Shown here in pieces: positions 1 to 64,000 of a stretch of DNA of 64,000 bases; positions within the stretch are counted from its first letter, which is position 1, and every line of letters begins with the position of its first letter. The translations under genes were made by a program, and so were the position numbers. Below the pieces are notes generated by a model. The model saw nothing but the letters and a program-made list of their open reading frames with translations, had not been told where the DNA came from and did not search any database. Location of the stretch: the NCBI GenBank assembly GCA_965227345.1, contig OZ245755.1, forward strand, positions 3,719,293 through 3,783,292, read 5' to 3'. The stretch comes from Sphingomonadales bacterium. Lineage in GTDB: Bacteria > Pseudomonadota > Alphaproteobacteria > Sphingomonadales > G965227345.

Positions 1-1301
1 TGGCGTCCCTGAAGGAATTTAACCCCGATTTGCCGGTAGTGGTGCTGACCGCCCACAGTGAGGTGGATCGCGTGGTCGAAGTGATGAGAGCCGGGGCCTC
101 GGACTTTATTCCAAAGCCTGCCGGGCCGTTGCGTTTGCGACGGGCGATTGAAAGCGCGATCGAACGTCGGGGGGCCGCAGGGAATTCTTCCCACTTTCAA
201 AACAAGTGGAAAGGCCGGATCAGTTTTGACGAGTTGATTGGCCAGAGCGAAGCAATGCAGCGGGCTTTCGATATGGCGCGCAAGGGAGCTTCTGCCAGTG
301 TGCCAATTCTGATTGAAGGTGAAAGTGGTGTGGGTAAGGAAATGTTTGCCCGCGCGATCCAAAGCGCCAGTGACCGTTATGGCAAACCGTTTGTTACGGT
401 GAACTGCGGTGCCATTCCTGCAAATCTGGTGGAAAGTATCCTTTTTGGTCATGAAAAAGGAGCATTCACCGGGGCTTCGGAAAAACATGACGGCAAGTTT
501 TTGGAAGCCAGTGGCGGCACGCTGTTTCTGGATGAAATTGGTGAATTGCCGCTGGATACCCAGGTCAAGCTGTTGCGAGCCATCCAGGAAGGCGAGATTG
601 ACCCGGTTGGCAGCCGTACGCCGATCAAGGTGGATATCCGGCTGATTTCGGCGACCAACAAGACGTTGCTGGAGCAGGTCGGACAAGGTGCATTCCGTGA
701 AGATTTGATGTACCGGCTGAATGTTTTCCCGGTTCGCATTCCGCCCCTGCGCGAGCGACGTGAAGATATCCCGCTGCTGGTCAATCACTTTATTGCGCTG
801 ATCGCTGAATCCGAAGGCCGTGAGGCAAAGCCGGTGGGTGCGGAGGCCATGGCGCTGCTACAGGCATACGATTGGCCCGGCAATGTACGCCAGTTGGAAA
901 ACGCCATGTTCCGGGCGGTGATTTTGTCCGATGCCGAAGAATTGGGGGAGTCGGACTTCCCGCAGATATTAAATGCTCATCATAAACAGGAAACGGCAAC
1001 GGGCTCCGGTCTGGACAGGCCGCGCCCCATGCTTGCCCATTCTCTCCAAAACACGCAAGGCGGTGTGCCTGATGCCAGAGAGCAAAATATCCGGATGTTT
1101 GATGAAAGCGGGGCCCTGCGAACGCTAGCCGAGGTTGAAGCCGAAATGATTGAGCGGGCGCTCAAACATTATGACGGGCATATGTCGGAAGTTGCCCGAC
1201 GACTGGGAATCGGTCGTTCGACGCTTTACCGCAAGATCAGCGAACTGGGGCTTGATGAAAACGCCGAACCGCCAACAGCCAGTGAAGGCAACACCGGATA
1301 G
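1..1301 (+). CDS. sigma-54-dependent response regulator (NtrC/Fis family), 5' end outside window
   Basis: The frame of ORF 30..1301 stays open to base 3 (ASLKEFNPDLPVVVLTAH, the end of a receiver domain). AAA+ core with Walker A GESGVGKE, sigma-54 contact loop [10 protein letters not shown] and Walker B LFLDEIG. C-terminal Fis-type HTH (GRSTLYRKI). Confidence 0.85.
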   Translation, partial: ASLKEFNPDLPVVVLTAHSEVDRVVEVMRAGASDFIPKPAGPLRLRRAIESAIERRGAAGNSSHFQNKWKGRISFDELIGQSEAMQRAFDMARKGASASVPILIEGESGVGKEMFARAIQSASDRYGKPFVTVNCGAIPANLVESILFGHEKGAFTGASEKHDGKFLEASGGTLFLDEIGELPLDTQVKLLRAIQEGEIDPVGSRTPIKVDIRLISATNKTLLEQVGQGAFREDLMYRLNVFPVRIPPLRERREDIPLLVNHFIALIAESEGREAKPVGAEAMALLQAYDWPGNVRQLENAMFRAVILSDAEELGESDFPQILNAHHKQETATGSGLDRPRPMLAHSLQNTQGGVPDAREQNIRMFDESGALRTLAEVEAEMIERALKHYDGHMSEVARRLGIGRSTLYRKISELGLDENAEPPTASEGNTG

Positions 1302-1315
1302 CGATTGATGTGCCT

Positions 1316-1561
1316 TTATTCAAGACCTACAGCATGGGCATAAAGGTCCAGAAGTGCTTCCTGTTCTTGCCGGTCGGCTGTTTCCATCTTCCGTAATTTA
1401 ATGACCTGACGCATGATTTTGGGCTCAAACCCGCTCCCCTTGGCCTCGGCATAAACGTCCTTGATGTCATCAGCGATGTTCTTTTTTTCTTCTTCCAGTC
1501 GTTCGATGCGTTCGATAAAGGATCGCAGCACATCTGCTGCAATACCGCCTGTATCTGCCAT
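1316..1561 (-). CDS. gapR: GapR-like nucleoid-associated protein (DUF2312)
   Basis: The internal start MADTGG (cat at 1559-1561) gives 81 aa. [47 protein letters not shown]...[12 protein letters not shown] aligns by eye with Caulobacter GapR. The 26-aa N-terminal extension in the ORF track looks non-coding. Confidence 0.8.
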
Positions 1562-1653
1562 GTGGTTTTCTCCAAATAGGGTCTTTTGAATGTGCGGGGC
1601 GCGCAGACTAACCTGCCTCCTGTGCTGTGGCAATGCCAATCACCAGCTAAATT

Positions 1654-1956
1654 TCAGGGACGGTTTTTGGCCACGCTTTCGTCCATCCGCTGTAGCTGTT
1701 CCGGGGTTGCTTTCTGCTGATGTGCTGCCTTGAACTGATCATAAGGCATACCATAGATATATTCGCGGGCTTCCTCGCGGGATATCTCCAGCCCTTTTTC
1801 AGTTGCGGCATCCTTGTACCAGTCGGCAAGGCAATTACGGCAAAATCCGGCAAGGCCCATCAAGTCGATGTTCTGGGCGTCGGTACGATGGCGAAGGTGT
1901 GACAGCAGGCGGCGGAACGCTGCGGCTTCAAGTTCAGTCTGATCTTTTTTATCCAT
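1654..1956 (-). CDS. DUF1244 family protein
   Basis: Start MDKKDQ (cat at 1954-1956) lies just after the stop of the upstream gene at 1968. FRRLLSHLRHRTDAQNIDLMGLAGFCRNCLADWY is the conserved DUF1244 core as I recall it. Confidence 0.7.
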   Translation of the reverse strand: MDKKDQTELEAAAFRRLLSHLRHRTDAQNIDLMGLAGFCRNCLADWYKDAATEKGLEISREEAREYIYGMPYDQFKAAHQQKATPEQLQRMDESVAKNRP

Positions 1957-1967
1957 CAAATTCTTCC

Positions 1968-2756
1968 TCAATAAAATTGGGTTTGCTGCATCACAGGCAT
2001 TGCAGCAATTTTTCGCAGTTCCTGTTCCATGATCTCTGACCATTTGATGATACCGTCGGTATGGTCAATTTCATCCTGACGTATTTCAACGGTAACCTGT
2101 GGAAACCCGTAGCGGGCGCCATGAATATTCATGGTGTGAAACAAATCTCGTCCACTATAGGGTTCGTTATCCCCGACCATCAGATTGCGCTCTCTCAGGC
2201 CTTTTATGAAGGCCTGCGCCAGGCGGGGGTCCCTGTCCCACAAAAAGCCGGCATGCCAGGGCCGCCTGTTGCCCCCCATTTCCGGTGTGTAGCTATGTAT
2301 GGCGACTACAAGTGGGACAATGTCGCGGTTGGCAAAACCTTTGGCAAGCCGGGCAATGGTATCGTGAAACGGCTGATAATAATGTTTGATCCGCAGGTCG
2401 CGCTCCTGCTCCCCCAGGTTCTGATTGCCGGGAATGCTGGTGTCGTCACTGGATTCGGGAATCAGACCCGGTGTATCGAGCGATCGATTCGGATCGATCA
2501 GCAACCGGGAAAAGCAGGCCAGAACGGCAGGTGCATCAAAGACATTCGACAGGTTTTCGGTAATGGCAGCGGCGCCGATATCCCAGGCGATATGGCGCTG
2601 AAGATCACTTTTGCCCAGCCCCAGGTCCCGGTAGTGTGCGGGAATGTGATTGCTGGCGTGGTCACACACCAGAAGAATAGGGCATTGCCCTTCCTCGTTT
2701 AAAAGCCTGCAGGATTCGGACTGGTGGGCGAGGTTTTCGGATGCTAGTTTATTCAT
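1968..2756 (-). CDS. N-formylglutamate amidohydrolase (FGase) family protein
   Basis: 262 aa. Motifs LLVCDHASNHIP, DPNR and AIHSYTP are typical of the FGase family. Confidence 0.7.
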   Translation of the reverse strand: MNKLASENLAHQSESCRLLNEEGQCPILLVCDHASNHIPAHYRDLGLGKSDLQRHIAWDIGAAAITENLSNVFDAPAVLACFSRLLIDPNRSLDTPGLIPESSDDTSIPGNQNLGEQERDLRIKHYYQPFHDTIARLAKGFANRDIVPLVVAIHSYTPEMGGNRRPWHAGFLWDRDPRLAQAFIKGLRERNLMVGDNEPYSGRDLFHTMNIHGARYGFPQVTVEIRQDEIDHTDGIIKWSEIMEQELRKIAAMPVMQQTQFY

Positions 2757-2874
2757 GCTGCCTTATTTGTTGTCATGATTCTGTGGTAACAATCTGGCAC
2801 GGTAACGGGTTGAAGCCCGAAACCCAATATAAACCGATAAGAAATCCGCAACCAATATTCAAAGAGAAAAAAGC

Positions 2875-4314
2875 ATGCGGCGAACCAGAAGTACCAAAAT
2901 TATAGCCACGTTAGGGCCGGCAAGTTCCAGCAGAGAAAAAATTCTGGAGCTTTTTACGGGAGGGGCCGACGTTTTCAGGCTGAATATGAGCCATGGCCAG
3001 CATGAAGATGTTGCCCGGCTTTATCATATGATTCGGGATGTCGAGGTATCAGCGGGCCATCCCATTGGCATTCTTGCGGATCTGCAGGGCCCCAAATTGA
3101 GAATCAGTACATTTGCCAACAAGGAAATCGAGTTGGTGGAAGGGGCGGCGTTTCGCCTGGACCTGGATACAACACCCGGCGATATAACACGGGTTGGATT
3201 GCCACACCCCGAGATATTCGAGGCCGTCGAGGCGGGCACGGATCTGTTGCTGAATGACGGCAAGATCCGCTTGAAAGTAGAGACAGTCGGCGACGGCCAT
3301 GTAAATACCACCGTTGAAGTGGGGGGCATGCTGTCTGATCGTAAAGGGGTGAATGTTCCCGGTGTTATCCTGCCGCTTGCCGCCTTGACGGCAAAAGACA
3401 GAGCTGATCTGGATTTTGTTCTTGATCTGGGGGTTGACTGGGTTGCGCTCTCTTTCGTTCAGCGTCCGCAGGATGTTATTGAAGCGCAGGAGATCATCAA
3501 GGGCCGGGCCGCGGTGATGGCCAAAATCGAGAAGCCGGCAGCTGTGGATTGCGTGGAAGATATCCTGCAGGTGGCCGACGCTGTTATGGTGGCGCGGGGT
3601 GATCTGGGTGTGGAACAGAATGTCGAGGATGTGCCAGGCATTCAGAAGCATATTATCCGGAAAGCAAGGGCAGCGGGTAAAACAGTGGTTGTGGCTACCC
3701 AGATGCTCGAATCGATGATTGCGGCACCTGTACCCACACGTGCCGAAGTGTCGGATGTGGCAAATGCGATATTTGACGGTGCTGACGCGATTATGCTGTC
3801 GGCAGAATCGGCGGCAGGACAATATCCTGGTGAAGCTGTTGCTGTTATGAACCGGGTGGCGACCAAGGTCGAAAGTGATCCGATGTATCGTGCAAGCTCG
3901 CGGTCAGACCTGACCATACCGGAACCGACAACGGCGGACGCTATCAGTGCGGCAGCGCATCAGGTGTCGGATACGGTCAAGGCTGCGGCCATCGTGACAT
4001 ATACGTCATCGGGATCCACGGCACTCAGGGCGTCGCGGGAGCGTCCGGCCGTACCCTTGCTGGTACTGACCCCTAATGCACGCACGGCAAGCCGTCTGGC
4101 CCTGGTTTGGGGGTTGCATACGATTGTGACGGAAGATGCGAAATCATTTCAGGATATGATCAACAAGGCCTGCCGAAGTGCCCTGGCTGCGGGATATGCC
4201 GGGGTTGATGACCGGATTGTGATTATGGCAGGTATGCCGTTCGGGTCGCCCGGCAAGACCAATGTGTTGCGTATAGCGCGGGTCATGCCACAGCACAAAA
4301 AATCAGGTGTCTGA
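2875..4314 (+). CDS. pyk: pyruvate kinase
   Basis: 479 aa. TKIIATLGPAS, FRLNMSHG, MVARGDLGVE and ATQMLESM are canonical pyruvate kinase motifs. Confidence 0.95.
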   Translation: MRRTRSTKIIATLGPASSSREKILELFTGGADVFRLNMSHGQHEDVARLYHMIRDVEVSAGHPIGILADLQGPKLRISTFANKEIELVEGAAFRLDLDTTPGDITRVGLPHPEIFEAVEAGTDLLLNDGKIRLKVETVGDGHVNTTVEVGGMLSDRKGVNVPGVILPLAALTAKDRADLDFVLDLGVDWVALSFVQRPQDVIEAQEIIKGRAAVMAKIEKPAAVDCVEDILQVADAVMVARGDLGVEQNVEDVPGIQKHIIRKARAAGKTVVVATQMLESMIAAPVPTRAEVSDVANAIFDGADAIMLSAESAAGQYPGEAVAVMNRVATKVESDPMYRASSRSDLTIPEPTTADAISAAAHQVSDTVKAAAIVTYTSSGSTALRASRERPAVPLLVLTPNARTASRLALVWGLHTIVTEDAKSFQDMINKACRSALAAGYAGVDDRIVIMAGMPFGSPGKTNVLRIARVMPQHKKSGV

Positions 4315-4320
4315 AACCAA

Positions 4321-4356
4321 AAGGAAAAGCTGCACTTTTAAAGTGCAGCTTTTCTC
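4321..4356. terminator. bidirectional intrinsic terminator between pyk and rpmJ
   Basis: A perfect 13-bp stem (4325-4337 aaaagctgcactt / 4341-4353 aagtgcagctttt) with a 3-nt loop. It has an A-run on one side and a T-run on the other, and sits between convergent genes. Confidence 0.65.
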
Positions 4357-4413
4357 ATGTTCAGAACCACAGTGCGAGAGATTATCTTGCCTTGTGTATT
4401 ATCCTCTGGTTTT

Positions 4414-4539
4414 TTACCCTTGGCGGGCTTTAAACCGGCGGTTTGTTTTGTTAATCACATAAACACGACCCTTGCGACGGATCACGCGGCAGTCGCGATG
4501 ACGTGCTTTAAGGCTCTTGAGCGAGTTTACAACTTTCAT
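4414..4539 (-). CDS. rpmJ: 50S ribosomal protein L36
   Basis: My manual translation of the minus strand gives [41 protein letters not shown] (41 aa). It is too short for the ORF track. The 84-aa plus-strand ORF 4357..4611 covering it is spurious. Confidence 0.9.
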
Positions 4540-4843
4540 TTGTCGTCTCAGCTGTTACAAAATTCTATTCAGCAAAAAGATTGCCCTTCTTGCGCGGACG
4601 CCGGAACATAGTGCCAAGGTGTGTCGCTGTCAACCGGGATGGAGACAAATGATATTTTTCTCATAACCCGCGGCCAAATCCCCCAAAAGTCATGAATTGT
4701 TATAGATAGCCGGAATTAAATATCTCATTAGGTGCAGAACATCATCAACCATTTAGGTTTCTTTAATACCCGGATGCTACATCTGCTTATTAACAGCAAA
4801 TTTTCGAATAATTGCGATGGGTTGATGAAGAGAGGGTTTTGAG

Positions 4844-7063
4844 ATGACGGGTGGTTCGGCTTCTATTCTGCAAAAAGGGCGCGGGTTCTTTACAATTCGA
4901 AACTCGCTGTTGACGATTGTGGCCGTTTTGGCCTCATTCATTGCATATTTCAGTGTCCAGTCAGCTATTGACGCTGGCCGGTCGCGAGCGGCAGCCAATT
5001 TGATTGTTGAAAATAACGAGATATCTGACCATCTTTTGAAAGTGGCCAGAAGCCTTTCCCTGGAGCGTGGCGTATTTAATACGGCGCTTAATCTGGAGAC
5101 CCCCGGGTCTGCGCAGTTTCGGGTAAAAATTGATGAGGCGCGCAACGTTACCGATCCATCATACAAAATTGCTGTTGCAGGGTTGCGCGATGGTTCTCCA
5201 TTTCCGGGCAGGGAAAAGCTTATCGGAGATATTGAGAAATCATATCAACAATATCTGGAGACAAGGGCAAAGGCAGATGTTGCTTTTGATCAGCCATTGG
5301 CCGATCGCGCGCGGCGAACAGATCGCGCCATTTTCAGGGCGACGACAGATCTTATCAACGCGACACAGGCGGCAAGGATTGCTGCCGAGTATGAAAGCGG
5401 CAGGTCAAACGCAACCGTTGTGACATACCAGCAGCTGAAGCACGCCTTGTGGTCCATGAGCGAAAATGCGGATCAGGAATGGGCGACAATTGGCGAGACA
5501 ATGGCAAGTGCCAAAACAATTTCAAGCATTCGCCTGGAACTGCTAGCGACATATCGTGGTGCTCTCGAGTCATCATGGATGACGGTCAAGGCGCTGACCA
5601 ATTCGACCGTAGTCAATGAAAGTCTGCGTGTACTGGTGGCTGATGTTGAAGAAAAATTCTTTACCGACTTTCAGAAGACCCGCGAAGACGTTTACACGGC
5701 AGCACAGGCAGACGAGCCATATCCGATCTCTGTCGGGGAATGGATCAGTCGCGCGACCGCTGCCACTGCTACTCTTCAGGCACTGGGTGACGCCGCAGGC
5801 GCGCGCACCAGCGAAGTCGCAAGAAGCCACGCCTCTGAGGCTACGGTTGATTTGTGGCGCGAAGTCATGACGTTGATTGTCACACTTGCGATTGCCGCAG
5901 CTTCTTTCTGGCTGGTTCTGTATCGTGTGATCAAGCCATTGCGTGCGCTGGGTGACCAGATGAGCGAACTGGCCAACGGTAATCTTGAGATCGAAATTGC
6001 CGGCTTGAACCGGTACGACGAAGTTGGCGATATGGCCGCGTCAGTACAGGTGTTCAAGGAAGCTGCGCAAGAGAAAATCCGTCTGGAACAGCAACAGCGT
6101 GAGACAGAAGAGACGGCTCGGGTGTCCAGAGAAGCTGAAGAACAGGCCCAGCGCGAGGCTGAAGAACAGCAACGTCTGCGCGACGAGAAACGTGAAGAGG
6201 AATCACGCGAGCAGCGCCGTCAGGAAATGCTGGCTCTGGCCGATGAATTTGAGCGTTCCGTCATGCAGGTCGTCGATGCGGTTGCTGCCTCGGCTGCCGG
6301 CATGGAAGAAGCGGCGCAGGGCATGTCCACTGTCGCGGAAGACACCAGCCGTCAGTCATCGGTTGTTGCAACCGCTTCCGAACAGGCCAGTTCCAATATT
6401 CAGATGGTTGCAAGTGCGGCTGAGGAATTGTCAGCTTCCGTCAAGGAAATCAGCGGACAGGTATCCCAGTCAACCAGCTTCGCCCGTAACGCCGTGAGCG
6501 AAACAGACCGGGCCAATGAAGAAATTCAGGGGCTGGTATCTGCAGCGCAGAAGATTGGCGATGTGGTCAATCTGATCAGTGATATTGCCAGTCAGACAAA
6601 TCTGCTGGCTTTGAATGCGACAATTGAAGCTGCCCGGGCCGGTGAAGCAGGCAAGGGCTTTGCTGTTGTGGCGTCCGAGGTCAAAAATCTGGCCAGCCAG
6701 ACAGCGACAGCGACAGACGAGATCACAACACAGGTTGCCGGCATGCAGCAGGCAACCGAGCAGGCTGTTACGGCGATCAAGGGTATTGCTGCTGTTATCA
6801 AGAAGATTGATGAAACAGCTGTAACCATTGCCGCCGCTGTTGAAGAGCAGGATGCTTCAACCCATGAAATTGCGAGAAACGTCGCTCAGGTCTCGACAGG
6901 TACCCAGGAAGTCACCAGCAATATTGTTACGGTGAACCAGGGGGCTGCAAGTACCGGCACGGCTGCGGCGGGTGTTTTGACCTCTGCAAAGGATGTGTCG
7001 AAGCAAACAGATTCGCTGCGTAGTCACGTCGGCTCATTTCTGGCCCAGATACGGTCAGCCTGA
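4844..7063 (+). CDS. methyl-accepting chemotaxis protein (transmembrane, HAMP)
   Basis: 739 aa with an N-terminal TM, a periplasmic domain of about 300 aa, a second TM and a HAMP domain. It carries the conserved signalling hairpin [37 protein letters not shown]. Confidence 0.9.
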   Translation: MTGGSASILQKGRGFFTIRNSLLTIVAVLASFIAYFSVQSAIDAGRSRAAANLIVENNEISDHLLKVARSLSLERGVFNTALNLETPGSAQFRVKIDEARNVTDPSYKIAVAGLRDGSPFPGREKLIGDIEKSYQQYLETRAKADVAFDQPLADRARRTDRAIFRATTDLINATQAARIAAEYESGRSNATVVTYQQLKHALWSMSENADQEWATIGETMASAKTISSIRLELLATYRGALESSWMTVKALTNSTVVNESLRVLVADVEEKFFTDFQKTREDVYTAAQADEPYPISVGEWISRATAATATLQALGDAAGARTSEVARSHASEATVDLWREVMTLIVTLAIAAASFWLVLYRVIKPLRALGDQMSELANGNLEIEIAGLNRYDEVGDMAASVQVFKEAAQEKIRLEQQQRETEETARVSREAEEQAQREAEEQQRLRDEKREEESREQRRQEMLALADEFERSVMQVVDAVAASAAGMEEAAQGMSTVAEDTSRQSSVVATASEQASSNIQMVASAAEELSASVKEISGQVSQSTSFARNAVSETDRANEEIQGLVSAAQKIGDVVNLISDIASQTNLLALNATIEAARAGEAGKGFAVVASEVKNLASQTATATDEITTQVAGMQQATEQAVTAIKGIAAVIKKIDETAVTIAAAVEEQDASTHEIARNVAQVSTGTQEVTSNIVTVNQGAASTGTAAAGVLTSAKDVSKQTDSLRSHVGSFLAQIRSA

Positions 7064-7091
7064 TCTTCTCACCAGTTGCGATGAGATGAGG

Positions 7092-7130
7092 AAACGGCGC
7101 CGGAGCGAAAGCTCGGGCGCCGTTTTCATT
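7092..7130 (+). terminator. intrinsic terminator after the MCP gene
   Basis: aaacggcgcc (7092-7101) pairs with ggcgccgttt (7116-7125) and is followed by a T-rich tract. It sits between convergent genes. Confidence 0.55.
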
Positions 7131-7150
7131 TGCCATGCCGGGGTTGGGGG

Positions 7151-8134
7151 TTAGGAAACAGTGAGCATGATCTTGCCAATGTGACCGCTGGACTCAATCC
7201 TCTCATGTGCCTTCGACGCCTCTTCCAGCGGAAATGTGGAATCAATAACCGGTTTGACTGTTTCGCTTTCAAGCAAGGGCCATACCTTTTCCTTTAGGTG
7301 TGCTGCAATATCCGCCTTGAAAGATACATCACGAGGCCGAAGGGTGGACCCGGTCACGGTCAGGCGCTTAAGCATGACAGGCAGCATGTTAATGCTTGTT
7401 TTGGGGCCTTGCAGGAATGCGATCTGGACCAGACGTCCGTCAGGGGCCAGCAGATTTATATTCTTCTGTATATAGTCGCCACCAACCATATCAAGAATAA
7501 CATTCACGCCGCCACGGCCAGCCCTCTCCCTGATCTCTTTTTCATAGTCTGCGGTTTTGTAATTAACGGCATGGTCAGCGCCCAGATCAAGACAGGTCTG
7601 GCATTTTTCGTCAGATCCCGCGGTCGTGAAAACCGTCGCTCCAAATGCCCTGGCAAGCTGGATCGCCGTCGTGCCGATGCCGGATGTCCCGCCGTGGACC
7701 AGAAAGGTCTCACCTGTTTTCAAACCGCCCCGGTCAAATACATTGGACCAGACTGTAAAGAATGTTTCCGGCAAGCTTGCTGCCGTTATCATGTCCATAC
7801 CTTCCGGCACAGGAAGGGTATTTGCAGCAGGCGCGACGCAATATTCAGCGTATCCGCCACCTGCCACGAGCGCGCAAACAGCGTCACCTTCGCGCCATGC
7901 CGTCACACCGTCACCTGATTCGACAATATGGCCAGCGACTTCAAGCCCGGGTATTTCCGATGCGCCGGGCGGGGCGGGGTAGTTGCCCGTTCTTTGTATG
8001 ACATCGGGTCGATTGACGCCCGCCGCCACAACCTTGATCAGCACTTCGCCCGGCCCGGGTGACGGCTTTTCAATCGAGGCAGGCTTCAGGACTTCAGGCC
8101 CGCCAAATTCAGTAATTGCAATCGCTTTCATCAT
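7151..8134 (-). CDS. NAD(P)H:quinone oxidoreductase (zinc-type ADH superfamily, PIG3/Qor-like)
   Basis: 327 aa. An N-terminal GroES-like fold is followed by the Rossmann motif VHGGTSGIGTTAIQLA. The ending HIGKIML is typical of Qor-family proteins. Confidence 0.85.
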   Translation of the reverse strand: MMKAIAITEFGGPEVLKPASIEKPSPGPGEVLIKVVAAGVNRPDVIQRTGNYPAPPGASEIPGLEVAGHIVESGDGVTAWREGDAVCALVAGGGYAEYCVAPAANTLPVPEGMDMITAASLPETFFTVWSNVFDRGGLKTGETFLVHGGTSGIGTTAIQLARAFGATVFTTAGSDEKCQTCLDLGADHAVNYKTADYEKEIRERAGRGGVNVILDMVGGDYIQKNINLLAPDGRLVQIAFLQGPKTSINMLPVMLKRLTVTGSTLRPRDVSFKADIAAHLKEKVWPLLESETVKPVIDSTFPLEEASKAHERIESSGHIGKIMLTVS

Positions 8135-8224
8135 GGGAAGTATCTTTCACTTTATTCGGGAACAGGATTCGATCATATTTACTTGTGAACCTACCCAATA
8201 ATTTATGTTGAGAACAGGTCTGTC

Positions 8225-8416
8225 ATGGAAGAAGATGAAAAACCGCTACGCAACCCAAAGCCATTGGATCTGGTAACGCGGGAGGCGCTGGATGTCTTGT
8301 CTGTTGAAGAACTTCAGGCCCGGATTGAAATATTGAAACGGGAAATATCCAGAGTGGACGGGGCGATAAAAGCGAAAAGGCAGGTTCTGGGTGCGGCTCA
8401 AAACCTGTTTAAATGA
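8225..8416 (+). CDS. DUF1192 family small protein
   Basis: 63 aa. LSVEELQARIEILKREISRVDGAIKAKR matches the DUF1192 coiled-coil signature common in alphaproteobacteria. Confidence 0.7.
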   Translation: MEEDEKPLRNPKPLDLVTREALDVLSVEELQARIEILKREISRVDGAIKAKRQVLGAAQNLFK

Positions 8417-8531
8417 TTCTGATTGTGGCGTTAACTTTTTATTAAGGAGGTCTCGGTAATCTCCAGATGTAAGCATGTAGTATCCTGTTCCCTGTAGATA
8501 ACCTTCATGTTGACGCCTCCCTGTCTACCTG

Positions 8532-8568
8532 GGCCGCATCCGGTTTTTCCCGATGCGGCCTTGTTTTT
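8532..8568 (+). terminator. intrinsic terminator (orphan, about 115 nt downstream of the DUF1192 gene)
   Basis: ggccgcatc (8532-8540) pairs with gatgcggcc (8552-8560) and is followed by ttgttttt. There is no T-run on the opposite strand. Confidence 0.5.
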
Positions 8569-8631
8569 ATGTAAAGAAGGGGCCACCCGGACAGGGCAGC
8601 CCCAACGTTCAGATCATTCAGAAGAACCGGA

Positions 8632-9093
8632 TCAAGCGGCTTTCTGCTCAATCTTTTTACTGTTTACAGTACTGGCACCGATTTCGATCTGTCTTGGCCG
8701 CTTGTGTTCAGGAATTTCCCGGACAAGATCGACCGTCAACATGCCATTGACGATATCTGCACCAACGACTTTGATCGTGTCGGCCAGACGGAACCGTCGC
8801 TCAAAAGCCCTGGCCGCAATCCCGCGATGGAGGAAGGTACTTTCCTTGTCTTCCTCTCCGGTTTTGCCGGCGATAATCAGGACTCCGTCCTGAACGGTAA
8901 TCTCGAGATCCTGACGATCAAATCCGGCGACCGCCATGGCGATCTGGTATTCGTTTTCGTCTTTTTTCTCTATGTTATACGGAGGGTAAGCGCTCTCGGC
9001 CCCATCAGAATTAAAGCTGGCTTCAAAGGCCCGATAGGCAGGATCAAAACCAATGGTGGAACGCAACAGGGGTGTCAAATCAAAAGTACGCAT
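8632..9093 (-). CDS. small heat-shock protein, Hsp20/alpha-crystallin family
   Basis: Start MRTFDLTPLL (cat at 9091-9093) with GAGGA 7 nt upstream. AYPPYNIEK...YQIAMAVAGF...LEITVQDGVLIIAG...FLHRGIAARAFERRFRLAD is an IbpA-like alpha-crystallin domain. Confidence 0.9.
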   Translation of the reverse strand: MRTFDLTPLLRSTIGFDPAYRAFEASFNSDGAESAYPPYNIEKKDENEYQIAMAVAGFDRQDLEITVQDGVLIIAGKTGEEDKESTFLHRGIAARAFERRFRLADTIKVVGADIVNGMLTVDLVREIPEHKRPRQIEIGASTVNSKKIEQKAA

Positions 9094-9196
9094 AGCTATA
9101 TCCTCATTCTTAAGCGATATGAACATTCAAACCCGCCAATTATTGGCCGGGTCACGTTTTAGCCGAACCCTCAACAGGCATCCGGCATATTATTGA

Positions 9197-9223
9197 TTTA
9201 GGGTTTGTTTTTGGAAGTTCAAG
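9197..9223 (-). promoter_or_regulatory. candidate RpoH (sigma-32) promoter for the hsp20 gene
   Basis: The minus strand reads CTTGAA-N15-CCTAAAT, close to the alphaproteobacterial sigma-32 consensus CTTG-N17-CYTATNT. It lies about 100 nt upstream of the hsp20 start. Confidence 0.35.
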
Positions 9224-9304
9224 ATATGCGCACCATTTTGTTGTAACGACAATTTGTTAATATCGACCGTGTATGATGAAGTGTTGTGCAGTTATGGAGA
9301 CAAT

Positions 9305-9781
9305 ATGGCCAACAACATAGTAGATCGCGACGGCAGTCTGAACGGCCCCTTCCTTATGAAGGCGTATGGCGATGCGATGGCGCTTGTCAGTGAAACGGCC
9401 GATTATCTGCAAGGCACCGGTGTTGCAGAATGCGAAGCTTTGGACGCGCCGCTTCGTGCTGTTTTTGCGGGTGAATCCATGAGGTTGACCACACGTCTTA
9501 TGCAGGTTGTGTCGTGGTTTCTGGTCTGGCGCGGCGTTGAGGCCGGCGAACTGACAAAAGAACAGGGGCGGGAGCCGGGGCGTCGTTTGGGGGCTGTGAA
9601 TGTCTGTATGGGTGTGCCTGCCAGGGGGACTGACCAGCTACCGGATCAGCTGCTGGACCTGCTGGATCGCAGCAAGAGCCTGTTCGAGCAGGTTATGCGT
9701 ATTGAAGCCATGATTCTGGATGACGGCAACGATGAGGGGGCCTCACCGGTTCACAAGCTGATCGACAGGCTAAAATCCTGA
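9305..9781 (+). CDS. DUF1465 family protein (RcdA-like)
   Basis: Start MANNIV (atg at 9305). AYGDAMALVSETADYLQ...ESMRLTTRLMQVVSWFLVWR resembles the DUF1465 family, to which Caulobacter RcdA belongs. Confidence 0.6.
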   Translation: MANNIVDRDGSLNGPFLMKAYGDAMALVSETADYLQGTGVAECEALDAPLRAVFAGESMRLTTRLMQVVSWFLVWRGVEAGELTKEQGREPGRRLGAVNVCMGVPARGTDQLPDQLLDLLDRSKSLFEQVMRIEAMILDDGNDEGASPVHKLIDRLKS

Positions 9782-9810
9782 ATGAATGTGGCTGTTGCTG
9801 TGTGCAACAG

Positions 9811-9836
9811 AAAAAGCGCCGGAAAACATCCAGCGC
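9811..9836 (-). terminator. intrinsic terminator downstream of rpmE
   Basis: The minus strand reads GCGCTGG-ATGTTTT-CCGGCGC-TTTTT, a 7-bp stem with one G-U pair followed by a T-run. Confidence 0.5.
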
Positions 9837-9862
9837 TTCTGTAACCGGTTACGGCTTTCGTC

Positions 9863-10090
9863 TTATTTTTTCAGCTTGAAATTGCCGAAACGCTTGTTGA
9901 ACTGGGCAACACGACCGCCAGCATCCATCATGCGCTGCGAACCACCGGTCCATGCAGGATGAGACGTTGAGTCAATTTCCAGCGTCAACGTGTCGCCTTC
10001 CTTGCCCCAGGTCGAGCGGGATTGGTAACTTGTGCCGTCGGTCATTGCCACTGTAATTGTGTGGTAATCCGGGTGTGTGTCTTTTTTCAT
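9863..10090 (-). CDS. rpmE: 50S ribosomal protein L31
   Basis: Start [10 protein letters not shown] (cat at 10088-10090) gives 75 aa, ending [13 protein letters not shown]. The longer 120-aa ORF in the track is an upstream over-extension. Confidence 0.9.
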
Positions 10091-10268
10091 CGCTTTTGCT
10101 CCGCGAAATGTGAGGCGTCTGTATAGCCAAGAGTTTGTGCAGTTGCAACCCTTGAGTCTCAACTTTTGGCGGGAAATCTTGACGAATATGGACCATTGTT
10201 GCAGGAAGCCATGCCTGCTATACACAGGCCTGCAACTGAAACCTGAGAGTAATCGGCACCTGAAGCAT

Positions 10269-12077
10269 ATGAATCAGTCAGACAGCACGCCAGAAAATGG
10301 CACTGAAAGTAAGAAAAAACTCGGCGGCCTGAAGTATATCTGGCAATTTCTGAAACCCTATAAGGTTCAACTGGTCGGTGCCCTGATTGCACTGGTTTTT
10401 GCCGCGTCAGCGACCCTGGGAATTGGACAAGCTATCCGTCGACTGGTTGACATGGGATTCTCGGCTGAAAACAGCCAGTTCATCAATCAGTATTTTCTTG
10501 CACTGATGGGGGTGGCGACGCTTTTGGCGGCTGCGACATTTGCACGGTATTTTCTGGTGTCATGGTTGGGGGAACGGGTCGTTGCCGATATTCGCAGTTC
10601 TGTTTATGCTCATGTGATTACGCTCAGCCCCTCTTTTTTTGACACCACAAAATCCGGTGAAATTGTCTCGCGCCTGACGGCAGATACCACGCTGATCCAG
10701 TCGGTTGTTGGTTCTTCCGCTTCTATTGCCCTTCGCAATCTGTTGATGTTGATCGGGGGGCTTGCCCTGCTGGCCATTACCAGCCCCAAGCTTACGGCGC
10801 TGGTCGTGGTTGTGGTGCCTCTGGTTATATTACCGCTGGTGTTTTTCGGTCGCCGCGTTCGTAAATTATCACGTGATACGCAGGACCGGGTCGCGGATGT
10901 CGGTTCCATGGCGTCAGAATCATTTAGTGCTGTGCAGACTGTGCAGGCCTATACCCATGAATTGATCGAGGGCAAGCGCTTTCAGGGCGCTGCCGAACGT
11001 GCCTTTATGGCCTCGGTTCGTCGTATTCGCGCGCGCGCCTGGTTAACGGCCTGTGTCATCCTGCTGGTGTTCGGGGCGATTGATATCATCCTGTGGGACG
11101 GGGCAACAGACGTCATTGCAGGGAAGATGTCGGGCGGTGAGCTGGCTGCCTTTGTTTTTTATGCGGTGATCGTTGCCGGTGCTGTGGGCGCGCTTAGTGA
11201 AGTTTATGGAGAATTGCAACAGGCAGCCGGGGCGGCGGGCCGGATTATGGAACTGCTGGCGCAGCAACCTGATATTCGTGCGCCTGAAAAACCTGTGCCA
11301 ATGCCAGAGCCTGCACGCGGGGCGATTGAGTTTTCAAATGTGGTCTTTCACTATCCTTCAAGGCCCGACGTTGCAGCATTGAATGATTTGTCAATGACCA
11401 TCAAGCCCGGTGAGACTGTGGCTCTGGTGGGCCCTTCAGGGGCCGGTAAATCAACCGTATTGCAGTTGTTGCTACGCTTTTATGACCCCCGGAGTGGTGA
11501 ACTGTCTGTTGATGGAGTGCCGATACGTGAAGTGGACCCCCGGAATTTACGCGAGCGGATGGCAATTGTGCCGCAGGAAACTGTCGTTTTTGCGGCGAGT
11601 GCCTTGGAAAATGTCCGCTATGGTCGCCCCGATGCGAGTGAAGATGACGTGCGCGACGCGCTGCGTGCCGCTGTTGCCGAGGATTTTATCGATGCCTTGC
11701 CAGAAGGGTTACACACATATCTGGGCGAACGCGGCGCCAGATTATCGGGTGGGCAGAAGCAACGCCTTGCAATAGCCCGGGCTATTTTGCGCAATGCGCC
11801 GATATTGCTGCTGGATGAGGCAACAAGTGCTCTGGATGCCGAAAGTGAGCGACTGGTCCAGAAGGCTCTGGAGCATCTGATGCAGGGGCGAACCACGCTG
11901 GTAATCGCCCATCGACTGGCGACCATTCTAAAGGCAGACCGGATCGTCGTGATGGAAGAAGGGCGGGTCGTGGCAACCGGCACCCATCAAGAACTGCTGG
12001 TGCAAGGCGGCTTGTACAAGCGTCTGGCCGAGTTGCAGTTTGGCTTGTCCGAAACACGACCGGCACAGGCGATTTAG
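10269..12077 (+). CDS. ABC transporter, fused permease/ATPase (MsbA/ATM1-like exporter)
   Basis: Start MNQSDS (atg at 10269). Six-TM domain followed by Walker [10 protein letters not shown], signature LSGGQKQR and Walker [13 protein letters not shown]. Confidence 0.85.
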
Positions 12078-12081
12078 GAAA

Positions 12082-13176
12082 CTATCTTTCCGTCAGTTTC
12101 AACTCGATACGCCTGTTGCGCTTGTATGCTTCGGGTGTGTTCCTTGCATCAATTGGCTGATAGGGGCCAAAGCCGGTCGCCGCAAGGCGTTCAGGCGGCA
12201 CACCCTGGGATTGCAGGAAACGGGCAACGGAAATTGCCCGGGCAGTCGATAATTCCCAGTTTGAGGGAAAGCGTTCTGTATTGATGGGCAGAATGTCCGT
12301 ATGTCCGTCAACGCGCAGAATCCAGTTGACCTCGGGTGGAATATTCTCAGCCAGTTCCAAAAGGGTTTTGGCAATTTTGGCCATTTGAACCTTGCCTTCA
12401 CTGCCCAGCTGGTCAGAGGCTGATCCGAACAGGACTTCTGATTCGAATATGAACCTGTCGCCCTGAATGCGGATATCGGACCGGTTGCCCAGCACTTCAC
12501 GCAAACGGCCAAAAAATTCGGATCTGTACCTGGCCAGTTCTTCAACCTTGGATGCCAGCGCCGCATTCAATCTCTTGCCCAGATTAACGATTGTCGCCTG
12601 TTGTTCCTTATCTTTCTGTTCCGAGATCTGGAGCGCCTGTTCAAGCCGGGCCAGCTGTTGACGCAAGCTGGCCAGTTGCTGTGTCAGCAAATCGACCTGT
12701 GATTTGGCTGCGCGTGATTTTTCCTGTTCCTTGACCAGAGATGTTTGTGTTTCTGCATATCGGGTGCGCAGGGTTTCCAGCTCGCTCATCTGTTCTTCAC
12801 TGGATTTGGCCACCTGTCCCATGCGGGATTGTGCCATGGACAGGCGGTTTTGCAGATCATCCACCTGCGCCAGAAGCTCTTCCCTGGTCATGTTGGCATT
12901 GGTAAGGGAGGCTGACAGCTGGTTGATGTTGGCACGCAAGTCTGCCGTTGTCTGGCGTTCAAGGGCCAAAAGGTCCCCCAGTTCCAGAACCTGTTCATTC
13001 AGCTTTTCAAGGGCAGCATCCCGCCCGGATAAAGCTTGCCCCAGAAAAAATTGTGCCAGGACAAAGACAGACAGCAGGAAAATGATGACCAGCAACAGGC
13101 TGCTGAGGGCATCAACAAAGCCCGGCCAGGTGTCCGAGCCACCGGCAGATCGGCGTCTGGTGCGACCCAGGCTCAT
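12082..13176 (-). CDS. MotB/OmpA-like peptidoglycan-binding protein with long coiled coil
   Basis: 364 aa. N-terminal plug/TM with a conserved Asp (WPGFVDALSSLLLVIIFLL), about 170 aa of heptad-like coiled coil, and a C-terminal OmpA-like domain (RVDGHTD...SNWELSTARA...NRRIELKL). Its start overlaps the upstream stop (ATGA at 13173-13176). Confidence 0.8.
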   Translation of the reverse strand: MSLGRTRRRSAGGSDTWPGFVDALSSLLLVIIFLLSVFVLAQFFLGQALSGRDAALEKLNEQVLELGDLLALERQTTADLRANINQLSASLTNANMTREELLAQVDDLQNRLSMAQSRMGQVAKSSEEQMSELETLRTRYAETQTSLVKEQEKSRAAKSQVDLLTQQLASLRQQLARLEQALQISEQKDKEQQATIVNLGKRLNAALASKVEELARYRSEFFGRLREVLGNRSDIRIQGDRFIFESEVLFGSASDQLGSEGKVQMAKIAKTLLELAENIPPEVNWILRVDGHTDILPINTERFPSNWELSTARAISVARFLQSQGVPPERLAATGFGPYQPIDARNTPEAYKRNRRIELKLTER

Positions 13177-14396
13177 TTTCTGTCCGGTCCGGATGGGCGG
13201 TCTGACGCTGTTATTGAGCGTCGGGGGCTGTCGTCACCTGACCCTGGTTTCCGGTCCATGGCCGCAGCCAGTGTACGAGCCAGCAATTTGAATTCCGAAC
13301 GCAGGTCGTCGGTCAGCTGGTTCCGGCTTTTGCCGACTTCTTCAGCAAGGTGTTTAACATGGACATCCAGATTACGGAGATGGCCCCGCGAGGCTTCGTC
13401 GAGGCCGCCCCCGCCTTCCCGATGGGAAAGGGCGTCACTCAACTGTGCCATAACGCTGCGCATTTCATTTTGGGAATCAACAAGCCGGACAAGCAGGTCT
13501 TGCTCCGCCTGACGTTGATCGGTCAGGGTCTCCAGTTTTTCGGAAAGCTGCATCAAGGCGCGCGCGCTGTCTTCACGACCGGATTCCGACCGGCTGATCG
13601 TGCGCTGAAGATTATCCAGACTATCCGCCGATTGTTCGAGAAGCGCCCCGATATAGGCGGGGATTGACTGGTCACCACCCTCGAGGGCGGGACCCGCAGA
13701 AGCATGGGACAATTTGGTGACCGTCGAAAGCCAGTCTTCCAGATCATTGAAAAACCGGTTCTGGGCCTGTCCTGCCTGAAGGTCCAGAAAGCCCAGAATG
13801 ACAGAACCGGCCAGACCAAAAAGGGACGAGGAAAACGCTGTACCCATGCCGCTCAATGGCTTTTCGAGACCCTTTTTCAGGGAATCGAACATCAGGGCAA
13901 AATCACCAGAGTCGACGGACAGGCTGTCAATTGTGCCACTGATCGCGCTGATGGTCCCCAAAAGTCCCCAGAAGGTGCCCAGAAGGCCCAGAAAGATCAG
14001 CAAGCCAATAAGATAACGCGATATTTCGCGTGATTCGTCCAGTCGCGAGCCGATGCCATCCAATAGTGTCCGCATGGACAGGGGCGAAAGTTTCATGGTG
14101 CCGGAATCGTCACCCAGCATGCGTGCCATGGGGGCCAGCAGCACCGGGTCACGGTCAATTTTTGTTGGCGTGCCGACCTGGCGATATTCGTCAATCCACG
14201 CGACTTCATGTTTCAGAGAAGCAATCTGGCGCACGATATAGACGATGCCGATGATCAGCGTTGCGAGAATCAGCCCGTTCAGGCCGGGATTTGCCATGAA
14301 CGCCGTAAAGATCGTGTTGAAGAGAGCGCCACAAACGGCCACGACAATTGCGAGAAACAGAAATATCCGTGTCAGGAATCGTTGCAATTGCGTCAT
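13173..14396 (-). CDS. MotA/TolQ/ExbB-family proton-channel protein with extended C-terminal tail
   Basis: 407 aa. Two N-terminal TM helices are followed by the channel core LLIFLGLLGTFWGLLGTI...LSGMGTAFSSSLFGLAGSVILGFL, which parallels the in-window TolQ. The tail is about 190 aa and rich in helix-forming Q/E/R/L residues. Confidence 0.8.
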   Translation of the reverse strand: MTQLQRFLTRIFLFLAIVVAVCGALFNTIFTAFMANPGLNGLILATLIIGIVYIVRQIASLKHEVAWIDEYRQVGTPTKIDRDPVLLAPMARMLGDDSGTMKLSPLSMRTLLDGIGSRLDESREISRYLIGLLIFLGLLGTFWGLLGTISAISGTIDSLSVDSGDFALMFDSLKKGLEKPLSGMGTAFSSSLFGLAGSVILGFLDLQAGQAQNRFFNDLEDWLSTVTKLSHASAGPALEGGDQSIPAYIGALLEQSADSLDNLQRTISRSESGREDSARALMQLSEKLETLTDQRQAEQDLLVRLVDSQNEMRSVMAQLSDALSHREGGGGLDEASRGHLRNLDVHVKHLAEEVGKSRNQLTDDLRSEFKLLARTLAAAMDRKPGSGDDSPRRSITASDRPSGPDRK

Positions 14397-14494
14397 GCTG
14401 GTGTCCTCTCCCTTGGGAAACGCTATGCTGTTGGCAGCATTTTCACTCGAAAGCCTAATATCATATCAAAGTCTTATCAATGACTTTGGCAGCA

Positions 14495-15076
14495 TCAAGG
14501 CGTTTGGACATTGTTCGATAAGGGGCGGGACAGCAGATAAATGTCAGCACGGTCCGGGTTTGTTTTGCCGGGCGGGTCTGCGTCAGGCCCCATGGCCCGT
14601 ATATTTATACGGTCAGCTTCAAGGCCGGCTTCCAGAATGAGAGCGCGAAGCGCCTCGGCGCGGTGATAGGAAATTCGTACCAGATCGCCAATTTGTGCAG
14701 GTTCTGATCCGGCATCTGCATAGGCCCTGATCTCAACAGTTTTCCCGTTGGAGGTCATCGTGCTGACCCAGGACCGCAGTTCACTGGCCTGTGCTGATGA
14801 AAAACTGCTTTCGCTTGTCCTGAAGGCAACAGAATAATCAGGTGCACCCTGAACCTGTACCTGGGGCAGGGGCACTGCTTTGGGGCGCAACTGACCGGCG
14901 TCAGTTCCAATCTTGTCTTTTGGAGATGCCTCATTTTCCGACAGGTCACCGGTCAAGGCGTCCAGAACACCCGGATTGATTTGAACATCATTCTTCTGCG
15001 AGGCGTTTTGCGCCAAAGCATGACTTATGGACCAGATTGCCATGATGCAGATAAATGCAGACCGGAAGCCCGACAT
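14495..15076 (-). CDS. secreted protein with degenerate OmpA-like C-terminal domain
   Basis: 193 aa. Signal peptide AIWSISHALA|QN. The C-terminus VEIRAYADAG...ISYHRAEALRALILEAGLEADRINIRAMG resembles an OmpA/MotB peptidoglycan-binding fold. The start lies 5 nt after the suhB stop. Confidence 0.5.
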   Translation of the reverse strand: MSGFRSAFICIMAIWSISHALAQNASQKNDVQINPGVLDALTGDLSENEASPKDKIGTDAGQLRPKAVPLPQVQVQGAPDYSVAFRTSESSFSSAQASELRSWVSTMTSNGKTVEIRAYADAGSEPAQIGDLVRISYHRAEALRALILEAGLEADRINIRAMGPDADPPGKTNPDRADIYLLSRPLSNNVQTP

Positions 15077-15081
15077 TTGTT

Positions 15082-15894
15082 CTAGCTTTCCTGAGGTTGA
15101 GATTTTGCCTCACGTAATATTCGGGTCAGGCTGCCATGTATGTTGCCATTGGTTGCCACGATTTCTCCTGTTGTCAGCATGCGACTGCGCCCGTCATATT
15201 CGGAAACGTTGCCCCCAGCTTCCTGGACAATGATAATACCCGCAGCGATATCCCAGGCTGACAGCCCGGCTTCCCAATAGCCGTCATAACGACCGGCCGC
15301 GACATAAGCCAGATCAAGTGCTGATGATCCGAACCGGCGGACACCCGCCGTTTTGGGCATAATAATATTCATCTGCCTTAGGAAGGCCGCTGCATCGCCA
15401 TGCCCTGCAAACGGAACACCTGTTGCCAGCACGCACTGGATCAGGTCGCGTCGCGCTGATACGCGCAGCCTTTGCGAATTAAGATAGGCACCGCGTCCCC
15501 GTTCTGCCCAGAACAGTTCATCGGTAACGGGCTGGTAGATCACACCGGCGACAATGCTGCCATTCTGCTCAAGCCCGATTGAAATGGCAAAATGGGGGAT
15601 GCCGTGCAGAAAATTCGTCGTGCCATCCAGCGGGTCTATAATCCAGCGGCTGTTGGTGTCCTTGCCGACAATTTCTTCGCCTTCTTCCAGCAGAAAGCCA
15701 AAATCGGGACGTGCCTTGGATAATTCCGCTTTCAGAATTCTTTCTGCTTTCAGGTCGGCCGAGCTGACAAAGTCTGCCGGACCCTTGCGGGATACCTGAA
15801 GCTGTTCGACTTCGCCGAAATCTCTCACGAGATGGCGTGCAGCCTTGTGAGCCGCGCCGACCATGACGTTTATTACGGCGGATTGGAGAGCCAT
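15082..15894 (-). CDS. suhB: inositol monophosphatase family protein
   Basis: 270 aa. Carries the WIIDPLDGTTNF and SSALDLAYVAAGRYDGYWE motifs. Confidence 0.9.
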   Translation of the reverse strand: MALQSAVINVMVGAAHKAARHLVRDFGEVEQLQVSRKGPADFVSSADLKAERILKAELSKARPDFGFLLEEGEEIVGKDTNSRWIIDPLDGTTNFLHGIPHFAISIGLEQNGSIVAGVIYQPVTDELFWAERGRGAYLNSQRLRVSARRDLIQCVLATGVPFAGHGDAAAFLRQMNIIMPKTAGVRRFGSSALDLAYVAAGRYDGYWEAGLSAWDIAAGIIIVQEAGGNVSEYDGRSRMLTTGEIVATNGNIHGSLTRILREAKSQPQES

Positions 15895-15920
15895 TTATTG
15901 TTCCTTAAATCAGAAGCTTA

Positions 15921-16487
15921 TCAATTTTCGGCGCGTTTGACGTAGGTACTGTCCGCGGTATTGACCACGATTTTTGCCCCCTGATCGACAAATGGCGGCA
16001 CCATCACGCGGACACCGTTTTCCATTTTCGCGGGCTTGTAAGACGATGTGGCAGTCTGACCCTTGACGGTTGGTTCGGTTTCGATAATTTCCAGTGTTAC
16101 CGTATCCGGGAGGGTGATGCCGATCGGCTCACCTTCGTATGACTCGACCATTACCTGCATACCGTCTTGCAGGAACACGGCCGGCTCACCGACCAGTTCG
16201 CGGGAAATATCAATTTGTTCAAAACTTTCCAGATCCATGAACGTCAGCATCTCGCCATTCTCGTAAAGATACTGAAAATCCTTTTGGTCCAGCCTGACGC
16301 GTTCCACAGATTCTGATGACCGGAAGCGTTCATTCAGCTTGGTGCCGTCGCGCAGGTTTTTCAATTCAACCTGCAGGAATGCCCCGCCTTTTCCAGGCAT
16401 GGTGTGGGCGGTTTTTACCGCTACCCACAAGCCGTTCTTGTGCTCAATAACGTTACCAATACGGATTTCGTTGCCGTTGATCTTCAT
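15921..16487 (-). CDS. efp: elongation factor P
   Basis: 188 aa. [14 protein letters not shown]...[16 protein letters not shown] and the overall EF-P layout. Confidence 0.95.
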
Positions 16488-16573
16488 GAATATATTCCGA
16501 ATGATGATGAAAGCTGGCGGAAACTAACAGCCTGACGTTGTTTTTGCAAACAGGAAAGAAGAGGGGGTGATGA

Positions 16574-17200
16574 TCAAAAAAGACTGTTGAAAGCCCGCAC
16601 GGCCGCTGCAGGGCCTTCGTCGTAATGCCAGATCCCGGCACTGACGGCTAAAAAGTCTGCTTTTGCATTCACAAGCGGGCTTGCGTTTTCAACAGTAATG
16701 CCGCCGATGGCAACACAGGGGACTTCAAACAACCCGGCCCACCAGCTGAGTATTTCGGGATCAGCCTGTGCTTTGGGCGCTTTGGTCTTTGTGGGATAAA
16801 AGGCACCAAAGGCAACATAATCCGCCCCCGCTTCACCGGCTTCCATGGCAAGGTGCCGGGAGGCGTGACAGGTGACGCCGACGATGGAATTCGGGCCCAC
16901 AATGCGGCGGGCTTCCTTTATACCGGTATCTTCCTGGCCAACGTGAACACCATCTGCCCCTGCCTTGGCGGCCAGGTCCGGGCGATCATTAATCAGAAAA
17001 GCCACATCATAAGCCTGTGTAACGGGGATCAGGGCTTCAGATGCTTTCAGAATTTCGGTATCACTGGCATCTTTCAGGCGAAGTTGCAGGCAGGCCACAT
17101 CTCCACCATCAAGGGCAGACTTCAGTTGATCGGAGAAACCCGCCAGATCAATCACTGGCGGGGTAATCAGGTATAGTCTGCAGCCGGGTTCGTCCGTCAA
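16574..17200 (-). CDS. thiE: thiamine-phosphate synthase
   Basis: 208 aa. [22 protein letters not shown] and a C-terminal GGI motif. Confidence 0.85.
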
Positions 17201-17208
17201 GATAAAGG

Positions 17209-18138
17209 TTATTCCTTACCCTGATATATGCGGACGATTTTGTTCAGCATGGCGATGGCTTCTTCACGTGGACGCTGGAAAGTGTTGCGGCCAATGATAG
17301 AACCGTTACCGCCGCCGTCACGAATAGCGCGGGCATCTTCGTATACAGAATCAGCGCCTTTTTTCGCCCCACCCGAGAAGACGACCAGTCGTTTGTTCCC
17401 AAAGCAGGATTGCATGACATGCGCAACGCGGGCTGACTGGGACGAGATATCAATACCCTGTGCCTGATATACCTTTTTGGCTTCGCTCTGTTCCAGATGA
17501 TCACTTGGCAGTTTCACCTTGATCACATGGGCGCCCAGCAGCGCTGCCATATGCGCGGCATAGGCGACAACGTCCATAGCGGTCTCGCCATCCTTGGTCA
17601 CGTCGCCGCCACGTGGATAGGACCATAGAACCACAGCAAGGCCAAATGCCTTTGCTTCTTCGGCCAGTTCGCGGAATTCCTGCATCATGTCGTAAGAGGC
17701 GTCAGAACCCGGATAAATGGTAAAGCCGATCGCCGTACATCCCAGACGCAATGCGTCAGCAACGCTGGCAGTAATAGCTTGCGAAGGCGCGTCTTTTTCG
17801 CGGTTCAGCGAGTTGGCGCTGTTCATTTTAAGAATAAGCGGCACCTGACCTGCGAAACTGTCCGCCCCTGTTTCCATCATGCCCAAAGGCGTGGCAAAGG
17901 CATTCAGACCGGCGTCTACTGCCAACTGAAAATGATAATGTGGATCATACGCTGGCGGGTTGGGCGCAAAGCTGCGGGCAGGGCCATGCTCAAAACCCTG
18001 ATCTACAGGCAGAATAACCATTTTGCCGGTACCAGCCAGCTTGCCGTGCATCAACAGCCGTGCAATGTTGGCCTTGGTGCCGGGGTTGTCGCCTTCATAC
18101 CAGGAAAGAATTTGTTTGACCTTGCGGGTTATTCTCAT
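17209..18138 (-). CDS. class I fructose-bisphosphate aldolase (DhnA/FbaB-type)
   Basis: 309 aa. [12 protein letters not shown] and the Schiff-base region HVIKVKLP. It lies in a glycolytic gene block. Confidence 0.85.
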
Positions 18139-18235
18139 GCCTTGCGTCCTTATATTGCCAGTTTACTGCATTTGATGATTTGATAGCCCAATGCCCATTG
18201 TTTGGCAACGGGTTTAGACTTCATTCTGTATGGCT

Positions 18236-18658
18236 TTATCGGCCATATCCCTTAAGAAATTCTTTGCAGGCGGGAACAGGATCGGGAATTGTGCCCAGAT
18301 CAAGGGACTTTTTGATGTGTGAAGCAGGCATCAGTTTGCCATGTTGTGCATCCACAAGCATGAATAATTGCTTCCATGCGGGATGGGTGTCGCACAGTTT
18401 CAGGAATTTTGCACCAGCTTTCAGGGCAAACTGAACGGCCCGGGCCGAATTCCCGCAATCGATGAGAACATTCTCAAGTCTTGCCTGAGATGCCATTTCC
18501 AGCAGCACAGGTGTTCCCAGATACTGGCAGGCCTCGGGCGCAGACATTGCAATGGCCTGTATATTTGTCTCGCGGATGGCCTGGACAATCGCGCAAGCCT
18601 GCTGACTGTTTCTGAATATGATCACCGGCAGATCGGGGACGGGGCCGGTCATCTTCAC
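18236..18658 (-). CDS. hypothetical protein (140 aa) embedded in the pgk-fba block
   Basis: The start codon lies 1 nt downstream of the pgk stop (stop begins at 18660), which suggests translational coupling. I recognise no family. Confidence 0.5.
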   Translation of the reverse strand: MKMTGPVPDLPVIIFRNSQQACAIVQAIRETNIQAIAMSAPEACQYLGTPVLLEMASQARLENVLIDCGNSARAVQFALKAGAKFLKLCDTHPAWKQLFMLVDAQHGKLMPASHIKKSLDLGTIPDPVPACKEFLKGYGR

Positions 18659-18659
18659 C

Positions 18660-19853
18660 CTACTTTTTCAGGATGGCGACGCCCGGCAGGTCGCGACCTT
18701 CCATCCATTCCAGAAAAGCGCCGCCGGCGGTGGAGACGTGAGTGAAGGAAGAGGCAACACCTGCATGGTTCAGTGCAGCAACCGTATCACCACCACCGGC
18801 AACCGAGAGCAGGCGACCGCGTGTTGTCAGGCTTGCCGCTGCCTGGGCAAGCGTCACTGTCCCCTTGTCAAAGGGCGCAATTTCAAAAGCACCCATCGGG
18901 CCATTCCAGACCAGTGTCTTGCTTGTCTCCAGCACGGTAACAAGTGCCGTTATGCTTTCGGGCCCAACATCCAGAATCATGTCATCATCGGCCACCTTGT
19001 CAGCCGCAATCGTCTGGCAGGCGGCACCCGCCTTGAATTCCTTGGCAACAACAACGTCAGCAGGCAAGTGAACTTCACATCCTGAACCGGCGGCTGTCGC
19101 CATAATGGCGCGCGCTGTTTCCGCCAGATCATGCTCGCACAAGGATTTGCCCACATGCACCCCGTTGGCCGCCATAAATGTATTGGCCATGCCGCCGCCG
19201 ATAATAAGATGATCAACCTGTTTCACCAGATGGTTCAAAACATCAAGCTTGGTTGATATTTTGGCACCGCCAACAACAGCAACTACCGGGCGGACCGGAT
19301 CACCCAGCGCTTTTTCAAGTGCTTTCAGTTCGGCTTCCATTGCAAGGCCAGCGGCAGACGGCAAAATGCGGGCAATGCCTTCGGTTGATGCATGAGCACG
19401 GTGCGCGCATGAAAAGGCGTCACTGACAAAAATATCTGCATGTTCGGCCAACGCCTTGGCAAATGCCGGGTCATTTTTTTCTTCGCCAGCATGGAAGCGC
19501 ACATTTTCCAGCAGGGCGATATCTCCTGCCTGCATCTTTGCGCAAGCTTCAGCCACTGGCGCACCAATACAATCCGGGACGAACTGTACAGGGCACCCCA
19601 GAACCTCTGACAAGGGCCCGGCCAAAGGCTTTAGGGACATTTCCGGCACGACCTTGCCTTTTGGCCTGCCAAAATGGGAGGCGACAAGAATTTTGGCCCC
19701 GCTTTTTGACAGTGCCAGCAGCGTAGGCGCCACAGACTGAATGCGGGTGTTGTCCGTGACCCGGCCCCCGCTCATGGGCACATTCAGATCGGCGCGTACA
19801 ACCACGACCTGATCTTTAACATTCAGATCAGACAAGCTTTTAAAGTTGGCCAT
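18660..19853 (-). CDS. pgk: phosphoglycerate kinase
   Basis: 397 aa. [17 protein letters not shown], and GGGMANTF followed later by GGGD. Confidence 0.95.
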
Positions 19854-19879
19854 CTTGTTCGTCCGTTGTTTGGTATCGC

Positions 19880-20887
19880 TTAGCCCAGATTTGCCATGAC
19901 AGTCGCTGTATCAGACATCCGGTTTGAGAAGCCCCATTCATTGTCGTACCAGCTAAGAACGCGCACGAATGTACCATCAATAACCTGCGTCTGGCTCAGA
20001 TCAAAAGTAGAGCTTGCAGGAACATGATTGAAATCGATTGAGACACAAGGCTCGTCAACTGTGTCCAGCACACCCTTCAGGCGACCGGCAGAGGCGGCCT
20101 TGATCGCATTGTTGATTTCTTCAACGCTGGTGGATTTTTTGGCGTCGAAGGTTAAATCAATCATGGAAACATTCGGAGTTGGAACACGTACTGATGTGCC
20201 GTCCAGTCGGCCCTTCAATTCCGGCAGCACCAGCCCAACCGCACGTGCGGCACCGGTGGATGTCGGGATCATGGACACACCACATGCCCGTGCCCGGCGG
20301 GGATCACTGTGCAGTGTATCAAGCACGCGCTGATCCCCGGTATAGGCATGAACAGTCGTCATGAAGCCACGCTCAATGCCAACGGCTTCGTTCAGAACCT
20401 GCGCAACGGGCGCCAGACAATTGGTTGTACATGATGCATTTGAAACGATCTTGTGTTCAGCCTTCAGCTTGTCGTGATTGACGCCGTAAACGACTGTCAT
20501 GTCGACATCTGTACCCGGTGCTGAGATCAGAACCTTTTTGGCGCCGGCGTCAATGTGGGCCTGTGCCTTCTCGCCTTTGGTGAATATGCCCGTGCATTCA
20601 TAGACAATGTCAACGCCCAGTTCGGCCCATGGCAGATTGGCAGGGTCACGCTCTGCTGTAACGCGGATAGGGCCTGAACCAATATCAAATGACTTGCCAT
20701 CTACCTTGATGTTGCCCGGAAATGAACCATGAACAGAATCGCGTTTTAGCAGATAGGCATTCATTTCAACGTCGCCAAGATCATTGATCCCGACAACCTG
20801 AATGTCTTTGCGACCGGATTCGTGAATAGCCCGAAGTGCCAGTCGACCTATGCGCCCAAAACCGTTAATAGCAACTTTTATAGTCAT
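19880..20887 (-). CDS. gap: glyceraldehyde-3-phosphate dehydrogenase
   Basis: 335 aa. INGFGRIGR and the active site [12 protein letters not shown]. Confidence 0.95.
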
Positions 20888-20933
20888 GTATTCAACTCCG
20901 ATAAGCTCAAATTGGTCAGAAAATTGCCTTCTT

Positions 20934-22910
20934 TTAAACCCGTTCCTTGACCGCGTCTACTATTGCTTCTGCTGTCAGGCCGAAATATTTGTAAAGGTCT
21001 TCAGCAGGAGCAGACGCACCGAAGCTGTCTATGCCGAGGATGATGCCGTCACGTCCGACATATCGTTCCCAGCCAAAAGATGATGCTGCTTCAATGGCCA
21101 GCTTGACTGTTCCCTTGCCCAGAATATTGTCGCGATAAGTCTTGTCCTGCGCGTCAAACAATTCCCAGCACGGCATCGAGACAATACGGGTGCCAATACC
21201 TTCTTCCTGCAATATATCGCGAGCCTCCAGCGCAATGGAAACTTCGGAGCCGGTTGCAAAAAGCGTAACCTTTGGCTGGCCGTCCGCTGCACGCAATTCA
21301 TATCCGCCCTTGGCGCACAGGTTTGCCGGTGTGTGCTTGATGCGGGCCAGTGGCAGGTTCTGGCGGGTCAGGGCGATGATCGATGGTGTTTCCCTGGATG
21401 CCAGTGCAAGTGCCCAGCATTCTGCTGTTTCCACAGCGTCTGCCGGGCGATACACATTCACGTTTGGCATGGCGCGCAAAGCTGCCAGATGCTCGATCGG
21501 CTGATGGGTCGGGCCATCTTCGCCCAGTCCGATGGAATCATGGGTCATAACATAAATGACCCGCTGTTTCATAAGCGCTGACAGGCGGATAGCCGGGCGA
21601 CAATAGTCTGTAAAGACCATAAAGGTGCCGCCGTAAGGAATGAATCCGCCGTGGAGAGCAAGGCCGTTCATGGCGGCGGCCATGCCAAATTCCCGCACGC
21701 CGTAATAAACGTAGCGACCGGAAAAATCATCACGCGTAATGGCACCCAGATCTTTGGTTAATGTGTTGTTGGACCCTGTCAGGTCCGCAGATCCGCCAAT
21801 GGTCTCGGTCACAATCGGGTTGATGACCTCCAGCACATTCTGGGACGCCTTGCGCGTGGCAACGGACTTTGGCGATTGAACCAGCTGGGCTTTATAGGCC
21901 ACCACAGCTTCATTCAGGCCTGCGGGCAAGTCACCCTTCAGTCGCCGTTCAAATTCAGCCTTGTCAGCGGGCGGCATATCGTCAAATCTGGACTTCCAGT
22001 CAGAAGCGGCGGATGCATTGCGTTCCCCCGCTGCCCGCCAGGCGTCCATAATATTGTCAGGGATATCAAATGCAGGATAGGGCCAGCCCAGCGCTTCACG
22101 GGTTGCGGCAATTTCATCCGTGCCGAGAGGAGAACCATGGGCACCGGAGGTGCCGGCTTTCGTTGGGGCACCATAGCCAATGGTTGTTTTGCAGGCGATC
22201 ATCGAAGGGCGGCTATCTTTTTGTGCCGCTTCAATCGCTTCAGCAATAGCCGCCGGATCGTGACCGTCAATGGCCTGGACATGCCAGCCACAGGCGGTAA
22301 AGCGTGCCGCCTGATCGTCGGACACAGACAGGTCTGTAGGGCCGTCAATCGATATGCTGTTGTCATCCCAGAAGACGATCAGTTTGCCCAGATTCAGGTG
22401 GCCAGCCAGCGAAATGGCTTCGTGACTGACGCCTTCCATCAGACATCCGTCGCCAGCAATTACATAGGTATAGTGATTGACCAGATTATCGCCGAGGCGG
22501 GCCGCATCCAGCCGCTCGGCAAGACTTAAGCCTACAGATGTCGCCAGGCCCTGACCCAAAGGTCCGGTTGTTGTCTCGACCCCGGCCAGTTCGCTGTGTT
22601 CAGGGTGGCCTGCGCAAGGGCTGTGCAGTTGGCGAAAATTCTTGATATCGTCCAGCGTCGGCGCATCATAGCCTGTCAGGTATAAGGCCGAATACAGCAA
22701 CATGGAGCCATGCCCGGCGGACAAAACAAATCTGTCGCGGTCTGGCCATTCCGGCCATTTGGGATCAAACTTCATATACTTAGTGAAAAGGACTGTCGCG
22801 ACATCGGCCATACCCATTGGCATGCCCGGATGCCCGGAATTGGCGGCCTGAACCGCATCCATAGAGAGTGCGCGTATTGCGTTTGCCATTTCCCCGTGTT
22901 GTGCTGACAT
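20934..22910 (-). CDS. tkt: transketolase
   Basis: 658 aa. [15 protein letters not shown] and [13 protein letters not shown] (ThDP motif). Confidence 0.95.
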
Positions 22911-23187
22911 TTAATTCCCGCGTCCGTATGTTGTCCAGATGAATATTAATGTTTCCAAATGCGGCTGGTCGCATGCTTGTTATGACCTAACATTCTGAAA
23001 CCGCGCGCACAATGACCGCCTGCGGGATTGTCGTCAACCGCGTTCTTAAAATGACTCAGATTAAACGCTTGCCAGCATCCTGTTCTGGTCTGATATGATA
23101 CGCCAGATTCGCATGCCGCAATTATAACACTATCTAGCTTTACGTATACGAGACCGCTAGCAATTCTATCAGGATGAGGCACAGGTT

Positions 23188-23496
23188 ATGTCGGAAGATC
23201 AGGAATTTACGCCGCAACAACAGGTCAAGACGGATCAGGCTCTGCTCCGTATGGCCGGTGCCATCGACCAGCTTGAAGAGCAGTTGGGACGTACCTTGTC
23301 AGAACAAAAAGCCATGCAGGAAAAATATCGTATTTTACGCCAGGAGCATGATGCGCTTCTTCGCAAAACCGAATCAGTTGGTGGCCAGCTTGATGAAACA
23401 ATCGGGCGCTTGAAGCTTGTTCTGCTAAACAACCGACCGGCAGCCGGTTCAGTCGCGCATGGAGATAGTGAATGGGCAAAATCACAGTCCAGATAA
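23188..23496 (+). CDS. coiled-coil protein, DUF4164/ZauP-like (ZapA-associated)
   Basis: 102 aa, coiled-coil rich (IDQLEEQLGRTLSEQKAMQEKYRILRQEHDALLRK). Its 3' end overlaps the zapA start by 25 nt. The position upstream of zapA matches Caulobacter zauP. Confidence 0.5.
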   Translation: MSEDQEFTPQQQVKTDQALLRMAGAIDQLEEQLGRTLSEQKAMQEKYRILRQEHDALLRKTESVGGQLDETIGRLKLVLLNNRPAAGSVAHGDSEWAKSQSR

Positions 23497-23804
23497 ACGG
23501 TCATCCCTATCAGCTTGCCTGTCAGGATGGCGAGGAGGAGCGGCTCGAGTCGCTGGCAGCTTATGTTGACAGGAAGTTGTCAGGCTTGACCGAGAATCTG
23601 GGGCAGGTAGGGGATACCCGGCTGTTGCTGATGACGGCACTGCTGATTACGGATGAACTGGCGGAAAGCCGTGAAAAAACAGGTGGCACGCTTGAACATC
23701 CGGATATCTCTTCGGCTGTTGCCGTGCCACCCGGTGCTGATCAAATGATTGATGATATGGCAAAACGTCTGGAATCTATTGCAGCCCGGCTCGAGAGCGC
23801 CTAA
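23472..23804 (+). CDS. zapA: cell division protein ZapA
   Basis: 110 aa. ITVQINGHPYQLACQDGEEERLESLAAYVDRKL is a typical ZapA N-terminus. The synteny with 6S RNA and 5-FCL supports the call. Confidence 0.85.
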   Translation: MGKITVQINGHPYQLACQDGEEERLESLAAYVDRKLSGLTENLGQVGDTRLLLMTALLITDELAESREKTGGTLEHPDISSAVAVPPGADQMIDDMAKRLESIAARLESA

Positions 23805-23812
23805 GTGTATGT

Positions 23813-23980
23813 GTAGCGGGTACTGCCCGGTGCGTTGGGAACATTAATCCCTGGGGCGATAATCTTCTCTTTGGGAACTGTCCCTGTCGAGACCCTGGTC
23901 TTGTTACACGGTGCCCACCTGATCAATCAGGCACCAGAGGATCAATAAATCCTGACGGCCACGGTGGTCCCGCTACTTCT
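23813..23980 (+). ncRNA. ssrS: 6S RNA
   Basis: The zapA-to-5-FCL gap is the classical ssrS position. The 5' GTAGCGGG pairs with the 3' CCCGCTAC (23969-23976) as a closing stem, and there is an internal hairpin GGTGCC...GGCACC. The length of about 165 nt fits. The ends are approximate. Confidence 0.7.
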
Positions 23981-24011
23981 TGTTAAACTTGATCACAGGG
24001 CTGGAATACAT

Positions 24012-24593
24012 TTGACCTTCGCCACGACAAAGGCTGCCTTGCGAAAAGCCGCCCGGGAGCGGCGTCTGCAGGCCTTTGAGAGCGGTCACTCTCGCGCTGC
24101 CGGGATGCTTTGTGAGAAATTCCTGAGTAATATAAAAATTTCAGAAGATGACATTGTTGCCGGTTATTGGCCAGCGGCGTCGGAAATTGACTGCAGGCCC
24201 CTTCTGAACCGGCTGGCGGCACAGCAGGTTGCATGTTGTCTTCCGGTCGTCAGTCGGCGCGATATGCCCTTAAGCTTTTATCCCTGGAAGCCTGATGATC
24301 CATTGACAGCGGGTGAATATGGCATCATGGAGCCCCTGGCCGGGCAGGCCCCTGTCATACCGACACTGGTCATTGTTCCCTTGCTGGCATTTGATGCCGA
24401 AGGATGGCGACTTGGTTATGGTGGCGGCTATTATGATCGGACAATCGAGACACTCAAAAAATCCTCATCCATGCCAATCCGTCTTGTGGGTGTTGCATTC
24501 GAAGCCCAACAGGTCGATAAAATACCTTGCGACGTTCATGACCAGCAACTTGATGCGGTTGTGACCGAGGAAAAAATTTATAACTTCAGGTGA
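24012..24593 (+). CDS. 5-formyltetrahydrofolate cyclo-ligase
   Basis: Contains the GYGGGYYDR motif. I prefer the TTG start at 24012 because ORF-track start 23964 would overlap the 6S RNA 3' stem. The start is uncertain. Confidence 0.8.
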   Translation: MTFATTKAALRKAARERRLQAFESGHSRAAGMLCEKFLSNIKISEDDIVAGYWPAASEIDCRPLLNRLAAQQVACCLPVVSRRDMPLSFYPWKPDDPLTAGEYGIMEPLAGQAPVIPTLVIVPLLAFDAEGWRLGYGGGYYDRTIETLKKSSSMPIRLVGVAFEAQQVDKIPCDVHDQQLDAVVTEEKIYNFR

Positions 24594-24599
24594 TGTTTT

Positions 24600-25412
24600 T
24601 TGAGAGTTTTGTTTCTGGGCGATATTGTAGGCCGGTCCGGGCGACAGGCAGTGGTGGACGCGCTGCCGGACTATCGCAAACGGTTAAAGCTGGATTTTGT
24701 CGTGGTCAACGGCGAAAACGCGGCGGCGGGCTTTGGTATTACCGCCAAAATATGTCAGCAGCTTTATGAAGCAGGCGTGGATGTGATCACGACCGGCAAT
24801 CATGTCTGGGACCAGAAGGAAACCCTTGGTGCCATCAATCAGGACAAGCGCCTGTTGCGGCCGATAAATTTTCCGGCAGGCACGCCAGGCTCGGGCATTG
24901 CGGAAGTCACCGATGTGCGTGGCCGCAAACTTGTTGTGATTAACGCCATGGGCCGCATTTTTATGGATCCGCTGGATGACCCGTTTGCAGGCGTCTCTGC
25001 GGCCTTGTCGCGGCATGTTCTGGGGCGGACGGCACATTTCATCATGGTTGACTTCCATGGCGAGGCGACCAGCGAAAAAATGGCCATGGGGCATTTTCTG
25101 GATGGCAAGGTATCTTTTGTGGTGGGCACGCACAGCCATGTGCCTACGGCCGATGCGCAGGTTCTGGAAGGTGGAACGGCCTATCAGACAGATGCGGGCA
25201 TGTGCGGCGATTATAATTCGGTCATTGGTATGGAAAAGGCCGAGCCAATACAGCGATTTACACGAAAGGTCGCCAGCGGTCGCTTTTCGCCAGCGGTCGG
25301 GGACGCAACTATTTGCGGTGTGCTGGTCGAAAGTGATGACAAGACCGGGTTGGCAAAATCGGTTCAGCCGTTGCGTGCCGGGGGAAGATTAAGTCCACAA
25401 TGGCCTGCCTAG
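24600..25412 (+). CDS. YmdB-family metallophosphoesterase
   Basis: 270 aa. MRVLFLGDIVGRSGR, VVNGENAA, TTGNHVWD and DFHGEATSEK. Confidence 0.85.
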   Translation: MRVLFLGDIVGRSGRQAVVDALPDYRKRLKLDFVVVNGENAAAGFGITAKICQQLYEAGVDVITTGNHVWDQKETLGAINQDKRLLRPINFPAGTPGSGIAEVTDVRGRKLVVINAMGRIFMDPLDDPFAGVSAALSRHVLGRTAHFIMVDFHGEATSEKMAMGHFLDGKVSFVVGTHSHVPTADAQVLEGGTAYQTDAGMCGDYNSVIGMEKAEPIQRFTRKVASGRFSPAVGDATICGVLVESDDKTGLAKSVQPLRAGGRLSPQWPA

Positions 25413-25575
25413 TGCCCGGACAATGAGAGGGCCGCAAAACAAGTTCTTCTTTTGTTGCTTCAAGGGGCTGGCGACGGGGCGAAAATTTGCTATACAGTGG
25501 CCCACATCCTTAAAATCACTAAATGTGCCTTTTAAGCAAAGGCCGGAAACAAATTTATCGGGCGAGAGTTGAGAC

Positions 25576-26322
25576 ATGGCAGGCCATTCCCAGTTTAAAA
25601 ATATCATGTATCGGAAGGGGGCGCAGGACAAGAAGCGTTCTGCCCTTTTCAGCAAGTTGTCCCGCGAGATAACGGTGGCGGCGAAAGAAGGTCTGCCGGA
25701 CCCGGCTGCCAATGCCCGGTTGCGCTCTGCCATTCAGGCGGCCAAGGCACAGAGCATGCCCAAAGATAATATTGATCGTGCGATCAAGAAAAGTCAGGGC
25801 GGCGACGGCGAGAATTATGAAGCGGTTCGTTATGAGGGCTTTGGACCCGGTGGTGTTTCCCTGATTATTGACAGTTTGACCGACAATCGTAATCGCACAG
25901 CGTCTGATGTTCGGACAGCCTTGCAGAAAAATGGCGGTAATATGGGGGAAAGCGGAAGCGTTTCCTATATGTTTGATCAGGTTGGCGAGATTAAATATCC
26001 CGGGGACATTGCGTCCGCTGACAAGGTCTTCGAAGCTGCGCTCGAAGCCGGTGCCAATGATTGTGAATCAAATGAAGACGAACACCTGATCTATTGTGAA
26101 GCCAATGATCTGCATGCAGTGCGCGAGGCGATTGAGCCCGTGTTGGGCGAAGCTTCTTCTGCCAAACTGGTATGGAAGCCGCATAATCTTATTGAAGTAG
26201 ATGAAGAACAAGCTTCTACATTATTGAAATTGCTTGATGTTCTGGACGACAATGATGATGTTCAAAACGTTTATGGTAATTATGATGTGCCTGACGACGT
26301 GATGGAAAAACTGAACAGCTAA
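25576..26322 (+). CDS. YebC/PmpR family DNA-binding regulator
   Basis: 248 aa. Starts [15 protein letters not shown]; the acidic C-terminus is typical of the family. Confidence 0.9.
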
Positions 26323-26368
26323 CAAGAGCGAGATTGCCCTGTTAACCCTTTGGCCAGCAGCCTGACGC

Positions 26369-26917
26369 ATGAGTAAACGCACCCGCCTTTTGGGACTGGA
26401 CCCAGGTCTTCGCAAGACCGGCTGGGGCATTATTGACGCTGAGGCCAATCGTCTGGTGCATGTTGCAAATGGTTCTGTAACGTCGGAAAGTTCAGATGAT
26501 CTGAGTCAGCGTCTGGTCCAGCTGTTTGATGGCTTGCAGCAGGTAATTGCTGACTGGGCCCCTGATGCGGCAGCGGTGGAAGAGACATTCGTTAATAAAA
26601 ACCCGGGTTCGACCCTGAAGCTGGGACAGGCACGCGGGATATCAATGCTGGTGCCGGCGCTGGCGGGGGTTGCGGTTTTCGAATATTCGCCAAATCTGAT
26701 CAAGAAGTCTGTGGTCGGGACAGGTCATGCGGCCAAGCAACAGATACATGCCATGGTTCAGGTATTGTTGCCGGGCATTAAAATTAACGGGCCGGACGCT
26801 GCGGATGCGCTGGCGATTGCCATTTGCCATGCCCATCATGCAGGCGGGGCAAATGCGCTTGCAGCCCGGGTTGCAGCAAAAGCACCGGTACAGCCGGGTG
26901 GAGGATATCGCCGATGA
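26369..26917 (+). CDS. ruvC: Holliday junction resolvase RuvC
   Basis: [25 protein letters not shown], and [13 protein letters not shown]. Confidence 0.9.
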
Positions 26918-27564
26918 TTGCCAGTTTGCATGGTCTTGTCGATTCCACCGGTGATGACTGGCTGGTTCTGGATGTAAATGGCGTCGGGTATCTGGTTTAC
27001 TGTTCCGCCCGCACACTTGGCCGTTTGCAGGGGGCTGCTGATCCTGTGAAGCTGTTGATTGATATGCATGTGCGTGAAGACCATATCCACCTTTTCGGAT
27101 TTGTAGACCATCTGGAGCGGGATTGGTTTCGCATGTTGCAAAGTGTGCAGGGGGTCGGGGCCAAGGTCGCGCTCGCCATTCTGTCGGTATCCCTGCCGGA
27201 CGAACTGGGCGCGGCTATTGTGGCGCAGGACAAGGCAACGGTCTCACGGGCTAACGGGGTTGGTCCGAAGCTGGCCGCCCGCATTGTGAACGAGTTGAAA
27301 GACAAAGTTGCAAAACTGGCCATGGCCCCTGTGATCAAGTCTGCAATTCCAGCGCGGACAGGCGGAAAGGGTGCCGTACAGGTGGACAATGCCGGGGATG
27401 TGATCCGGGATGCGGTATCTGCTCTTAGCAATCTTGGGTACCGCCCGGCAGAAGCTTATACGGCGGTTTCGACTGTCGCGCGGGAGCTTGGTGCGGACCG
27501 CGAACTGGTGGCAGATGACTTGCAGACACTGATCCGCCTGGGACTTAGGGAACTGGCGTCATGA
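26914..27564 (+). CDS. ruvA: Holliday junction DNA helicase RuvA
   Basis: Start MIASLHG (atg at 26914) overlaps the ruvC stop (ATGA). [15 protein letters not shown] and [16 protein letters not shown]. Confidence 0.9.
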
Positions 27565-28637
27565 CGATGGAGAACGAGGCGGACAACAGGCTGGTAGACA
27601 GTGCGCCGTCAGATGGTGATTTGCGTGACCCGGGCTTGCGGCCGACCAATCTGGACGATTTTATCGGTCAGCGTCAGTCCTGCAATAATCTCAGGGTGTT
27701 TATTGAATCCGCGCGTACACGGGGTGAAGCGCTGGACCATGTGTTGTTTTACGGGCCACCAGGTTTGGGCAAGACGACGCTGGCGCAGATCATGGCGCGG
27801 GAGCTGGGTGTCAATTTTCGCGCGACGTCCGGGCCCGTGATCGCCAAGGCCGGTGACCTGGCGGCATTGCTGACAAATCTTCAGGAAAATGACATTCTGT
27901 TCATTGATGAAATTCATCGGCTGAACCCGGCGGTCGAAGAAATTCTTTATCCGGCCATGGAAGATTTCCAGCTTGATCTGATCATTGGAGAGGGGCCTGC
28001 AGCCCGTTCAGTCCGCATTGATCTGCCGCGCTTTACACTGGTGGGTGCCACGACCCGTTCGGGGTTGCTGACAACCCCCCTGCGCGACAGATTTGGTATT
28101 CCGACACGGCTGGAATTCTACAAGGTCGAGGAACTGGTCGAAATCGTTAGCCGGGGGGCAAGATTGCTGGGGATATCGATGACTATGGACGGGGCCGCCG
28201 AAGTGGCACGCCGGTCGCGCGGGACCCCGCGCGTTGCCGGGCGGCTGTTGCGCCGGGTGCGTGATTTTGCGCTGGTGGCGGGGGCTGCAGAAATTACAGA
28301 CAAAGTGGCCGATCAGGCCCTGACGCGGCTGGAGGTTGACAAGCTGGGGCTGGACGCCATGGATCACAGATATATGAGATGTATCGGCGTCGATTATGGC
28401 GGCGGTCCTGTCGGGGTTGAAACGCTTGCGGCGGCATTGTCGGAACCGCGTGATGCGATTGAAGAAATTATTGAACCCTATCTGCTGCAACAGGCACTGG
28501 TGCAACGCACGCCGCGCGGGCGTATGCTCAGCCCGGCAGGGTTCAGGCATATGGGGCTGGAATTGCCGCGCGCCGGAGCTGTTCCCGCATCTCAACTGGA
28601 CCTGATTCAGGATGATCAGGGGGATGAAATTGACTGA
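27561..28637 (+). CDS. ruvB: Holliday junction DNA helicase RuvB
   Basis: [20 protein letters not shown], and [21 protein letters not shown]. Confidence 0.95.
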
Positions 28638-29175
28638 TACCCCGGAATTTGGCCCGAACCTTCCGCCTGAGAGCGGGCGGCTTGATGCGGGTGTGCACGC
28701 CCTGCCGTTGCGGGTCTATTACGAAGATACCGATGTTGGCGGTATTGTTTATTACGCCAATTATCTCAAGTTCATGGAACGTGGCCGGTCTGACATGCTG
28801 CGGCTGGCGGGGGTGGATCAGGCCAGCATGATGCAGCCGGGAGACAGCGCGGATGAGGCCCTGATGTTTGCGGTGCGCCATTGCAGTGTGGATTACCTTA
28901 AACCCGCCCGCTATGACGATGAAATACTGGTCAGAACATGGCTTCATGAAATAACCGGGGCCAGTGTGACCATGGTGCAGGAAATTTCAAGAAAGCAGGA
29001 AATTCTGGTCCGGGCCAGCGTCAAGGCGGCCGTCCTGAACAAGGAGGGGGCTCCCCGGAGATTGCCGCGAAATGTCCGCCATATTTTAGACTCACTCATC
29101 AGTTCTAATGCCGCAACCGCTTCAGGGCCAAAAGCGCTAAAGGCACTTACGCAACAGGCTTCTTCAGCAGAATAG
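28612..29175 (+). CDS. ybgC: tol-pal-associated acyl-CoA thioesterase (YbgC-like, 4HBT family)
   Basis: [30 protein letters not shown] is the hot-dog thioesterase core, and the gene sits directly before tolQ. The start is ambiguous (28612 or ATG at 28624). Confidence 0.8.
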
Positions 29176-29190
29176 CCAGCAAGACGAGGA

Positions 29191-29925
29191 ATGAATAATC
29201 CTATGGAGCAGAATATTATCGAAACAACCGATCTGGGCGGCGCTGTACCGGACTTTTCGGCATGGGGCATGTTCACGGGCGCGGATATTGTTGTCCAGCT
29301 CGTCATGATCATCCTGCTTGCGGCATCAGTATGGTGCTGGGCGATCATTTTTGACAAATTGCTGCGCATGCGCCGGGTGACCCGTCAGGCGGACAGTTTT
29401 GAAGATGCGTTCTGGTCGGGAAAGTCGCTGGAAGACCTGTATGACAGGGTGGTGAAAAATCCTGATCACCCCATGGCGATGGTCTTTGTAACAGCGATGC
29501 GTGAATGGCAGCGTTCGGTCACCCCGTCGGGCAAACTGGCCAAGACGATGGGCTTGCAGGATCGTATTTACAAGGTCATGCGGATTACGGTCAGTCGCGA
29601 GATGGAGGGACTTGAGAATTATCTGGGCTTTCTGGCGACAGTCGGGGCAACGGCTCCCTTCGTTGGGCTGTTTGGCACGGTGTGGGGCATTATGAACAGC
29701 TTCCAGAGTATTGCATTGAGCCATAATACAAGTCTGGCTGTTGTGGCCCCCGGTATTGCCGAAGCCCTGTTCGCCACGGCGATGGGCCTGATTGCGGCTA
29801 TCCCTGCGGTGATCGGTTACAACAAGATCACGGCAGATATGGGCCGTTATGCCAACCGGCTGGATGGGTTTGCGGATGAATTCGGGACCATCCTCTCACG
29901 TCAGCTTGATGAGGGGGAGCACTGA
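29191..29925 (+). CDS. tolQ: Tol-Pal system protein TolQ
   Basis: 244 aa. FLATVGATAPFVGLFGTVWGIMNSF and APGIAEALFATAMGLIAAIPAVIGYN. Confidence 0.9.
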   Translation: MNNPMEQNIIETTDLGGAVPDFSAWGMFTGADIVVQLVMIILLAASVWCWAIIFDKLLRMRRVTRQADSFEDAFWSGKSLEDLYDRVVKNPDHPMAMVFVTAMREWQRSVTPSGKLAKTMGLQDRIYKVMRITVSREMEGLENYLGFLATVGATAPFVGLFGTVWGIMNSFQSIALSHNTSLAVVAPGIAEALFATAMGLIAAIPAVIGYNKITADMGRYANRLDGFADEFGTILSRQLDEGEH

Positions 29926-30374
29926 TGGGGGCCAGCATGAATTCAGGCCCCAAAGGTATGGGAAGCGGTTTTCGGGGCCGCCATCGGGCGATGAGCGAAA
30001 TCAACGTTACGCCATTTGTGGATGTCATGCTGGTGCTGCTGATCGTCTTCATGGTCGCAGCGCCGCTTTTGACGATCGGTGTGCCTATTGACCTGCCACA
30101 AAGTACCGCCCGGCCATTGCCGGAAGATAACCAGCCGCTGGCAGTTACCATTGATCGTGACGGCGCGGTGTATTTGCAGGATCTGAAGGTCACGGTGGAA
30201 GAGCTTGTTCCCCGTCTTGCGGCGATTGCCGAGAACAGAATGGACCGGCGGATATACGTGCGCGCAGATCAGGGCATATCTTATGGCCGGGTGATGGAAG
30301 TTATGGGCGCGATGAATGGTGCCGGGTTTTCCAAGGTCGCGTTGGTCAGCGAGCATGCGAGCAAGAAAAAGTAG
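29925..30374 (+). CDS. tolR: Tol-Pal system protein TolR (ExbD family)
   Basis: 149 aa. EINVTPFVDVMLVLLIVFMV. Its start is coupled to the tolQ stop. Confidence 0.9.
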   Translation: MGASMNSGPKGMGSGFRGRHRAMSEINVTPFVDVMLVLLIVFMVAAPLLTIGVPIDLPQSTARPLPEDNQPLAVTIDRDGAVYLQDLKVTVEELVPRLAAIAENRMDRRIYVRADQGISYGRVMEVMGAMNGAGFSKVALVSEHASKKK

Positions 30375-30434
30375 TTTGCATTAAAGACGTAATGGGTCGC
30401 CATTTGGCCGCCCGGTGACAGGAAACAGAATAGT

Positions 30435-31274
30435 TTGCGTATTGGCGTCATATATTCCAGCGTTTTGCATGCAGGTGTTGCCTTGTTTGCCGTCTTTGGC
30501 TTGCCGCATGTTAATGACCGGGAGGTGCTGGAGCCAGATATCATTCCGGTTGAAATCGTCAACATTGAAGAAGAAACCATCAATAAAAAACCGGAAGAAA
30601 AGCCCGAACCGGAACCAGAACCTGAGCTCGAGCCGGAGCGCAAGGCAGTAGCCGTTGCCGCTGAGGCCACACCGCCCCCGCCGCCGCCCGCTGATGCCGT
30701 GCCTTTGCCGGATGTTGAACCGGAGATTGAGAAAAAGCCTGAAGCGAAAAAGGTAGAAAAGCCTCAGCCACAAACACCGGCGGCGTCACCCACGCGCAAG
30801 CCCAGGCCCCCCAGCCGGTTTGATGCCAATCGCATCGCGCTGCTGCTGGACAAAAAGGCAAAAGAGGATCAATCGGAACCGGACCGCCAGCCTGACGAGA
30901 AGGCGATAGACAAAAAGGTGGAGACCGCCAGCCGGTCAAGCATAGACAAGGCACGCCTGACTGCAAGCTTGCAGGCGGCGATCCGCGCGCAGGTGGAACC
31001 TTGCTGGAGCGTGCCTGCCGGCGCAATGGATGCAGAAGACCTGAAAGTCCGTATCAGGATATTTTTGTCGCCTGATGGTAGTCTGGCTAAAGCCCCCCAG
31101 ATCCTCGATCAGACAAAAATGTATGTTACAGGTGGCGATTTCTATCGTGTGGCAGCTGAAAGTGCCCGTCGGGCGGTTCAGAAATGTGCGCCCCTGAAAT
31201 TGCCCCTTGAAAGTTATGATATCTGGCGTGACACTGAATTGACCTTTGACCCCAAAGAGCTGCTTGAAGGATAA
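30435..31274 (+). CDS. tolA: TolA-like cell envelope integrity protein
   Basis: An N-terminal TM, an E/P/K-rich linker (PEEKPEPEPEPELEPE...PPPPPPADA) and a C-terminal TolA-type domain. It lies between tolR and tolB. Confidence 0.7.
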   Translation: MRIGVIYSSVLHAGVALFAVFGLPHVNDREVLEPDIIPVEIVNIEEETINKKPEEKPEPEPEPELEPERKAVAVAAEATPPPPPPADAVPLPDVEPEIEKKPEAKKVEKPQPQTPAASPTRKPRPPSRFDANRIALLLDKKAKEDQSEPDRQPDEKAIDKKVETASRSSIDKARLTASLQAAIRAQVEPCWSVPAGAMDAEDLKVRIRIFLSPDGSLAKAPQILDQTKMYVTGGDFYRVAAESARRAVQKCAPLKLPLESYDIWRDTELTFDPKELLEG

Positions 31275-31277
31275 GCG

Positions 31278-32708
31278 ATGTATAATGACTATAGCCGTTT
31301 GAACAGGAGACAAAGTGTGAAGACTGCCGTTGGAACAGATTGTTTGTGGACAAAACAGCATCGCCTGTTTCATGGCGTCGTGGGGCTGATGCTGGCGCTG
31401 TTTCTGGCAATATGGATGACGCCTGCCCATGCAGTGTTGAAGGTAGATATTACACGTGGTGCAGATGCGCCGCTTCCGATCGCCATTCCCGGGCTTTACG
31501 GCAGTTCCGCCGAAAACACCAGTGCAGGTACCAGCTCGGAAATTGGTCAGCGTATGGCGCAGGTTGTGACGGCCGATCTGGAGCGAAGCGGGTTGTTCAG
31601 GGCAATTGATCCACGGGCATTTGTCCTGTCTCCGGGGGCGACGAATGTGCGCCCCAAGTTTGGCAACTGGCGGGCGATTAACGCGCAGGCTCTGGTCACG
31701 GGCCTTGTGACCTTGCAAAGCGACGGGCGGCTGAGAGTGGAATTTCGGCTTTGGGATGTGCTGGCAGAAAGCCAGATGGCGGGCTACCAGTATTTTGCCA
31801 CGCCAGATACCTGGCGTCGCGTTGCCCATATTATTGCTGATGCTATTTACAAACGCCTGACCGGTGAAGATGGCTATTTTGACAGTCGTATTGTTTATGT
31901 GGCGGAAACCGGGCCTAATACAAGCCGGATAAAACGTCTTGCCATGATGGATCAGGACGGATTCAATCACCGGTTTTTGACGGATGGCAAGAATCTGGTG
32001 TTGACCCCCCGGTTTTCACCAACCAGCCAGGAAATAACCTATCTGGCCTATTACAACGACAGGCCAAGGGTTTATCTTTACAATATTGACAGTGGCAAGC
32101 AGGAGGTTCTTGGAGACTTTCCGGGCATGACCTTTGCGCCCCGGTTTTCCCCGGATGGCAATAATGTCATCATGAGCATGGCCAGTCGCGGCAATTCCGA
32201 CATCTACGAACTTGATCTGCGCACCCGACGTTCTGTGCGGTTGACCAGCAATCCGGCCATTGACACTTCCCCGTCTTATGCGCCGGACGGACAATTTATT
32301 ACTTTCAACTCCGACCGGGGAGGGAGCCAGCAAATTTACGTCATGAAATCAGATGGTTCGGATGTTAAACGAATCAGTTTTGGTGAAGGAAAATATGGCA
32401 CGCCGGTATGGTCACCACGCGGAGACTGGATTGCATTCACAAAAATATGGAAAGGCAAGTTTTATATTGGCGTGATGAAAACGGATGGTCGCGGAGAACG
32501 CCTGTTGACAGAAAGTTATCTGGATGAAGGGCCGACATGGGCGCCAAACGGCAGAGTTCTCATGTTTTTCCGTCAGCAGCCATATGACAGATATGGCAAA
32601 GGGGGGGATACTCACCTGTGGTCAATTGATTTAACAGGGAAAAATTTGAGACAAATTATCACGCCGCTGGATGCATCTGACCCGGCATGGTCACCTCTGA
32701 TACAATAG
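31278..32708 (+). CDS. tolB: Tol-Pal system beta-propeller protein TolB
   Basis: Signal sequence [14 protein letters not shown] and repeated FSPDG/YAPDG/WSPRG propeller blades. The true start may be internal. Confidence 0.9.
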
Positions 32709-32912
32709 CGCCCTTGATACGGGTGTGAGTGTATAGTAAAAGAATAATTACAAAGGGTGTACATGTCGTGGGAAGGGTTATCCTCTGATAAAGCGTAATT
32801 ATGTTACGAAAAACAATCGGTTGATTAAGTCCGGGTGCTCGGGAACAAGTTGAATAAGTCCGAGTGTTCGGTCAAAACAAGTTAAACAATGAGCTGTGGA
32901 AGGAACCACCTT

Positions 32913-33446
32913 ATGCTTCAAAGAAGCTTCGGCCTAACAATGTTAGGCATTGCAGCAGCGGCACTTCTGGTGTCGGGCTGTTCATCGACAAAAAAATCTG
33001 CACCCGTAGAAGAAACAGTTCAGCAGGAACCTGCTGTTTATGAACCTCAGGAACCTGTGGTCTCCGAACCTGTTTATCAGGGACCGGAAGCGGGCAGCCA
33101 GGAAGATCTGCAACAGGCTGCAGGCGACATGGTATTCTTTGGATTCGATCGATATGACCTGTCCGCGGAAGCTCGTGCTACGCTGGAAGCTCAGGCACGC
33201 TGGATGGCACAGAATCCTTCAGTAGACCTGATCATTGAAGGTCATTGTGATGAACGCGGTACCCGCGAATACAACCTTGCACTGGGTGAGCGTCGTGCAA
33301 CGGCTGCCAAGAACTATCTGGTCGCACTGGGTGTTTCCAGTGGCCGGCTTGAAACTGTCAGCTATGGTAAGGAACGTCCGATGGTGCTGGGCAACGATGC
33401 CGAAGCATGGGCGAAAAATCGTCGGGCACTCAGCCGTGTAAAATAG
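32913..33446 (+). CDS. pal: peptidoglycan-associated lipoprotein Pal
   Basis: Start MLQRSF (atg at 32913). Lipobox LLVSGC. OmpA-like domain IEGHCDERGTREYNLALGERRA...NRRA. Confidence 0.9.
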   Translation: MLQRSFGLTMLGIAAAALLVSGCSSTKKSAPVEETVQQEPAVYEPQEPVVSEPVYQGPEAGSQEDLQQAAGDMVFFGFDRYDLSAEARATLEAQARWMAQNPSVDLIIEGHCDERGTREYNLALGERRATAAKNYLVALGVSSGRLETVSYGKERPMVLGNDAEAWAKNRRALSRVK

Positions 33447-33466
33447 CATTGACGATATGCTTGTTT

Positions 33467-33508
33467 GAAAACCCGCGCTTTTGCATGACAAAGGCGCGGG
33501 TTTTCTCT
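33467..33508 (+). terminator. intrinsic terminator after pal
   Basis: aaacccgcgc (33468-33478 region) pairs with gcgcgggttt (33494-33503) and is followed by ttttctct. Confidence 0.6.
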
Positions 33509-33626
33509 ATTCAGGACACAGAGGTTTATATGAATAGCGGCCATAGAGTTGCCAGAATGTACTGTCAGAATGAATTATATTAAGGTATCCCTTGGTTGAC
33601 ATTTCTGCTGCGAAGGATTTGAAAAG

Positions 33627-34547
33627 ATGTATTTGCGACATATGCCAGTTATGAAACAGAAGAATATCAAGGCCTGTTTCATAGCATTGGTGGTTCTGGG
33701 CATATTATCGGGCGTTTCCGGCATACCGGCTGGCGCGCAAAGTGTCGACAAGAGAATAGACCGTCTTGAGCGCCAGTTGAACGCTGTGCAGCGCAAGGTA
33801 TTCGGGAACAGCAGCGTGCCGGATGAGCCGACTGTCATGGTGCCGACAAATCAGACTGTGCCGGGCCCCCGGGCCGCTGATACTGAAATCCGGTTAACAG
33901 ACATGGAAAATCAGTTGCGCCAGATGACCGGTCAAATGGAAGAAGCCAACTTTAGACTGGGGCAGATGGAGCGCCAGCTCGAGAAAACCATACAGGATTT
34001 TGAATTTCGCCTGAATGCTTTGGAGGGCGGTAGCAGTCCTTCGGCTTCGCCGTCGGTGCCGGCAACGCCTGTGTCGCCTTCTGCGTCATCAGGGGCACCA
34101 GAGCCAGCCCCTGATGTGTCAGCGACTGTTGCTGAACCGGCTAACAATACAACACTTCCCGCCGGGAATGCTGCGACGGATTATGACAATGCCTACAAAC
34201 TGCTGGCAGCTGGAAAATATGCCGAATCAGAAGGGGCTTTCAAGAGATTTCTGGAAACATATCCCGATGACGATCTGGCGTCGAATGCCCAGTATTGGCT
34301 TGGGCAATCATATTACGTGCGCGGAGATTACCAGACGGCGGCCCAGACGTTTCTGGACGGCTATCAAAAACACCCAAAAAGTCCAAAAGCACCAGCTTAT
34401 CTTTTGAAAATCGGCATCACGCTGAATAAGCTTGGGCAAGCCGAGGATGCCTGTGATGTGTATCGAGAGCTTTCGACGCAATTCCCGACGTCGCAGGAAG
34501 CCACGACGCGTCTGGCACCTGAACGCCAGGCTGCAAAGTGTAAATAA
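33627..34547 (+). CDS. cpoB: Tol-Pal system protein CpoB/YbgF
   Basis: Signal peptide, N-terminal coiled coil (RLERQLNAVQRKV...NQLRQMTGQMEEANFRLGQMERQLE), S/P-rich linker and C-terminal TPR domain (AQYWLGQSYYVRGDY). Confidence 0.85.
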   Translation: MYLRHMPVMKQKNIKACFIALVVLGILSGVSGIPAGAQSVDKRIDRLERQLNAVQRKVFGNSSVPDEPTVMVPTNQTVPGPRAADTEIRLTDMENQLRQMTGQMEEANFRLGQMERQLEKTIQDFEFRLNALEGGSSPSASPSVPATPVSPSASSGAPEPAPDVSATVAEPANNTTLPAGNAATDYDNAYKLLAAGKYAESEGAFKRFLETYPDDDLASNAQYWLGQSYYVRGDYQTAAQTFLDGYQKHPKSPKAPAYLLKIGITLNKLGQAEDACDVYRELSTQFPTSQEATTRLAPERQAAKCK

Positions 34548-34594
34548 GCCTGTCATGACGCAGGGCAGGCTGATCTTCAGAGGCGGCTTGTCGT

Positions 34595-36550
34595 TTAATT
34601 GTCCGGGAAGTCAACAATGGTCAACCGGACATGAGAGCTTCGACCCGTGCCAGACAAAATTTCCAGCTTTGCCCCAATGGTCTGTGCGATTTGTGACGCG
34701 ACAAGCAGAGCGTAACTGCCCTGACAAGCTTTCGTGCCCGGTGGCCAGTTGGCTTCAGGCTCTGGCGAGCGTCCAAAGAGCGGAATGCTGAGAATGGCCT
34801 GGCGGAGATGATTGTCAACAGCCATCCTGATGGATAGCGGCTGGTCACCCTTGGCCCAGTCAATTGCGGTCACCAGAACCTTTACCAGGCATCGCTGAAT
34901 AGCCTCGCCGTCATTCAGCAGTGTGATGTCCTGATCTGACTGGAACTCGGCAAGCTCAATCTTGCGAACGGCAGCATGCTTTCTAACGTCGGATACGCAA
35001 GTTTTTACAACTGATTTAAGAGAAATAAATCGGGGCCTGACAGCCTGCTTTCCTGCTTTTAACTTTGCGGCGTCCAGCACATCCGTAATGACATTTTTTA
35101 AATGGTGGGCTGAGTGCAGTATTTTTCTGGTCTGCTCGTGATACTGATCATTTACCGGCCCCAGTGTTTCGTGGTCAATCATTTCAGAAAAGCCAAGAAT
35201 TGCATTCAGCGGGGTGCGGAACTCATGGCTGAGATTCTGCACGGTTTCGGCAGCGCGTTTTTCGGCTTCCGATTGGGCGTTTTCCTGTGTTCCGGGAACG
35301 GAGGTGCCAAGCATGGTCGTATCTGTGTTGTCCGCGCTTGCCGAATACATGCCGGGATAGTCGGCAATCTGGCGATTGGGGGTGGTCTTGACATCATTAT
35401 AAACATCAAGCGTATTCTGGTGATCGCCGCGTGGCTGCTCCGGCCCGGACCCAAAGTCCGAAACAGGCTCCGCGAGTGCGGAGCGTTCCAAATTGCTGTC
35501 AGGGGCATGGTTGTTGTGTGCCGGGGCCATCAGGTCAGCTTCCGTGGCGGTACCACGGAAGCCCAGGAAGCGACCGGTTCCCAGATCAAAACGCGGTACG
35601 CCGCTTACCTGCCAGTACCGGTCACGCCCTAGCCTGTCAGTTGTCATGATATCAATGGACCGGAAGGGGCGGCGCAGATCAAGGATATCCTGCAAATCCT
35701 GATAGGGAAGGTCCGGGTCACATGCCAGACAATAATCTCCAAGATAAAAACCACGCATTGTCTGCGCCGGGCGTCCAAACGCAATATAGGCACTGTCGCT
35801 CAGGCTGTTGATATCGCCCGCACGCCCTGTTTCCCAGGTCCAGTCCGTTGAAGACCGTGTAATATCCTGAAACCGTTTTGGGTCAACGCGTTCTGAACGA
35901 TCTATTGTCTGTTTTGTGACCTTGCTTTTGTCGGCGCTGTTCTTTTGGGAACCGGTGTGGCGTATCGTTGCCGACTGTGCCTGAGCTTGATGATCGTCAG
36001 CGCTTTCTGCACGCTTTGGGGCCTTTGCAATTTCTTCGGCCTTCAGATTCTGCTCATGGCCTGCGGGGGCGTTTTTAGGATGTTCCGGTTTCCCGTTATC
36101 GCCGACTGTTGCTTCAGCTTTGCGCAGGGCCTTTTTCAAAGCCTTCCGGACATTATCAGAAAGCTCTTTACGTTTGGCTATCCAGTTCAGGTGATCTATC
36201 GAGCCGTTTTTAATAACCTCAAGCAAAGTTTCTTCCGGAACAGTAGCATGTTCCAGAAGAGGGCCGGAAACCTCGATCACGTCATGAACAAGAAGATTGA
36301 TCAGTTCTGGTGGCGGAGAAGGCATGGAGTATAGTTGCCCGGCCAGCTCACGGCGGACACGCAAATCAACCTTCGGTAATAAATCGACCAGAATATCGTG
36401 TAACATAGTTCTTTGCGCGGGAGCTTTCCGCACCATTCCCTGATAAAAAAGCCCCGACAATTGCCGGAACAAATGCCCGATTTTCTTCGGATCATCTTTT
36501 GCCTGCGCAATGAGCAGGTCAAATTTAGCACTTAGGCCTGAATTCCGCAT
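34595..36550 (-). CDS. sensor histidine kinase-like protein with DUF2336-like N-terminus and degenerate ATPase domain
   Basis: 651 aa. The N-terminal approximately 130 aa resemble DUF2336. There is a central PAS-like segment and the H-box LSHEFRTPLNAILGFSEMI. In the C-terminal domain I cannot find N-box Asn, DxGxG or GxGLG motifs by eye. Confidence 0.65.
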   Translation of the reverse strand: MRNSGLSAKFDLLIAQAKDDPKKIGHLFRQLSGLFYQGMVRKAPAQRTMLHDILVDLLPKVDLRVRRELAGQLYSMPSPPPELINLLVHDVIEVSGPLLEHATVPEETLLEVIKNGSIDHLNWIAKRKELSDNVRKALKKALRKAEATVGDNGKPEHPKNAPAGHEQNLKAEEIAKAPKRAESADDHQAQAQSATIRHTGSQKNSADKSKVTKQTIDRSERVDPKRFQDITRSSTDWTWETGRAGDINSLSDSAYIAFGRPAQTMRGFYLGDYCLACDPDLPYQDLQDILDLRRPFRSIDIMTTDRLGRDRYWQVSGVPRFDLGTGRFLGFRGTATEADLMAPAHNNHAPDSNLERSALAEPVSDFGSGPEQPRGDHQNTLDVYNDVKTTPNRQIADYPGMYSASADNTDTTMLGTSVPGTQENAQSEAEKRAAETVQNLSHEFRTPLNAILGFSEMIDHETLGPVNDQYHEQTRKILHSAHHLKNVITDVLDAAKLKAGKQAVRPRFISLKSVVKTCVSDVRKHAAVRKIELAEFQSDQDITLLNDGEAIQRCLVKVLVTAIDWAKGDQPLSIRMAVDNHLRQAILSIPLFGRSPEPEANWPPGTKACQGSYALLVASQIAQTIGAKLEILSGTGRSSHVRLTIVDFPDN

Positions 36551-36694
36551 CTTTTTGTAACTAAACTACCCGCACACATACATTCCCAAACCTGTCTTCA
36601 GCACAAAAACCATACAAGATATGAGGTTGAGCTACAAAAAGGCACTATCACTATACATGTGATCGGGTCGGAACACCAGATGGTGAATAAAAAA

Positions 36695-37981
36695 TTAACG
36701 TGACGACGTCGAAGCGGCAGGTGCCATATATTTAAGTGCTGGAATGTATCTGGATATGTGACGGAATATGCCATGTTCTTCGATCCACAAGGCATATGTG
36801 ACATAGGTGGGATCACGGGAGAGATGCTTTTCTTCCATTTTGGCCCTAAAGAAATAAATAGCATTGACCATCAGCAGAAGGCAGCAGTTCCTGAAAGCAT
36901 CTGTCATGCCTATGCCAGGAATAAAGGGAATGGAGATCAGCCACCAGGACAGGTTTTTGGAAATATAGGCCGGGTGTTTGGTGAATCTGAACGGGCCATT
37001 GGTCAGAATACCGCGGTGGGTAAGGTTTGAAAATCTCAGCCCGAACGTAACCGTGGCCCAACCATAGACGGCAACACAGGTCAAAATCAGAATGCCCCAG
37101 ATCATTTGCACGGATGGGTAGTTTTTAAGCCATCCCAGCCAGTTTATGGCATCTTCATATTTGAAATATTTCCCCGAAACCGCCGCCCAGAAAGGCGGGT
37201 AGCAGAGCAGCGTGACAAACCAGCCAAAAAAGAAGGGATGGCTGGATCTTATATGGGCGTCCACCAGACGCAGTGTCATGAGGTACCCGGCAACGGCAAA
37301 GATAAGATCAATATAATATAAAAAGTTCAGGCACCAGAAATAGGTGCCAATAAAAGTTTCTGATTGCACCTTGAACGGATGCGACATGAGCCAGCCGATA
37401 TTGTTGTTCAGGAATATCAGCATCAGGGGCAGAAAAAATGCCTTGATCGTCCAGCCCAGCCAGTGTTCCTTGAGTTTTGTGTAGTCCAGTGCACGCCATC
37501 GTCCCCATACAAGTTGCCCCATATGCCAGTACCCGTCTTTCGGCTGGATCATGTGGCTATCAACAAAAACAAAATAAGGTACAGCGAGCAGGATAAACCC
37601 GGGTAGAAACAATGGTGCCTTGTCAAGGAAGGGGTCATAAAAGTCAGTATTATATTCAGGCAATAGCCAATAGACAAAACTGATAATAGCCAGCGTGGCC
37701 AGAAGCCCCATAAGTTTGGTCAGGACGCGTTTTACATTTACCTGTAACGGGCGGGCGCTGGAAAAGTCCAGCCCCGTGGTAGGGCGACGGTAAACCTTCA
37801 GAAGAAACACTTCCCCGATCATTATGGGCAGGGCAGCCGCGAGCACACAGAATACGGCGGCGGCACCCCGGGAAATATCGCTTCCTGTTAGCAAAATAAT
37901 GGCGAGCGACCCGGAGAAAAAACCTGCGAGGTTAATGGCTGTATGAGTAACCGAGCCGGGTGGCTGTGGGGGCGCACGCAT
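36695..37981 (-). CDS. polytopic membrane protein with C-terminal ICMT/PEMT-type methyltransferase domain
   Basis: 428 aa with about 8-10 hydrophobic helices. The C-terminal motifs LTHRGILTNGPFRFTKHPAYISKNLSWW and RAKMEEKHLSRDPTYVTYALW match the isoprenylcysteine carboxyl methyltransferase family pattern (GxYxxxRHPxY ... EExxL...Y..Y). Confidence 0.7.
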   Translation of the reverse strand: MRAPPQPPGSVTHTAINLAGFFSGSLAIILLTGSDISRGAAAVFCVLAAALPIMIGEVFLLKVYRRPTTGLDFSSARPLQVNVKRVLTKLMGLLATLAIISFVYWLLPEYNTDFYDPFLDKAPLFLPGFILLAVPYFVFVDSHMIQPKDGYWHMGQLVWGRWRALDYTKLKEHWLGWTIKAFFLPLMLIFLNNNIGWLMSHPFKVQSETFIGTYFWCLNFLYYIDLIFAVAGYLMTLRLVDAHIRSSHPFFFGWFVTLLCYPPFWAAVSGKYFKYEDAINWLGWLKNYPSVQMIWGILILTCVAVYGWATVTFGLRFSNLTHRGILTNGPFRFTKHPAYISKNLSWWLISIPFIPGIGMTDAFRNCCLLLMVNAIYFFRAKMEEKHLSRDPTYVTYALWIEEHGIFRHISRYIPALKYMAPAASTSSR

Positions 37982-38064
37982 AAATTAAGTACCGATAAGT
38001 TCAGGCCGGGCACAGAATAGTCTGCCTAAACTGAATGCAGGCAAAGAAGTTATGCGTGCCAATA

Positions 38065-41000
38065 TCATTTCCGGCGCCGCCTTCTTGTGACGCCGTATGC
38101 CAGCCCTGCCAGCCCTGACCCGAATATGACCAGTGTCGCAGGGGTCGGAACTGTCCTTGGTGACAGCAAGGTTAGTGTCATGCTGTCGCCGCTACGGATT
38201 GGACTTAACCCGCCATAATAAAGGATATCCAGTGTCAGGATATAGCTGCCGGGCTCATCAAACAGGTCACCAAACAAAGAGGTATCCAGCCTGAAGGGCG
38301 TTGATCCGGTTGCAAAACCCAGGCTGACTGTATCAAGCAGCCATTCGATGGTGAAATCTTCTTCCAGCATCGGCGGGTCAATAGAACAGAGGCCCAGCTC
38401 ATCAAAGGTTGAGCCACAGAAATCCAGGTCAAATACATCGTCCATCAGGCCGATCTGGTCCGGACCGGCGTCTGCAACAAGAAGAGCCTCATTTCCACCA
38501 CCGCTCGAGGACGAGGTGTCTCCGCCACTCGAGGAGGAGGTGTCTCCGCCGCTGGAGGATGACGTGTCACCGCCGCTGGAGGATGACGTATCGCCGCCGC
38601 TCGACGATGACGTGTCCCCGCCGCTGGAGGATGATGTATCACCACCGCTGGAGGAAGATGTGTCCCCACCACTCGAGGATGATGTATCACCACCGCTGGA
38701 GGAAGATGTGTCCCCACCACTTGAGGATGAGGTGTCACCACCGCTTGAAGATGAGGTGTCTCCGCCGCTGGAGGATGACGTGTCCCCGCCGCTGGAGGAT
38801 GACGTATCGCCGCCGCTTGAGGAGGAGGTGTCCCCACCGCTGGAGGATGAGGTGTCACCACCGCTCGAGGACGAGGTATCACCACCGCTTGAAGATGAGG
38901 TGTCTCCACCGCTCGAGGACGAGGTGTCCCCGCCGCTGGAGGAGGAGGTATCGCCGCCGCCCGACGATGACGTGTCCCCGCCGCTGGAGGATGATGTATC
39001 ACCACCGCTGGAGGAAGATGTATCACCACCGCTGGAGGAAGATGTGTCCCCACCACTTGAGGATGAGGTGTCACCACCGCTGGAGGAGGAGGCATCACCA
39101 CCACTCGAGGAGGATGTGTCACCACCGCTTGAAGATGAGGTATCACCACCGCTGGAGGAAGATGTGTCCCCACCACTTGAGGATGAGGTGTCTCCGCCAC
39201 TGGAGGAGGAGGTATCACCACCGCTTGAAGATGAGGTGTCTCCGCCGATGGAGGATGACGTGTCACCGCCGCTGGAGGATGACGTATCGCCGCCGCTCGA
39301 CGATGACGTGTCCCCGCCGCTGGAGGATGATGTATCACCACCGCTGGAGGAAGATGTGTCCCCACCACTTGAGGATGAGGTGTCACCACCGCTGGAGGAA
39401 GATGTGTCCCCACCACTTGAGGATGAGGTGTCACCACCGCTGGAGGAGGAGGCATCACCACCACTCGAGGAGGATGTGTCACCACCGCTTGAAGATGACG
39501 TGTCACCGCCGCTGGAGGATGACGTATCGCCGCCGCTCGACGATGACGTGTCCCCGCCGCTGGAGGATGAGGTGTCACCACCGCTGGAGGAGGAGGCATC
39601 ACCACCACTCGAGGAGGATGTGTCACCACCGCTTGAAGATGAGGTATCTCCGCCGCTGGAGGATGACGTATCACCTCCGCTGGAGGAAGATGTGTCTCCA
39701 CCACTCGACGATGACGTATCACCGCCACTTGAGGTGTCGCCACCGCTGGAGGATGACCCGGAACTGCCGCCCGAAGATCCACCGGTATCTACCGGGCAGG
39801 TATCCTGGCCTTCTTCCAGCACGCAGTCTTCGTCTCCAGGAACGGCAGGTGTGGTGCCTCCGCTGCTGCTTGAGCTGCTGGTTGAACTGCCCCCGTCAAC
39901 GCCGCTGCTACTACTGCTGGTGCTACTACTGCCACCGCCGCCGCCGCCGAATCCGCCGCCCCCACCCGAGGAGCTTGAAGAGCTCGATGAACTCGAAGAA
40001 CTGGAGCTTGAAGAACTGGAGGTGCTGCCACTGGATGATATGAACGTAGCCCTGCCACCGCCAGCACCAGGTGCAGCAAAGTTATTTGCAAAGCGTGTGC
40101 GCGGCGAAGGATAATTGGCGAATTGCGAAATCGGGCTTTCGCCGAAATCATAGAATACGGGTGAACCTGCTGCTGTTTCAGTGCTTTCCAGAAGTGCCGC
40201 CAGACGATCCTGCAGGTCTTTTTCGATCTGCCCCAGATCAGAAGGACTGATCACCACTGCAGATATATATGTGTCACCTTCTGCAGGCGGGTCGAGTATA
40301 ATCTGAATGGTGTTGTCGCTGACAATTGCATGGGTTGACAGGATTTTTCCGGCAACTTCTTCGTTTGCAAAACTGATCAGGCGCGGGCCGTTCGCATCAC
40401 TTTGGCTGATCTGTTTGGAAATCTCGTTGATGCCGCCGGTGCCAAGCAATGCATAAGACCCGAAAGTTTCGTCTGTCAGATCGACAACCCGGACATCAGA
40501 GCCATTTGATCGCACGCCACTGCCAAAGGGGAATGAAGCTGTCGCAGGTTTTAGCGATGTTCCGGACAGCAGATAAATATTATAGATGCCAGCAGATCTG
40601 TTGGCTGAAAAAGATTCAACACGTTTGATGCCGTCGTTGACAAGGCCGCTGACGACAGTACCTTCAAAGGCTTCTGCATCAGGTCCCTTCACAGGTTCAT
40701 CTGCCGGGCCAACCCGCATGAATTCGCCATAAGCGCGTTTGCCGGCCGGTCCCAGATCCCACCCCTCGTCCCCGTCATTCAGGGCAAAGCCATCCTGCAT
40801 GAACAATGGCATTTCATATGCGGCCAATGCAGAATTTCTGAAGGCGTCCAGAATACGTTGCGCAGCTTGTGCAGCTTTGGGAAAGTCTCGCAATACGGAA
40901 TGACCGCCCATTGCGTCGGTCAGATCTTCAGCCAGAGACTTCAGCGCTTTGTCATTTCCCCCTGCAGTATCAAAATAAGCCTGTAGATCACGCAAACCTT

Positions 41001-41400
41001 CAGGCGTGCCTTCAATGGCACCGATCAGCGCCTGTTCTTTGGAAACAGCATGGTCAAGCCGGTTTGATGGCCTGGGCTTTTGTTTTGGCGTTGCCGGGTA
41101 AGAGGTGCGCAGGGCCTGTGGTGTATCAGCTTCTTGTGATGATGCGAAACGGGTCGGGTAGGGTTTGTTTTGTTTTTCAACAGTATCAGTACCCAAAGCG
41201 CCCGAGTTTGCGGAATCTTCTGCCAGCAACCTGTCAATATCAAGGGCACTATCGCCATTATCCGGCGACAGACTGTCCTGCTCTGACGGTGATATTGCGA
41301 CTTCCTCGACACTATAGCGCTGATAAAGCGTGGCGGTTGTGTAAATTCCCGTCAGCCCAAGCAGAGCACCAAGTACGACCAATATTTTCTGTGTCATCAT
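38065..41400 (-). CDS. PEP-CTERM-sorted, Ser-rich tandem-repeat surface protein (1111 aa)
   Basis: N-terminal signal/anchor MMTQKILVVLGALLGLTGIY. Poly-Ser and poly-Gly blocks precede about 52 GGDTSSSS repeats. The C-terminal sorting signal is VPTPATLVIFGSGLAGLAYGVTRRRRRK (P-x-P, a hydrophobic helix, then an Arg cluster). Confidence 0.85.
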   Translation of the reverse strand: MMTQKILVVLGALLGLTGIYTTATLYQRYSVEEVAISPSEQDSLSPDNGDSALDIDRLLAEDSANSGALGTDTVEKQNKPYPTRFASSQEADTPQALRTSYPATPKQKPRPSNRLDHAVSKEQALIGAIEGTPEGLRDLQAYFDTAGGNDKALKSLAEDLTDAMGGHSVLRDFPKAAQAAQRILDAFRNSALAAYEMPLFMQDGFALNDGDEGWDLGPAGKRAYGEFMRVGPADEPVKGPDAEAFEGTVVSGLVNDGIKRVESFSANRSAGIYNIYLLSGTSLKPATASFPFGSGVRSNGSDVRVVDLTDETFGSYALLGTGGINEISKQISQSDANGPRLISFANEEVAGKILSTHAIVSDNTIQIILDPPAEGDTYISAVVISPSDLGQIEKDLQDRLAALLESTETAAGSPVFYDFGESPISQFANYPSPRTRFANNFAAPGAGGGRATFISSSGSTSSSSSSSSSSSSSSSSSSGGGGGFGGGGGGSSSTSSSSSGVDGGSSTSSSSSSGGTTPAVPGDEDCVLEEGQDTCPVDTGGSSGGSSGSSSSGGDTSSGGDTSSSSGGDTSSSSGGDTSSSSGGDTSSSSGGDTSSSSGGDASSSSGGDTSSSSGGDTSSSSGGDTSSSSGGDTSSSSGGDTSSSSGGDASSSSGGDTSSSSGGDTSSSSGGDTSSSSGGDTSSSSGGDTSSSSGGDTSSSSGGDTSSSSGGDTSSSIGGDTSSSSGGDTSSSSGGDTSSSSGGDTSSSSGGDTSSSSGGDTSSSSGGDASSSSGGDTSSSSGGDTSSSSGGDTSSSSGGDTSSSSGGDTSSSGGGDTSSSSGGDTSSSSGGDTSSSSGGDTSSSSGGDTSSSSGGDTSSSSGGDTSSSSGGDTSSSSGGDTSSSSGGDTSSSSGGDTSSSSGGDTSSSSGGDTSSSSGGDTSSSSGGDTSSSSGGDTSSSSGGDTSSSSGGDTSSSSGGDTSSSSGGGNEALLVADAGPDQIGLMDDVFDLDFCGSTFDELGLCSIDPPMLEEDFTIEWLLDTVSLGFATGSTPFRLDTSLFGDLFDEPGSYILTLDILYYGGLSPIRSGDSMTLTLLSPRTVPTPATLVIFGSGLAGLAYGVTRRRRRK
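38497..39744. repeat. 24-bp coding tandem repeat array (about 52 units) with higher-order 144/240/360-bp duplications
   Basis: Period-24 units such as gtgtctccgccgctggaggatgac and gtatcaccaccgctggaggaagat. The 60-nt line starting at 39061 is identical to the one starting at 39421 (360 bp apart), and part of it recurs at 39565 (144 bp further). Confidence 0.95.
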
Positions 41401-41444
41401 AATTTTCCCGGCGTAAAAGACATGTGCTTTATACGCTTCATCGA

Positions 41445-42875
41445 CTAATTTCGTCCGTACGTATCATCAAATCGGACGATATCATCTTCACCAAGGTAAC
41501 CGCCGGATTGCACCTCGATGATGTGGAGCGGTATTTTGCCTGGATTTTCCAGTCTGTGTGTCGCTCCAATTGCAATATACACTGATTCATTCTCGTGGAG
41601 AACAAATTTTTCATCATCGCGGGTGACGCTGGCCGTGCCCTGGACGACAACCCAATGCTCGGCCCGGTGGTGGTGCTTTTGTAAGGAAAGCTTTTCTCCG
41701 GGGTTAACAACCAGCCTTTTAACCTGAAAACGATCACCGGCATCAGTAGTCTGGTAGTTGCCCCAGGGTCGATAGACTATTGTGTGCGATATATGCTCCT
41801 GTCGTCCGGAATGTTCAAGTTTTTCAACAACCTGTTTAACATCCTGGGCATATTTCTTGTCTGCCACCAGGACGGCGTCCTTGGTGGCGACAACAATTAC
41901 ATTTTGCAGACCAACCGTCGCGACCGCCGGGCCTTCTGTCCGCACAAGTGAATTGTGTGTATTCACGTTAAGAACATCGCCGTGCAACACATTACCATCG
42001 CTGTCTTTTTCGCCAATATCCCATAATGCGGTCCAGGATCCGACGTCATTCCAGCCCATATCAACAGGAACAACTGTTGCGGCGGCTGTTTTTTCCATTA
42101 CAGCGTAATCAATGGAATTGGCAGGGCAAGGCAGAAACGCATCAGCGTCGGGGCGCAGGAAAGAAAGGTCTTTCTGGCTATTTTGCATGGCTTTGGTACA
42201 GGCTGCGACAATTTCCGGCTCGTGGCGTTCAAGTTCATCCATATAGGCGCGGGCCGGAAAAAGGAACATGCCGCTGTTCCAGTAATAATCACCGGAGGCA
42301 ATATAAGTTTCTGCCGTTGCCAGATCAGGCTTTTCAACGAACCTTTTGACTTTAAAGCAGTTTTCTCCGCCCGGGATAGAGTCGCCTTTTTGGATATAGC
42401 CATAGCCTGTTTCCGGGCTCGACGGCTTGATGCCAAAGGTTGCAAGGGCTCCGTTGCCTGAGACTGCGCTTGCAGCCTGTCGAATGGCATGATGAAAGGC
42501 ATCAAGATCATTAATCACATGATCAGAGGGCATAATCAGCATAACGCCATCAGGATCCTGCTCAAGAACAAACAGGGCTGCCAAGGCTGCAGCCGGTGCT
42601 GTATTGCGGCCAGCAGGCTCAAGAATAATGGATTCAGGAGTTATTTTTTCCTGACGCAACTGCTCGGCAATAATAAAGCGGTGCTCGTTATTGGCGATGA
42701 TCGTCGGGCGGGCAAACATATTGCCGCCGAAAACGCGCAACGCGGTTTCCTGCAGCATGGTCCTGTTTCCGGCCAGCGGCAGCAATTGCTTGGGGTAGTG
42801 GGCACGGGACAAAGGCCACAGCCGCGTGCCGGAACCCCCGGACAATATTATCGGCCAAATCTTGCGACTGATCAT
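41445..42875 (-). CDS. manC: mannose-1-phosphate guanylyltransferase / mannose-6-phosphate isomerase (bifunctional, ManC/XanB type)
   Basis: 476 aa. ILSGGSGTRLWPLSR (NTP-transferase) and a C-terminal cupin (RPWGNY...HHHRAEHWVVVQGTA...GEDDIVRFDDTYGR). Confidence 0.9.
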   Translation of the reverse strand: MISRKIWPIILSGGSGTRLWPLSRAHYPKQLLPLAGNRTMLQETALRVFGGNMFARPTIIANNEHRFIIAEQLRQEKITPESIILEPAGRNTAPAAALAALFVLEQDPDGVMLIMPSDHVINDLDAFHHAIRQAASAVSGNGALATFGIKPSSPETGYGYIQKGDSIPGGENCFKVKRFVEKPDLATAETYIASGDYYWNSGMFLFPARAYMDELERHEPEIVAACTKAMQNSQKDLSFLRPDADAFLPCPANSIDYAVMEKTAAATVVPVDMGWNDVGSWTALWDIGEKDSDGNVLHGDVLNVNTHNSLVRTEGPAVATVGLQNVIVVATKDAVLVADKKYAQDVKQVVEKLEHSGRQEHISHTIVYRPWGNYQTTDAGDRFQVKRLVVNPGEKLSLQKHHHRAEHWVVVQGTASVTRDDEKFVLHENESVYIAIGATHRLENPGKIPLHIIEVQSGGYLGEDDIVRFDDTYGRN

Positions 42876-43159
42876 ATCTTGTTACTCTTATACACGCCTT
42901 ATTTCCCTCCTTACTCAACCTCTGCCGGAACCCGGTCTGGCGGGCACTGACAACATAAAATGAGTATATATATAAAATTATAACAATTAGTAACCGGTGA
43001 TTCCGACAATTATGAGGCAATTACACAGATGGACACACTGGCGAAGTCTGACGCAATGTACGAAATCGTGTGCGCCAGATGTTAACAAATTCTCGACATC
43101 ATACATATTTTACGGTATTGTATTGATGAATTGTTTAATTAACATAAAGATATTGTATA

Positions 43160-44005
43160 ATGTGCGCTGACGCAATTTTTGATACCCTTCCCAAGTTCGA
43201 ACCGGGATGGGTATGGCTTGCAGGGGCCGGACCGGGTGATCCCGGTTTGATGTCCTTGCATTGTCTGAATGGCTTGCGTCAGGCAGACGTTGTTGTTTAT
43301 GACGCACTGGTTGGCGGCGATGTGTTGGCGCACGCCCGTGCAGGTGCTGTCATGGAATTTGCCGGCAAGCGCGGAGGCAAGCCCTCTCCAAAGCAGCGGG
43401 ACATTTCAAGTCGGCTGGTGGAACTGGCGCGCAGTGGCAAACGCGTGCTGCGCCTGAAAGGTGGCGATCCGTTCATTTTTGGTCGTGGCGGGGAAGAGGC
43501 GCGCGCGCTGGTCCGTGCAGCTATACCTTTCCGTATTATTCCCGGTATTTCTGCGGGCGTTGGTGGTTTGGCCTATGCGGGCATTCCCTTAACCGATCGC
43601 CTGACCAATCAGGCCGTGACTTTTGTAACAGCCCATGGTGCAGGCGGTGAGTTGGCATCGGGTGTTCAGTGGGCGCTGCTCGCCAAAATGACCACGCCGC
43701 TGGTCATATATATGGCGCTAAACAGGCTGCAGCAGATTAGCGACTGCCTGATTGAAGGTGGCCGGGAGGCGGATCAGCCCGTTGCAATCGTAAGCCGCGC
43801 GACCTTGTCTGATCAGAAAGTTCTGGAAACCACCCTGCGCGATTGCGCGCGCGATGCCATGGCCGCGGATATCCCGGGGCCAGCCATGATGGTCGTGGGG
43901 GATATTGTTCGTCTCAGGTCTTCACTGGACTGGATAGGTGCACTGGATGGCAAGGCTTTGGACGGCGATCCGATAGCCTGTGAGGGCTTGTCTGAGGTCT
44001 GTTAG
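43160..44005 (+). CDS. cobA: uroporphyrinogen-III C-methyltransferase (SUMT)
   Basis: 281 aa. VWLAGAGPGDPGLMSL, VVVYDALV, RLKGGDPFIFGRGGEE. Confidence 0.85.
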   Translation: MCADAIFDTLPKFEPGWVWLAGAGPGDPGLMSLHCLNGLRQADVVVYDALVGGDVLAHARAGAVMEFAGKRGGKPSPKQRDISSRLVELARSGKRVLRLKGGDPFIFGRGGEEARALVRAAIPFRIIPGISAGVGGLAYAGIPLTDRLTNQAVTFVTAHGAGGELASGVQWALLAKMTTPLVIYMALNRLQQISDCLIEGGREADQPVAIVSRATLSDQKVLETTLRDCARDAMAADIPGPAMMVVGDIVRLRSSLDWIGALDGKALDGDPIACEGLSEVC

Positions 44006-44017
44006 AATAGTCAGGGA

Positions 44018-44188
44018 TTATTTTTGTCGGTGCGGCAATTGGGCAATGATCTTGTGTTGAGCCTCCGCCGGCATTTTGCCCCAACCGGCAATTTCCTGGA
44101 TCGTGCGGGCACATCCGGTACAATATCCGGTTTCACGATCAATTTCGCAAATGTTGATGCAGGGTGAAGGCGGGTGTTTTTGTATCAT
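44018..44188 (-). CDS. DUF1289 family protein
   Basis: Start MIQKHP (cat at 44186-44188) gives 56 aa. [29 protein letters not shown] is the DUF1289 Cys motif. Confidence 0.7.
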
Positions 44189-44293
44189 TCGGCTTTCTGT
44201 TATCACAAATAATTTACAGCCCGTTATATAGACATCTTTTGCGCAGTAAACCATTCTGGGACGACGTCAAAGACTGGAACTGATAATTTTATT

Positions 44294-44926
44294 GTGAAAA
44301 GACCGACAAACAAGAGCCAAAATGATCCGTCCGGGCAGGATCGGGACTTCACAAGTCTTTTGCAGGAAATACGTTCCTGCCGGATATGTGAAAAGGTATT
44401 GCCATTAGGCCCCCGACCGGTTCTGCAGGCTACAGCACAAGCGGGAATTGCCATCTGTGGTCAGGCCCCGGGCACCAAAGTTCACAAGTCCGGCCAGCCA
44501 TTTGATGATCCCAGTGGCGACAGGCTGCGCCAATGGATGGGAATTTCCAAAGATGATTTTTACGATGAAAGCAAGTTTGCGATCATCCCCATGGGTTTTT
44601 GTTATCCGGGACGGCACGTCAGGGGCGGGGACCTGCCACCCCGGCCGGAATGTGCGCTCACCTGGCATGACAGGCTGTTCCCCAGGCTGGTTAATTGTCG
44701 GCTTAAGCTTGTCATCGGACAATATGCCATTGCCTATCACCTGAAAGACAAATGTCTTAAAACCCTGACAGATACCGTTAAGGCATGGAAGGATTATGCA
44801 CCTGATATCATTCCCTTGCCGCACCCTTCGCCCCGCAACAATATGTGGTTACGCCGCAATCCATGGTTTGAAGAAGAGGTGGTGCCGCTGCTCCGCCAAA
44901 GAGTTGCGGAAATTTTGCGGCATTAA
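44294..44926 (+). CDS. uracil-DNA glycosylase superfamily protein
   Basis: 210 aa with a GTG start. Motif A-like ICGQAPG and motif B-like LPHPSPRN. Confidence 0.7.
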   Translation: MKRPTNKSQNDPSGQDRDFTSLLQEIRSCRICEKVLPLGPRPVLQATAQAGIAICGQAPGTKVHKSGQPFDDPSGDRLRQWMGISKDDFYDESKFAIIPMGFCYPGRHVRGGDLPPRPECALTWHDRLFPRLVNCRLKLVIGQYAIAYHLKDKCLKTLTDTVKAWKDYAPDIIPLPHPSPRNNMWLRRNPWFEEEVVPLLRQRVAEILRH

Positions 44927-45904
44927 CTAAATATGCTTGCTGATCAGGTAGCGCCATGCGGCCCAGCAGGTCAGGATCAAGCCATAAAAGACAAATGTCA
45001 AAGGGGCTGTAAAAAAGTCCCATATATTGGCAAAGCTGAAATAATCCGCCAAAGTCTCCTCATCCTGACCGATAATTCTTACTTCCCGCGGGGCCATTAT
45101 TTCAATTTCGGCATTGCTCGCTTCAATTTTTATACGTTTCTGTTCTGCGGCCTGAAAAACCTGATGCTGGTGGAAGCTGGCATCGCTTATGATCATGTCG
45201 GTCATTTTAGGCTGGGTGATCGCAATATAATTACGCAGATCCTTTAGACTGGATTGAATGACCTCAAGCTCTTTTGACCGGGGACCCAGCATCTCGACAA
45301 CAAGATCGCCAAGAGTTGTGTCATTACGACCTAGCGTTCGCTGGGTGTAATCGACACCATCGGCCCCAAGGCCTGCCGCGCGCGGATCAACACTTGCATA
45401 GCTTGTGTCGTCGCCAATCGACATCGTTTCCTGCAACAATTCACTTAAAGCTCGACGCTCTTCAGCCAGTTGAAGATAGTCCGTATACCGAAATTCACCG
45501 GCTTCTTCCAACGGGACCGTATCAGTCACTTCATTGCCAAGCCGTAACACGGCTCCGGGGCGGGAAGGCCTGAATGGCTGATAGGTGCGGGACGCTGGAA
45601 CGGCGAGAAACCAGTCCTGCAAGGCAGAATCATCAAATCGGCTCGAAAGATCGGCGTGCGTTCCCCATAATGACTGTCCGGGCACGAGATTTTCGAAGAT
45701 ATCATCACTTTGCAGCGTTTTGATCTGATCAAACGAAACATCAGACAGGTCCTGGGCCACGCCGTCCTGCTGAATGGACAGAATCGTTCCCGCGTTCACT
45801 TCAAACCAGTATCCCGATCCAGTGAACGCCAGCACGATCAGCACTATTCTGCACATATTTGGCGTTTTCAATTTTTTCCTGACGCTAGATGGCCTTGATC
45901 TCAT
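44927..45904 (-). CDS. hypothetical bitopic membrane protein
   Basis: 325 aa. N-terminal hydrophobic segment (CRIVLIVLAFTGSGYWF) and C-terminal TM (LTFVFYGLILTCWAAWRYL). I recognise no family. It is divergent from prsT. Confidence 0.45.
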   Translation of the reverse strand: MRSRPSSVRKKLKTPNMCRIVLIVLAFTGSGYWFEVNAGTILSIQQDGVAQDLSDVSFDQIKTLQSDDIFENLVPGQSLWGTHADLSSRFDDSALQDWFLAVPASRTYQPFRPSRPGAVLRLGNEVTDTVPLEEAGEFRYTDYLQLAEERRALSELLQETMSIGDDTSYASVDPRAAGLGADGVDYTQRTLGRNDTTLGDLVVEMLGPRSKELEVIQSSLKDLRNYIAITQPKMTDMIISDASFHQHQVFQAAEQKRIKIEASNAEIEIMAPREVRIIGQDEETLADYFSFANIWDFFTAPLTFVFYGLILTCWAAWRYLISKHI

Positions 45905-46080
45905 GGGTGAAGCGGGGTTAACAGTTTATCCCGGAAATATTCATCAAGCGTGACTTTCATCATGTGAACATAGCATGTACCCTTTTTACATAGAATATTT
46001 TTCATTTTGTAAACAACTCTGATGTAAACTCGCTGATTATCGATGAAATAGTATAGCCAATACAGGATTGTTGCGGGCGC

Positions 46081-48870
46081 ATGAGATCAGGAATATTGAA
46101 AAACACTCTGGCACTTTGTTTCATGGCATTGTCACTTGCCTTGATATCTGCATGCGATTCCGAACCAACCTATACCATTGAGCAACATCTGGTCCGGGCC
46201 AAGGATTTCCGGTATCAGGGTGATTTGAGATCTGCTGTCATCGAACTCAAAAACGCGCTTCGAAAAGATGCCGATAATGGCCCGGCCAGATTCATGCTGG
46301 GGGAAGTTTACCTTGATGTCGAGAATGGTGCAGCGGCCGAAAAGGAAATAGAGCTGGCGCTTGAAAATGGTATGTCCTCGGTCGAAACACGGGTGATGCT
46401 TGGACAGTCATGGCTTTTACAGGGCAAGTTTCAGGAAGTTTTGGATGAATTCCCTGACGATGGACTGGTGGGCAAGAATGCGGCGTTCAGGCAATTACGC
46501 GGGGATGCCCTGCGGGGACTGAAAAAACATGACGAAGCCGTCGTGGCGTATGAAAGAGCCCTGGCAGCAAATCCAAACGATCTGGGAAGCATTATCGGAT
46601 TGTCGAATATTGCTCTGGTCCGTAGAGAATATGCAGAGGCCGCAAACTATCTGGAACGCGCCGAGACGGTCGCACCCAATCATACCAAGGTTTATGCCTT
46701 AAGAGGTGATATCGCGATGGCGACCCGGCGCTTTGACGAGGCTGTAGAGGCCTATGACGCGCTGGCCAAGGCCAGGCCAGACAGCCTCTATTATCGCGTC
46801 GCGCTGGCGCAGGCGCTGTCACAGTCAGGACAGGTTGAACAGGCCATCGCCAATCTCGACAAGGTTCTGGCATCTGCGCCTTCGTTCGGACTTGCCAATC
46901 AGGTTATGGCGCAGGTGCTGCTCTCAAAACATGAATTTCAGCGCGCCAGAGCTCATGCAGAGCGGGCACTGACTGCCAATGAAAATAACCAGCGGGCATT
47001 GCTGATTGCGGGCACAGCGAGTATGGGTCTGGAAGAACTGGAACGCGCCAATTCCTATTTAAGCCGTTATGTTGCATTGGTGCCAGATAGTGTCTCCGCC
47101 CGAAAATTGCTGGCACGGGTTCAAACACAGCTGGGCAAGGGTAACGAAGCGCTGGAAACATTGGATCCTTTGGCAAAAAAAATGGGTGACGATATCGAGG
47201 TCCTCGCCTTGTTGTCAGAGGCATCGGTGTCTCAGGGCGATTATGATCAGGGTGCCGAATATCTGGCCCGGTCGCTCCAGCTCCAGCCCGATAATGCGGA
47301 ATTGGCTATTAAGCTGGGCATGGCTGAAATTAAGGGTGGGTCTGTCAAGAAGGGGATTGAGCATCTGGAAAAAGGTGTCGCCCTTAATCCTGTTTCGATT
47401 GGCAATCATGTAGCCCTCATTGAAGCGCTGCTCGGTGCCAGACAGTATGAAAGTGCATTAAAGAAAGGAAGAAATCTGGCCAAGACAGTGCCGGATAGCC
47501 CGGCAGGACATATTATGTCGGGCATGAGTTTGCTTGCCCTTGGCCGAAATGACGAAGCCGAAAAATCATTCCGCGAAGCGCTGGCCATTAATCCGGGAAA
47601 TCCGGTCGCCGCTGTAAAGCTTGCAAATGTTCTGGAAGCTCGCAAGCAATATGCTGAAGCAGAATTGGTCTACAAGTCAATTTTGACAACAGACAGGACC
47701 CACCTGGAATCCATGTTAAGGCTCGCGTCTTTGGCAGAGAAGCAGCAAAGGGGAGACGAGGCGCTGGACTGGTTGCAGCGCGCAGTGTCGATTTATCCGG
47801 AGGAACTGGCCCCCAGTCTTATTCTTGCGGCCGAATACATGAAAAGAGGCGAATATGACAGGTCACTGGCAGTCTCACGAAAAATCCAGACCACCTATCC
47901 TGATCATCTGCGTCTGTTGTCTGTTGTCGGAACATCCGAATTAAAGTCCGGGCAGGTGGACAAGTCGATCGGGACGTTTGAACGGCTTGTCGCCCTGGAT
48001 CCGTCATCTGCCCAGGCATTATTTACCCTGTCGCAGGGATATGCAGAACTGGGAGACTGGGAGAAGGTCCGGGGGGTACTGTTAAGGCTTGAATTGCTGG
48101 ACCCGGATCATGAAGGCGCAAAGTTTCAGTGGCTAAGGGTTTATGGCAATACGGGCGATATGGCACGTGCGAAGGTTCTGGCGGCTGATCTGGAGAAAAA
48201 GTATCCCAATTCACCGCAGCTTATGCTCGCGCTGGGGGATCTTGCCATGAAGCGCGAGGAACCGGCTAAAGCCACGGATTTTTACGCGCGTTATCTTGGC
48301 CAGCGACGTGATGGTCCCGTTGTTCTGAAACTCGCCCGCGCGCAATCGGAATCCGGCGCGCCAAAGGCGGCTGAAAATACTCTGGCGACATGGTTGAGGC
48401 ATGAACCGGACGATCATCAGGCACGGGCCCTGTTTGCGTCGATCCTTCTGGATGACGGACAACTGGACAAGTCCGAACAGGAATATTTGCGTCTTTCGAC
48501 CGAGCCGTCATATGCAGTTATGGTCAATAATAATCTGGCCTGGATATATCTGAAACAGAACCGGATGGACAAGGCCGTGATGTTTATTGAGCGTGCCATC
48601 GAAAAAGCGCCGAATAACAGGCAGGTTCTTGATACCGCCCATAAAGTCTATAGTGCTCAGGGCAACAACTGGAAGGTGATTTCCATCTTGTCGGCTCTTG
48701 TTGAGCAGGAGCCGGACAATGATCAGGCTCGCATTGATCTCGCTGTGGCCCTTGTTGATATCGGGCAGAAGGAACAGGCACTGGATGTTATCAGTCGGAT
48801 ATCTGTCAAAAACCTCTCTCATGCTCAGCAGAAAAAGCTGGATCAGATGAAGCTTGCGCTATCGGACTAG
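46081..48870 (+). CDS. prsT: PEP-CTERM system TPR-repeat lipoprotein (PrsT-like), copy 1
   Basis: 929 aa. Lipobox LALISAC, then TPR repeats along the whole length. Size and context (next to epsB/prsK/prsR) fit PrsT. Confidence 0.75.
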   Translation: MRSGILKNTLALCFMALSLALISACDSEPTYTIEQHLVRAKDFRYQGDLRSAVIELKNALRKDADNGPARFMLGEVYLDVENGAAAEKEIELALENGMSSVETRVMLGQSWLLQGKFQEVLDEFPDDGLVGKNAAFRQLRGDALRGLKKHDEAVVAYERALAANPNDLGSIIGLSNIALVRREYAEAANYLERAETVAPNHTKVYALRGDIAMATRRFDEAVEAYDALAKARPDSLYYRVALAQALSQSGQVEQAIANLDKVLASAPSFGLANQVMAQVLLSKHEFQRARAHAERALTANENNQRALLIAGTASMGLEELERANSYLSRYVALVPDSVSARKLLARVQTQLGKGNEALETLDPLAKKMGDDIEVLALLSEASVSQGDYDQGAEYLARSLQLQPDNAELAIKLGMAEIKGGSVKKGIEHLEKGVALNPVSIGNHVALIEALLGARQYESALKKGRNLAKTVPDSPAGHIMSGMSLLALGRNDEAEKSFREALAINPGNPVAAVKLANVLEARKQYAEAELVYKSILTTDRTHLESMLRLASLAEKQQRGDEALDWLQRAVSIYPEELAPSLILAAEYMKRGEYDRSLAVSRKIQTTYPDHLRLLSVVGTSELKSGQVDKSIGTFERLVALDPSSAQALFTLSQGYAELGDWEKVRGVLLRLELLDPDHEGAKFQWLRVYGNTGDMARAKVLAADLEKKYPNSPQLMLALGDLAMKREEPAKATDFYARYLGQRRDGPVVLKLARAQSESGAPKAAENTLATWLRHEPDDHQARALFASILLDDGQLDKSEQEYLRLSTEPSYAVMVNNNLAWIYLKQNRMDKAVMFIERAIEKAPNNRQVLDTAHKVYSAQGNNWKVISILSALVEQEPDNDQARIDLAVALVDIGQKEQALDVISRISVKNLSHAQQKKLDQMKLALSD

Positions 48871-49232
48871 ACGTTCTTAACCGGACCGGATTCCAGACCC
48901 CGCTACTCTGTATATTTAACGCCGGTTTTTGTATTATACGGAATATAAATGATATTTTCCAATCTTGAGCATCAGGCTGGAATAAAATGGACGCAAGAAT
49001 AGTAGCAGGGTATTCATGTGCCGGAAGAATGACTGTTCATGAAAATTCATCAGATAATTTTATGGAATTTTAACGCACATCGACGATGATCGCCTTATGT
49101 TTGGCGTAATATGAACAAAATATGGTCGACTTTGTTATTTAGGAATAGCTGAATTGAGACAACAGGTTAATGTCTGTGATCCAGCTGGAATGACATGTCG
49201 TGCAAGGCAGGAAAAGGCCGCTCGGAAGAGAA

Positions 49233-50627
49233 ATGATTAGAATATTCAAACACTATATCCCTCAATCTGTGTTCTTTCTTGGGCTTGCCGAGATTGTCAT
49301 CCTGTTTTTGGCAATTCAGGGTGCTCTTAAGCTGCGATACAATCAGCTTAATCTTGGGTCCATCAAACTGGATGAACACATTGCTGAGGTTTGTGTTTTT
49401 GTTGGCGTCGTTTACGTCGCGATGCTGGCTGTTGGTGTTTATCGGCTGGAAACGTGCCGCGATTTGCGGGTGACCATTTTAAGGCTGGTTATCGCCTTGC
49501 TTGTCAGCTTCATTCTGATGAGTGTGATTTTCTATATTTTTCCTACAATTGACATCTGGCGCAGTGTTTTCACCATTGCCCTGTCGCTGGGGCTTGCGGG
49601 CATTCTGATTGCGCGGATTGTCTTTATCCAGGTCGTTGATATTAGCCGGTTCAAGCGCCGCGTACTGGTTCTTGGTGCCTCAAGACGTGCGGCACGAATT
49701 GAAAATTTGTCGAATGAGAGTGCGGGGCAGAATTTTACCTGCGTGGGCTTCGTCGCCATGGGGCGGGCGCCGGTGGCGGTTGGTGCTGCCGAAAAGTGCT
49801 TTGATTATGAAGAAGGCAAGTTGCAAGAGTTGTGCGAGCGTCTCAGGGTGGACGAAATTGTTGTCGCGATAGAAGAGCGCAGGGGTACCTTGCCGGTTAG
49901 TGATTTGCTTGATGCCAAAATCAGCGGCATCAAGGTACTGGACAGTACAACCTTTCTGGAGAGAGAGACCGGTGTTGTGGATCTTGACTCTGTCAATCCG
50001 AGCTGGCTCATATTTTCAGACGGATTTGGTCAGGGCGGGCAGATTGATCTTATGTTCAAGCGCCTTTTTGATATATTCGTCAGTGTTCTGATTCTTTTGT
50101 TAACAGCGCCGATTCTGATCTTTGCAGCTATCGCCGTTAAAGTGACCAGCCCTGGCCCTGTTTTTTATATGCAAGATCGCGTGGGCTTTAACGGGCGCGT
50201 TTTTTCGGTCATGAAATTTCGCAGCATGCGGAATGACGCCGAGAAGGACGGGCCGGTCTGGGCACAGCAGGGTGACGCGCGTGTAACACCCGTGGGGCGA
50301 TTTATCCGGGCGACCAGAATTGATGAGATACCGCAGATTTTTAATGTCTTAATGGGCCATATGAGTTTTGTTGGTCCGCGGCCCGAAAGACCGTTTTTTG
50401 TGGAATCCCTGGAGGCTGATATTAATTTTTATCAGGAACGCCACAGAGTGAAGCCTGGAATTACTGGCTGGGCCCAGATTAATTACCCCTATGGTGCCTC
50501 GGTTGAAGATTCCCGACGCAAACTTCAATATGACCTGTATTATATCAAGAATTATTCGGTATTTCTGGACTTTCTCATCCTTGTGCAAACTGTCAGGGTG
50601 ATTATCTGGCCGGATGGTGTGCGATAA
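49233..50627 (+). CDS. polyprenyl glycosylphosphotransferase (EpsB-type sugar transferase, PEP-CTERM system-associated)
   Basis: Start MIRIFKHY (atg at 49233). Four or five N-terminal TM helices and a C-terminal bacterial sugar-transferase domain (KRLFDIFVS...SPGPVFYMQDRVG...KFRSM...DEIPQIFNVLMGHMSFVGPRP). Confidence 0.85.
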   Translation: MIRIFKHYIPQSVFFLGLAEIVILFLAIQGALKLRYNQLNLGSIKLDEHIAEVCVFVGVVYVAMLAVGVYRLETCRDLRVTILRLVIALLVSFILMSVIFYIFPTIDIWRSVFTIALSLGLAGILIARIVFIQVVDISRFKRRVLVLGASRRAARIENLSNESAGQNFTCVGFVAMGRAPVAVGAAEKCFDYEEGKLQELCERLRVDEIVVAIEERRGTLPVSDLLDAKISGIKVLDSTTFLERETGVVDLDSVNPSWLIFSDGFGQGGQIDLMFKRLFDIFVSVLILLLTAPILIFAAIAVKVTSPGPVFYMQDRVGFNGRVFSVMKFRSMRNDAEKDGPVWAQQGDARVTPVGRFIRATRIDEIPQIFNVLMGHMSFVGPRPERPFFVESLEADINFYQERHRVKPGITGWAQINYPYGASVEDSRRKLQYDLYYIKNYSVFLDFLILVQTVRVIIWPDGVR

Positions 50628-50697
50628 CCTGTTTTAAATCAGGAGGACCGGGACCATCGAAATTGCTGTTGGCTCCATAACTTATAGTATTGCCGCA

Positions 50698-52779
50698 TTG
50701 GCATATCTGGCGTTGGGCGCTCTGCTGATTGCCAGCTGGAAAAAAAGCGGGCCAGGAACCTGGCTGATCGTGGCGGCATTTTGCACGTTTGTCTGGGCAC
50801 TGGTCAATACGGTGGCTTTTTTGTGGCCAGGGCTTTCCAGAATACTGGGGCCTTTTGCTGAAACACTGCGATATGCAGGATGGATTATTTTTCTGTCCAG
50901 CCTTCTGGCGCAATACTGGAGAACCGTCGATAAACATGCCCAAAGCCGCGGTATTATTATTGCGGTCATAGCAGGGTGTGTCTTTGCCTTCAGTATGGAC
51001 CTTCTGCTGGTTCTTGAGAATTTGAACATTCTTGAGCCTTACGCGATTGTCCCGCAGATAATATTACTGGAGCGGATGGCGCTGGCTGTTGCCGGCGCGT
51101 TTCTTGTGGATAATTTATACAGAAATACAGCGCTGCATAATCGCTGGAGCATCAGACTGTTGTGTTTGGGTCTGGGTGGCATTTTTGTTTTTGATTTCCT
51201 GTTTTATGCCGATGCGGTTTTGTCCAAGAGCTTTAGTGGAGCTCTTTACGAGGCGCGCGGGGCCGTGAATGCGCTGGTTGTGCCGCTGGTTGCTGTCTCT
51301 GCGGCCCGCAATCCCGGCTGGTCGCTGGATGTTTTTGTGTCGCGGGGTGTGGTTCTGCATTCGGCATCGCTGATCGGCAGCGGTGTTTATCTTGTGGTCA
51401 TGGGTGTAGCAGGCTTTTACCTGCGCGATATGGGAGGGCGCTGGGGCGTCCTGTTGCAGGTCAGTTTCTGGTTTGGCGCCTTGATGTTGTTGTTTGTCAC
51501 CATCTTTTCGGGCCAGTTCAGGGCTCAGCTCCGGGTGATGGTGAACAAGCATTTCTTCAATTATAAATATGATTACAGGGAAGAATGGCTGCGGTTCATT
51601 CAGACTGTATCGTCAAGCGATTATGCAGAAGGGTTGCGCGAACGTGTAATCAAGGCCATGGCTGATATTGTCGATAGTCCCGGGGGTGCCCTGTGGATGA
51701 CAGAGGAACCGAACTGGTTTAGTCAGATTGCCGTCTGGAATTTACGTTCCAACATCAATGGTGTCGAACCCCGGTCCAGTGATTTTTGTAAATTTCTCGA
51801 GGATAGACACTGGATTATTGATCTGGATGATGTGGACCCTGAAACCGGTGTGTTTGAAGGGGCGCATGTACCACAGTGGCTGCGGGATGATCCTCGCGCC
51901 TGGTTGATCGTGCCCCTTATTCATCATGGACAATTAAGTGGCTTCATTATGCTGGAGCGGCCAAGAGCGGTTAAAGAACTTAACTGGGAAGATTTTGACC
52001 TGTTTAAAACTCTGGGTATTCAGGTGGCCAGCTATCTTGCGGAACAGGATAATGAGAAGGCGCTGGCGGAGGCTCGGCAATTCGAGGCCTTTAACCAGAG
52101 ATTTGCGTTTATCATGCATGATATTAAAAATCTGGTCAGTCAGTTGTCGCTGCTGGCGAGCAATGCAGACAAGCATGCGGGCAACCCTGAGTTTCAAAAG
52201 GATATGGTGCTTACCGTCAAGGAATCGGTGGGCCGGATGAACCAGTTGCTGACCAAACTTAATACTATGAGTGAGACAACAGCCACCCGCAAGGAAGTTT
52301 TGGAAGTCACAGGTTTGCTGAACGGGTTGCTGGTTCGGCTTGCAAAAGGAACAGACAAACTTAATTTTGAGATACCGGAAGGAAAAATTAACGTGCAGGC
52401 TGATACTGTACAGCTTGAAACCGTTTTTTCTCATGTCATTTCAAATGCACTGGAGGCTGTTTCAGATATTGGCCGTGTAACAGTCAGCTTGTCATCTGAA
52501 AATGATAATGTTTCTATCAGGGTCGAGGATAACGGGCCGGGAATGAGTCGGGAGTTTATTCGGGATGAACTTTTCAAGCCGTTCAAGTCTACCAAGGAGA
52601 CGGGCTATGGCATTGGGGCCTACGAAAGCAGGCAGCTGATCCGGAACTTTGGGGGGCATCTGGGTGTGGAAAGTATTGAGGGCAAGGGAACAACGGTTAC
52701 GATAAAGTTGCCAGTATGGATAGAACCCGCCCAGGAATTGCAGCAGGGGAGTGCTATCCCCGAAAGTGTAAAGAGTTAG
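50698..52779 (+). CDS. prsK: PEP-CTERM system histidine kinase (PrsK-like)
   Basis: About 690 aa. Multi-TM N-terminal half, a GAF-like segment, H-box FIMHDIKNLV and an ATPase domain (DNGPGM...GYGIGAYESR). The frame is open upstream to 50638 behind an AGGAGG at 50641-50646, so the N-terminus may be longer. Confidence 0.8.
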   Translation: MAYLALGALLIASWKKSGPGTWLIVAAFCTFVWALVNTVAFLWPGLSRILGPFAETLRYAGWIIFLSSLLAQYWRTVDKHAQSRGIIIAVIAGCVFAFSMDLLLVLENLNILEPYAIVPQIILLERMALAVAGAFLVDNLYRNTALHNRWSIRLLCLGLGGIFVFDFLFYADAVLSKSFSGALYEARGAVNALVVPLVAVSAARNPGWSLDVFVSRGVVLHSASLIGSGVYLVVMGVAGFYLRDMGGRWGVLLQVSFWFGALMLLFVTIFSGQFRAQLRVMVNKHFFNYKYDYREEWLRFIQTVSSSDYAEGLRERVIKAMADIVDSPGGALWMTEEPNWFSQIAVWNLRSNINGVEPRSSDFCKFLEDRHWIIDLDDVDPETGVFEGAHVPQWLRDDPRAWLIVPLIHHGQLSGFIMLERPRAVKELNWEDFDLFKTLGIQVASYLAEQDNEKALAEARQFEAFNQRFAFIMHDIKNLVSQLSLLASNADKHAGNPEFQKDMVLTVKESVGRMNQLLTKLNTMSETTATRKEVLEVTGLLNGLLVRLAKGTDKLNFEIPEGKINVQADTVQLETVFSHVISNALEAVSDIGRVTVSLSSENDNVSIRVEDNGPGMSREFIRDELFKPFKSTKETGYGIGAYESRQLIRNFGGHLGVESIEGKGTTVTIKLPVWIEPAQELQQGSAIPESVKS

Positions 52780-52792
52780 ACAGGTCAGGAAT

Positions 52793-54148
52793 ATGGCAGA
52801 AGAGAAAGAAAAATTATTGATTGTCGAAGATGATCCCGGTCTTCAGCGGCAGTATCGCTGGAATTTTGGTGATTATGATGTCCTTCTTGCCGGGGACGCA
52901 AAAGAAGCGATCACGTTGTTGCGGGCCAATTCGCCCAAGGTGGTGACTTTGGATTTGGGATTGCCGCCAGATCCTGACGGCACGACGGAAGGCTTCGCTG
53001 TTCTGGAAGAAATATTACGGCTTTCTCCGACGACAAAAGTCATTATGGCATCCGGGCATGGCGCGCGCGAAAGCGCATTGCAGGCGATTGCCATGGGGGC
53101 TTATGACTTCTATCAGAAGCCTGTTGATTCTGATGAATTGGGACTCATTGTGCGCCGGGCATTTCATGTTCAGGCGCTGGAGGAAGAAAACAGGGTATTG
53201 CAGAGTCAGGGGCAAAAAACACCGTTGACCGGCCTGATCACCGGTTCGCCGGAGATGATCAAGATTTGCCAGATGATTGAACGTGTTGCGCCGACCAGTG
53301 TTGGTGTGATGCTGCTGGGGGCCAGCGGTACGGGCAAGGAATTGCTGGCGCGTGGTCTTCATGAAATGAGTGCGCGCAAGAACAAGCCGTTTGTTGCTAT
53401 TAACTGTGCCGCTATTCCGGAAAATTTGCTGGAAAGTGAATTATTCGGGCATGAAAAAGGTGCGTTCACCGGGGCGATCAAGCAAACGCAGGGCAAGATT
53501 GAGCTGGCAGAAGAAGGCACGCTTTTTCTCGACGAAATTGGCGATATTCCTTTTCCGCTTCAGGTGAAGTTGCTGCGTTTTCTGCAAGAACGAGTCATAG
53601 AGCGCATTGGCGGCCGCAAGGAAATTCCTGTTGATGTGCGCATCGTATGCGCGACCCATCAAAATTTGGAGCGGCTTATTGCCGAGGGAGGTTTTCGGGA
53701 GGATCTGTTCTACAGGTTGAGCGAAATCTCGATTGATATTCCGCCATTGAAAGATCGCAAGGGTGACCCGGCTTTGCTGGCACACAGTTTTCTGGCAAAA
53801 TTCAATAAAGAGCACAAGCGCAACGTCAAGGGCTATTCTCCTGATGCCCTGTCGGCGTTGGCGGCGCACGAGTGGCCGGGAAATGTTCGCGAACTTGAAA
53901 ATAAAATAAAACGCGCTGTCATTATGGCCGAAGGTCAAAGAATTACCGCCGCTGATCTGGGGCTTGGTGACGGGGGCGAAACTTCTGCTATACTGAACCT
54001 TAAACAGGCGCGTGAAGAAGCGGACAGAAAGGCTTTGCAAACAGCTATTGCAACATCGGATGGCAATATATCTCAGGCGGCCAAAATACTGGGTGTGAGC
54101 CGCCCCACGCTTTATGATTTGATGAAACAATATAATATTAATGTGTAA
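52793..54148 (+). CDS. prsR: PEP-CTERM-box sigma-54-dependent response regulator (PrsR-like)
   Basis: 451 aa. Receiver ([10 protein letters not shown]...DLGLPPD), AAA+ ([25 protein letters not shown]) and HTH ([10 protein letters not shown]). Confidence 0.85.
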
Positions 54149-54222
54149 ACATTAAAGTGTAATTGAAATTGAGTGCCGGATCGGTCCGGCATTGCAAAAT
54201 GGGCAAACAAGGGATTTTTCAT

Positions 54223-57075
54223 ATGAAACAGAAACTGACAACAAGCGCCAAGGTGTTTTCCTCCCTCGCTGTGCTGGCGATGCTTTCCGGGCCAGCCCTG
54301 TCGCCGACACTTGTTCTGGCAAAATCTGCTTCTGAAAAGTCAGTGGGTTTTGTCGAAAAGGCGAAAGAGCATTTTGACAAGGGCGACTGGCGGTCTGCGT
54401 CGATTGAGCTCAAAAATGCCCTGCAGGCCGATGCCGACAATGTCGATGCACGTATTCTGCTGGGCGATGTTTATCTGAAGACGTATAACGGCCCTTCAGC
54501 GGAAAAAGAATTCCGGGCGGCAATGAAGCGAGGTGCCGGCAAGAAAGAAATGCTCATTCGCCTGGGCCAGGCATATGAACTGCAGCGCAAGTACAACGAA
54601 ATTCTGTCGGAAATTAAACCTGAAGCTGTTGCTGAAGAAGACACAGGGCAGGCCTTGCTTCTGCGGGGCAATGCATATCTGGGTCTGAAAGATGTGGATA
54701 ATGCTGTTGCCTCCTATCGTGAGGCGCAGGAGAAATCACCCGAGAATCCGGATGTTTATTCCGGGCTTGCCCGGGTATATCTGTTGAAGCGTGAACAGGA
54801 TCAGGCTCTTGAAGCTGTAGACAAGGCCCTGAAGCTTGACCCCGGAAATCTGGATGCTCTTATGATCAGGGCAGAAGTCAGTCGTGTTAAATCAGACTTT
54901 GATGAAGCGCTGACCTATCTTTCTGCAGCTGTTGATGTCAGTCCCGATTATATGCCAGCCCTGTTGGGGCGGGCATCGGTTCTGGTGGAATTGGCCCGTG
55001 ACGAAGAAGCAAAAGCTGACATCGACCGGATTTTCAAACTTTCGCCTGACTATCCGATGGGTCATTATCTGAACGCCCGGATAAAATGGCGCGCCAGAGA
55101 TGTTGAAGGCGCTTCCGAAGCTCTTCAGAAAACCGGACAGAATCTTGATAATTTCCTGCCGGCCATTTTTCTGAAGGGGCTGGTTAATTTTGCCCAAAAT
55201 AATGAGGAACAGGCGGCTTTTCATCTTTCACGCGTAATTGAATATGCGCCTAATCACATTGGTGCACGTCGGGTTCTGGGAATGACATTATTGCGCCAGA
55301 ATGAACCCAGCAAGGCAATACGTACCCTGCAGCCAATTGTGGATAGCGGCTTAAAAGACGGCAAGGTCTTTTCAATGATGGGCTATGCTTATATGAAACT
55401 TGGTGAACTGGATCAGGGCGCCAGGTATTTCGATATGGCCGTAGAGGCAGATCCGGAAGAAAGTTCCAACAAAACCCGCCAGGCTGTAAGCAAGATGGCG
55501 CTGGGTGAGTTTGACACCGCAATTGATACGCTGGAGGGTGTTGTTAAGGATGACCCGGAATCATTGCAGGCCGCGATCATTCTAAGTCTGGCAGAGTTGA
55601 AGCGCGGTGATCTGGATAGCGCCCTGACATCCGTGCAGGCCTTGAAGAAAAAATTTCCGGATAGCGCGTCTGGCCCGTATATCGAGGGCGAAATTTATAT
55701 GCGGAAGAAAGACCTTCCTGCAGCGCGCAAGGCATTCGAGCAGGCGCAAAAGCTGAACACGGAAGCTGACTCTGCAACCATGAAGCTTGCTGCAATTGAT
55801 ATTGCAGAAGATAAGATCGCCCAGGCCCGCGAGAAATATAATGAAATTCTTGCCAAAAAGCCTGACCATGTTCCGGCGATGATGAATATGGCACGACTTG
55901 CGCGGGCTGAAGGGGATGACAAGGCATTTGTATCCTGGCTTGAAAAGGCTTCAGCTGCTGCGCCTGACAATATGACACCTGGCCTGGCCCTCGTAGAGAT
56001 ATACACATCACAGAGAGAGTTTGAGAAGGCTCTTGGTCTTGCCAATAGCCTGACGCAACAACATCCTGATAAACCCATCGCTTTTGAAGCACTGGGGAAA
56101 GTGCAGGCGGCAAAAGGGGATGCAGCAGCAGCCCTGGCGACTTTTGAGCGAATGGTGAGTATGGATACAAGCAATCCGGCGGCCTATCATCTGTTATCGC
56201 GGACGGAAATGGTTGCAGGCGAGAAATTTGCGGCATCAGAATCTCTCCACAAGGCTCTTGAAATTGCTGCCCCGGCCAAATCCTTGCAGGACGATGCGGG
56301 GCGCCTGGGTACACCATTGACCTTGCTGCTGGATTTGATTGACCTGAGACTCAGCAGTGGAGAAAGCAAGGAAGCGCTGGATGCCGTCAAGGAACTGGAG
56401 AAGAGATATCCCGAGGCACCTGTTGGTGATATTGCCCGGGGCAATATTTATCTTGCGGATGGCAAGGCGGATGAGGCTGTCGCCCAGTTCGAGAAAGCAA
56501 CAGAAAAAGGCGCTTCCAACGCAGCGCTATCCATTAATTTCTATCGTGCCTACAAGGCGCAGGGAAACAAGGCCAAGGGTGTAAAGGTCCTGGAAGAATG
56601 GCTGGCATCGAACGAAAACGACCAGATGGTTCAGGGCGTGCTCGCGGCGATTTATCTGGAAGACGGGCAGTATGAAAAGTCAACAGCCCTGTATGAGAAG
56701 CTTACGAAGAGTTCGCCGAATAATCCGGGTTATTTGAATAATCTGGCCTGGCTGTATCAGGAAGCGAAAAATCCCGAGGCGTTGGAAATGGCGCGTCGTG
56801 CCAACCGGCTGGCACCGGAAGCGCCTGAAATCATGGATACATACGGGTGGATATTGTTGCAAAATGGCCAGGACAAAGACGCACTTGAGCAGCTGCGACG
56901 CGCCGCTATCCTGAAACCGGACCTGGCGGAGATTAAATACCATCTGGCTGTCGCCTTGCATAAAAACGGCAAGACTGCAGAAGCAAGACGTGAATTGCAG
57001 GGCCTGTTGAACTCTGGCGCTCAATTCCCGGGCGTGGAAGACGCCCGCAAGCTGATGGACGAAATATCCAAATAA
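54223..57075 (+). CDS. prsT: PEP-CTERM system TPR-repeat protein (PrsT-like), copy 2
   Basis: Start MKQKLTTSAKVF (atg at 54223) with a signal peptide. About 950 aa of TPR repeats. The N-terminal region parallels copy 1 (HFDKGDWRSASIELKNALQADADNVDARILLGDVYL versus FRYQGDLRSAVIELKNALRKDADNGPARFMLGEVYL). Confidence 0.75.
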   Translation: MKQKLTTSAKVFSSLAVLAMLSGPALSPTLVLAKSASEKSVGFVEKAKEHFDKGDWRSASIELKNALQADADNVDARILLGDVYLKTYNGPSAEKEFRAAMKRGAGKKEMLIRLGQAYELQRKYNEILSEIKPEAVAEEDTGQALLLRGNAYLGLKDVDNAVASYREAQEKSPENPDVYSGLARVYLLKREQDQALEAVDKALKLDPGNLDALMIRAEVSRVKSDFDEALTYLSAAVDVSPDYMPALLGRASVLVELARDEEAKADIDRIFKLSPDYPMGHYLNARIKWRARDVEGASEALQKTGQNLDNFLPAIFLKGLVNFAQNNEEQAAFHLSRVIEYAPNHIGARRVLGMTLLRQNEPSKAIRTLQPIVDSGLKDGKVFSMMGYAYMKLGELDQGARYFDMAVEADPEESSNKTRQAVSKMALGEFDTAIDTLEGVVKDDPESLQAAIILSLAELKRGDLDSALTSVQALKKKFPDSASGPYIEGEIYMRKKDLPAARKAFEQAQKLNTEADSATMKLAAIDIAEDKIAQAREKYNEILAKKPDHVPAMMNMARLARAEGDDKAFVSWLEKASAAAPDNMTPGLALVEIYTSQREFEKALGLANSLTQQHPDKPIAFEALGKVQAAKGDAAAALATFERMVSMDTSNPAAYHLLSRTEMVAGEKFAASESLHKALEIAAPAKSLQDDAGRLGTPLTLLLDLIDLRLSSGESKEALDAVKELEKRYPEAPVGDIARGNIYLADGKADEAVAQFEKATEKGASNAALSINFYRAYKAQGNKAKGVKVLEEWLASNENDQMVQGVLAAIYLEDGQYEKSTALYEKLTKSSPNNPGYLNNLAWLYQEAKNPEALEMARRANRLAPEAPEIMDTYGWILLQNGQDKDALEQLRRAAILKPDLAEIKYHLAVALHKNGKTAEARRELQGLLNSGAQFPGVEDARKLMDEISK

Positions 57076-57103
57076 ATTCTGCTCAGATATTACAAGGCAT
57101 AAG

Positions 57104-57140
57104 TGGCCGGGGAAGCATTGCTTCTCCGGCCATTGTTTTT
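57104..57140 (+). terminator. intrinsic terminator after prsT copy 2
   Basis: tggccggggaagc / gcttctccggcca stem followed by ttgttttt. Confidence 0.65.
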
Positions 57141-57253
57141 ATCGTTAGCCGTGATAATCGGCGCCTGATCTGACAAATGATGTCAGCGGGTCTCTAAAGC
57201 CGACGCTTGGAAATAGTTTGCCAATGGGCTAACTATTTATTATAGTTTTCCAT

Positions 57254-57598
57254 ATGGAGAACTATATGACATCCCTTGATGATACTTTTCATGCTTTGGC
57301 AGACCCCACACGGCGTGCGGTAATTGCCCGTCTTATTACGGGTAATGCATCAGTCAAGGAATTGGCCGAACCGTTTTCGATGGGGCTCCCGTCTTTCATG
57401 AAGCACATCAAGGTGCTGGAAGAAAGCGGCCTCATTGCGTCTGAAAAAGTCGGGCGGGTACGTACCTGTCGACTGGAGACAAAGCAGCTTGCCGCGACCG
57501 AAGACTGGTTAAGCAAACACCGGACGCTCTGGGAAAACAGAGCAGACAGGCTTGCCAGGTACGTCGAAACCCTTGCTTGTGAGGAAAAAACTGAATGA
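57254..57598 (+). CDS. ArsR/SmtB family transcriptional regulator
   Basis: 114 aa. FHALADPTRRAVIARL and a winged-HTH layout. Confidence 0.85.
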   Translation: MENYMTSLDDTFHALADPTRRAVIARLITGNASVKELAEPFSMGLPSFMKHIKVLEESGLIASEKVGRVRTCRLETKQLAATEDWLSKHRTLWENRADRLARYVETLACEEKTE

Positions 57599-58062
57599 AA
57601 AATGACAAGGACCTTACCGTGTCGCGTATCATCAAGGCCCCGCGTCCTGCAGTTTGGAAAGCGTGGAAAGACCCTGCGCATTTCGTAAAATGGTGGGCCC
57701 CTGCACCCGTGGTTACGATTTCCAACAAGCACGAACTTTATGCCGGTGGTGGCTTCAATACGACCATGACACTTGAAGATGGCACAGTTATGGAGGGCGG
57801 CGAAGGTTGCTTTCTCGAGGTGATTGAGAATGTACGCATTGTTTTTACAGATGCGCTGCAAGGCGGCTGGCGTCCGAATGAAGAATCATTTTTCTCGGCC
57901 ATTATCACCCTGGAGGAACACCCTGAAGGGACGCTTTATACGGCCACGGCATTGCACAAGAACGAAAAAGATCGGCAGAAACATGCGGATATGGGCTTTC
58001 TCGATGGCTGGGGCACAGCGATCGAACAACTTGCAAAGATCGCAGAGGAGTTCGCAAAATGA
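57595..58062 (+). CDS. SRPBCC (AHSA1-like) domain protein
   Basis: 155 aa. Overlaps the arsR stop (ATGA). RIIKAPRPAVWKAWKDPAHFVKWW is typical of the AHSA1/SRPBCC N-terminus. Confidence 0.8.
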   Translation: MKNDKDLTVSRIIKAPRPAVWKAWKDPAHFVKWWAPAPVVTISNKHELYAGGGFNTTMTLEDGTVMEGGEGCFLEVIENVRIVFTDALQGGWRPNEESFFSAIITLEEHPEGTLYTATALHKNEKDRQKHADMGFLDGWGTAIEQLAKIAEEFAK

Positions 58063-58553
58063 ATGAAGTGAGCAAAAATGTCGAATCCGCATGGGTCTCG
58101 TGGCCGATAGACCGAGAAATCGTAATTGCGCGAGTCGTAGATGCACCTCAGGAAGTCGTATTCCGCGCCTGGACTGATGCATCACAAATTGTGCAGTGGT
58201 TTGGCCCCGAAGGGATGTCAATCGAGACTCACGAAATCGACATTAGAGTTGGGGGTGTCTGGAGATTCGATATGATCTCAGCCGAAGGGACACGTTACAG
58301 AAATCGTATGGAGTTTCTCCGAATTGAGCATCCGGCTCTACTTGAAGTCGTTCACGGCAGCAATGTCGTCGACGACCCTTGCAAGTTTCGTATGCTCGTT
58401 ACTTTCGATGAGCAGAGCAATGGCAAGACCGTCGTCACGCTACGCCAAATGCATCCGTCGAAGGCTCATCGCGATAACGCAATTGATTTTGGGGCCGTGG
58501 AGTATGGCGCACAGACTATGAACAAGCTGGCTGCATACATATCCGCATCCTGA
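58059..58553 (+). CDS. SRPBCC (AHSA1-like) domain protein, paralog
   Basis: 164 aa. Overlaps the upstream stop. RVVDAPQEVVFRAWTDASQIVQWFGPEG. Confidence 0.8.
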   Translation: MNEVSKNVESAWVSWPIDREIVIARVVDAPQEVVFRAWTDASQIVQWFGPEGMSIETHEIDIRVGGVWRFDMISAEGTRYRNRMEFLRIEHPALLEVVHGSNVVDDPCKFRMLVTFDEQSNGKTVVTLRQMHPSKAHRDNAIDFGAVEYGAQTMNKLAAYISAS

Positions 58554-58831
58554 GTTCCATGACTGGCTGTAAGTTTGGGCTTTTGCATCGTGCCTCAGTC
58601 TGGTCAGTCAGAGCCATCAAAACCACGTTTTTGAAGGAGCTTCAAACGTCCGCTTTCGAGTGTACGTTCGACCCAGTGCTGACACTATCCGTCAGATCAG
58701 GCTCGTGAATATTACATTTTATCACTTGAAGGGATTGCGCGGGCATTTGGGGGTGAAACGACTGTTTGTCTGACAGCATAGCGTTTTTTGCTCTATGCAG
58801 CTCTATAGGAATGTGGGTCTATACCTACGGG

Positions 58832-60700
58832 TCAGCTTGCTGCTTTAAGCGAGCTGCGGTACAGACGAATGCCTTCAACGGCTTGTTCGTTCGCGCCTTC
58901 GACTGCTTTTGCAATTTCACTCAGGCTAAAATCGATATCGTTTACCGCGGTTGTTGTCGCTTGCATGTTGGATGCTATTTGCTGCGTCGCGGCACCTTGC
59001 TGTTCGACCGCGCTGGCCACTTCGGTTACACTGGTTTGAACCGGGGTAATCGAAGCCATGATCCTTGCCAGACCGTCTACAACATTATTGGAGACCGATT
59101 GCACGTTGACAATCTCATCAGATATCTGATTGGTCGCTGCAGCAACCTGATTGGCAAGGTTTTTAACCTCACTGGCAACGACGGCAAAACCTTTGCCTGC
59201 TTCTCCGGCACGAGCAGATTCGATTGTGGCATTGAGCGCCAGCAAGTTAATCTGTGAGGCAATGTTCTGGATCAGTACAACGATGCCGCTCATTTCATCC
59301 GTTGTCGAGCTAAGTGTTTGAGTGAAGTTGTCAGCGCTGCCAATTTCTTCAAATGCCTTTGCCAGCGACTCGCGCACACCTTGCATATTTTGCCCAATCT
59401 CGCGTGCGGACGCACTAAATTCTTCCGATGCAGCAGCAATTGTCTGGACGGTTGCTGCTGTCTGAGTTGATGCGCTGGAGGCAGAGGCTGCTTGCTGGTT
59501 CGCGGTACTAATGCCTGACACAATTGCGGAAAGCTTCTCGTCAATCATTTTGGCAACTTCTTCGCGCTTCTGTCGAGCTATGATCTGGTTCGTGATATCG
59601 GTTGCGTATTTTACAACCTTGAAGGGCTGGCCTGATGGATCAAAGATCGGGTTGTATGATGCCTGGATCCAGACTTCCTTGCCGCCACTGCCAAAACGCT
59701 TGTATTCAGCGGACTGGTATTCACCGCGGCGCAGCGTTTCCCAAAAACGTTTGTATTCTTCGCTGGTCGCTTCGGATTTTTCAACAAACATACTGTGATG
59801 TTTGCCCTGAACCTCATCCAGACTATAGCCCAATGTGTCCAGGAAGTTCTTGTTGGCGGTAATGATTGTGCCGTCCATATTAAATTCAATAACAGCCTGA
59901 GATTTGCTGATGGCATCTATCTGGCCTTGATAATCCGCATTTTTCAACTTGGATGCAGTCGTATCGGTTGCGTATTTTACAATCTTGACGGGCTGGCCAG
60001 CAGAATCAAAAACCGGGTTATATGATGCCTGTATCCAGACCTGCTTGCCTGATTTGCCAATGCGCTTGTACTCTGCGCTCTGGTATTCACCGCGCCTCAG
60101 CGTTTCCCAAAAACGTTTGTATTCATCGCTGGTCACATCACTTTTCTCGACAAACATGCTGTGATGTTTGCCCCTGATTTCATCAATACTGTAGCCGAGC
60201 GTGTCCAGAAAATTCTTGTTTGCCGTTATGATTGTGCCATCCATATTGAATTCGATAACAGCCTGTGATTTGCTGATCGCATCAATCTGGCTGCAATATG
60301 CGGCGTTGCGGAGCTTTTCTGCAGTGATGTCAGTTGCAAACTTGACAATCCTGGTGATTTTGCCCTGATGATTAAAAACGGGGTTGTATGATGCCTGGAT
60401 CCAGACTTCCTTGCCTGACTTGCCGATGCGCCTGTATTCAGCGGCCTGATATTCACCGCGGCGCAGCGTTTCCCAAAAACGCTGGTAGCTCGCACTGGCG
60501 GCTTCATTTTTCTCGACAAATATGCTGTGATGATGTCCCTTGATCTCGTCAAGACGATAGCCGAGAGTATCAAGGAAGTTCTCGTTTGCAGTAATAATTG
60601 TACCGTCAGGATGGAACTCAATAATTGCTTGCGACTTGTTTAAGGCTTGCAGCATTATTGCGGCATCCTGATTGCCGATCTTAAATATATTATGCAACAT
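58832..60700 (-). CDS. soluble methyl-accepting chemotaxis protein with three tandem PAS domains
   Basis: 622 aa with no TM segment. Three 122-aa PAS modules precede the MCP signalling domain ([37 protein letters not shown]). Confidence 0.9.
59549..60646. repeat. three tandem 366-bp intragenic repeats (PAS module triplication)
   Basis: The string cagcgtttcccaaaaacg recurs at 59732, 60098 and 60464, exactly 366 bp apart. The encoded modules share long identical peptides ([54 protein letters not shown]). Confidence 0.85.
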
Positions 60701-60926
60701 CTTTCCCTCTACGTTTCAACAGAACTGAGTAGAAGGTCAGCATTTAAAACAATATTGGTAAAATAATTGATAATTTTAAGTAATACTCAATTGTATTGAA
60801 GTATTTGTACAAGTTATTATTATTTACATAAGCCGTTTATTTGTAATATACATATATAAATAGGCTTGAAGGGGGTGAGATCAAGCCGGGCAGGTCAGCG
60901 CTCCAGGGCATTAATGAGCCCTGGAC

Positions 60927-61790
60927 CTAATGCATCAGCAATACCGGAATATCTGCGTCGCCGATTATATCGTTTGTCATGCCACCCAATATCATCTCAC
61001 GCAGGCGGCTATGTGAATATGCCCCCATGATCAGCAGATCAGCACCCAGCGCATGCGTCGTTGCCAAAAGCTGACTGCTTTCGGATCCATCTTCCTCCGC
61101 TTCAACCCGCGCGGAAGCGGGTATGCCGTGTTGAACAAGATATTTCGCGACGGCATCGCCATCGGGGCCATCTTCGGCCAATTGGCCGACCGTCAGAACG
61201 GTTACTTCGCTGGCATTCCGAATAAGGGGAAGACTGGCTGCGATTGCCCTTGTGGCTTCTATAGAACCATTCCAGGCCAACACCGGCTTTTTCCCGGGTA
61301 CAGCGTTTGTTGTCTCCGGTAACATGAGTATCGGGCGTCCGGACTGGAACAGAACGCCTTCCAGAATATCTGTCATGATATCTGCGTTAGGGGGTTTTGG
61401 CTGAGAGACAATGGCCAAATCGCAGGTTTGGGCTTCAACACCATATAGAAAATCGAGACTGCCGATTTCTTCCCGCCAGGATACGCTTGCCGCATCCCGC
61501 ACCGGGGCCTCGGTAATTTTAATATCTTGCTTCTGGCATATGTCTTCAAATGCCGCTTTAGCTTTTGCTGCCCGCGTTCGCCCTTGTTCCTCTGCACTGT
61601 CGGAAAGTTGCACCAGCATTTCTGTTGGCATGGGGCCCACGACATAAGGCATGGATGCTGCCGGATCGGGTCGTACGTGAAGAGCAAGAATATGTGCCGA
61701 GTGTGCTTTTGCCAGTTTGATTGCCGTTTCCAGGGCGGGTGTGGAGAAATTTGCCGACATAAAGGGAACGAGAATTGTCTTGATCGACAT
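60927..61790 (-). CDS. universal stress protein, tandem UspA domains
   Basis: 287 aa. Two Usp-like halves; the second ends in the ATP-binding-type motif LLIMGAYSHSRLREMILGGMTNDI...IPVLLMH. Confidence 0.85.
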   Translation of the reverse strand: MSIKTILVPFMSANFSTPALETAIKLAKAHSAHILALHVRPDPAASMPYVVGPMPTEMLVQLSDSAEEQGRTRAAKAKAAFEDICQKQDIKITEAPVRDAASVSWREEIGSLDFLYGVEAQTCDLAIVSQPKPPNADIMTDILEGVLFQSGRPILMLPETTNAVPGKKPVLAWNGSIEATRAIAASLPLIRNASEVTVLTVGQLAEDGPDGDAVAKYLVQHGIPASARVEAEEDGSESSQLLATTHALGADLLIMGAYSHSRLREMILGGMTNDIIGDADIPVLLMH

Positions 61791-61958
61791 TGGAGAGCTC
61801 CTTCAATTACCAGAATAGCAGATCCAGATTACCATAACAGAGCGTCCGGTGCACTTCATTGACATTTATCAATGCGAATGAATGTCAGGCAGGAACTATT
61901 CCCGATCATCTGCGTTCTACAAGTACAAGGATAGACTTCTCAAACAGGAGAAAACGAG

Positions 61959-62159
61959 ATGAATGAAGATATTGTAAAAGGCAAGTGGAAGCAGTTAAAA
62001 GGCGAGGCCCAAAAGAAATGGGGCAAGTTGTCCGACGACCAGATTGAGATTATCAACGGTGACCGCCATAAACTGATCGGCAGAATACAGGAAAATTACG
62101 GTGTTACCAAAGATGAAGCGAGCAAACAGGTCGAGGAATGGGAAAAGGGTTACAAGTAA
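61959..62159 (+). CDS. CsbD family stress protein
   Basis: 66 aa. KGKWKQLKGEAQKKWGKLSDDQIEIINGDRHKLIGRIQENYG. Confidence 0.85.
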   Translation: MNEDIVKGKWKQLKGEAQKKWGKLSDDQIEIINGDRHKLIGRIQENYGVTKDEASKQVEEWEKGYK

Positions 62160-62180
62160 TTGTTCGCTATGAAAATAAGG

Positions 62181-62221
62181 AATTACACCCGGTGCAGAAG
62201 TCTGTACCGGGTGTAATTTTG
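62181..62221. terminator. intrinsic terminator between csbD and the TonB-dependent receptor gene
   Basis: aattacacccggt (62181-62193) pairs with accgggtgtaatt (62206-62218), followed by a T-run. It sits between convergent genes. Confidence 0.6.
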
Positions 62222-62249
62222 AGGTGTGAGGTCTTCCTCAGTATGGATT

Positions 62250-64000
62250 CTAGAAACCGGCTTTCAAAGTAACATACCACTGACGACCACGGTCAAACAG
62301 GCTTTCAATGGCCTGCATGGCGTCGCCATTAATGCCGGTTACCCGGTATTCTTCATCGGTCAGGTTTTTAATCCCAACCACAACGCCGATATCTTCATCC
62401 GCACTTGTCCAGGCGATATTTGCATTGACCAGATGGTAGCCGTCCTGAGCAATTTCAGGTGAGTTGAATGCGTCGTTATAGATTTTTGACTTATAGGCCC
62501 AGTCTACCCGCGGGGTGAGGGAGCCCATTTCGCCAAGCAGTACTTCATAGGAAATACCCGCACTTAAAGCCCATTCCGGGACACGTTCAAATTCGCTGTC
62601 CGGGTCAATGAAGGTTGTCGCCTGATCGATATCCTTATACTTGGCATCCAGATATCCCAATCCGGCCTCAACAAACAGGTTTGCTACCGGCATCGCCTGC
62701 ATTTCCAGCTCGAAACCGGTAATGGTAGCGCTGGCGGCATTCTTGGTAACAGGTGCAACGCTTGTAAATACCTGAATTTGAAGATCGTCATATTCAGTAC
62801 GGAAAATAGCCCCGTTCAAACGAAACCGGTTATTTGGCGTCGCATATTTGAAACCGGCCTCGTACACTTTCACAAATTCCGGATCGAATGTCGGGATCAG
62901 GTCTATGTCGGCAGTTCCCGGGGGGGCCGTGAAGGGGGCGACAATGGGCGGGAACACCCGTTGTGTAAAGCCACCTGATTTAAAACCTTCCGAATATGAA
63001 ACATAGGTCATCAGGTCGTCTGTGACGTCATAGGAAAGATTGGCCATAGGCGTAAATTCGCTGATGGAGACTTCCTTTTCAAGGAATGGCAGGATGCGCT
63101 GCCCGGCCTGCATAAACGGTGCGTCAAGCAAGGGATCGCCACTGCCTGCGAACTTGTTTTCCAGAATAACCTGATCGGGCGTGAACTTTTTGCTTTCATC
63201 CGTATAGCGCCCGCCCAGTGTCAGGTGGAATCGGGGCGTGATATCATAGGTACCCTGCGCAAAGGCCGCATAGCTTGTGTTATCAAAGCTGCCACCGCTT
63301 CTGAACCTTGAAATGGTGAAGTTGAGAATATTTTCGTTATTGCCTTTTTCCTGAAAATAATAAAGTCCGACGATCCAGTTGAACTTGCCGTCGAAGGAAT
63401 TACCCAGAAGCTGAAATTCCTGTGTGAATTGCTCCTGATTCAACTCGTCATAATATTCAGCAATTTCGAAGGGGGAATGGTCGCCATCGCGGGCGAATTC
63501 GCCTTCCAGATCACGAAAGGAGGTAATCGATTTAAGCTGAATGGTGTCACTGACATCCCAATCCATAGACAGGTTCACGGCCCATAAATCAGTGTTTGAA
63601 AAGGCGGGTGAGGTTCCGGCATCGGTGCCATTACCACGTACATATCGGTAATCATAACAGCCCGGTACTGCGGGATTATTGATCATGCCCGGGTTGGCGC
63701 ATGGTACGGGGCCACCGCCAGCCATCAAATTGGCGCCTACGTTATGAATAACGGCGAAAGGGGGTGTGTCCGGGTCCAGTGTGTTCCCCAGATTGATGTC
63801 TGTCAGCTGGACCGCAGGCCCGTTTTCACGATCTTTGGTGCCTTCAACCGACAGGTTGACTTCGAAATTGTCCGATGCCAGCCAGCGCAGGGCTGCACGA
63901 CCTGTTAGCGTGTCGTCATCGCCAAGGTCAATGCCGTCATCGCGGATCAGGTAACCGTCCTGCTGCAATTTCGCCGCCGAGAACTTGGCAAAAAGAGTGT
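62250..64000 (-). CDS. TonB-dependent receptor, C-terminal beta-barrel part (5' end outside window)
   Basis: The frame stays open past the TTG at 63968 to the window edge. The sequence shows the alternating barrel pattern and ends WYVTLKAGF with the canonical terminal Phe. Confidence 0.85.
   Translation of the reverse strand, partial: TLFAKFSAAKLQQDGYLIRDDGIDLGDDDTLTGRAALRWLASDNFEVNLSVEGTKDRENGPAVQLTDINLGNTLDPDTPPFAVIHNVGANLMAGGGPVPCANPGMINNPAVPGCYDYRYVRGNGTDAGTSPAFSNTDLWAVNLSMDWDVSDTIQLKSITSFRDLEGEFARDGDHSPFEIAEYYDELNQEQFTQEFQLLGNSFDGKFNWIVGLYYFQEKGNNENILNFTISRFRSGGSFDNTSYAAFAQGTYDITPRFHLTLGGRYTDESKKFTPDQVILENKFAGSGDPLLDAPFMQAGQRILPFLEKEVSISEFTPMANLSYDVTDDLMTYVSYSEGFKSGGFTQRVFPPIVAPFTAPPGTADIDLIPTFDPEFVKVYEAGFKYATPNNRFRLNGAIFRTEYDDLQIQVFTSVAPVTKNAASATITGFELEMQAMPVANLFVEAGLGYLDAKYKDIDQATTFIDPDSEFERVPEWALSAGISYEVLLGEMGSLTPRVDWAYKSKIYNDAFNSPEIAQDGYHLVNANIAWTSADEDIGVVVGIKNLTDEEYRVTGINGDAMQAIESLFDRGRQWYVTLKAGF

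What the first reader, a model, noticed from the sequence alone, without database searches (positions are those of the whole stretch)
12082..15076. Orphan MotA/MotB-type ion-channel pair with coiled-coil extensions on both subunits, plus a secreted OmpA-like partner, embedded in housekeeping context
Three co-directional, tightly packed genes follow suhB with a 5-nt gap. The first is a 193-aa signal-peptide protein with a degenerate OmpA-like C-terminus. The second is a 407-aa protein whose core (LLIFLGLLGTFWGLLGTI ... LSGMGTAFSSSLFGLAGSVILGFL) parallels the channel helices of the bona fide TolQ at 29191. It then continues into a helical Q/E/R/L-rich cytoplasmic tail of about 190 aa. The third is a 364-aa protein whose start overlaps the second gene's stop (ATGA). 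It has a TolR/MotB-type plug-TM with the conserved Asp (WPGFVDALSSLLLVIIFLL; compare in-window TolR TPFVDVMLVLLIVFMV), a coiled coil of about 170 aa and an OmpA-like peptidoglycan anchor. The complete Tol-Pal system lies elsewhere in the window, and there are no TonB, flagellar, gliding or Zorya accessory genes nearby. This therefore looks like an additional, functionally unassigned member of the 5:2 ion-driven motor superfamily. An extended A-subunit tail combined with a long B-subunit coiled coil is not the architecture of MotAB, TolQR or ExbBD.
Basis: partly seen in the sequence, partly recalled or inferred. Interest (0 to 1): 0.7.

Follow-up and report, generated by a model that had tools for sequence, protein, structure and literature searches.

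The report
Conserved ZorAB-like envelope motor gene pair
Two overlapping genes encode an ion-driven membrane motor of the flagellar-stator/Tol/Ton type. It sits at the same chromosomal spot across alphaproteobacteria, most resembles the core of the Zorya anti-phage system but lacks Zorya's effector genes, and has no known function.

Summary
Three minus-strand genes follow suhB:
- a 193-aa secreted protein with a weak OmpA-like domain (14495-15076);
- a 407-aa A subunit (13173-14396);
- a 364-aa B subunit (12082-13176), whose start overlaps the A stop (ATGA).

A is a real but divergent A subunit of the 5:2 ion-driven motor type.
- Pfam MotA_ExbB scores below threshold.
- The AlphaFold model matches only ExbB, TolQ, ZorA and MotA structures.
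- Zorya ZorA profiles hit at E=6.6e-13, whereas the in-window TolQ control scores 3.7e-3.

B has an invariant WPGFVDAL motif (Asp22). It also has a proline-free periplasmic helix of about 184 residues and a canonical MotB-type peptidoglycan-binding domain. B belongs to NCBIfam PRK09039 and is the ortholog family of Agrobacterium "MotB-like protein Atu3746".

The pair is not an orphan.
- More than 8000 homologs were scored, and 902 clusters at 50% identity reach E<=1e-30.
- The synteny thiE-efp-suhB-(OmpA-like)-A-B-MsbA-like ABC exporter-rpmE runs from Emcibacter to Sinorhizobium.
- The OmpA-like gene is facultative (26 of 41 loci).
- A gammaproteobacterium carries only A-B, in a different neighbourhood.

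I found no paper that characterises the family. My reading is a vertically inherited, wall-anchored, proton-driven ZorAB-like motor with a housekeeping envelope role. The physiological output is unknown.

The parts
14495..15076 (-). 193-aa secreted accessory protein with a signal peptide, a short conserved N-terminal motif (DVQINPGVLDALTG), a variable linker and a degenerate OmpA-like C-terminal domain (aa 85-169). It is a facultative member of the locus.
   Evidence: ORF and sequence. Pfam OmpA 28.9 bits against a 27.2 cut-off. Positional homologs lie between suhB and A in 26 of 41 loci (jackhmmer/hmmsearch), and their OmpA hits score 20-45 bits. The shared N-terminal motif is shown.
13173..14396 (-). 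407-aa A subunit: a ZorA-like MotA/ExbB-superfamily channel and rotor subunit with four predicted TM helices and a 202-residue cytoplasmic helical tail.
   Evidence: PADLOC ZorA1 E=6.6e-13 and ZorA3 E=1.5e-10. Pfam MotA_ExbB 17.7 bits, below its cut-off. AF2 model pLDDT 72, with the TM core at 80-93. The Foldseek top 50 are all ExbB, TolQ, ZorA or MotA. More than 8000 homologs; 902 clusters at E<=1e-30 that match along the full length including the tail.
13947..14018 (-). A-subunit penultimate TM helix (aa 127-150) with the near-invariant FLGLLGTFWGL motif. Thr141 aligns with the ion-pathway Thr of EcZorA (T147) and of ExbB.
   Evidence: Invariant columns. Alignment to ZorA GIIGTFYGL and ExbB FVGLFGTVWG. 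Alignment to the in-window TolQ over 20 columns. The role of ZorA T147 is taken from PMC11946911.
13782..13850 (-). A-subunit last TM helix (aa 183-205), GMGTAFSSSLFGLAGSVILGFL, with conserved Ser189-191.
   Evidence: Conservation. A weak alignment to type II ZorA GIKTAFWAS. Equivalence to ZorA S184 is inferred, not shown.
13176..13781 (-). A-subunit cytoplasmic tail (aa 206-407): helices at about 206-232, 247-325 and 334-381, separated by two low-confidence breaks.
   Evidence: AF2 secondary structure and pLDDT. Composition. Homologs align along the whole tail.
13365..13400 (-). Conserved tail motif D-E-A-S-R-G-H-L-R-N-L-D (aa 333-344; His339, Asn342 and Asp344 are invariant among close homologs). 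This helix module is tandemly repeated 3 to 7 times in long-tailed homologs.
   Evidence: Invariant columns. Motif counts are 1 copy in 169 of 270 homologs, 3 in P0241 and 7 in P0273, where Pro/Ala-rich linkers separate the repeats.
13173..13176 (-). ATGA overlap of the A stop and the B start, which implies translational coupling.
   Evidence: Sequence. The A-B spacing is 2 nt in S. meliloti and 3 nt in Thiohalospira.
12082..13176 (-). 364-aa B subunit: a MotB/ZorB-type stator subunit and member of NCBIfam PRK09039 ('peptidoglycan-binding protein').
   Evidence: NF006543 442 bits against a 305 cut-off. PADLOC ZorB3 E=1.6e-22. Homologs are named 'MotB-like protein Atu3746'.
13042..13128 (-). 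B-subunit N-terminal TM segment (aa 17-45) with the invariant WPGFVDAL motif. Asp22 is the presumed ion-binding aspartate.
   Evidence: Invariant in 24 of 24 homologs. Hydropathy. Asp22 aligns with the MotB TM Asp in a sub-threshold HMMER alignment.
12490..13041 (-). B-subunit periplasmic helix or coiled coil (aa 46-229), about 184 residues. Both ends are conserved, and the middle takes insertions of about 70-170 residues in some lineages.
   Evidence: AF2 predicts a single helix 16-229. There are no Pro residues in 46-235. Weak Pfam coiled-coil family hits: EzrA, Filament, Rod_CreS. Length variation is shown.
12085..12474 (-). B-subunit OmpA/MotB-type peptidoglycan-binding domain (aa 235-364) with intact GHTD...SNWELS.ARA...NRRIE motifs.
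   Evidence: Pfam OmpA 58.3 bits. The best solved relatives are MotS, MotB and PomB domains, E=4e-15 to 1e-11.

Best explanation
The A (407 aa) and B (364 aa) genes encode a two-protein inner-membrane complex of the 5:2 ion-driven motor type. Its closest known relative is ZorAB, the membrane core of the Zorya anti-phage system. It is not the flagellar stator, Tol or Ton.

Shown:
- A has the fold and the signature TM motifs of MotA/ExbB/TolQ/ZorA proteins, plus a conserved cytoplasmic helical tail.
- B has a single TM helix with an invariant Asp, a helix of about 184 residues and a canonical MotB-type peptidoglycan-binding domain.
- The two genes are translationally coupled and always adjacent.
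- The pair is inherited vertically at one housekeeping locus across Alphaproteobacteria, without any Zorya effector gene.

Inferred, by analogy with solved MotAB, ExbBD, TolQR and ZorAB complexes:
- Five A subunits surround a B dimer.
- Protons pass by way of B Asp22 and A Thr141/Ser189-191.
- This drives A to rotate around the wall-anchored B.
- The A tail, with its conserved DEASRxHLRNLD helix, is the cytoplasmic output or input element.
- The long B rod sets or senses the distance or tension between the inner membrane and the peptidoglycan.

[quoted passage not shown] It is not a phage-defence module. In many lineages it is assisted by a secreted OmpA-like protein.
For: Fold:
- All of the top 50 Foldseek hits of the A model are ExbB, TolQ, ZorA or MotA chains; the top 26 all have probability >=0.97.
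- The highest sequence identity (18-19%) is to a type I ZorA.

Profiles:
- PADLOC ZorA1 hits at E=6.6e-13, and ZorA3 at 1.5e-10, 2e-9 and 1.6e-7.
- NCBIfam lists only ZorA subfamilies among channel families for A.
- The control TolQ scores only E=3.7e-3 against ZorA models.

Motifs:
- GLLGTFWGL aligns with EcZorA GIIGTFYGL (T147) and with ExbB GLFGTVWG.
- The function of ZorA T147/S184 and ZorB D26 is taken from PMC11946911.

B subunit:
- Invariant WPGFVDAL motif.
- OmpA 58 bits; closest solved domains are MotS, MotB and PomB.
- ZorB3 E=1.6e-22.
- PRK09039 equivalog, 442 bits.

Coupling and conservation:
- ATGA overlap.
- B follows A in all 51 loci that extend past A, and in S. meliloti and Thiohalospira.

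Housekeeping character:
- More than 8000 homologs and 902 clusters at 50% identity with E<=1e-30.
- Conserved synteny with thiE, efp, suhB, an MsbA-related exporter and rpmE from Emcibacter to Sinorhizobium.
- GC content matches the surroundings.
- The Agrobacterium ortholog Atu3746 was detected as a membrane protein under all growth conditions tested (PMC8656257).
Against: - Pfam MotA_ExbB is below its gathering score.
- Sequence profiles of the family find no significant PDB match. The best is a type II ZorA at E=0.6.
- NCBIfam ZorA scores (18-19 bits) are far below their cut-offs of 100-500.
- The 5:2 stoichiometry, ion flux and rotation are entirely inferred; no multimer model could be run.
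- Unlike ZorB, whose peptidoglycan-binding domain is fused to the TM helix without a linker, B has a rod of about 27 nm. That is longer than the roughly 9 nm between inner membrane and peptidoglycan quoted for E. coli. Some homologs add 10-25 nm more. The geometry is therefore unexplained.
- A has four predicted TM helices, against three in ZorA, ExbB and TolQ.
- No phenotype, partner or output is known, so the physiological role is a guess.
Confidence: 0.7

Rival explanations
1. It is a minimal or domesticated Zorya-type anti-phage system. ZorAB-like sensing of envelope damage would be coupled to an effector encoded elsewhere, or to membrane depolarisation by the motor itself.
For: ZorA and ZorB profiles are the best named matches for both subunits. 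The tailed A subunit is the ZorA hallmark. Tail length varies between homologs from about 350 to 614 aa.
Against: No ZorC, ZorD, ZorE, ZorF or ZorG-like gene, or any other defence gene, is adjacent here, in S. meliloti or in Thiohalospira. The pair sits at a fixed housekeeping locus across orders rather than in a variable island. Composition is native. Scores against curated ZorA models are far below their cut-offs. B's architecture differs from ZorB.
Confidence: 0.1
2. It is an energiser of the Tol/Ton kind. It would use the proton-motive force to act on an outer-membrane or periplasmic partner, for example the secreted OmpA-like protein or a process linked to the neighbouring MsbA-related lipid exporter. 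The long B rod would serve as the force transducer in place of TolA or TonB.
For: ExbB and TolQ are the top structural matches. A secreted OmpA-like protein is encoded directly upstream in 26 of 41 loci. An MsbA-related ABC exporter (TIGR02204, 915 bits) is convergent with B, 4 nt away, and is adjacent in about half of the loci, in S. meliloti and in Agrobacterium as Atu3744. The B rod is long enough to span the periplasm.
Against: B ends in a peptidoglycan-binding domain, not in a TolA/TonB-like partner-binding domain. The accessory gene is dispensable in many lineages. Convergent genes are not co-transcribed, and this adjacency may be frozen ancestral synteny. No TolQ or ExbB family model hits A.
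Confidence: 0.15
3. It is a second flagellar stator (MotAB paralog), as many automatic annotations state ('flagellar motor protein MotA/MotB').
For: Source annotations say so. B's peptidoglycan-binding domain is closest to MotS, MotB and PomB domains. An MCP chemoreceptor gene lies in the window.
Against: No NCBIfam MotA or PomA model hits A even at E<=1. MotA structures rank below ExbB, TolQ and ZorA (first at rank 46, probability 0.93). The cytoplasmic loop between TM2 and TM3 is only about 65 residues, too short for the torque-generating domain that defines flagellar stators (PMC12505986). Pfam MotB_plug gave no hit. B's best MotB-family score (MotD, 106 bits) is far below its 283 cut-off. 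The locus contains no flagellar genes in any genome examined.
Confidence: 0.04

Closest known systems
ZorAB, the membrane core of Zorya anti-phage systems (solved structures 8QYD, 8VVN, 8VVI)
   Same: - The A subunit has a MotA/ExbB-type TM core followed by a long helical cytoplasmic tail.
- The G(L/I)(L/I)GTF(W/Y)GL motif carries the ion-pathway Thr.
- The B subunit has an N-terminal TM Asp and an OmpA/MotB-type peptidoglycan-binding domain.
- ZorA and ZorB are the best profile matches.
- A's length (407 aa) is near that of the solved type II ZorA chain (378 aa).
   Different: - No ZorC, ZorD, ZorE, ZorF or ZorG genes.
- Fixed housekeeping locus and vertical inheritance.
- Four predicted TM helices rather than three.
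- The tail has a family-specific DEASRxHLRNLD motif.
- B carries a helix of about 184 residues between the TM and the peptidoglycan-binding domain, whereas the ZorB domain is fused directly to the TM helix.
- Scores are far below the curated ZorA cut-offs.
Flagellar stator MotAB/PomAB
   Same: Adjacent A and B genes. B has a TM Asp and a MotB-type peptidoglycan-binding domain with a linker between them, and this is the closest solved domain family. A has four TM helices with both ends in the cytoplasm.
   Different: A lacks the torque-generating cytoplasmic domain and has a long C-terminal tail instead. No MotA model hits it. No MotB_plug hit. Not in a flagellar cluster.
TolQR and ExbBD (the true Tol-Pal set is in this window at 28612-34547)
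   Same: The fold of the A-subunit core gives the top Foldseek hits. The GxxGTxWG motif is shared with the in-window TolQ.
   Different: B has an OmpA-type domain, not a TolR/ExbD-type periplasmic domain. No TolA or TonB partner is present. No TolQ or ExbB family model hits A. TolQ and ExbB have no long tail.
NCBIfam PRK09039 'peptidoglycan-binding protein', equivalent to UniProt 'MotB-like protein Atu3746' (Agrobacterium)
   Same: The B subunit is a full-length member (442 bits against a 305 cut-off). Homologs carry these names. Atu3746 lies by the MsbA-like Atu3744, as B does here.
   Different: These are annotation labels only. I found no functional study. The only paper that mentions Atu3746 lists it in a membrane proteome.

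Membership tests
5:2 ion-driven motor superfamily (MotA/ExbB/TolQ/ZorA with MotB/ExbD/TolR/ZorB) | A subunit with the MotA/ExbB-type helical TM fold | tested here: met
   All of the top 50 Foldseek PDB hits are ExbB, TolQ, ZorA or MotA chains, with TM-score about 0.5 over 210-240 columns on the target.
5:2 ion-driven motor superfamily (MotA/ExbB/TolQ/ZorA with MotB/ExbD/TolR/ZorB) | Pfam PF01618 MotA_ExbB at or above its gathering score | tested here: not met
   17.7 bits against a 22.9 cut-off, E=0.0032, covering residues 84-154 only.
5:2 ion-driven motor superfamily (MotA/ExbB/TolQ/ZorA with MotB/ExbD/TolR/ZorB) | Conserved Thr/Ser in the last two TM helices of A, and a single-TM B subunit with an invariant Asp | tested here: met
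   Thr141 in near-invariant GLLGTFWGL and Ser189-191. Asp22 is invariant in 24 of 24 B homologs.
5:2 ion-driven motor superfamily (MotA/ExbB/TolQ/ZorA with MotB/ExbD/TolR/ZorB) | A and B genes adjacent, with B directly downstream | tested here: met
   ATGA overlap. B follows A in 51 of 51 loci with room, and in S. meliloti and Thiohalospira.
5:2 ion-driven motor superfamily (MotA/ExbB/TolQ/ZorA with MotB/ExbD/TolR/ZorB) | A5B2 stoichiometry and ion-driven rotation | not testable with these tools
   Only monomer AlphaFold2 was available.
Zorya ZorAB | ZorA and ZorB profile membership | tested here: inconclusive
   PADLOC ZorA1 46 bits (E=6.6e-13), covering only profile positions 105-227 of 683. 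ZorB3 78 bits. NCBIfam ZorA_2 and ZorA_4 score 18-19 bits against cut-offs of 100 and 500. The match is specific relative to TolQ but is not full-length.
Zorya ZorAB | Long helical cytoplasmic tail on the A subunit | tested here: met
   A 202-residue tail, predicted helical with two breaks. Homologs have tails up to about 400 residues.
Zorya ZorAB | Linked effector genes: ZorC/ZorD (type I), ZorE (type II) or ZorF/ZorG (type III) | tested here: not met
   Neighbours are efp, an inositol monophosphatase-family gene, thiE, an MsbA-related ABC exporter, rpmE and DUF1465. The same holds in S. meliloti. Different housekeeping genes flank the pair in Thiohalospira.
Zorya ZorAB | ZorB peptidoglycan-binding domain fused to the TM helix without a linker | tested here: not met
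   A helix of about 184 residues separates the TM helix from the OmpA-like domain. The ZorB feature is taken from PMC11946911.
Flagellar stator MotAB/PomAB | MotA torque-generating cytoplasmic domain and MotA family profile | tested here: not met
   No MotA or PomA NCBIfam model at E<=1. The TM2-TM3 loop is about 65 residues. MotA structures rank 46th or lower.
Flagellar stator MotAB/PomAB | MotB plug region (Pfam PF13677) and MotB equivalog score | tested here: not met
   No MotB_plug hit. The best MotB-type models are all below their cut-offs: MotD 106 against 283, MotS 81 against 264.
TolQR / ExbBD | TolQ/ExbB and TolR/ExbD equivalog profiles, and an adjacent TolA or TonB gene | tested here: not met
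   None of these models hits A or B. The true TolQ and TolR in the window score 281 and 130 bits on them. No TolA- or TonB-like gene is adjacent.
NCBIfam PRK09039 peptidoglycan-binding protein (B subunit) | Full-length match above the curated cut-off | tested here: met
   NF006543: 442.4 bits against 305, residues 1-364 on profile positions 1-350 of 350. NF006544: 412.5 against 362.

The most novel reading that the evidence does not exclude
The pair is a fifth functional class of 5:2 motors. On this reading it is a housekeeping, vertically inherited relative (possibly the evolutionary source) of the Zorya core. Proton-driven rotation of a tailed A pentamer around a wall-anchored B dimer would report or adjust the mechanical state of the alphaproteobacterial envelope. 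The output would go to the cytoplasm through the conserved, repeatable DEASRxHLRNLD tail helix. The periplasmic B rod, whose length varies between lineages, would act as ruler or tension sensor.
Probability: 0.3. Interest if true: 0.8.

Novelty: new variant of a known kind. Interest (0 to 1): 0.6.

Why it matters
Every known class of 5:2 ion-driven motor has opened a field: flagellar rotation, Ton uptake, Tol-Pal division, gliding and type 9 secretion, and Zorya defence.

This pair is a sixth candidate.
- It is present in a large share of Alphaproteobacteria, including tractable models such as Sinorhizobium meliloti and Agrobacterium (Atu3746).
- It is routinely mis-annotated as a flagellar motor protein.
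- It is a two-gene module with no known partner.

Its specific similarity to ZorAB offers a way to ask where Zorya came from. It also offers a way to ask what a tailed, wall-anchored motor does when no nuclease is attached.

The invariant Asp22, Thr141 and the tail motif give ready point mutants, so the question can be tested directly.

Tried and rejected
PDB searches by sequence:
- The single A sequence, the 39-sequence profile and a 30-sequence core-only profile gave no significant match to any motor subunit.
- Only coiled-coil noise appeared (stathmin and similar), plus sub-threshold ZorA and ExbB hits.

Profile-profile comparison of the A family with the in-window TolQ aligned only 20 columns.

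Literature searches found no paper on this family. Terms tried were PRK09039, ZorAB-like/ZorA-like, MotAB-like/stator-like, combinations of 5:2 motor names, MotB-like, Atu3745-3747 and Zorya with Alphaproteobacteria.
- The 2025 MotAB phylogeny paper excludes Zorya-type proteins and does not discuss this family.
- The two Zorya structure papers do not mention effector-less homologs.

- An exact look-up of the window's own A protein found no contig on record, so I did not identify the source organism. Its closest relatives are Emcibacter/Kordiimonas-like.
- The promoter and terminator scan gave nothing useful in the 98-nt gap upstream of A.

Ideas considered and dropped:
- That the B rod is an antiparallel hairpin. 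AF2 predicts one unbroken helix, but a monomer model cannot decide this.
- That the trio is an obligate unit (rejected).

Full report
**1. What is in the sequence**

Three ORFs lie on the minus strand downstream of efp (15921-16487) and an inositol monophosphatase-family gene, 'suhB' (15082-15894).
- A 193-aa ORF at 14495-15076.
- A 407-aa ORF at 13173-14396, called A here.
- A 364-aa ORF at 12082-13176, called B here.

Five nucleotides separate the suhB stop from the first ATG. Ninety-eight nucleotides separate the first ORF from A. The A stop and the B start overlap as ATGA. Composition is like the rest of the window (GC 0.53-0.55).

**2. The A subunit**

Pfam MotA_ExbB scores only 17.7 bits, below its 22.9 cut-off. 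No NCBIfam TolQ, ExbB, MotA or PomA model hits A even at E<=1. The only channel families listed are two Zorya ZorA subfamilies, at E of about 1e-3.

Against PADLOC, A hits ZorA1 at E=6.6e-13 (46 bits). This covers residues 123-265, that is the last two TM helices and the start of the tail. It also hits several ZorA3 models at 1e-10 to 1e-7. As a control, the true TolQ of this window reaches only E=3.7e-3 on any ZorA model. That TolQ scores 281 bits on the TolQ equivalog. The ZorA similarity is therefore specific.

An AlphaFold2 model built on 39 homologs has pLDDT 72, with 80-93 in the membrane core. All of its top 50 Foldseek PDB matches are chains of ExbB, TolQ, ZorA or MotA, and the top 26 have probability >=0.97. 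The highest identity (18-19%) is to a type I ZorA, and MotA ranks lowest among the four families.

Sequence-only searches of the PDB were not significant. Their best sub-threshold hits were again ZorA and ExbB. They align A407 GLLGTFWGL with EcZorA GIIGTFYGL and with ExbB GLFGTVWG. The Thr in this motif is ZorA T147. With S184, it forms the ion-selectivity filter next to ZorB Asp26 (PMC11946911).

Across 116 representatives that are 32-53% identical to A, FLGLLGTFWGL and P..GMG.AF..SL.GL...LGF are the most conserved stretches.

Hydropathy and the model indicate four TM helices, at about residues 9-31, 38-58, 127-150 and 183-205, with both termini in the cytoplasm. That is one more than ZorA, ExbB or TolQ.

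**3. The A tail**

Residues 206-407 are predicted to be helical, with two breaks at 233-246 and 326-333. Homologs align over the whole tail, so it is part of the family architecture and not a low-complexity appendage.

The tail contains a sharply conserved motif, GLDEASRxHLRNLDVY. His339, Asn342 and Asp344 are invariant among close homologs. A strict pattern finds the motif once in 169 of 270 homologs. It finds three copies in a 581-aa homolog and seven in a 614-aa homolog. In those two proteins the motif-bearing helices are strung together by Pro/Ala-rich linkers.

The tail therefore ends in a repeatable helix module. That is more suggestive of a binding element than of a plain coiled coil.

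**4. The B subunit**

B is a full-length member of NCBIfam PRK09039.1-2, 'peptidoglycan-binding protein' (442 bits against a 305 cut-off). Its features are:
- An N-terminal WPGFVDAL motif that is invariant in 24 of 24 homologs, with Asp22 at the start of the single TM helix.
- One long predicted helix spanning residues 16-229, with no proline between 46 and 235.
- Weak matches to coiled-coil families.
- An OmpA/MotB-type domain (58 bits) with intact GHTD, SNWELS.ARA and NRRIE motifs. Its closest solved relatives are MotS, MotB and PomB.

The two ends of the rod are conserved. The middle accepts insertions of about 70-170 residues in some lineages, giving B lengths of 349-535 aa. A straight helix of 184 residues is about 27 nm long. 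That is much more than the roughly 9 nm between inner membrane and peptidoglycan quoted for E. coli in the Zorya paper. The rod's geometry (tilted, lying along the wall, a hairpin, or extendable) is an open and interesting problem.

**5. The 193-aa protein**

This protein has a signal-like N-terminus and an OmpA hit just above threshold (28.9 against 27.2 bits). The canonical peptidoglycan-binding motifs are degraded.

Iterated searches of the suhB-A interval in related loci show a positional homolog in 26 of 41 loci. Its C-terminal domain of about 120 residues is conserved (Pfam OmpA 20-45 bits). Its linker is highly variable, giving total lengths of 100-385 aa. A short motif follows the signal peptide, (S/E)V.VD..VLD.LG; in this window it reads DVQINPGVLDALTG.

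The gene is absent in the Defluviicoccus-like genomes, in S. meliloti and in Thiohalospira. It is a frequent accessory and not part of the core.

**6. Distribution and context**

- More than 8000 homologs of A, and the same for B, were scored, all strongly.
- An exhaustive HMM search finds 902 clusters at 50% identity with E<=1e-30 and 2282 with E<=1e-10.
- Fifty-five genomic loci were fetched from Emcibacter, Caenispirillum, Reyranella, Vineibacter, Defluviicoccus and many alphaproteobacterial MAGs.
- B follows A in every locus that extends far enough (51 of 51).
- The order thiE-efp-suhB-(OmpA-like)-A-B-MsbA-related ABC exporter (opposite strand)-rpmE-DUF1465 recurs widely.

The same block is present in Sinorhizobium meliloti: inositol monophosphatase, then A (368 aa), then B (342 aa, 2 nt later), then the ABC exporter, rpmE and DUF1465. 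In Agrobacterium the B ortholog is 'MotB-like protein Atu3746', beside the MsbA-like Atu3744.

A gammaproteobacterium, Thiohalospira, has A (369 aa) and B (371 aa) 3 nt apart between unrelated housekeeping genes. This shows that the two-gene pair is the self-sufficient unit.

No Zorya effector, TonB/TolA, flagellar or gliding gene accompanies the pair anywhere I looked.

**7. Literature**

I found no study of this family.
- The only paper that mentions Atu3746 lists it, labelled 'flagellar motor protein', among proteins found in detergent-resistant membranes of A. tumefaciens under all conditions tested (PMC8656257). So the protein is made and is membrane-bound.
- The 2025 phylogeny of MotAB and its non-flagellar relatives excludes Zorya-type proteins and does not describe this group (PMC12505986).
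- The Zorya structure papers do not discuss effector-less chromosomal relatives.

The library lacks most subscription-journal papers, so absence from it is not proof of absence.

**8. Interpretation**

What is shown: a translationally coupled A/B pair with the fold, the motifs and the invariant Asp of the 5:2 motor superfamily. It is specifically nearest to ZorAB, is anchored by a MotB-type wall-binding domain, and is vertically inherited at a housekeeping locus.

What is inferred by analogy with solved complexes: A5B2 assembly, proton flow through Asp22 and Thr141/Ser189-191, and rotation of A around B.

What is proposed: a constitutive envelope function. Possibilities are sensing or adjusting the link between inner membrane and wall, or signalling envelope state to the cytoplasm through the tail motif.

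Rival readings and my estimates:
- Minimal Zorya-like defence, about 0.10. The fixed synteny and the lack of effectors argue against it.
- A Tol/Ton-like energiser acting through the OmpA-like accessory or linked to the MsbA-related exporter, about 0.15. The evidence is suggestive adjacency only.
- A second flagellar stator, about 0.04. The absence of any MotA signature and the very short cytoplasmic loop contradict it.

**9. Verdict**

The family is known to databases only as a label, and its function is unknown. I rate it a new variant of a known kind of machine and of solid interest (0.6). It is widespread, it is tractable in model rhizobia, it is systematically mis-annotated, and it bears on the origin of Zorya and on the range of tasks that 5:2 motors perform.

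Noticed in passing
window 13365-13400 (A aa 333-344); homologs P0241 and P0273: The tail motif DEASRxHLRNLD is single-copy in most A homologs. It is tandemly repeated 3 times (581-aa protein) and 7 times (614-aa protein), with Pro/Ala-rich linkers between the repeats. The tail therefore grows by adding a discrete helix module.
   Followed up: partly
window 12490-13041 (B aa 46-229); alignment A2: The B periplasmic helix has conserved ends and a middle that takes insertions of about 70-170 residues in some lineages (B lengths 349-535 aa). Even the short form, at about 27 nm, exceeds the usual distance between inner membrane and peptidoglycan.
   Followed up: partly
window 14495-15076; gap ORFs in L005, L007, L018, L025, L030, L034: Homologs of the OmpA-like accessory share a short motif directly after the signal peptide, (S/E)V.VD..VLD.LG. 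A linker of very variable length separates it from the C-terminal domain.
   Followed up: partly
window 10077-12077 (+): An MsbA-related ABC exporter (TIGR02204, 915 bits) converges on B with only 4 nt between the two stop codons. The adjacency recurs in about half of the related loci, in S. meliloti and in Agrobacterium (Atu3744 and Atu3746).
   Followed up: partly
L057 and L058 (Thiohalospira sp., Gammaproteobacteria): The A-B pair occurs outside Alphaproteobacteria in a different housekeeping neighbourhood (ribonucleotide reductase, flavodoxin, pyridoxamine-phosphate oxidase), with no accessory gene.
   Followed up: partly
L008 3661-5892 and L019 1956-4208; window 4844-7063: In two Emcibacter-like MAGs a methyl-accepting chemotaxis protein gene sits between suhB and A, in place of the OmpA-like gene. 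The window itself has an MCP gene about 5 kb beyond B.
   Followed up: no
window 38065-41400 (-): A 1111-aa ORF with no Pfam hit at E<=1e-5 lies in the most GC-rich part of the window (0.60 against about 0.53). Several long ORFs overlap it in other frames, which may point to repetitive or biased sequence.
   Followed up: no
window 46081-48870 and 54163-57075 (+): Two TPR-repeat proteins of about 930-970 aa flank a GAF/HATPase histidine kinase (50698-52779) and other regulator-sized ORFs, next to a mannose-1-phosphate guanylyltransferase. This looks like a polysaccharide or exosortase-type regulatory cluster.
   Followed up: no
L056 (CP090106.1): This PLSDB record is titled 'pSymB' but is 3.72 Mb and carries chromosomal housekeeping genes (rpmE, purE, thiE). 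It appears to be the S. meliloti chromosome under the wrong label.
   Followed up: no
window 30435-31274 (+): The ORF in the tolA position of the Tol-Pal cluster (279 aa, Pro/Glu/Lys-rich) matched no NCBIfam model at E<=1e-5, although all its neighbours matched their Tol-Pal equivalogs.
   Followed up: no

Follow-up and report, generated by a model that had tools for sequence, protein, structure and literature searches.

A long ICMT-like membrane methyltransferase encoded behind a serine-rich PEP-CTERM-like protein as a candidate envelope-modification enzyme

Why should a gene for a membrane methyltransferase of the isoprenylcysteine carboxyl methyltransferase (ICMT) type lie directly behind the gene of a giant serine-rich protein with a PEP-CTERM-like sorting tail, and what might the enzyme methylate? 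The pair occurs in a 64-kb stretch of DNA (hereafter, the window) from a Sphingomonadales bacterium; the best named relative is Govanella unica (Emcibacterales). The initial annotation of this DNA, reasoning from eukaryotic CaaX processing, took the arrangement as a sign of an ICMT-like processing step in PEP-CTERM maturation or, as a second option, of the modification of a lipid acceptor. The position of the methyltransferase gene after its cargo offers a concrete gene and a SAM-dependent chemistry for the question of what exosortase substrates are attached to.

The methyltransferase gene, which together with its product we call ICMT-L, lies on the minus strand (Table 1), a detail absent from the initial annotation; the plus-strand frame of the same interval was ruled out, as it contains stops throughout. 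The annotated order manC, cargo, ICMT-L along one strand is borne out by the ORF map and by the TIGR01479 match of ManC, the 83 nt said to separate cargo and methyltransferase are exact, and the product is indeed a polytopic protein of 428 residues whose translation contains both peptides quoted earlier, GPFRFTKHPAYISKNLSWW and RAKMEEKHLSRDPTYVTYALW. ICMT-L is identical to a protein already recorded (P0001). Upstream, manC is separated from the cargo gene by 44 nt, and two homologous loci (L005 and L093) show the conserved order TP_methylase, manC, cargo, ICMT-L. The presence of manC in this operon-like cluster was counted toward a link with lipid-linked glycosylation. The 83-nt spacer yielded neither a terminator-like nor a sigma-70-like call; its folding is modest (-28.7 kcal/mol, z = -2.2), there is no U-tract, and no intrinsic terminator was found between the two genes. 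There is likewise no sigma-54 promoter before ICMT-L or the cargo gene, and sigma-54 matches across the window stayed within chance. The GG dinucleotide is critical for sigma-54 promoters, and a one-mismatch site at 38166-38180, at the 3' end of the cargo gene, was rejected since this dinucleotide is broken. The short gaps and the missing terminator suggest that manC, cargo, and ICMT-L are probably transcribed together; in two other loci (L092 and L096) the cargo-type gene and the ICMT-L gene overlap by 4 nt.

Table 1. Features of the locus and its surroundings (positions in the window)
Feature	Position	Strand	Basis
Long ICMT-like membrane methyltransferase gene (ICMT-L, 428 aa)	36695..37981	-	ATG-to-stop ORF
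ICMT/PEMT-type SAM-binding module (aa 311-388)	36818..37051	-	Pfam match
N-terminal six-helix domain (aa 1-244), family-specific	37250..37981	-	Conservation in 29-sequence alignment
Cargo/ICMT-L spacer, 83 nt	37982..38064	-	Gap between ORFs
Cargo gene, 1111 aa, Ser/Gly/Asp/Thr-repeat protein	38065..41400	-	ORF translation
PEP-CTERM-like sorting tail, 34 aa: LLSPRTVPTPATLVIFGSGLAGLAYGVTRRRRRK	38068..38169	-	TIGR02595
Tandem array, 24-nt units, encoding SSSSGGDT repeats	38496..39756	.	Tandem Repeats Finder
manC (mannose-1-phosphate guanylyltransferase / mannose-6-phosphate isomerase)	41445..42875	-	TIGR01479, 712 bits
XrtA/PEP-CTERM system genes (context)	46081..57075	+	NCBIfam models above cut-offs
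PrsT	46081-48870	+	NCBIfam, 625.9 bits
TIGR03013 glycosyltransferase	49200-50627	+	557.1 bits
PrsK	50698-52779	+	NCBIfam, 714.1 bits
PrsR	52793-54148	+	NCBIfam, 716.3 bits
Second PrsT	54163-57075	+	NCBIfam, 726.1 bits

The ICMT/phospholipid methyltransferase signature that had been recognized in the C-terminal part of the protein was upheld by the Pfam profile search, in which the ICMT model (PF04140) scored 27.8 bits over aa 311-388, above its cut-off of 24. The PEMT model (PF04191) reached 23.7 bits, just short of its gathering cut-off of 25, and PF06966 scored 16.7 bits. All 29 aligned homologues match both the ICMT and the PEMT models (E < 0.01), and the residues invariant among them are R316, F317, S318, N319, T321, R323, G324, G329, H336, P337, Y339, K342, W347, R379, E383, E384, H386, and D390. 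The ICMT motif, which we take to be R/K-H-P-x-Y together with an acidic E-E-x-x-L helix near the C-terminus, is found in the cofactor-binding segments KHPAY (aa 335-339) and EEKHL (aa 383-387). These matches place ICMT-L in the ICMT/PEMT superfamily. The AlphaFold2 model of the protein (pLDDT 82.6, pTM 0.82) comprises about 10 helices; Foldseek searches of the PDB with the full model and with a separate C-terminal model returned noise only and no ICMT entry, nor was an ICMT entry returned by sequence-profile searches of the PDB. No NCBIfam family matched ICMT-L at E <= 0.1, and thus no equivalog or exosortase-associated model did.

As the initial annotation had stated, the large N-terminal multi-spanning region falls outside the minimal ICMT fold. 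In ten family members this domain has no consistent Pfam match even at E <= 10, and it does not match the C-terminal half, hhalign giving a probability of 0.5%; on these grounds its assignment as an exosortase or CPBP domain, or as a duplicated ICMT fold, was rejected. A search of 1.84 billion representatives with the domain gave 772 matches, nearly all in proteins of 410-460 aa, and the domain is thus almost always fused to the ICMT module. Its conserved motifs are RRPSTGLD, YWxFPEY, PxDGYW, LGWxVKAFFLPLM, and TLRLxDxHIRSxEP. The loops bearing RRPSTGLD, PxDGYW, RLxDxHIRS, and GPxRxxKHP are those rich in K/R, the alternate loops containing 0-1 such residues, and the motif-bearing loops are therefore predicted to be cytoplasmic. 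The topology thus predicted puts the SAM-binding motif and all the conserved motifs of the N-terminal domain on the cytoplasmic side. This domain is, most likely, where a substrate embedded in the membrane is bound.

The cargo begins with an N-terminal hydrophobic signal or anchor and a domain of ~470 aa, continues through a long (SSSSGGDT)n region, and ends with a C-terminal domain of ~110 aa and the PEP-CTERM-like tail. The underlying 24-nt array holds 52.8 copies with 79% matches, and the long ORFs at 38348-40114 and 38409-40043 on the opposite (plus) strand, as well as that at 38445-39782 in another frame of the cargo strand (minus), were set aside as by-products of the repeats. The description of the cargo as a PEP-CTERM protein holds for the tail, which when scanned alone scores 19.0 bits with TIGR02595 (PEP_CTERM; cut-off 16, E = 0.0017), but the full-length protein matched no Pfam or NCBIfam model, TIGR02595 included, and the motif is VPTP, not VPEP. 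Apart from this tail there is no second one of its kind in the window. In support of the initial annotation, the window carries XrtA/PEP-CTERM system genes, namely those for PrsT, the TIGR03013 glycosyltransferase, PrsK, PrsR, and a second PrsT, with the Prs genes 8-19 kb from ICMT-L; scanning of window ORFs turned up no gene for an exosortase. Orthologues of the cargo lie upstream of ICMT-L in L005, L092, L093, and L095, with identities of 28-36% in the N-domain and 36-50% in the C-domain.

Full-length homologues of ICMT-L at 43-60% identity fall into more than 3,188 clusters when grouped at 90% identity; at 50% the family counts 772 representatives, and its annotation reads just 'isoprenylcysteine carboxyl methyltransferase family protein'. 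The neighbours of these genes were compared in 92 homologous loci (~0.9 Mb), later extended to a final set of 99 loci in 54 lineages, defined as clusters at 65% identity. In the 92 loci, 147 ORFs immediately precede ICMT-L on its strand, and 5 of them carry PEP-CTERM-like tails, compared with 2 among 3048 other ORFs (p = 4e-6). One of these two is a composition artefact and the other a second tandem gene in L088; all the convincing tails are encoded just upstream of ICMT-L on its strand. Ser/Gly-rich ORFs are similarly enriched (10/147 immediately upstream and same-strand, 9/3048 elsewhere; odds ratio 24.6, p = 2e-9). The final set has a PEP-CTERM-type gene directly upstream in 9 of the 99 loci, and a Ser/Gly-rich secreted or PEP-CTERM-type neighbour in 18 of them (11 lineages), a count that includes L092-L096, picked as relatives of positive cases, the unbiased figure being 12/74 loci and 8/42 lineages. 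The PEP-CTERM genes belong to three independent settings: the clade of the window, L021/L057, and L088, the partners in the last two settings being unrelated PEP-CTERM and VPLPA-CTERM proteins. In the five related loci L005 and L092-L095 the orthologous cargo is directly upstream in every case, with ICMT-L identities of 49-60%; the downstream genes vary while the pair stays, polysaccharide genes (wecB, GT2, NfrA_C) following it in L092 and L095. That the neighbours are real genes is indicated by XDD4/PEP-CTERM and VPLPA-CTERM proteins, by a TpsA protein with a TIGR01901 domain, and by signal peptides on the repeat proteins.

The PEP-CTERM adjacency thus recurs and is not due to chance. The initial annotation had read adjacency to the cargo as a PEP-CTERM sign, and the orthologous cargo kept in all five related loci agrees with this, but at other loci the neighbours are tail-less or the pairing is with a GT-C gene: the family is not specific to PEP-CTERM, as most loci have no such neighbour and many have no PEP-CTERM gene within 10 kb. 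The Ser/Gly-rich upstream proteins of L087, L091, L096, L029, L030, and L083 have no C-terminal anchor, and the tail-less neighbours include small proteins of (GGASS)n or (SSGSSG)n repeats, exoproteins of the two-partner-secretion type, and chitinases whose linkers are poly-Ser. As poly-Ser linkers are common in Cellvibrionales-type genomes, the poly-Ser adjacency in Microbulbifer, L009, and L097 may be a matter of chance. Clustering of ~800 flanking ORFs revealed no universal conserved neighbour, only lineage-specific synteny and a GT-C partner.

This second partner is a PMT_2/PMT-like GT-C glycosyltransferase gene that adjoins ICMT-L in 16 of the 99 loci (5 lineages), lying upstream or downstream of it, divergent from it, or abutting it; the products of the partner gene match PF13231 or PF02366. 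In one case (P0121) ICMT-L and a GT-C glycosyltransferase are fused in a single protein, and in L009 and L097 the GT-C gene, ICMT-L, and a gene for a poly-Ser secreted protein share one locus. PMT/PMT_2 enzymes transfer sugars from polyprenyl phosphate to Ser/Thr-rich secreted proteins or to lipid A in the periplasm. No GT-C homologue was found in the 64-kb window, and the putative link of this locus to such enzymes is through homology of the methyltransferase alone. One or other partner, surface protein or GT-C, is present in only 16 of the 54 lineages, so that the association may be limited to a subset of the family or indirect; the other 38 have neither, and the contexts vary widely. The Ser/Gly-rich and PMT-like partners of ICMT-L are not described in the literature and family libraries searched, in which ICMT is connected with PEP-CTERM and exosortase only by the CaaX analogy of Haft et al. 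(2006), the myxosortase papers being silent on the matter.

Judged by its recurrent neighbours, the ICMT-L family appears to have a role in cell-surface modification, as these suggest. We tentatively propose that ICMT-L methylates a precursor held by a lipid anchor, with which Ser-rich surface proteins are afterwards decorated or anchored, a reading that we hold to be quite possible, if short of probable, and in which the substrate is a candidate only. ICMT-L would be an inner-membrane SAM-dependent methyltransferase with a family-specific six-helix N-terminal domain, and would methylate, at the cytoplasmic face of that membrane, a lipid-anchored envelope precursor on one of its anionic or amino groups. 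The candidates are a sugar or glycan linked to polyprenyl phosphate and a head-group lipid. Once methylated, the precursor would be flipped, and a GT-C glycosyltransferase or an exosortase would then draw on it in the periplasm for the glycosylation or anchoring of serine-rich surface proteins such as the adjoining cargo. Since LmtA, a Ste14-like enzyme, methylates the 1-phosphate of lipid A (PMC4402001), bacterial members of the superfamily can act on lipid-anchored envelope molecules. It is less likely, and in our view doubtful, that the ICMT-L family is a component so far missing from bacterial surface-protein maturation, methylating at the cytoplasmic face a lipid-linked donor or acceptor (a polyprenyl-phosphate sugar or an ethanolamine lipid) that exosortase or GT-C enzymes join to Ser-rich proteins; if true, this would name the chemistry of the long-sought exosortase acceptor or a new O-glycan modification.

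The processing step suggested by the initial annotation is thus sustained as regards the superfamily and the recurrent PEP-CTERM adjacency (p = 4e-6), but not as regards PEP-CTERM specificity or the CaaX analogy. According to the latter, exosortase would cleave the cargo at the membrane and ICMT-L would methylate the C-terminal carboxylate freed by the cut, much like ICMT following the proteolysis of CaaX proteins. Membership of the ICMT superfamily would fit, as would the finding that family members directly follow PEP-CTERM genes in three settings independent of one another, and the CaaX analogy for exosortase drawn from fusions of EpsH to CAAX-protease domains (Haft et al. 2006; PMC1569441), but the analogy fails on topology: cleavage by exosortase is predicted at the outer face of the inner membrane, where its catalytic residues and the PEP motif would lie (PMC1569441), whereas the SAM site of ICMT-L is predicted to be cytoplasmic, SAM being a cytoplasmic cofactor, which argues against methylation of a periplasmic C-terminus made by exosortase. 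As, moreover, a transpeptidase mechanism would not yield a free carboxylate and many relatives follow anchor-less Ser/Gly-rich proteins or pair with GT-C, with no PEP-CTERM neighbour, we regard this course of events as very improbable. Modification of a lipid acceptor is compatible with the evidence. PEMT-type chemistry acts on the amine of ethanolamine lipids, and ICMT-L might modify the lipid nucleophile that receives the cargo from exosortase, such as the amino group of phosphatidylethanolamine or of a related amino-lipid, and so tune or gate anchoring. In the archaeosortase system, processing requires PssA and PssD, enzymes of ethanolamine-lipid synthesis, and an ethanolamine lipid is the proposed acceptor (PMC7157517). 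The predicted cytoplasmic active site is topologically compatible with such a role and the PEP-CTERM adjacency speaks for it, but it leaves the neighbours without PEP-CTERM and the GT-C fusion unexplained. We regard this role as distinctly unlikely.

A broader alternative, which we consider rather unlikely yet worth serious attention, is that of a general lipid methyltransferase, with PEMT-like N-methylation of phosphatidylethanolamine or LmtA-like methylation of a lipid A phosphate, the substrate being unrelated to the cargo; the adjacency would then reflect an envelope or biofilm regulon common to the genes, or a pair for lipid A modification of the ArnT kind. The PEMT model matches all family members nearly as well as that of ICMT, 38 of the 54 lineages lack a surface-protein or GT-C neighbour in their diverse contexts, an S-adenosylhomocysteine hydrolase gene adjoins ICMT-L in the L072/L078 group, and LmtA provides a precedent on lipid A, of which ArnT, broadly of the same GT-C kind, is also a modifier (PMC4402001). 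Shared regulation alone, however, would hardly produce the enrichment of immediately upstream, same-strand genes with stop/start overlap, nor the persistence of the cargo/ICMT-L pair at 49-60% identity while its surroundings change; moreover, the window protein stays under the Pfam cut-off for PEMT and no NCBIfam equivalog matches it. MddA, a thiol methylase, is a member of the ICMT family. That ICMT-L is likewise a small-molecule or detoxifying enzyme located here by chance would accord with the chemical versatility of the superfamily and with the membrane-bound, SAM-dependent nature of MddA (PMC5607357), but a large conserved N-terminal membrane domain and non-random neighbours would not be expected, and we find this extremely doubtful.

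The proposal that ICMT-L methylates a lipid-anchored envelope precursor can be set against known systems. With eukaryotic and archaeal ICMT/Ste14p it shares the PF04140 match, the HP-Y and EE-x-L motifs, a membrane location, and a predicted cytoplasmic cofactor site, but it is about twice the size of the minimal members and has its own 244-aa N-terminal domain. We know of no CaaX-prenylated proteins made by bacteria, and its substrate must therefore differ from that of ICMT. PEMT/Opi3-type enzymes belong to the same superfamily, and their model is matched by every one of the 29 homologues, but ICMT-L itself scores below the cut-off, carries the extra N-terminal domain, and has non-housekeeping genomic partners. 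Like the accessory genes of the XrtA/PEP-CTERM and ArtA-PssA/PssD systems, among which lipid-synthesis enzymes are needed for archaeosortase processing (PMC7157517), ICMT-L adjoins a PEP-CTERM cargo, and its genome also encodes PrsK, PrsR, and PrsT; in contrast to the XrtA/PEP-CTERM accessory genes, it is also found outside PEP-CTERM neighbourhoods and matches no exosortase-associated NCBIfam model. What sets this very large, generically annotated family apart is its new N-terminal domain, along with the two partners that recur beside it. Even with an indirect link to PEP-CTERM, the family would be a good candidate for a novel enzyme of envelope modification. No lipid A gene neighbours were seen at ICMT-L loci. 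LmtA of Leptospira interrogans, likened here by description, is a bacterial member of the same superfamily and uses SAM to methylate a lipid-anchored envelope molecule (PMC4402001), and it is the best functional precedent for the mechanism proposed for ICMT-L.

The methyltransferase gene is a real one, an ATG-to-stop frame identified by ORF calling and translation, which runs from 37981 to 36695 and contains both peptides quoted in the initial annotation; a plus-strand reading of the same interval was rejected, as its translation is interrupted by stops. The layout described in that annotation, with manC, the repeat-protein (cargo) gene and the methyltransferase gene in this order on one strand, is also borne out.

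Features at and around the methyltransferase locus (window positions)
Feature	Position	Strand	Remarks
Housekeeping block, immediately left of the locus	25576-34547	+	YebC-family regulator, ruvA, ruvB, thioesterase, tolQ/tolR-like, tolB, pal-like OmpA, ybgF-like TPR
Gene for 651-aa protein	34595-36550	-	144 nt downstream of methyltransferase gene; DUF2336/SpbR-like N-terminus, HisKA domain
Methyltransferase gene	36695-37981	-	428-aa ORF
Cargo gene	38065-41400	-	1111-aa ORF; ends 83 nt before methyltransferase gene
Cargo sorting-tail region	38068-38169	-
Long ORF over repeat array	38348-40114	+	588 aa
Long ORF over repeat array	38409-40043	+	544 aa
Long ORF over repeat array	38445-39782	-	445 aa
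manC	41445-42875	-	TIGR01479, 712 bits; ends 44 nt before cargo ORF
325-aa ORF	44927-45904	-	No Pfam or NCBIfam match
XrtA/PEP-CTERM genes	46081-57075	+	PrsT, TIGR03013 glycosyltransferase, PrsK, PrsR, second PrsT; all far above NCBIfam cut-offs

Neither a terminator-like nor a promoter-like site was found in the 44-nt and 83-nt gaps separating manC, the cargo gene and the methyltransferase gene, and the 83-nt spacer shows modest folding only, without a U-tract. Sigma-54-like matches across the window are at chance level in number, and the single one near the methyltransferase gene lacks the GG dinucleotide. Co-transcription of the three genes is a plausible prediction, favoured because the genes overlap in relatives. 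The 651-aa protein, whose PAS matches are weak and in which no HATPase_c domain was detected, is not kept downstream of the methyltransferase in relatives; the 325-aa ORF weakly resembles a Govanella unica gene at the equivalent position (25% over 140 aa).

Residues 311-388 match the Pfam ICMT family (27.8 bits, threshold 24), with PEMT (23.7 bits, threshold 25) and likewise DUF1295 falling just under their thresholds, and no NCBIfam model matched the protein. As ICMT and PEMT are each matched by 29/29 aligned members, the proposed ICMT/phospholipid methyltransferase signature stands. Both halves of the protein are well conserved in this 29-sequence alignment, with 46 invariant columns. A search of 5.8 billion proteins returned more than 3,188 clusters of homologues, the best 120 of which give full-length alignments with 43-60% identity. 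The sources include Alphaproteobacteria, Gammaproteobacteria, Myxococcota and others, with Verrucomicrobiia relatives added by a genome scan, and members that are named at all bear no other label than "isoprenylcysteine carboxyl methyltransferase family protein" or "Ste14". The N-terminal region, already described as multi-spanning, outside the minimal ICMT fold and unassigned, comprises the first 244 residues, for which AlphaFold2 predicts six helices with good confidence (pLDDT 82.6, pTM 0.82), and has no Pfam match with the limit relaxed to E ≤ 10. Comparison of the two halves ruled out a duplication of the C-terminal one. The 772 matches to the N-terminal domain in 1.84 billion representatives almost always start proteins of 410-460 aa, and the domain is therefore almost always fused to the ICMT module. 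The enzyme is a new architectural variant inside a known superfamily. Rare longer members carry an additional domain, either a PMT_2 glycosyltransferase (protein P0121) or a C-terminal PF00144 beta-lactamase/serine hydrolase (P0186 and P0233), the latter following an extra transmembrane helix and therefore predicted to be periplasmic.

According to the positive-inside rule, the K/R-rich loops hold all the conserved motifs of the N-terminal domain (RRPSTGLD, PxDGYW and RLxDxHIRSxEP) as well as the GPxRxxKHP cofactor loop, while the loops in between contain 0-1 basic residues. The prediction is hence that both termini and the catalytic face lie on the cytoplasmic side, which suits an enzyme that uses SAM.

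The cargo begins with a hydrophobic segment and a domain of ~470 aa without family match, continues with ~53 copies of a 24-nt unit coding for SSSSGGDT, and ends with a domain of ~110 aa and the tail TVPTPATLVIFGSGLAGLAYGVTRRRRRK. Its designation as a PEP-CTERM protein holds in part: the tail by itself passes the TIGR02595 model (19.0 bits, cut-off 16), whereas the full-length protein was not called in the profile scan. No other tail of this type occurs in the 64-kb window. The XrtA/PEP-CTERM regulatory block of the window is complete, and no exosortase gene turned up in those window ORFs that were scanned. The sorting signature drifts in the cargo family (VPTP, IPVP, IPAP and ISEP, with ASPG in L095; window, L005, L092, L093 and L095), which may represent a distinct PEP-CTERM subtype or a decaying one. 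The very long ORFs that overlap the tandem array, read in a different frame or from the other strand, arise merely from the repeat; gene callers could mistake them for genes, as happens in the public calls of L093, where a 1015-aa cargo is missed.

Gene neighbourhoods were compared in 98 homologous loci plus the window region (99 loci, ~1 Mb in total), among which no neighbour common to all was found. In all five related loci (Govanella unica L005, and L092-L095; methyltransferase identity 49-60%), the gene directly upstream encodes an orthologous cargo with Ser/Gly/Thr repeats and a PEP-CTERM-like tail, at distances from a 4-nt overlap (L092) to 100 nt, the orthology being backed by identities of 28-36% (N-domain) and 36-50% (C-domain). 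L005 and L093 retain TP_methylase, manC, cargo and methyltransferase in this order; L092 and L095 have instead wecB, GT2 and NfrA_C polysaccharide genes downstream of the pair. These (UDP-GlcNAc 2-epimerase-like, GT2 synthase-like and NfrA_C/TPR genes; L092 2048-5753, L095 2157-6317) look like an Nfr-type exopolysaccharide secretion module.

In distant members, proteins unrelated to this cargo take the same upstream position. The upstream neighbour is an XDD4-family PEP-CTERM protein in L021 and another PEP-CTERM protein in L057; L088 carries a tandem pair of genes with tails of the VPLPA type, VPLPA-CTERM being confirmed for the proximal one; in L087, L091 and L096 the neighbour is a small signal-peptide protein built of (SSGSSG)n or (GGASS)n; in Microbulbifer the neighbours are chitinases with poly-Ser linkers. 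Two-partner-secretion exoproteins of ~2,000 aa with Ser/Gly repeats are found in L029, L030, L062 and L083, with a ShlB-type TpsB gene ahead of the exoprotein gene in L030. These four loci (L030 1777-11236 for the first of these arrangements to be located) form one lineage, where the methyltransferase gene directly follows the giant FHA-type exoprotein gene, overlapping its stop or starting at most ~50 nt away. Enrichment was measured on every stop-to-stop ORF of 100 aa or more in the 92 loci then available. Ser/Gly-rich ORFs make up 10/147 of those ending on the same strand at most 600 nt upstream, versus 9/3048 elsewhere (odds ratio 24.6, p = 2e-9), and PEP-CTERM-like tails 5/147 versus 2/3048 (p = 4e-6); of the two tails found elsewhere, one is a composition artefact and one belongs to the second gene of the L088 tandem. 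In the unbiased sample, such a neighbour occurs in 12/74 loci with enough upstream sequence (8/42 lineages at 65% identity); the tally of 18 loci and 11 lineages was reached after adding relatives of positive cases.

A second partner, a GT-C membrane protein (PMT_2 or PMT, 420-455 aa), adjoins the methyltransferase in 16 loci of five lineages, upstream, downstream, divergent, or abutting or overlapping (L003/L004), and is fused to it in the protein P0121; the window contains no GT-C homologue. All three genes, GT-C, methyltransferase and poly-Ser secreted protein, occur together in L009 and L097, and a rough tree places the recurrent associations in several separate branches. The L072/L078/L085 lineage, with a divergent GT-C partner, also has an S-adenosylhomocysteine hydrolase gene convergent with that of the methyltransferase (L072 11143-12555, L078 11287-12699). 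The genomic link to serine-rich surface proteins, PEP-CTERM cargo included, and to GT-C proteins is statistically solid but concerns only part of the family, and no earlier description of it was found in the sources searched.

Glycosyltransferases of the PMT and ArnT classes use polyprenyl-phosphate sugars in the periplasm. Serine-rich secreted proteins and glycosyltransferases of this kind are what the partners have in common, and the window locus adds manC, a gene for GDP-mannose synthesis. The most economical reading is that the substrate would be a lipid-anchored precursor. In the model that we tentatively propose, the enzyme would methylate this precursor in the cytoplasmic leaflet, and the methylated product would be flipped and then serve to glycosylate or anchor the serine-rich proteins. 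That it is a lipid methyltransferase with a substrate unrelated to the cargo appears somewhat unlikely, and modification of a lipid acceptor, also suggested initially, distinctly improbable. The observation behind the initial annotation (gene, layout and ICMT signature) is confirmed and its interpretation partly supported: methylation of the new C-terminal carboxylate of the cargo after exosortase cleavage is very improbable, because predictions put both the PEP motif and the catalytic residues of exosortase on the outer side of the inner membrane (Haft et al. 2006, PMC1569441), whereas the conserved face of the methyltransferase is predicted to be cytoplasmic. It would also leave unexplained the many partners without a C-terminal anchor.

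No paper in the literature searched connects an ICMT-like enzyme with PEP-CTERM, the CaaX analogy having already been made for the protease step (Haft et al. 2006, PMC1569441). The lipid-anchored precursor model fits two known systems: LmtA, a Ste14-like enzyme, adds a methyl group to the lipid A 1-phosphate (PMC4402001), and archaeosortase processing needs ethanolamine-lipid synthesis genes (PMC7157517).
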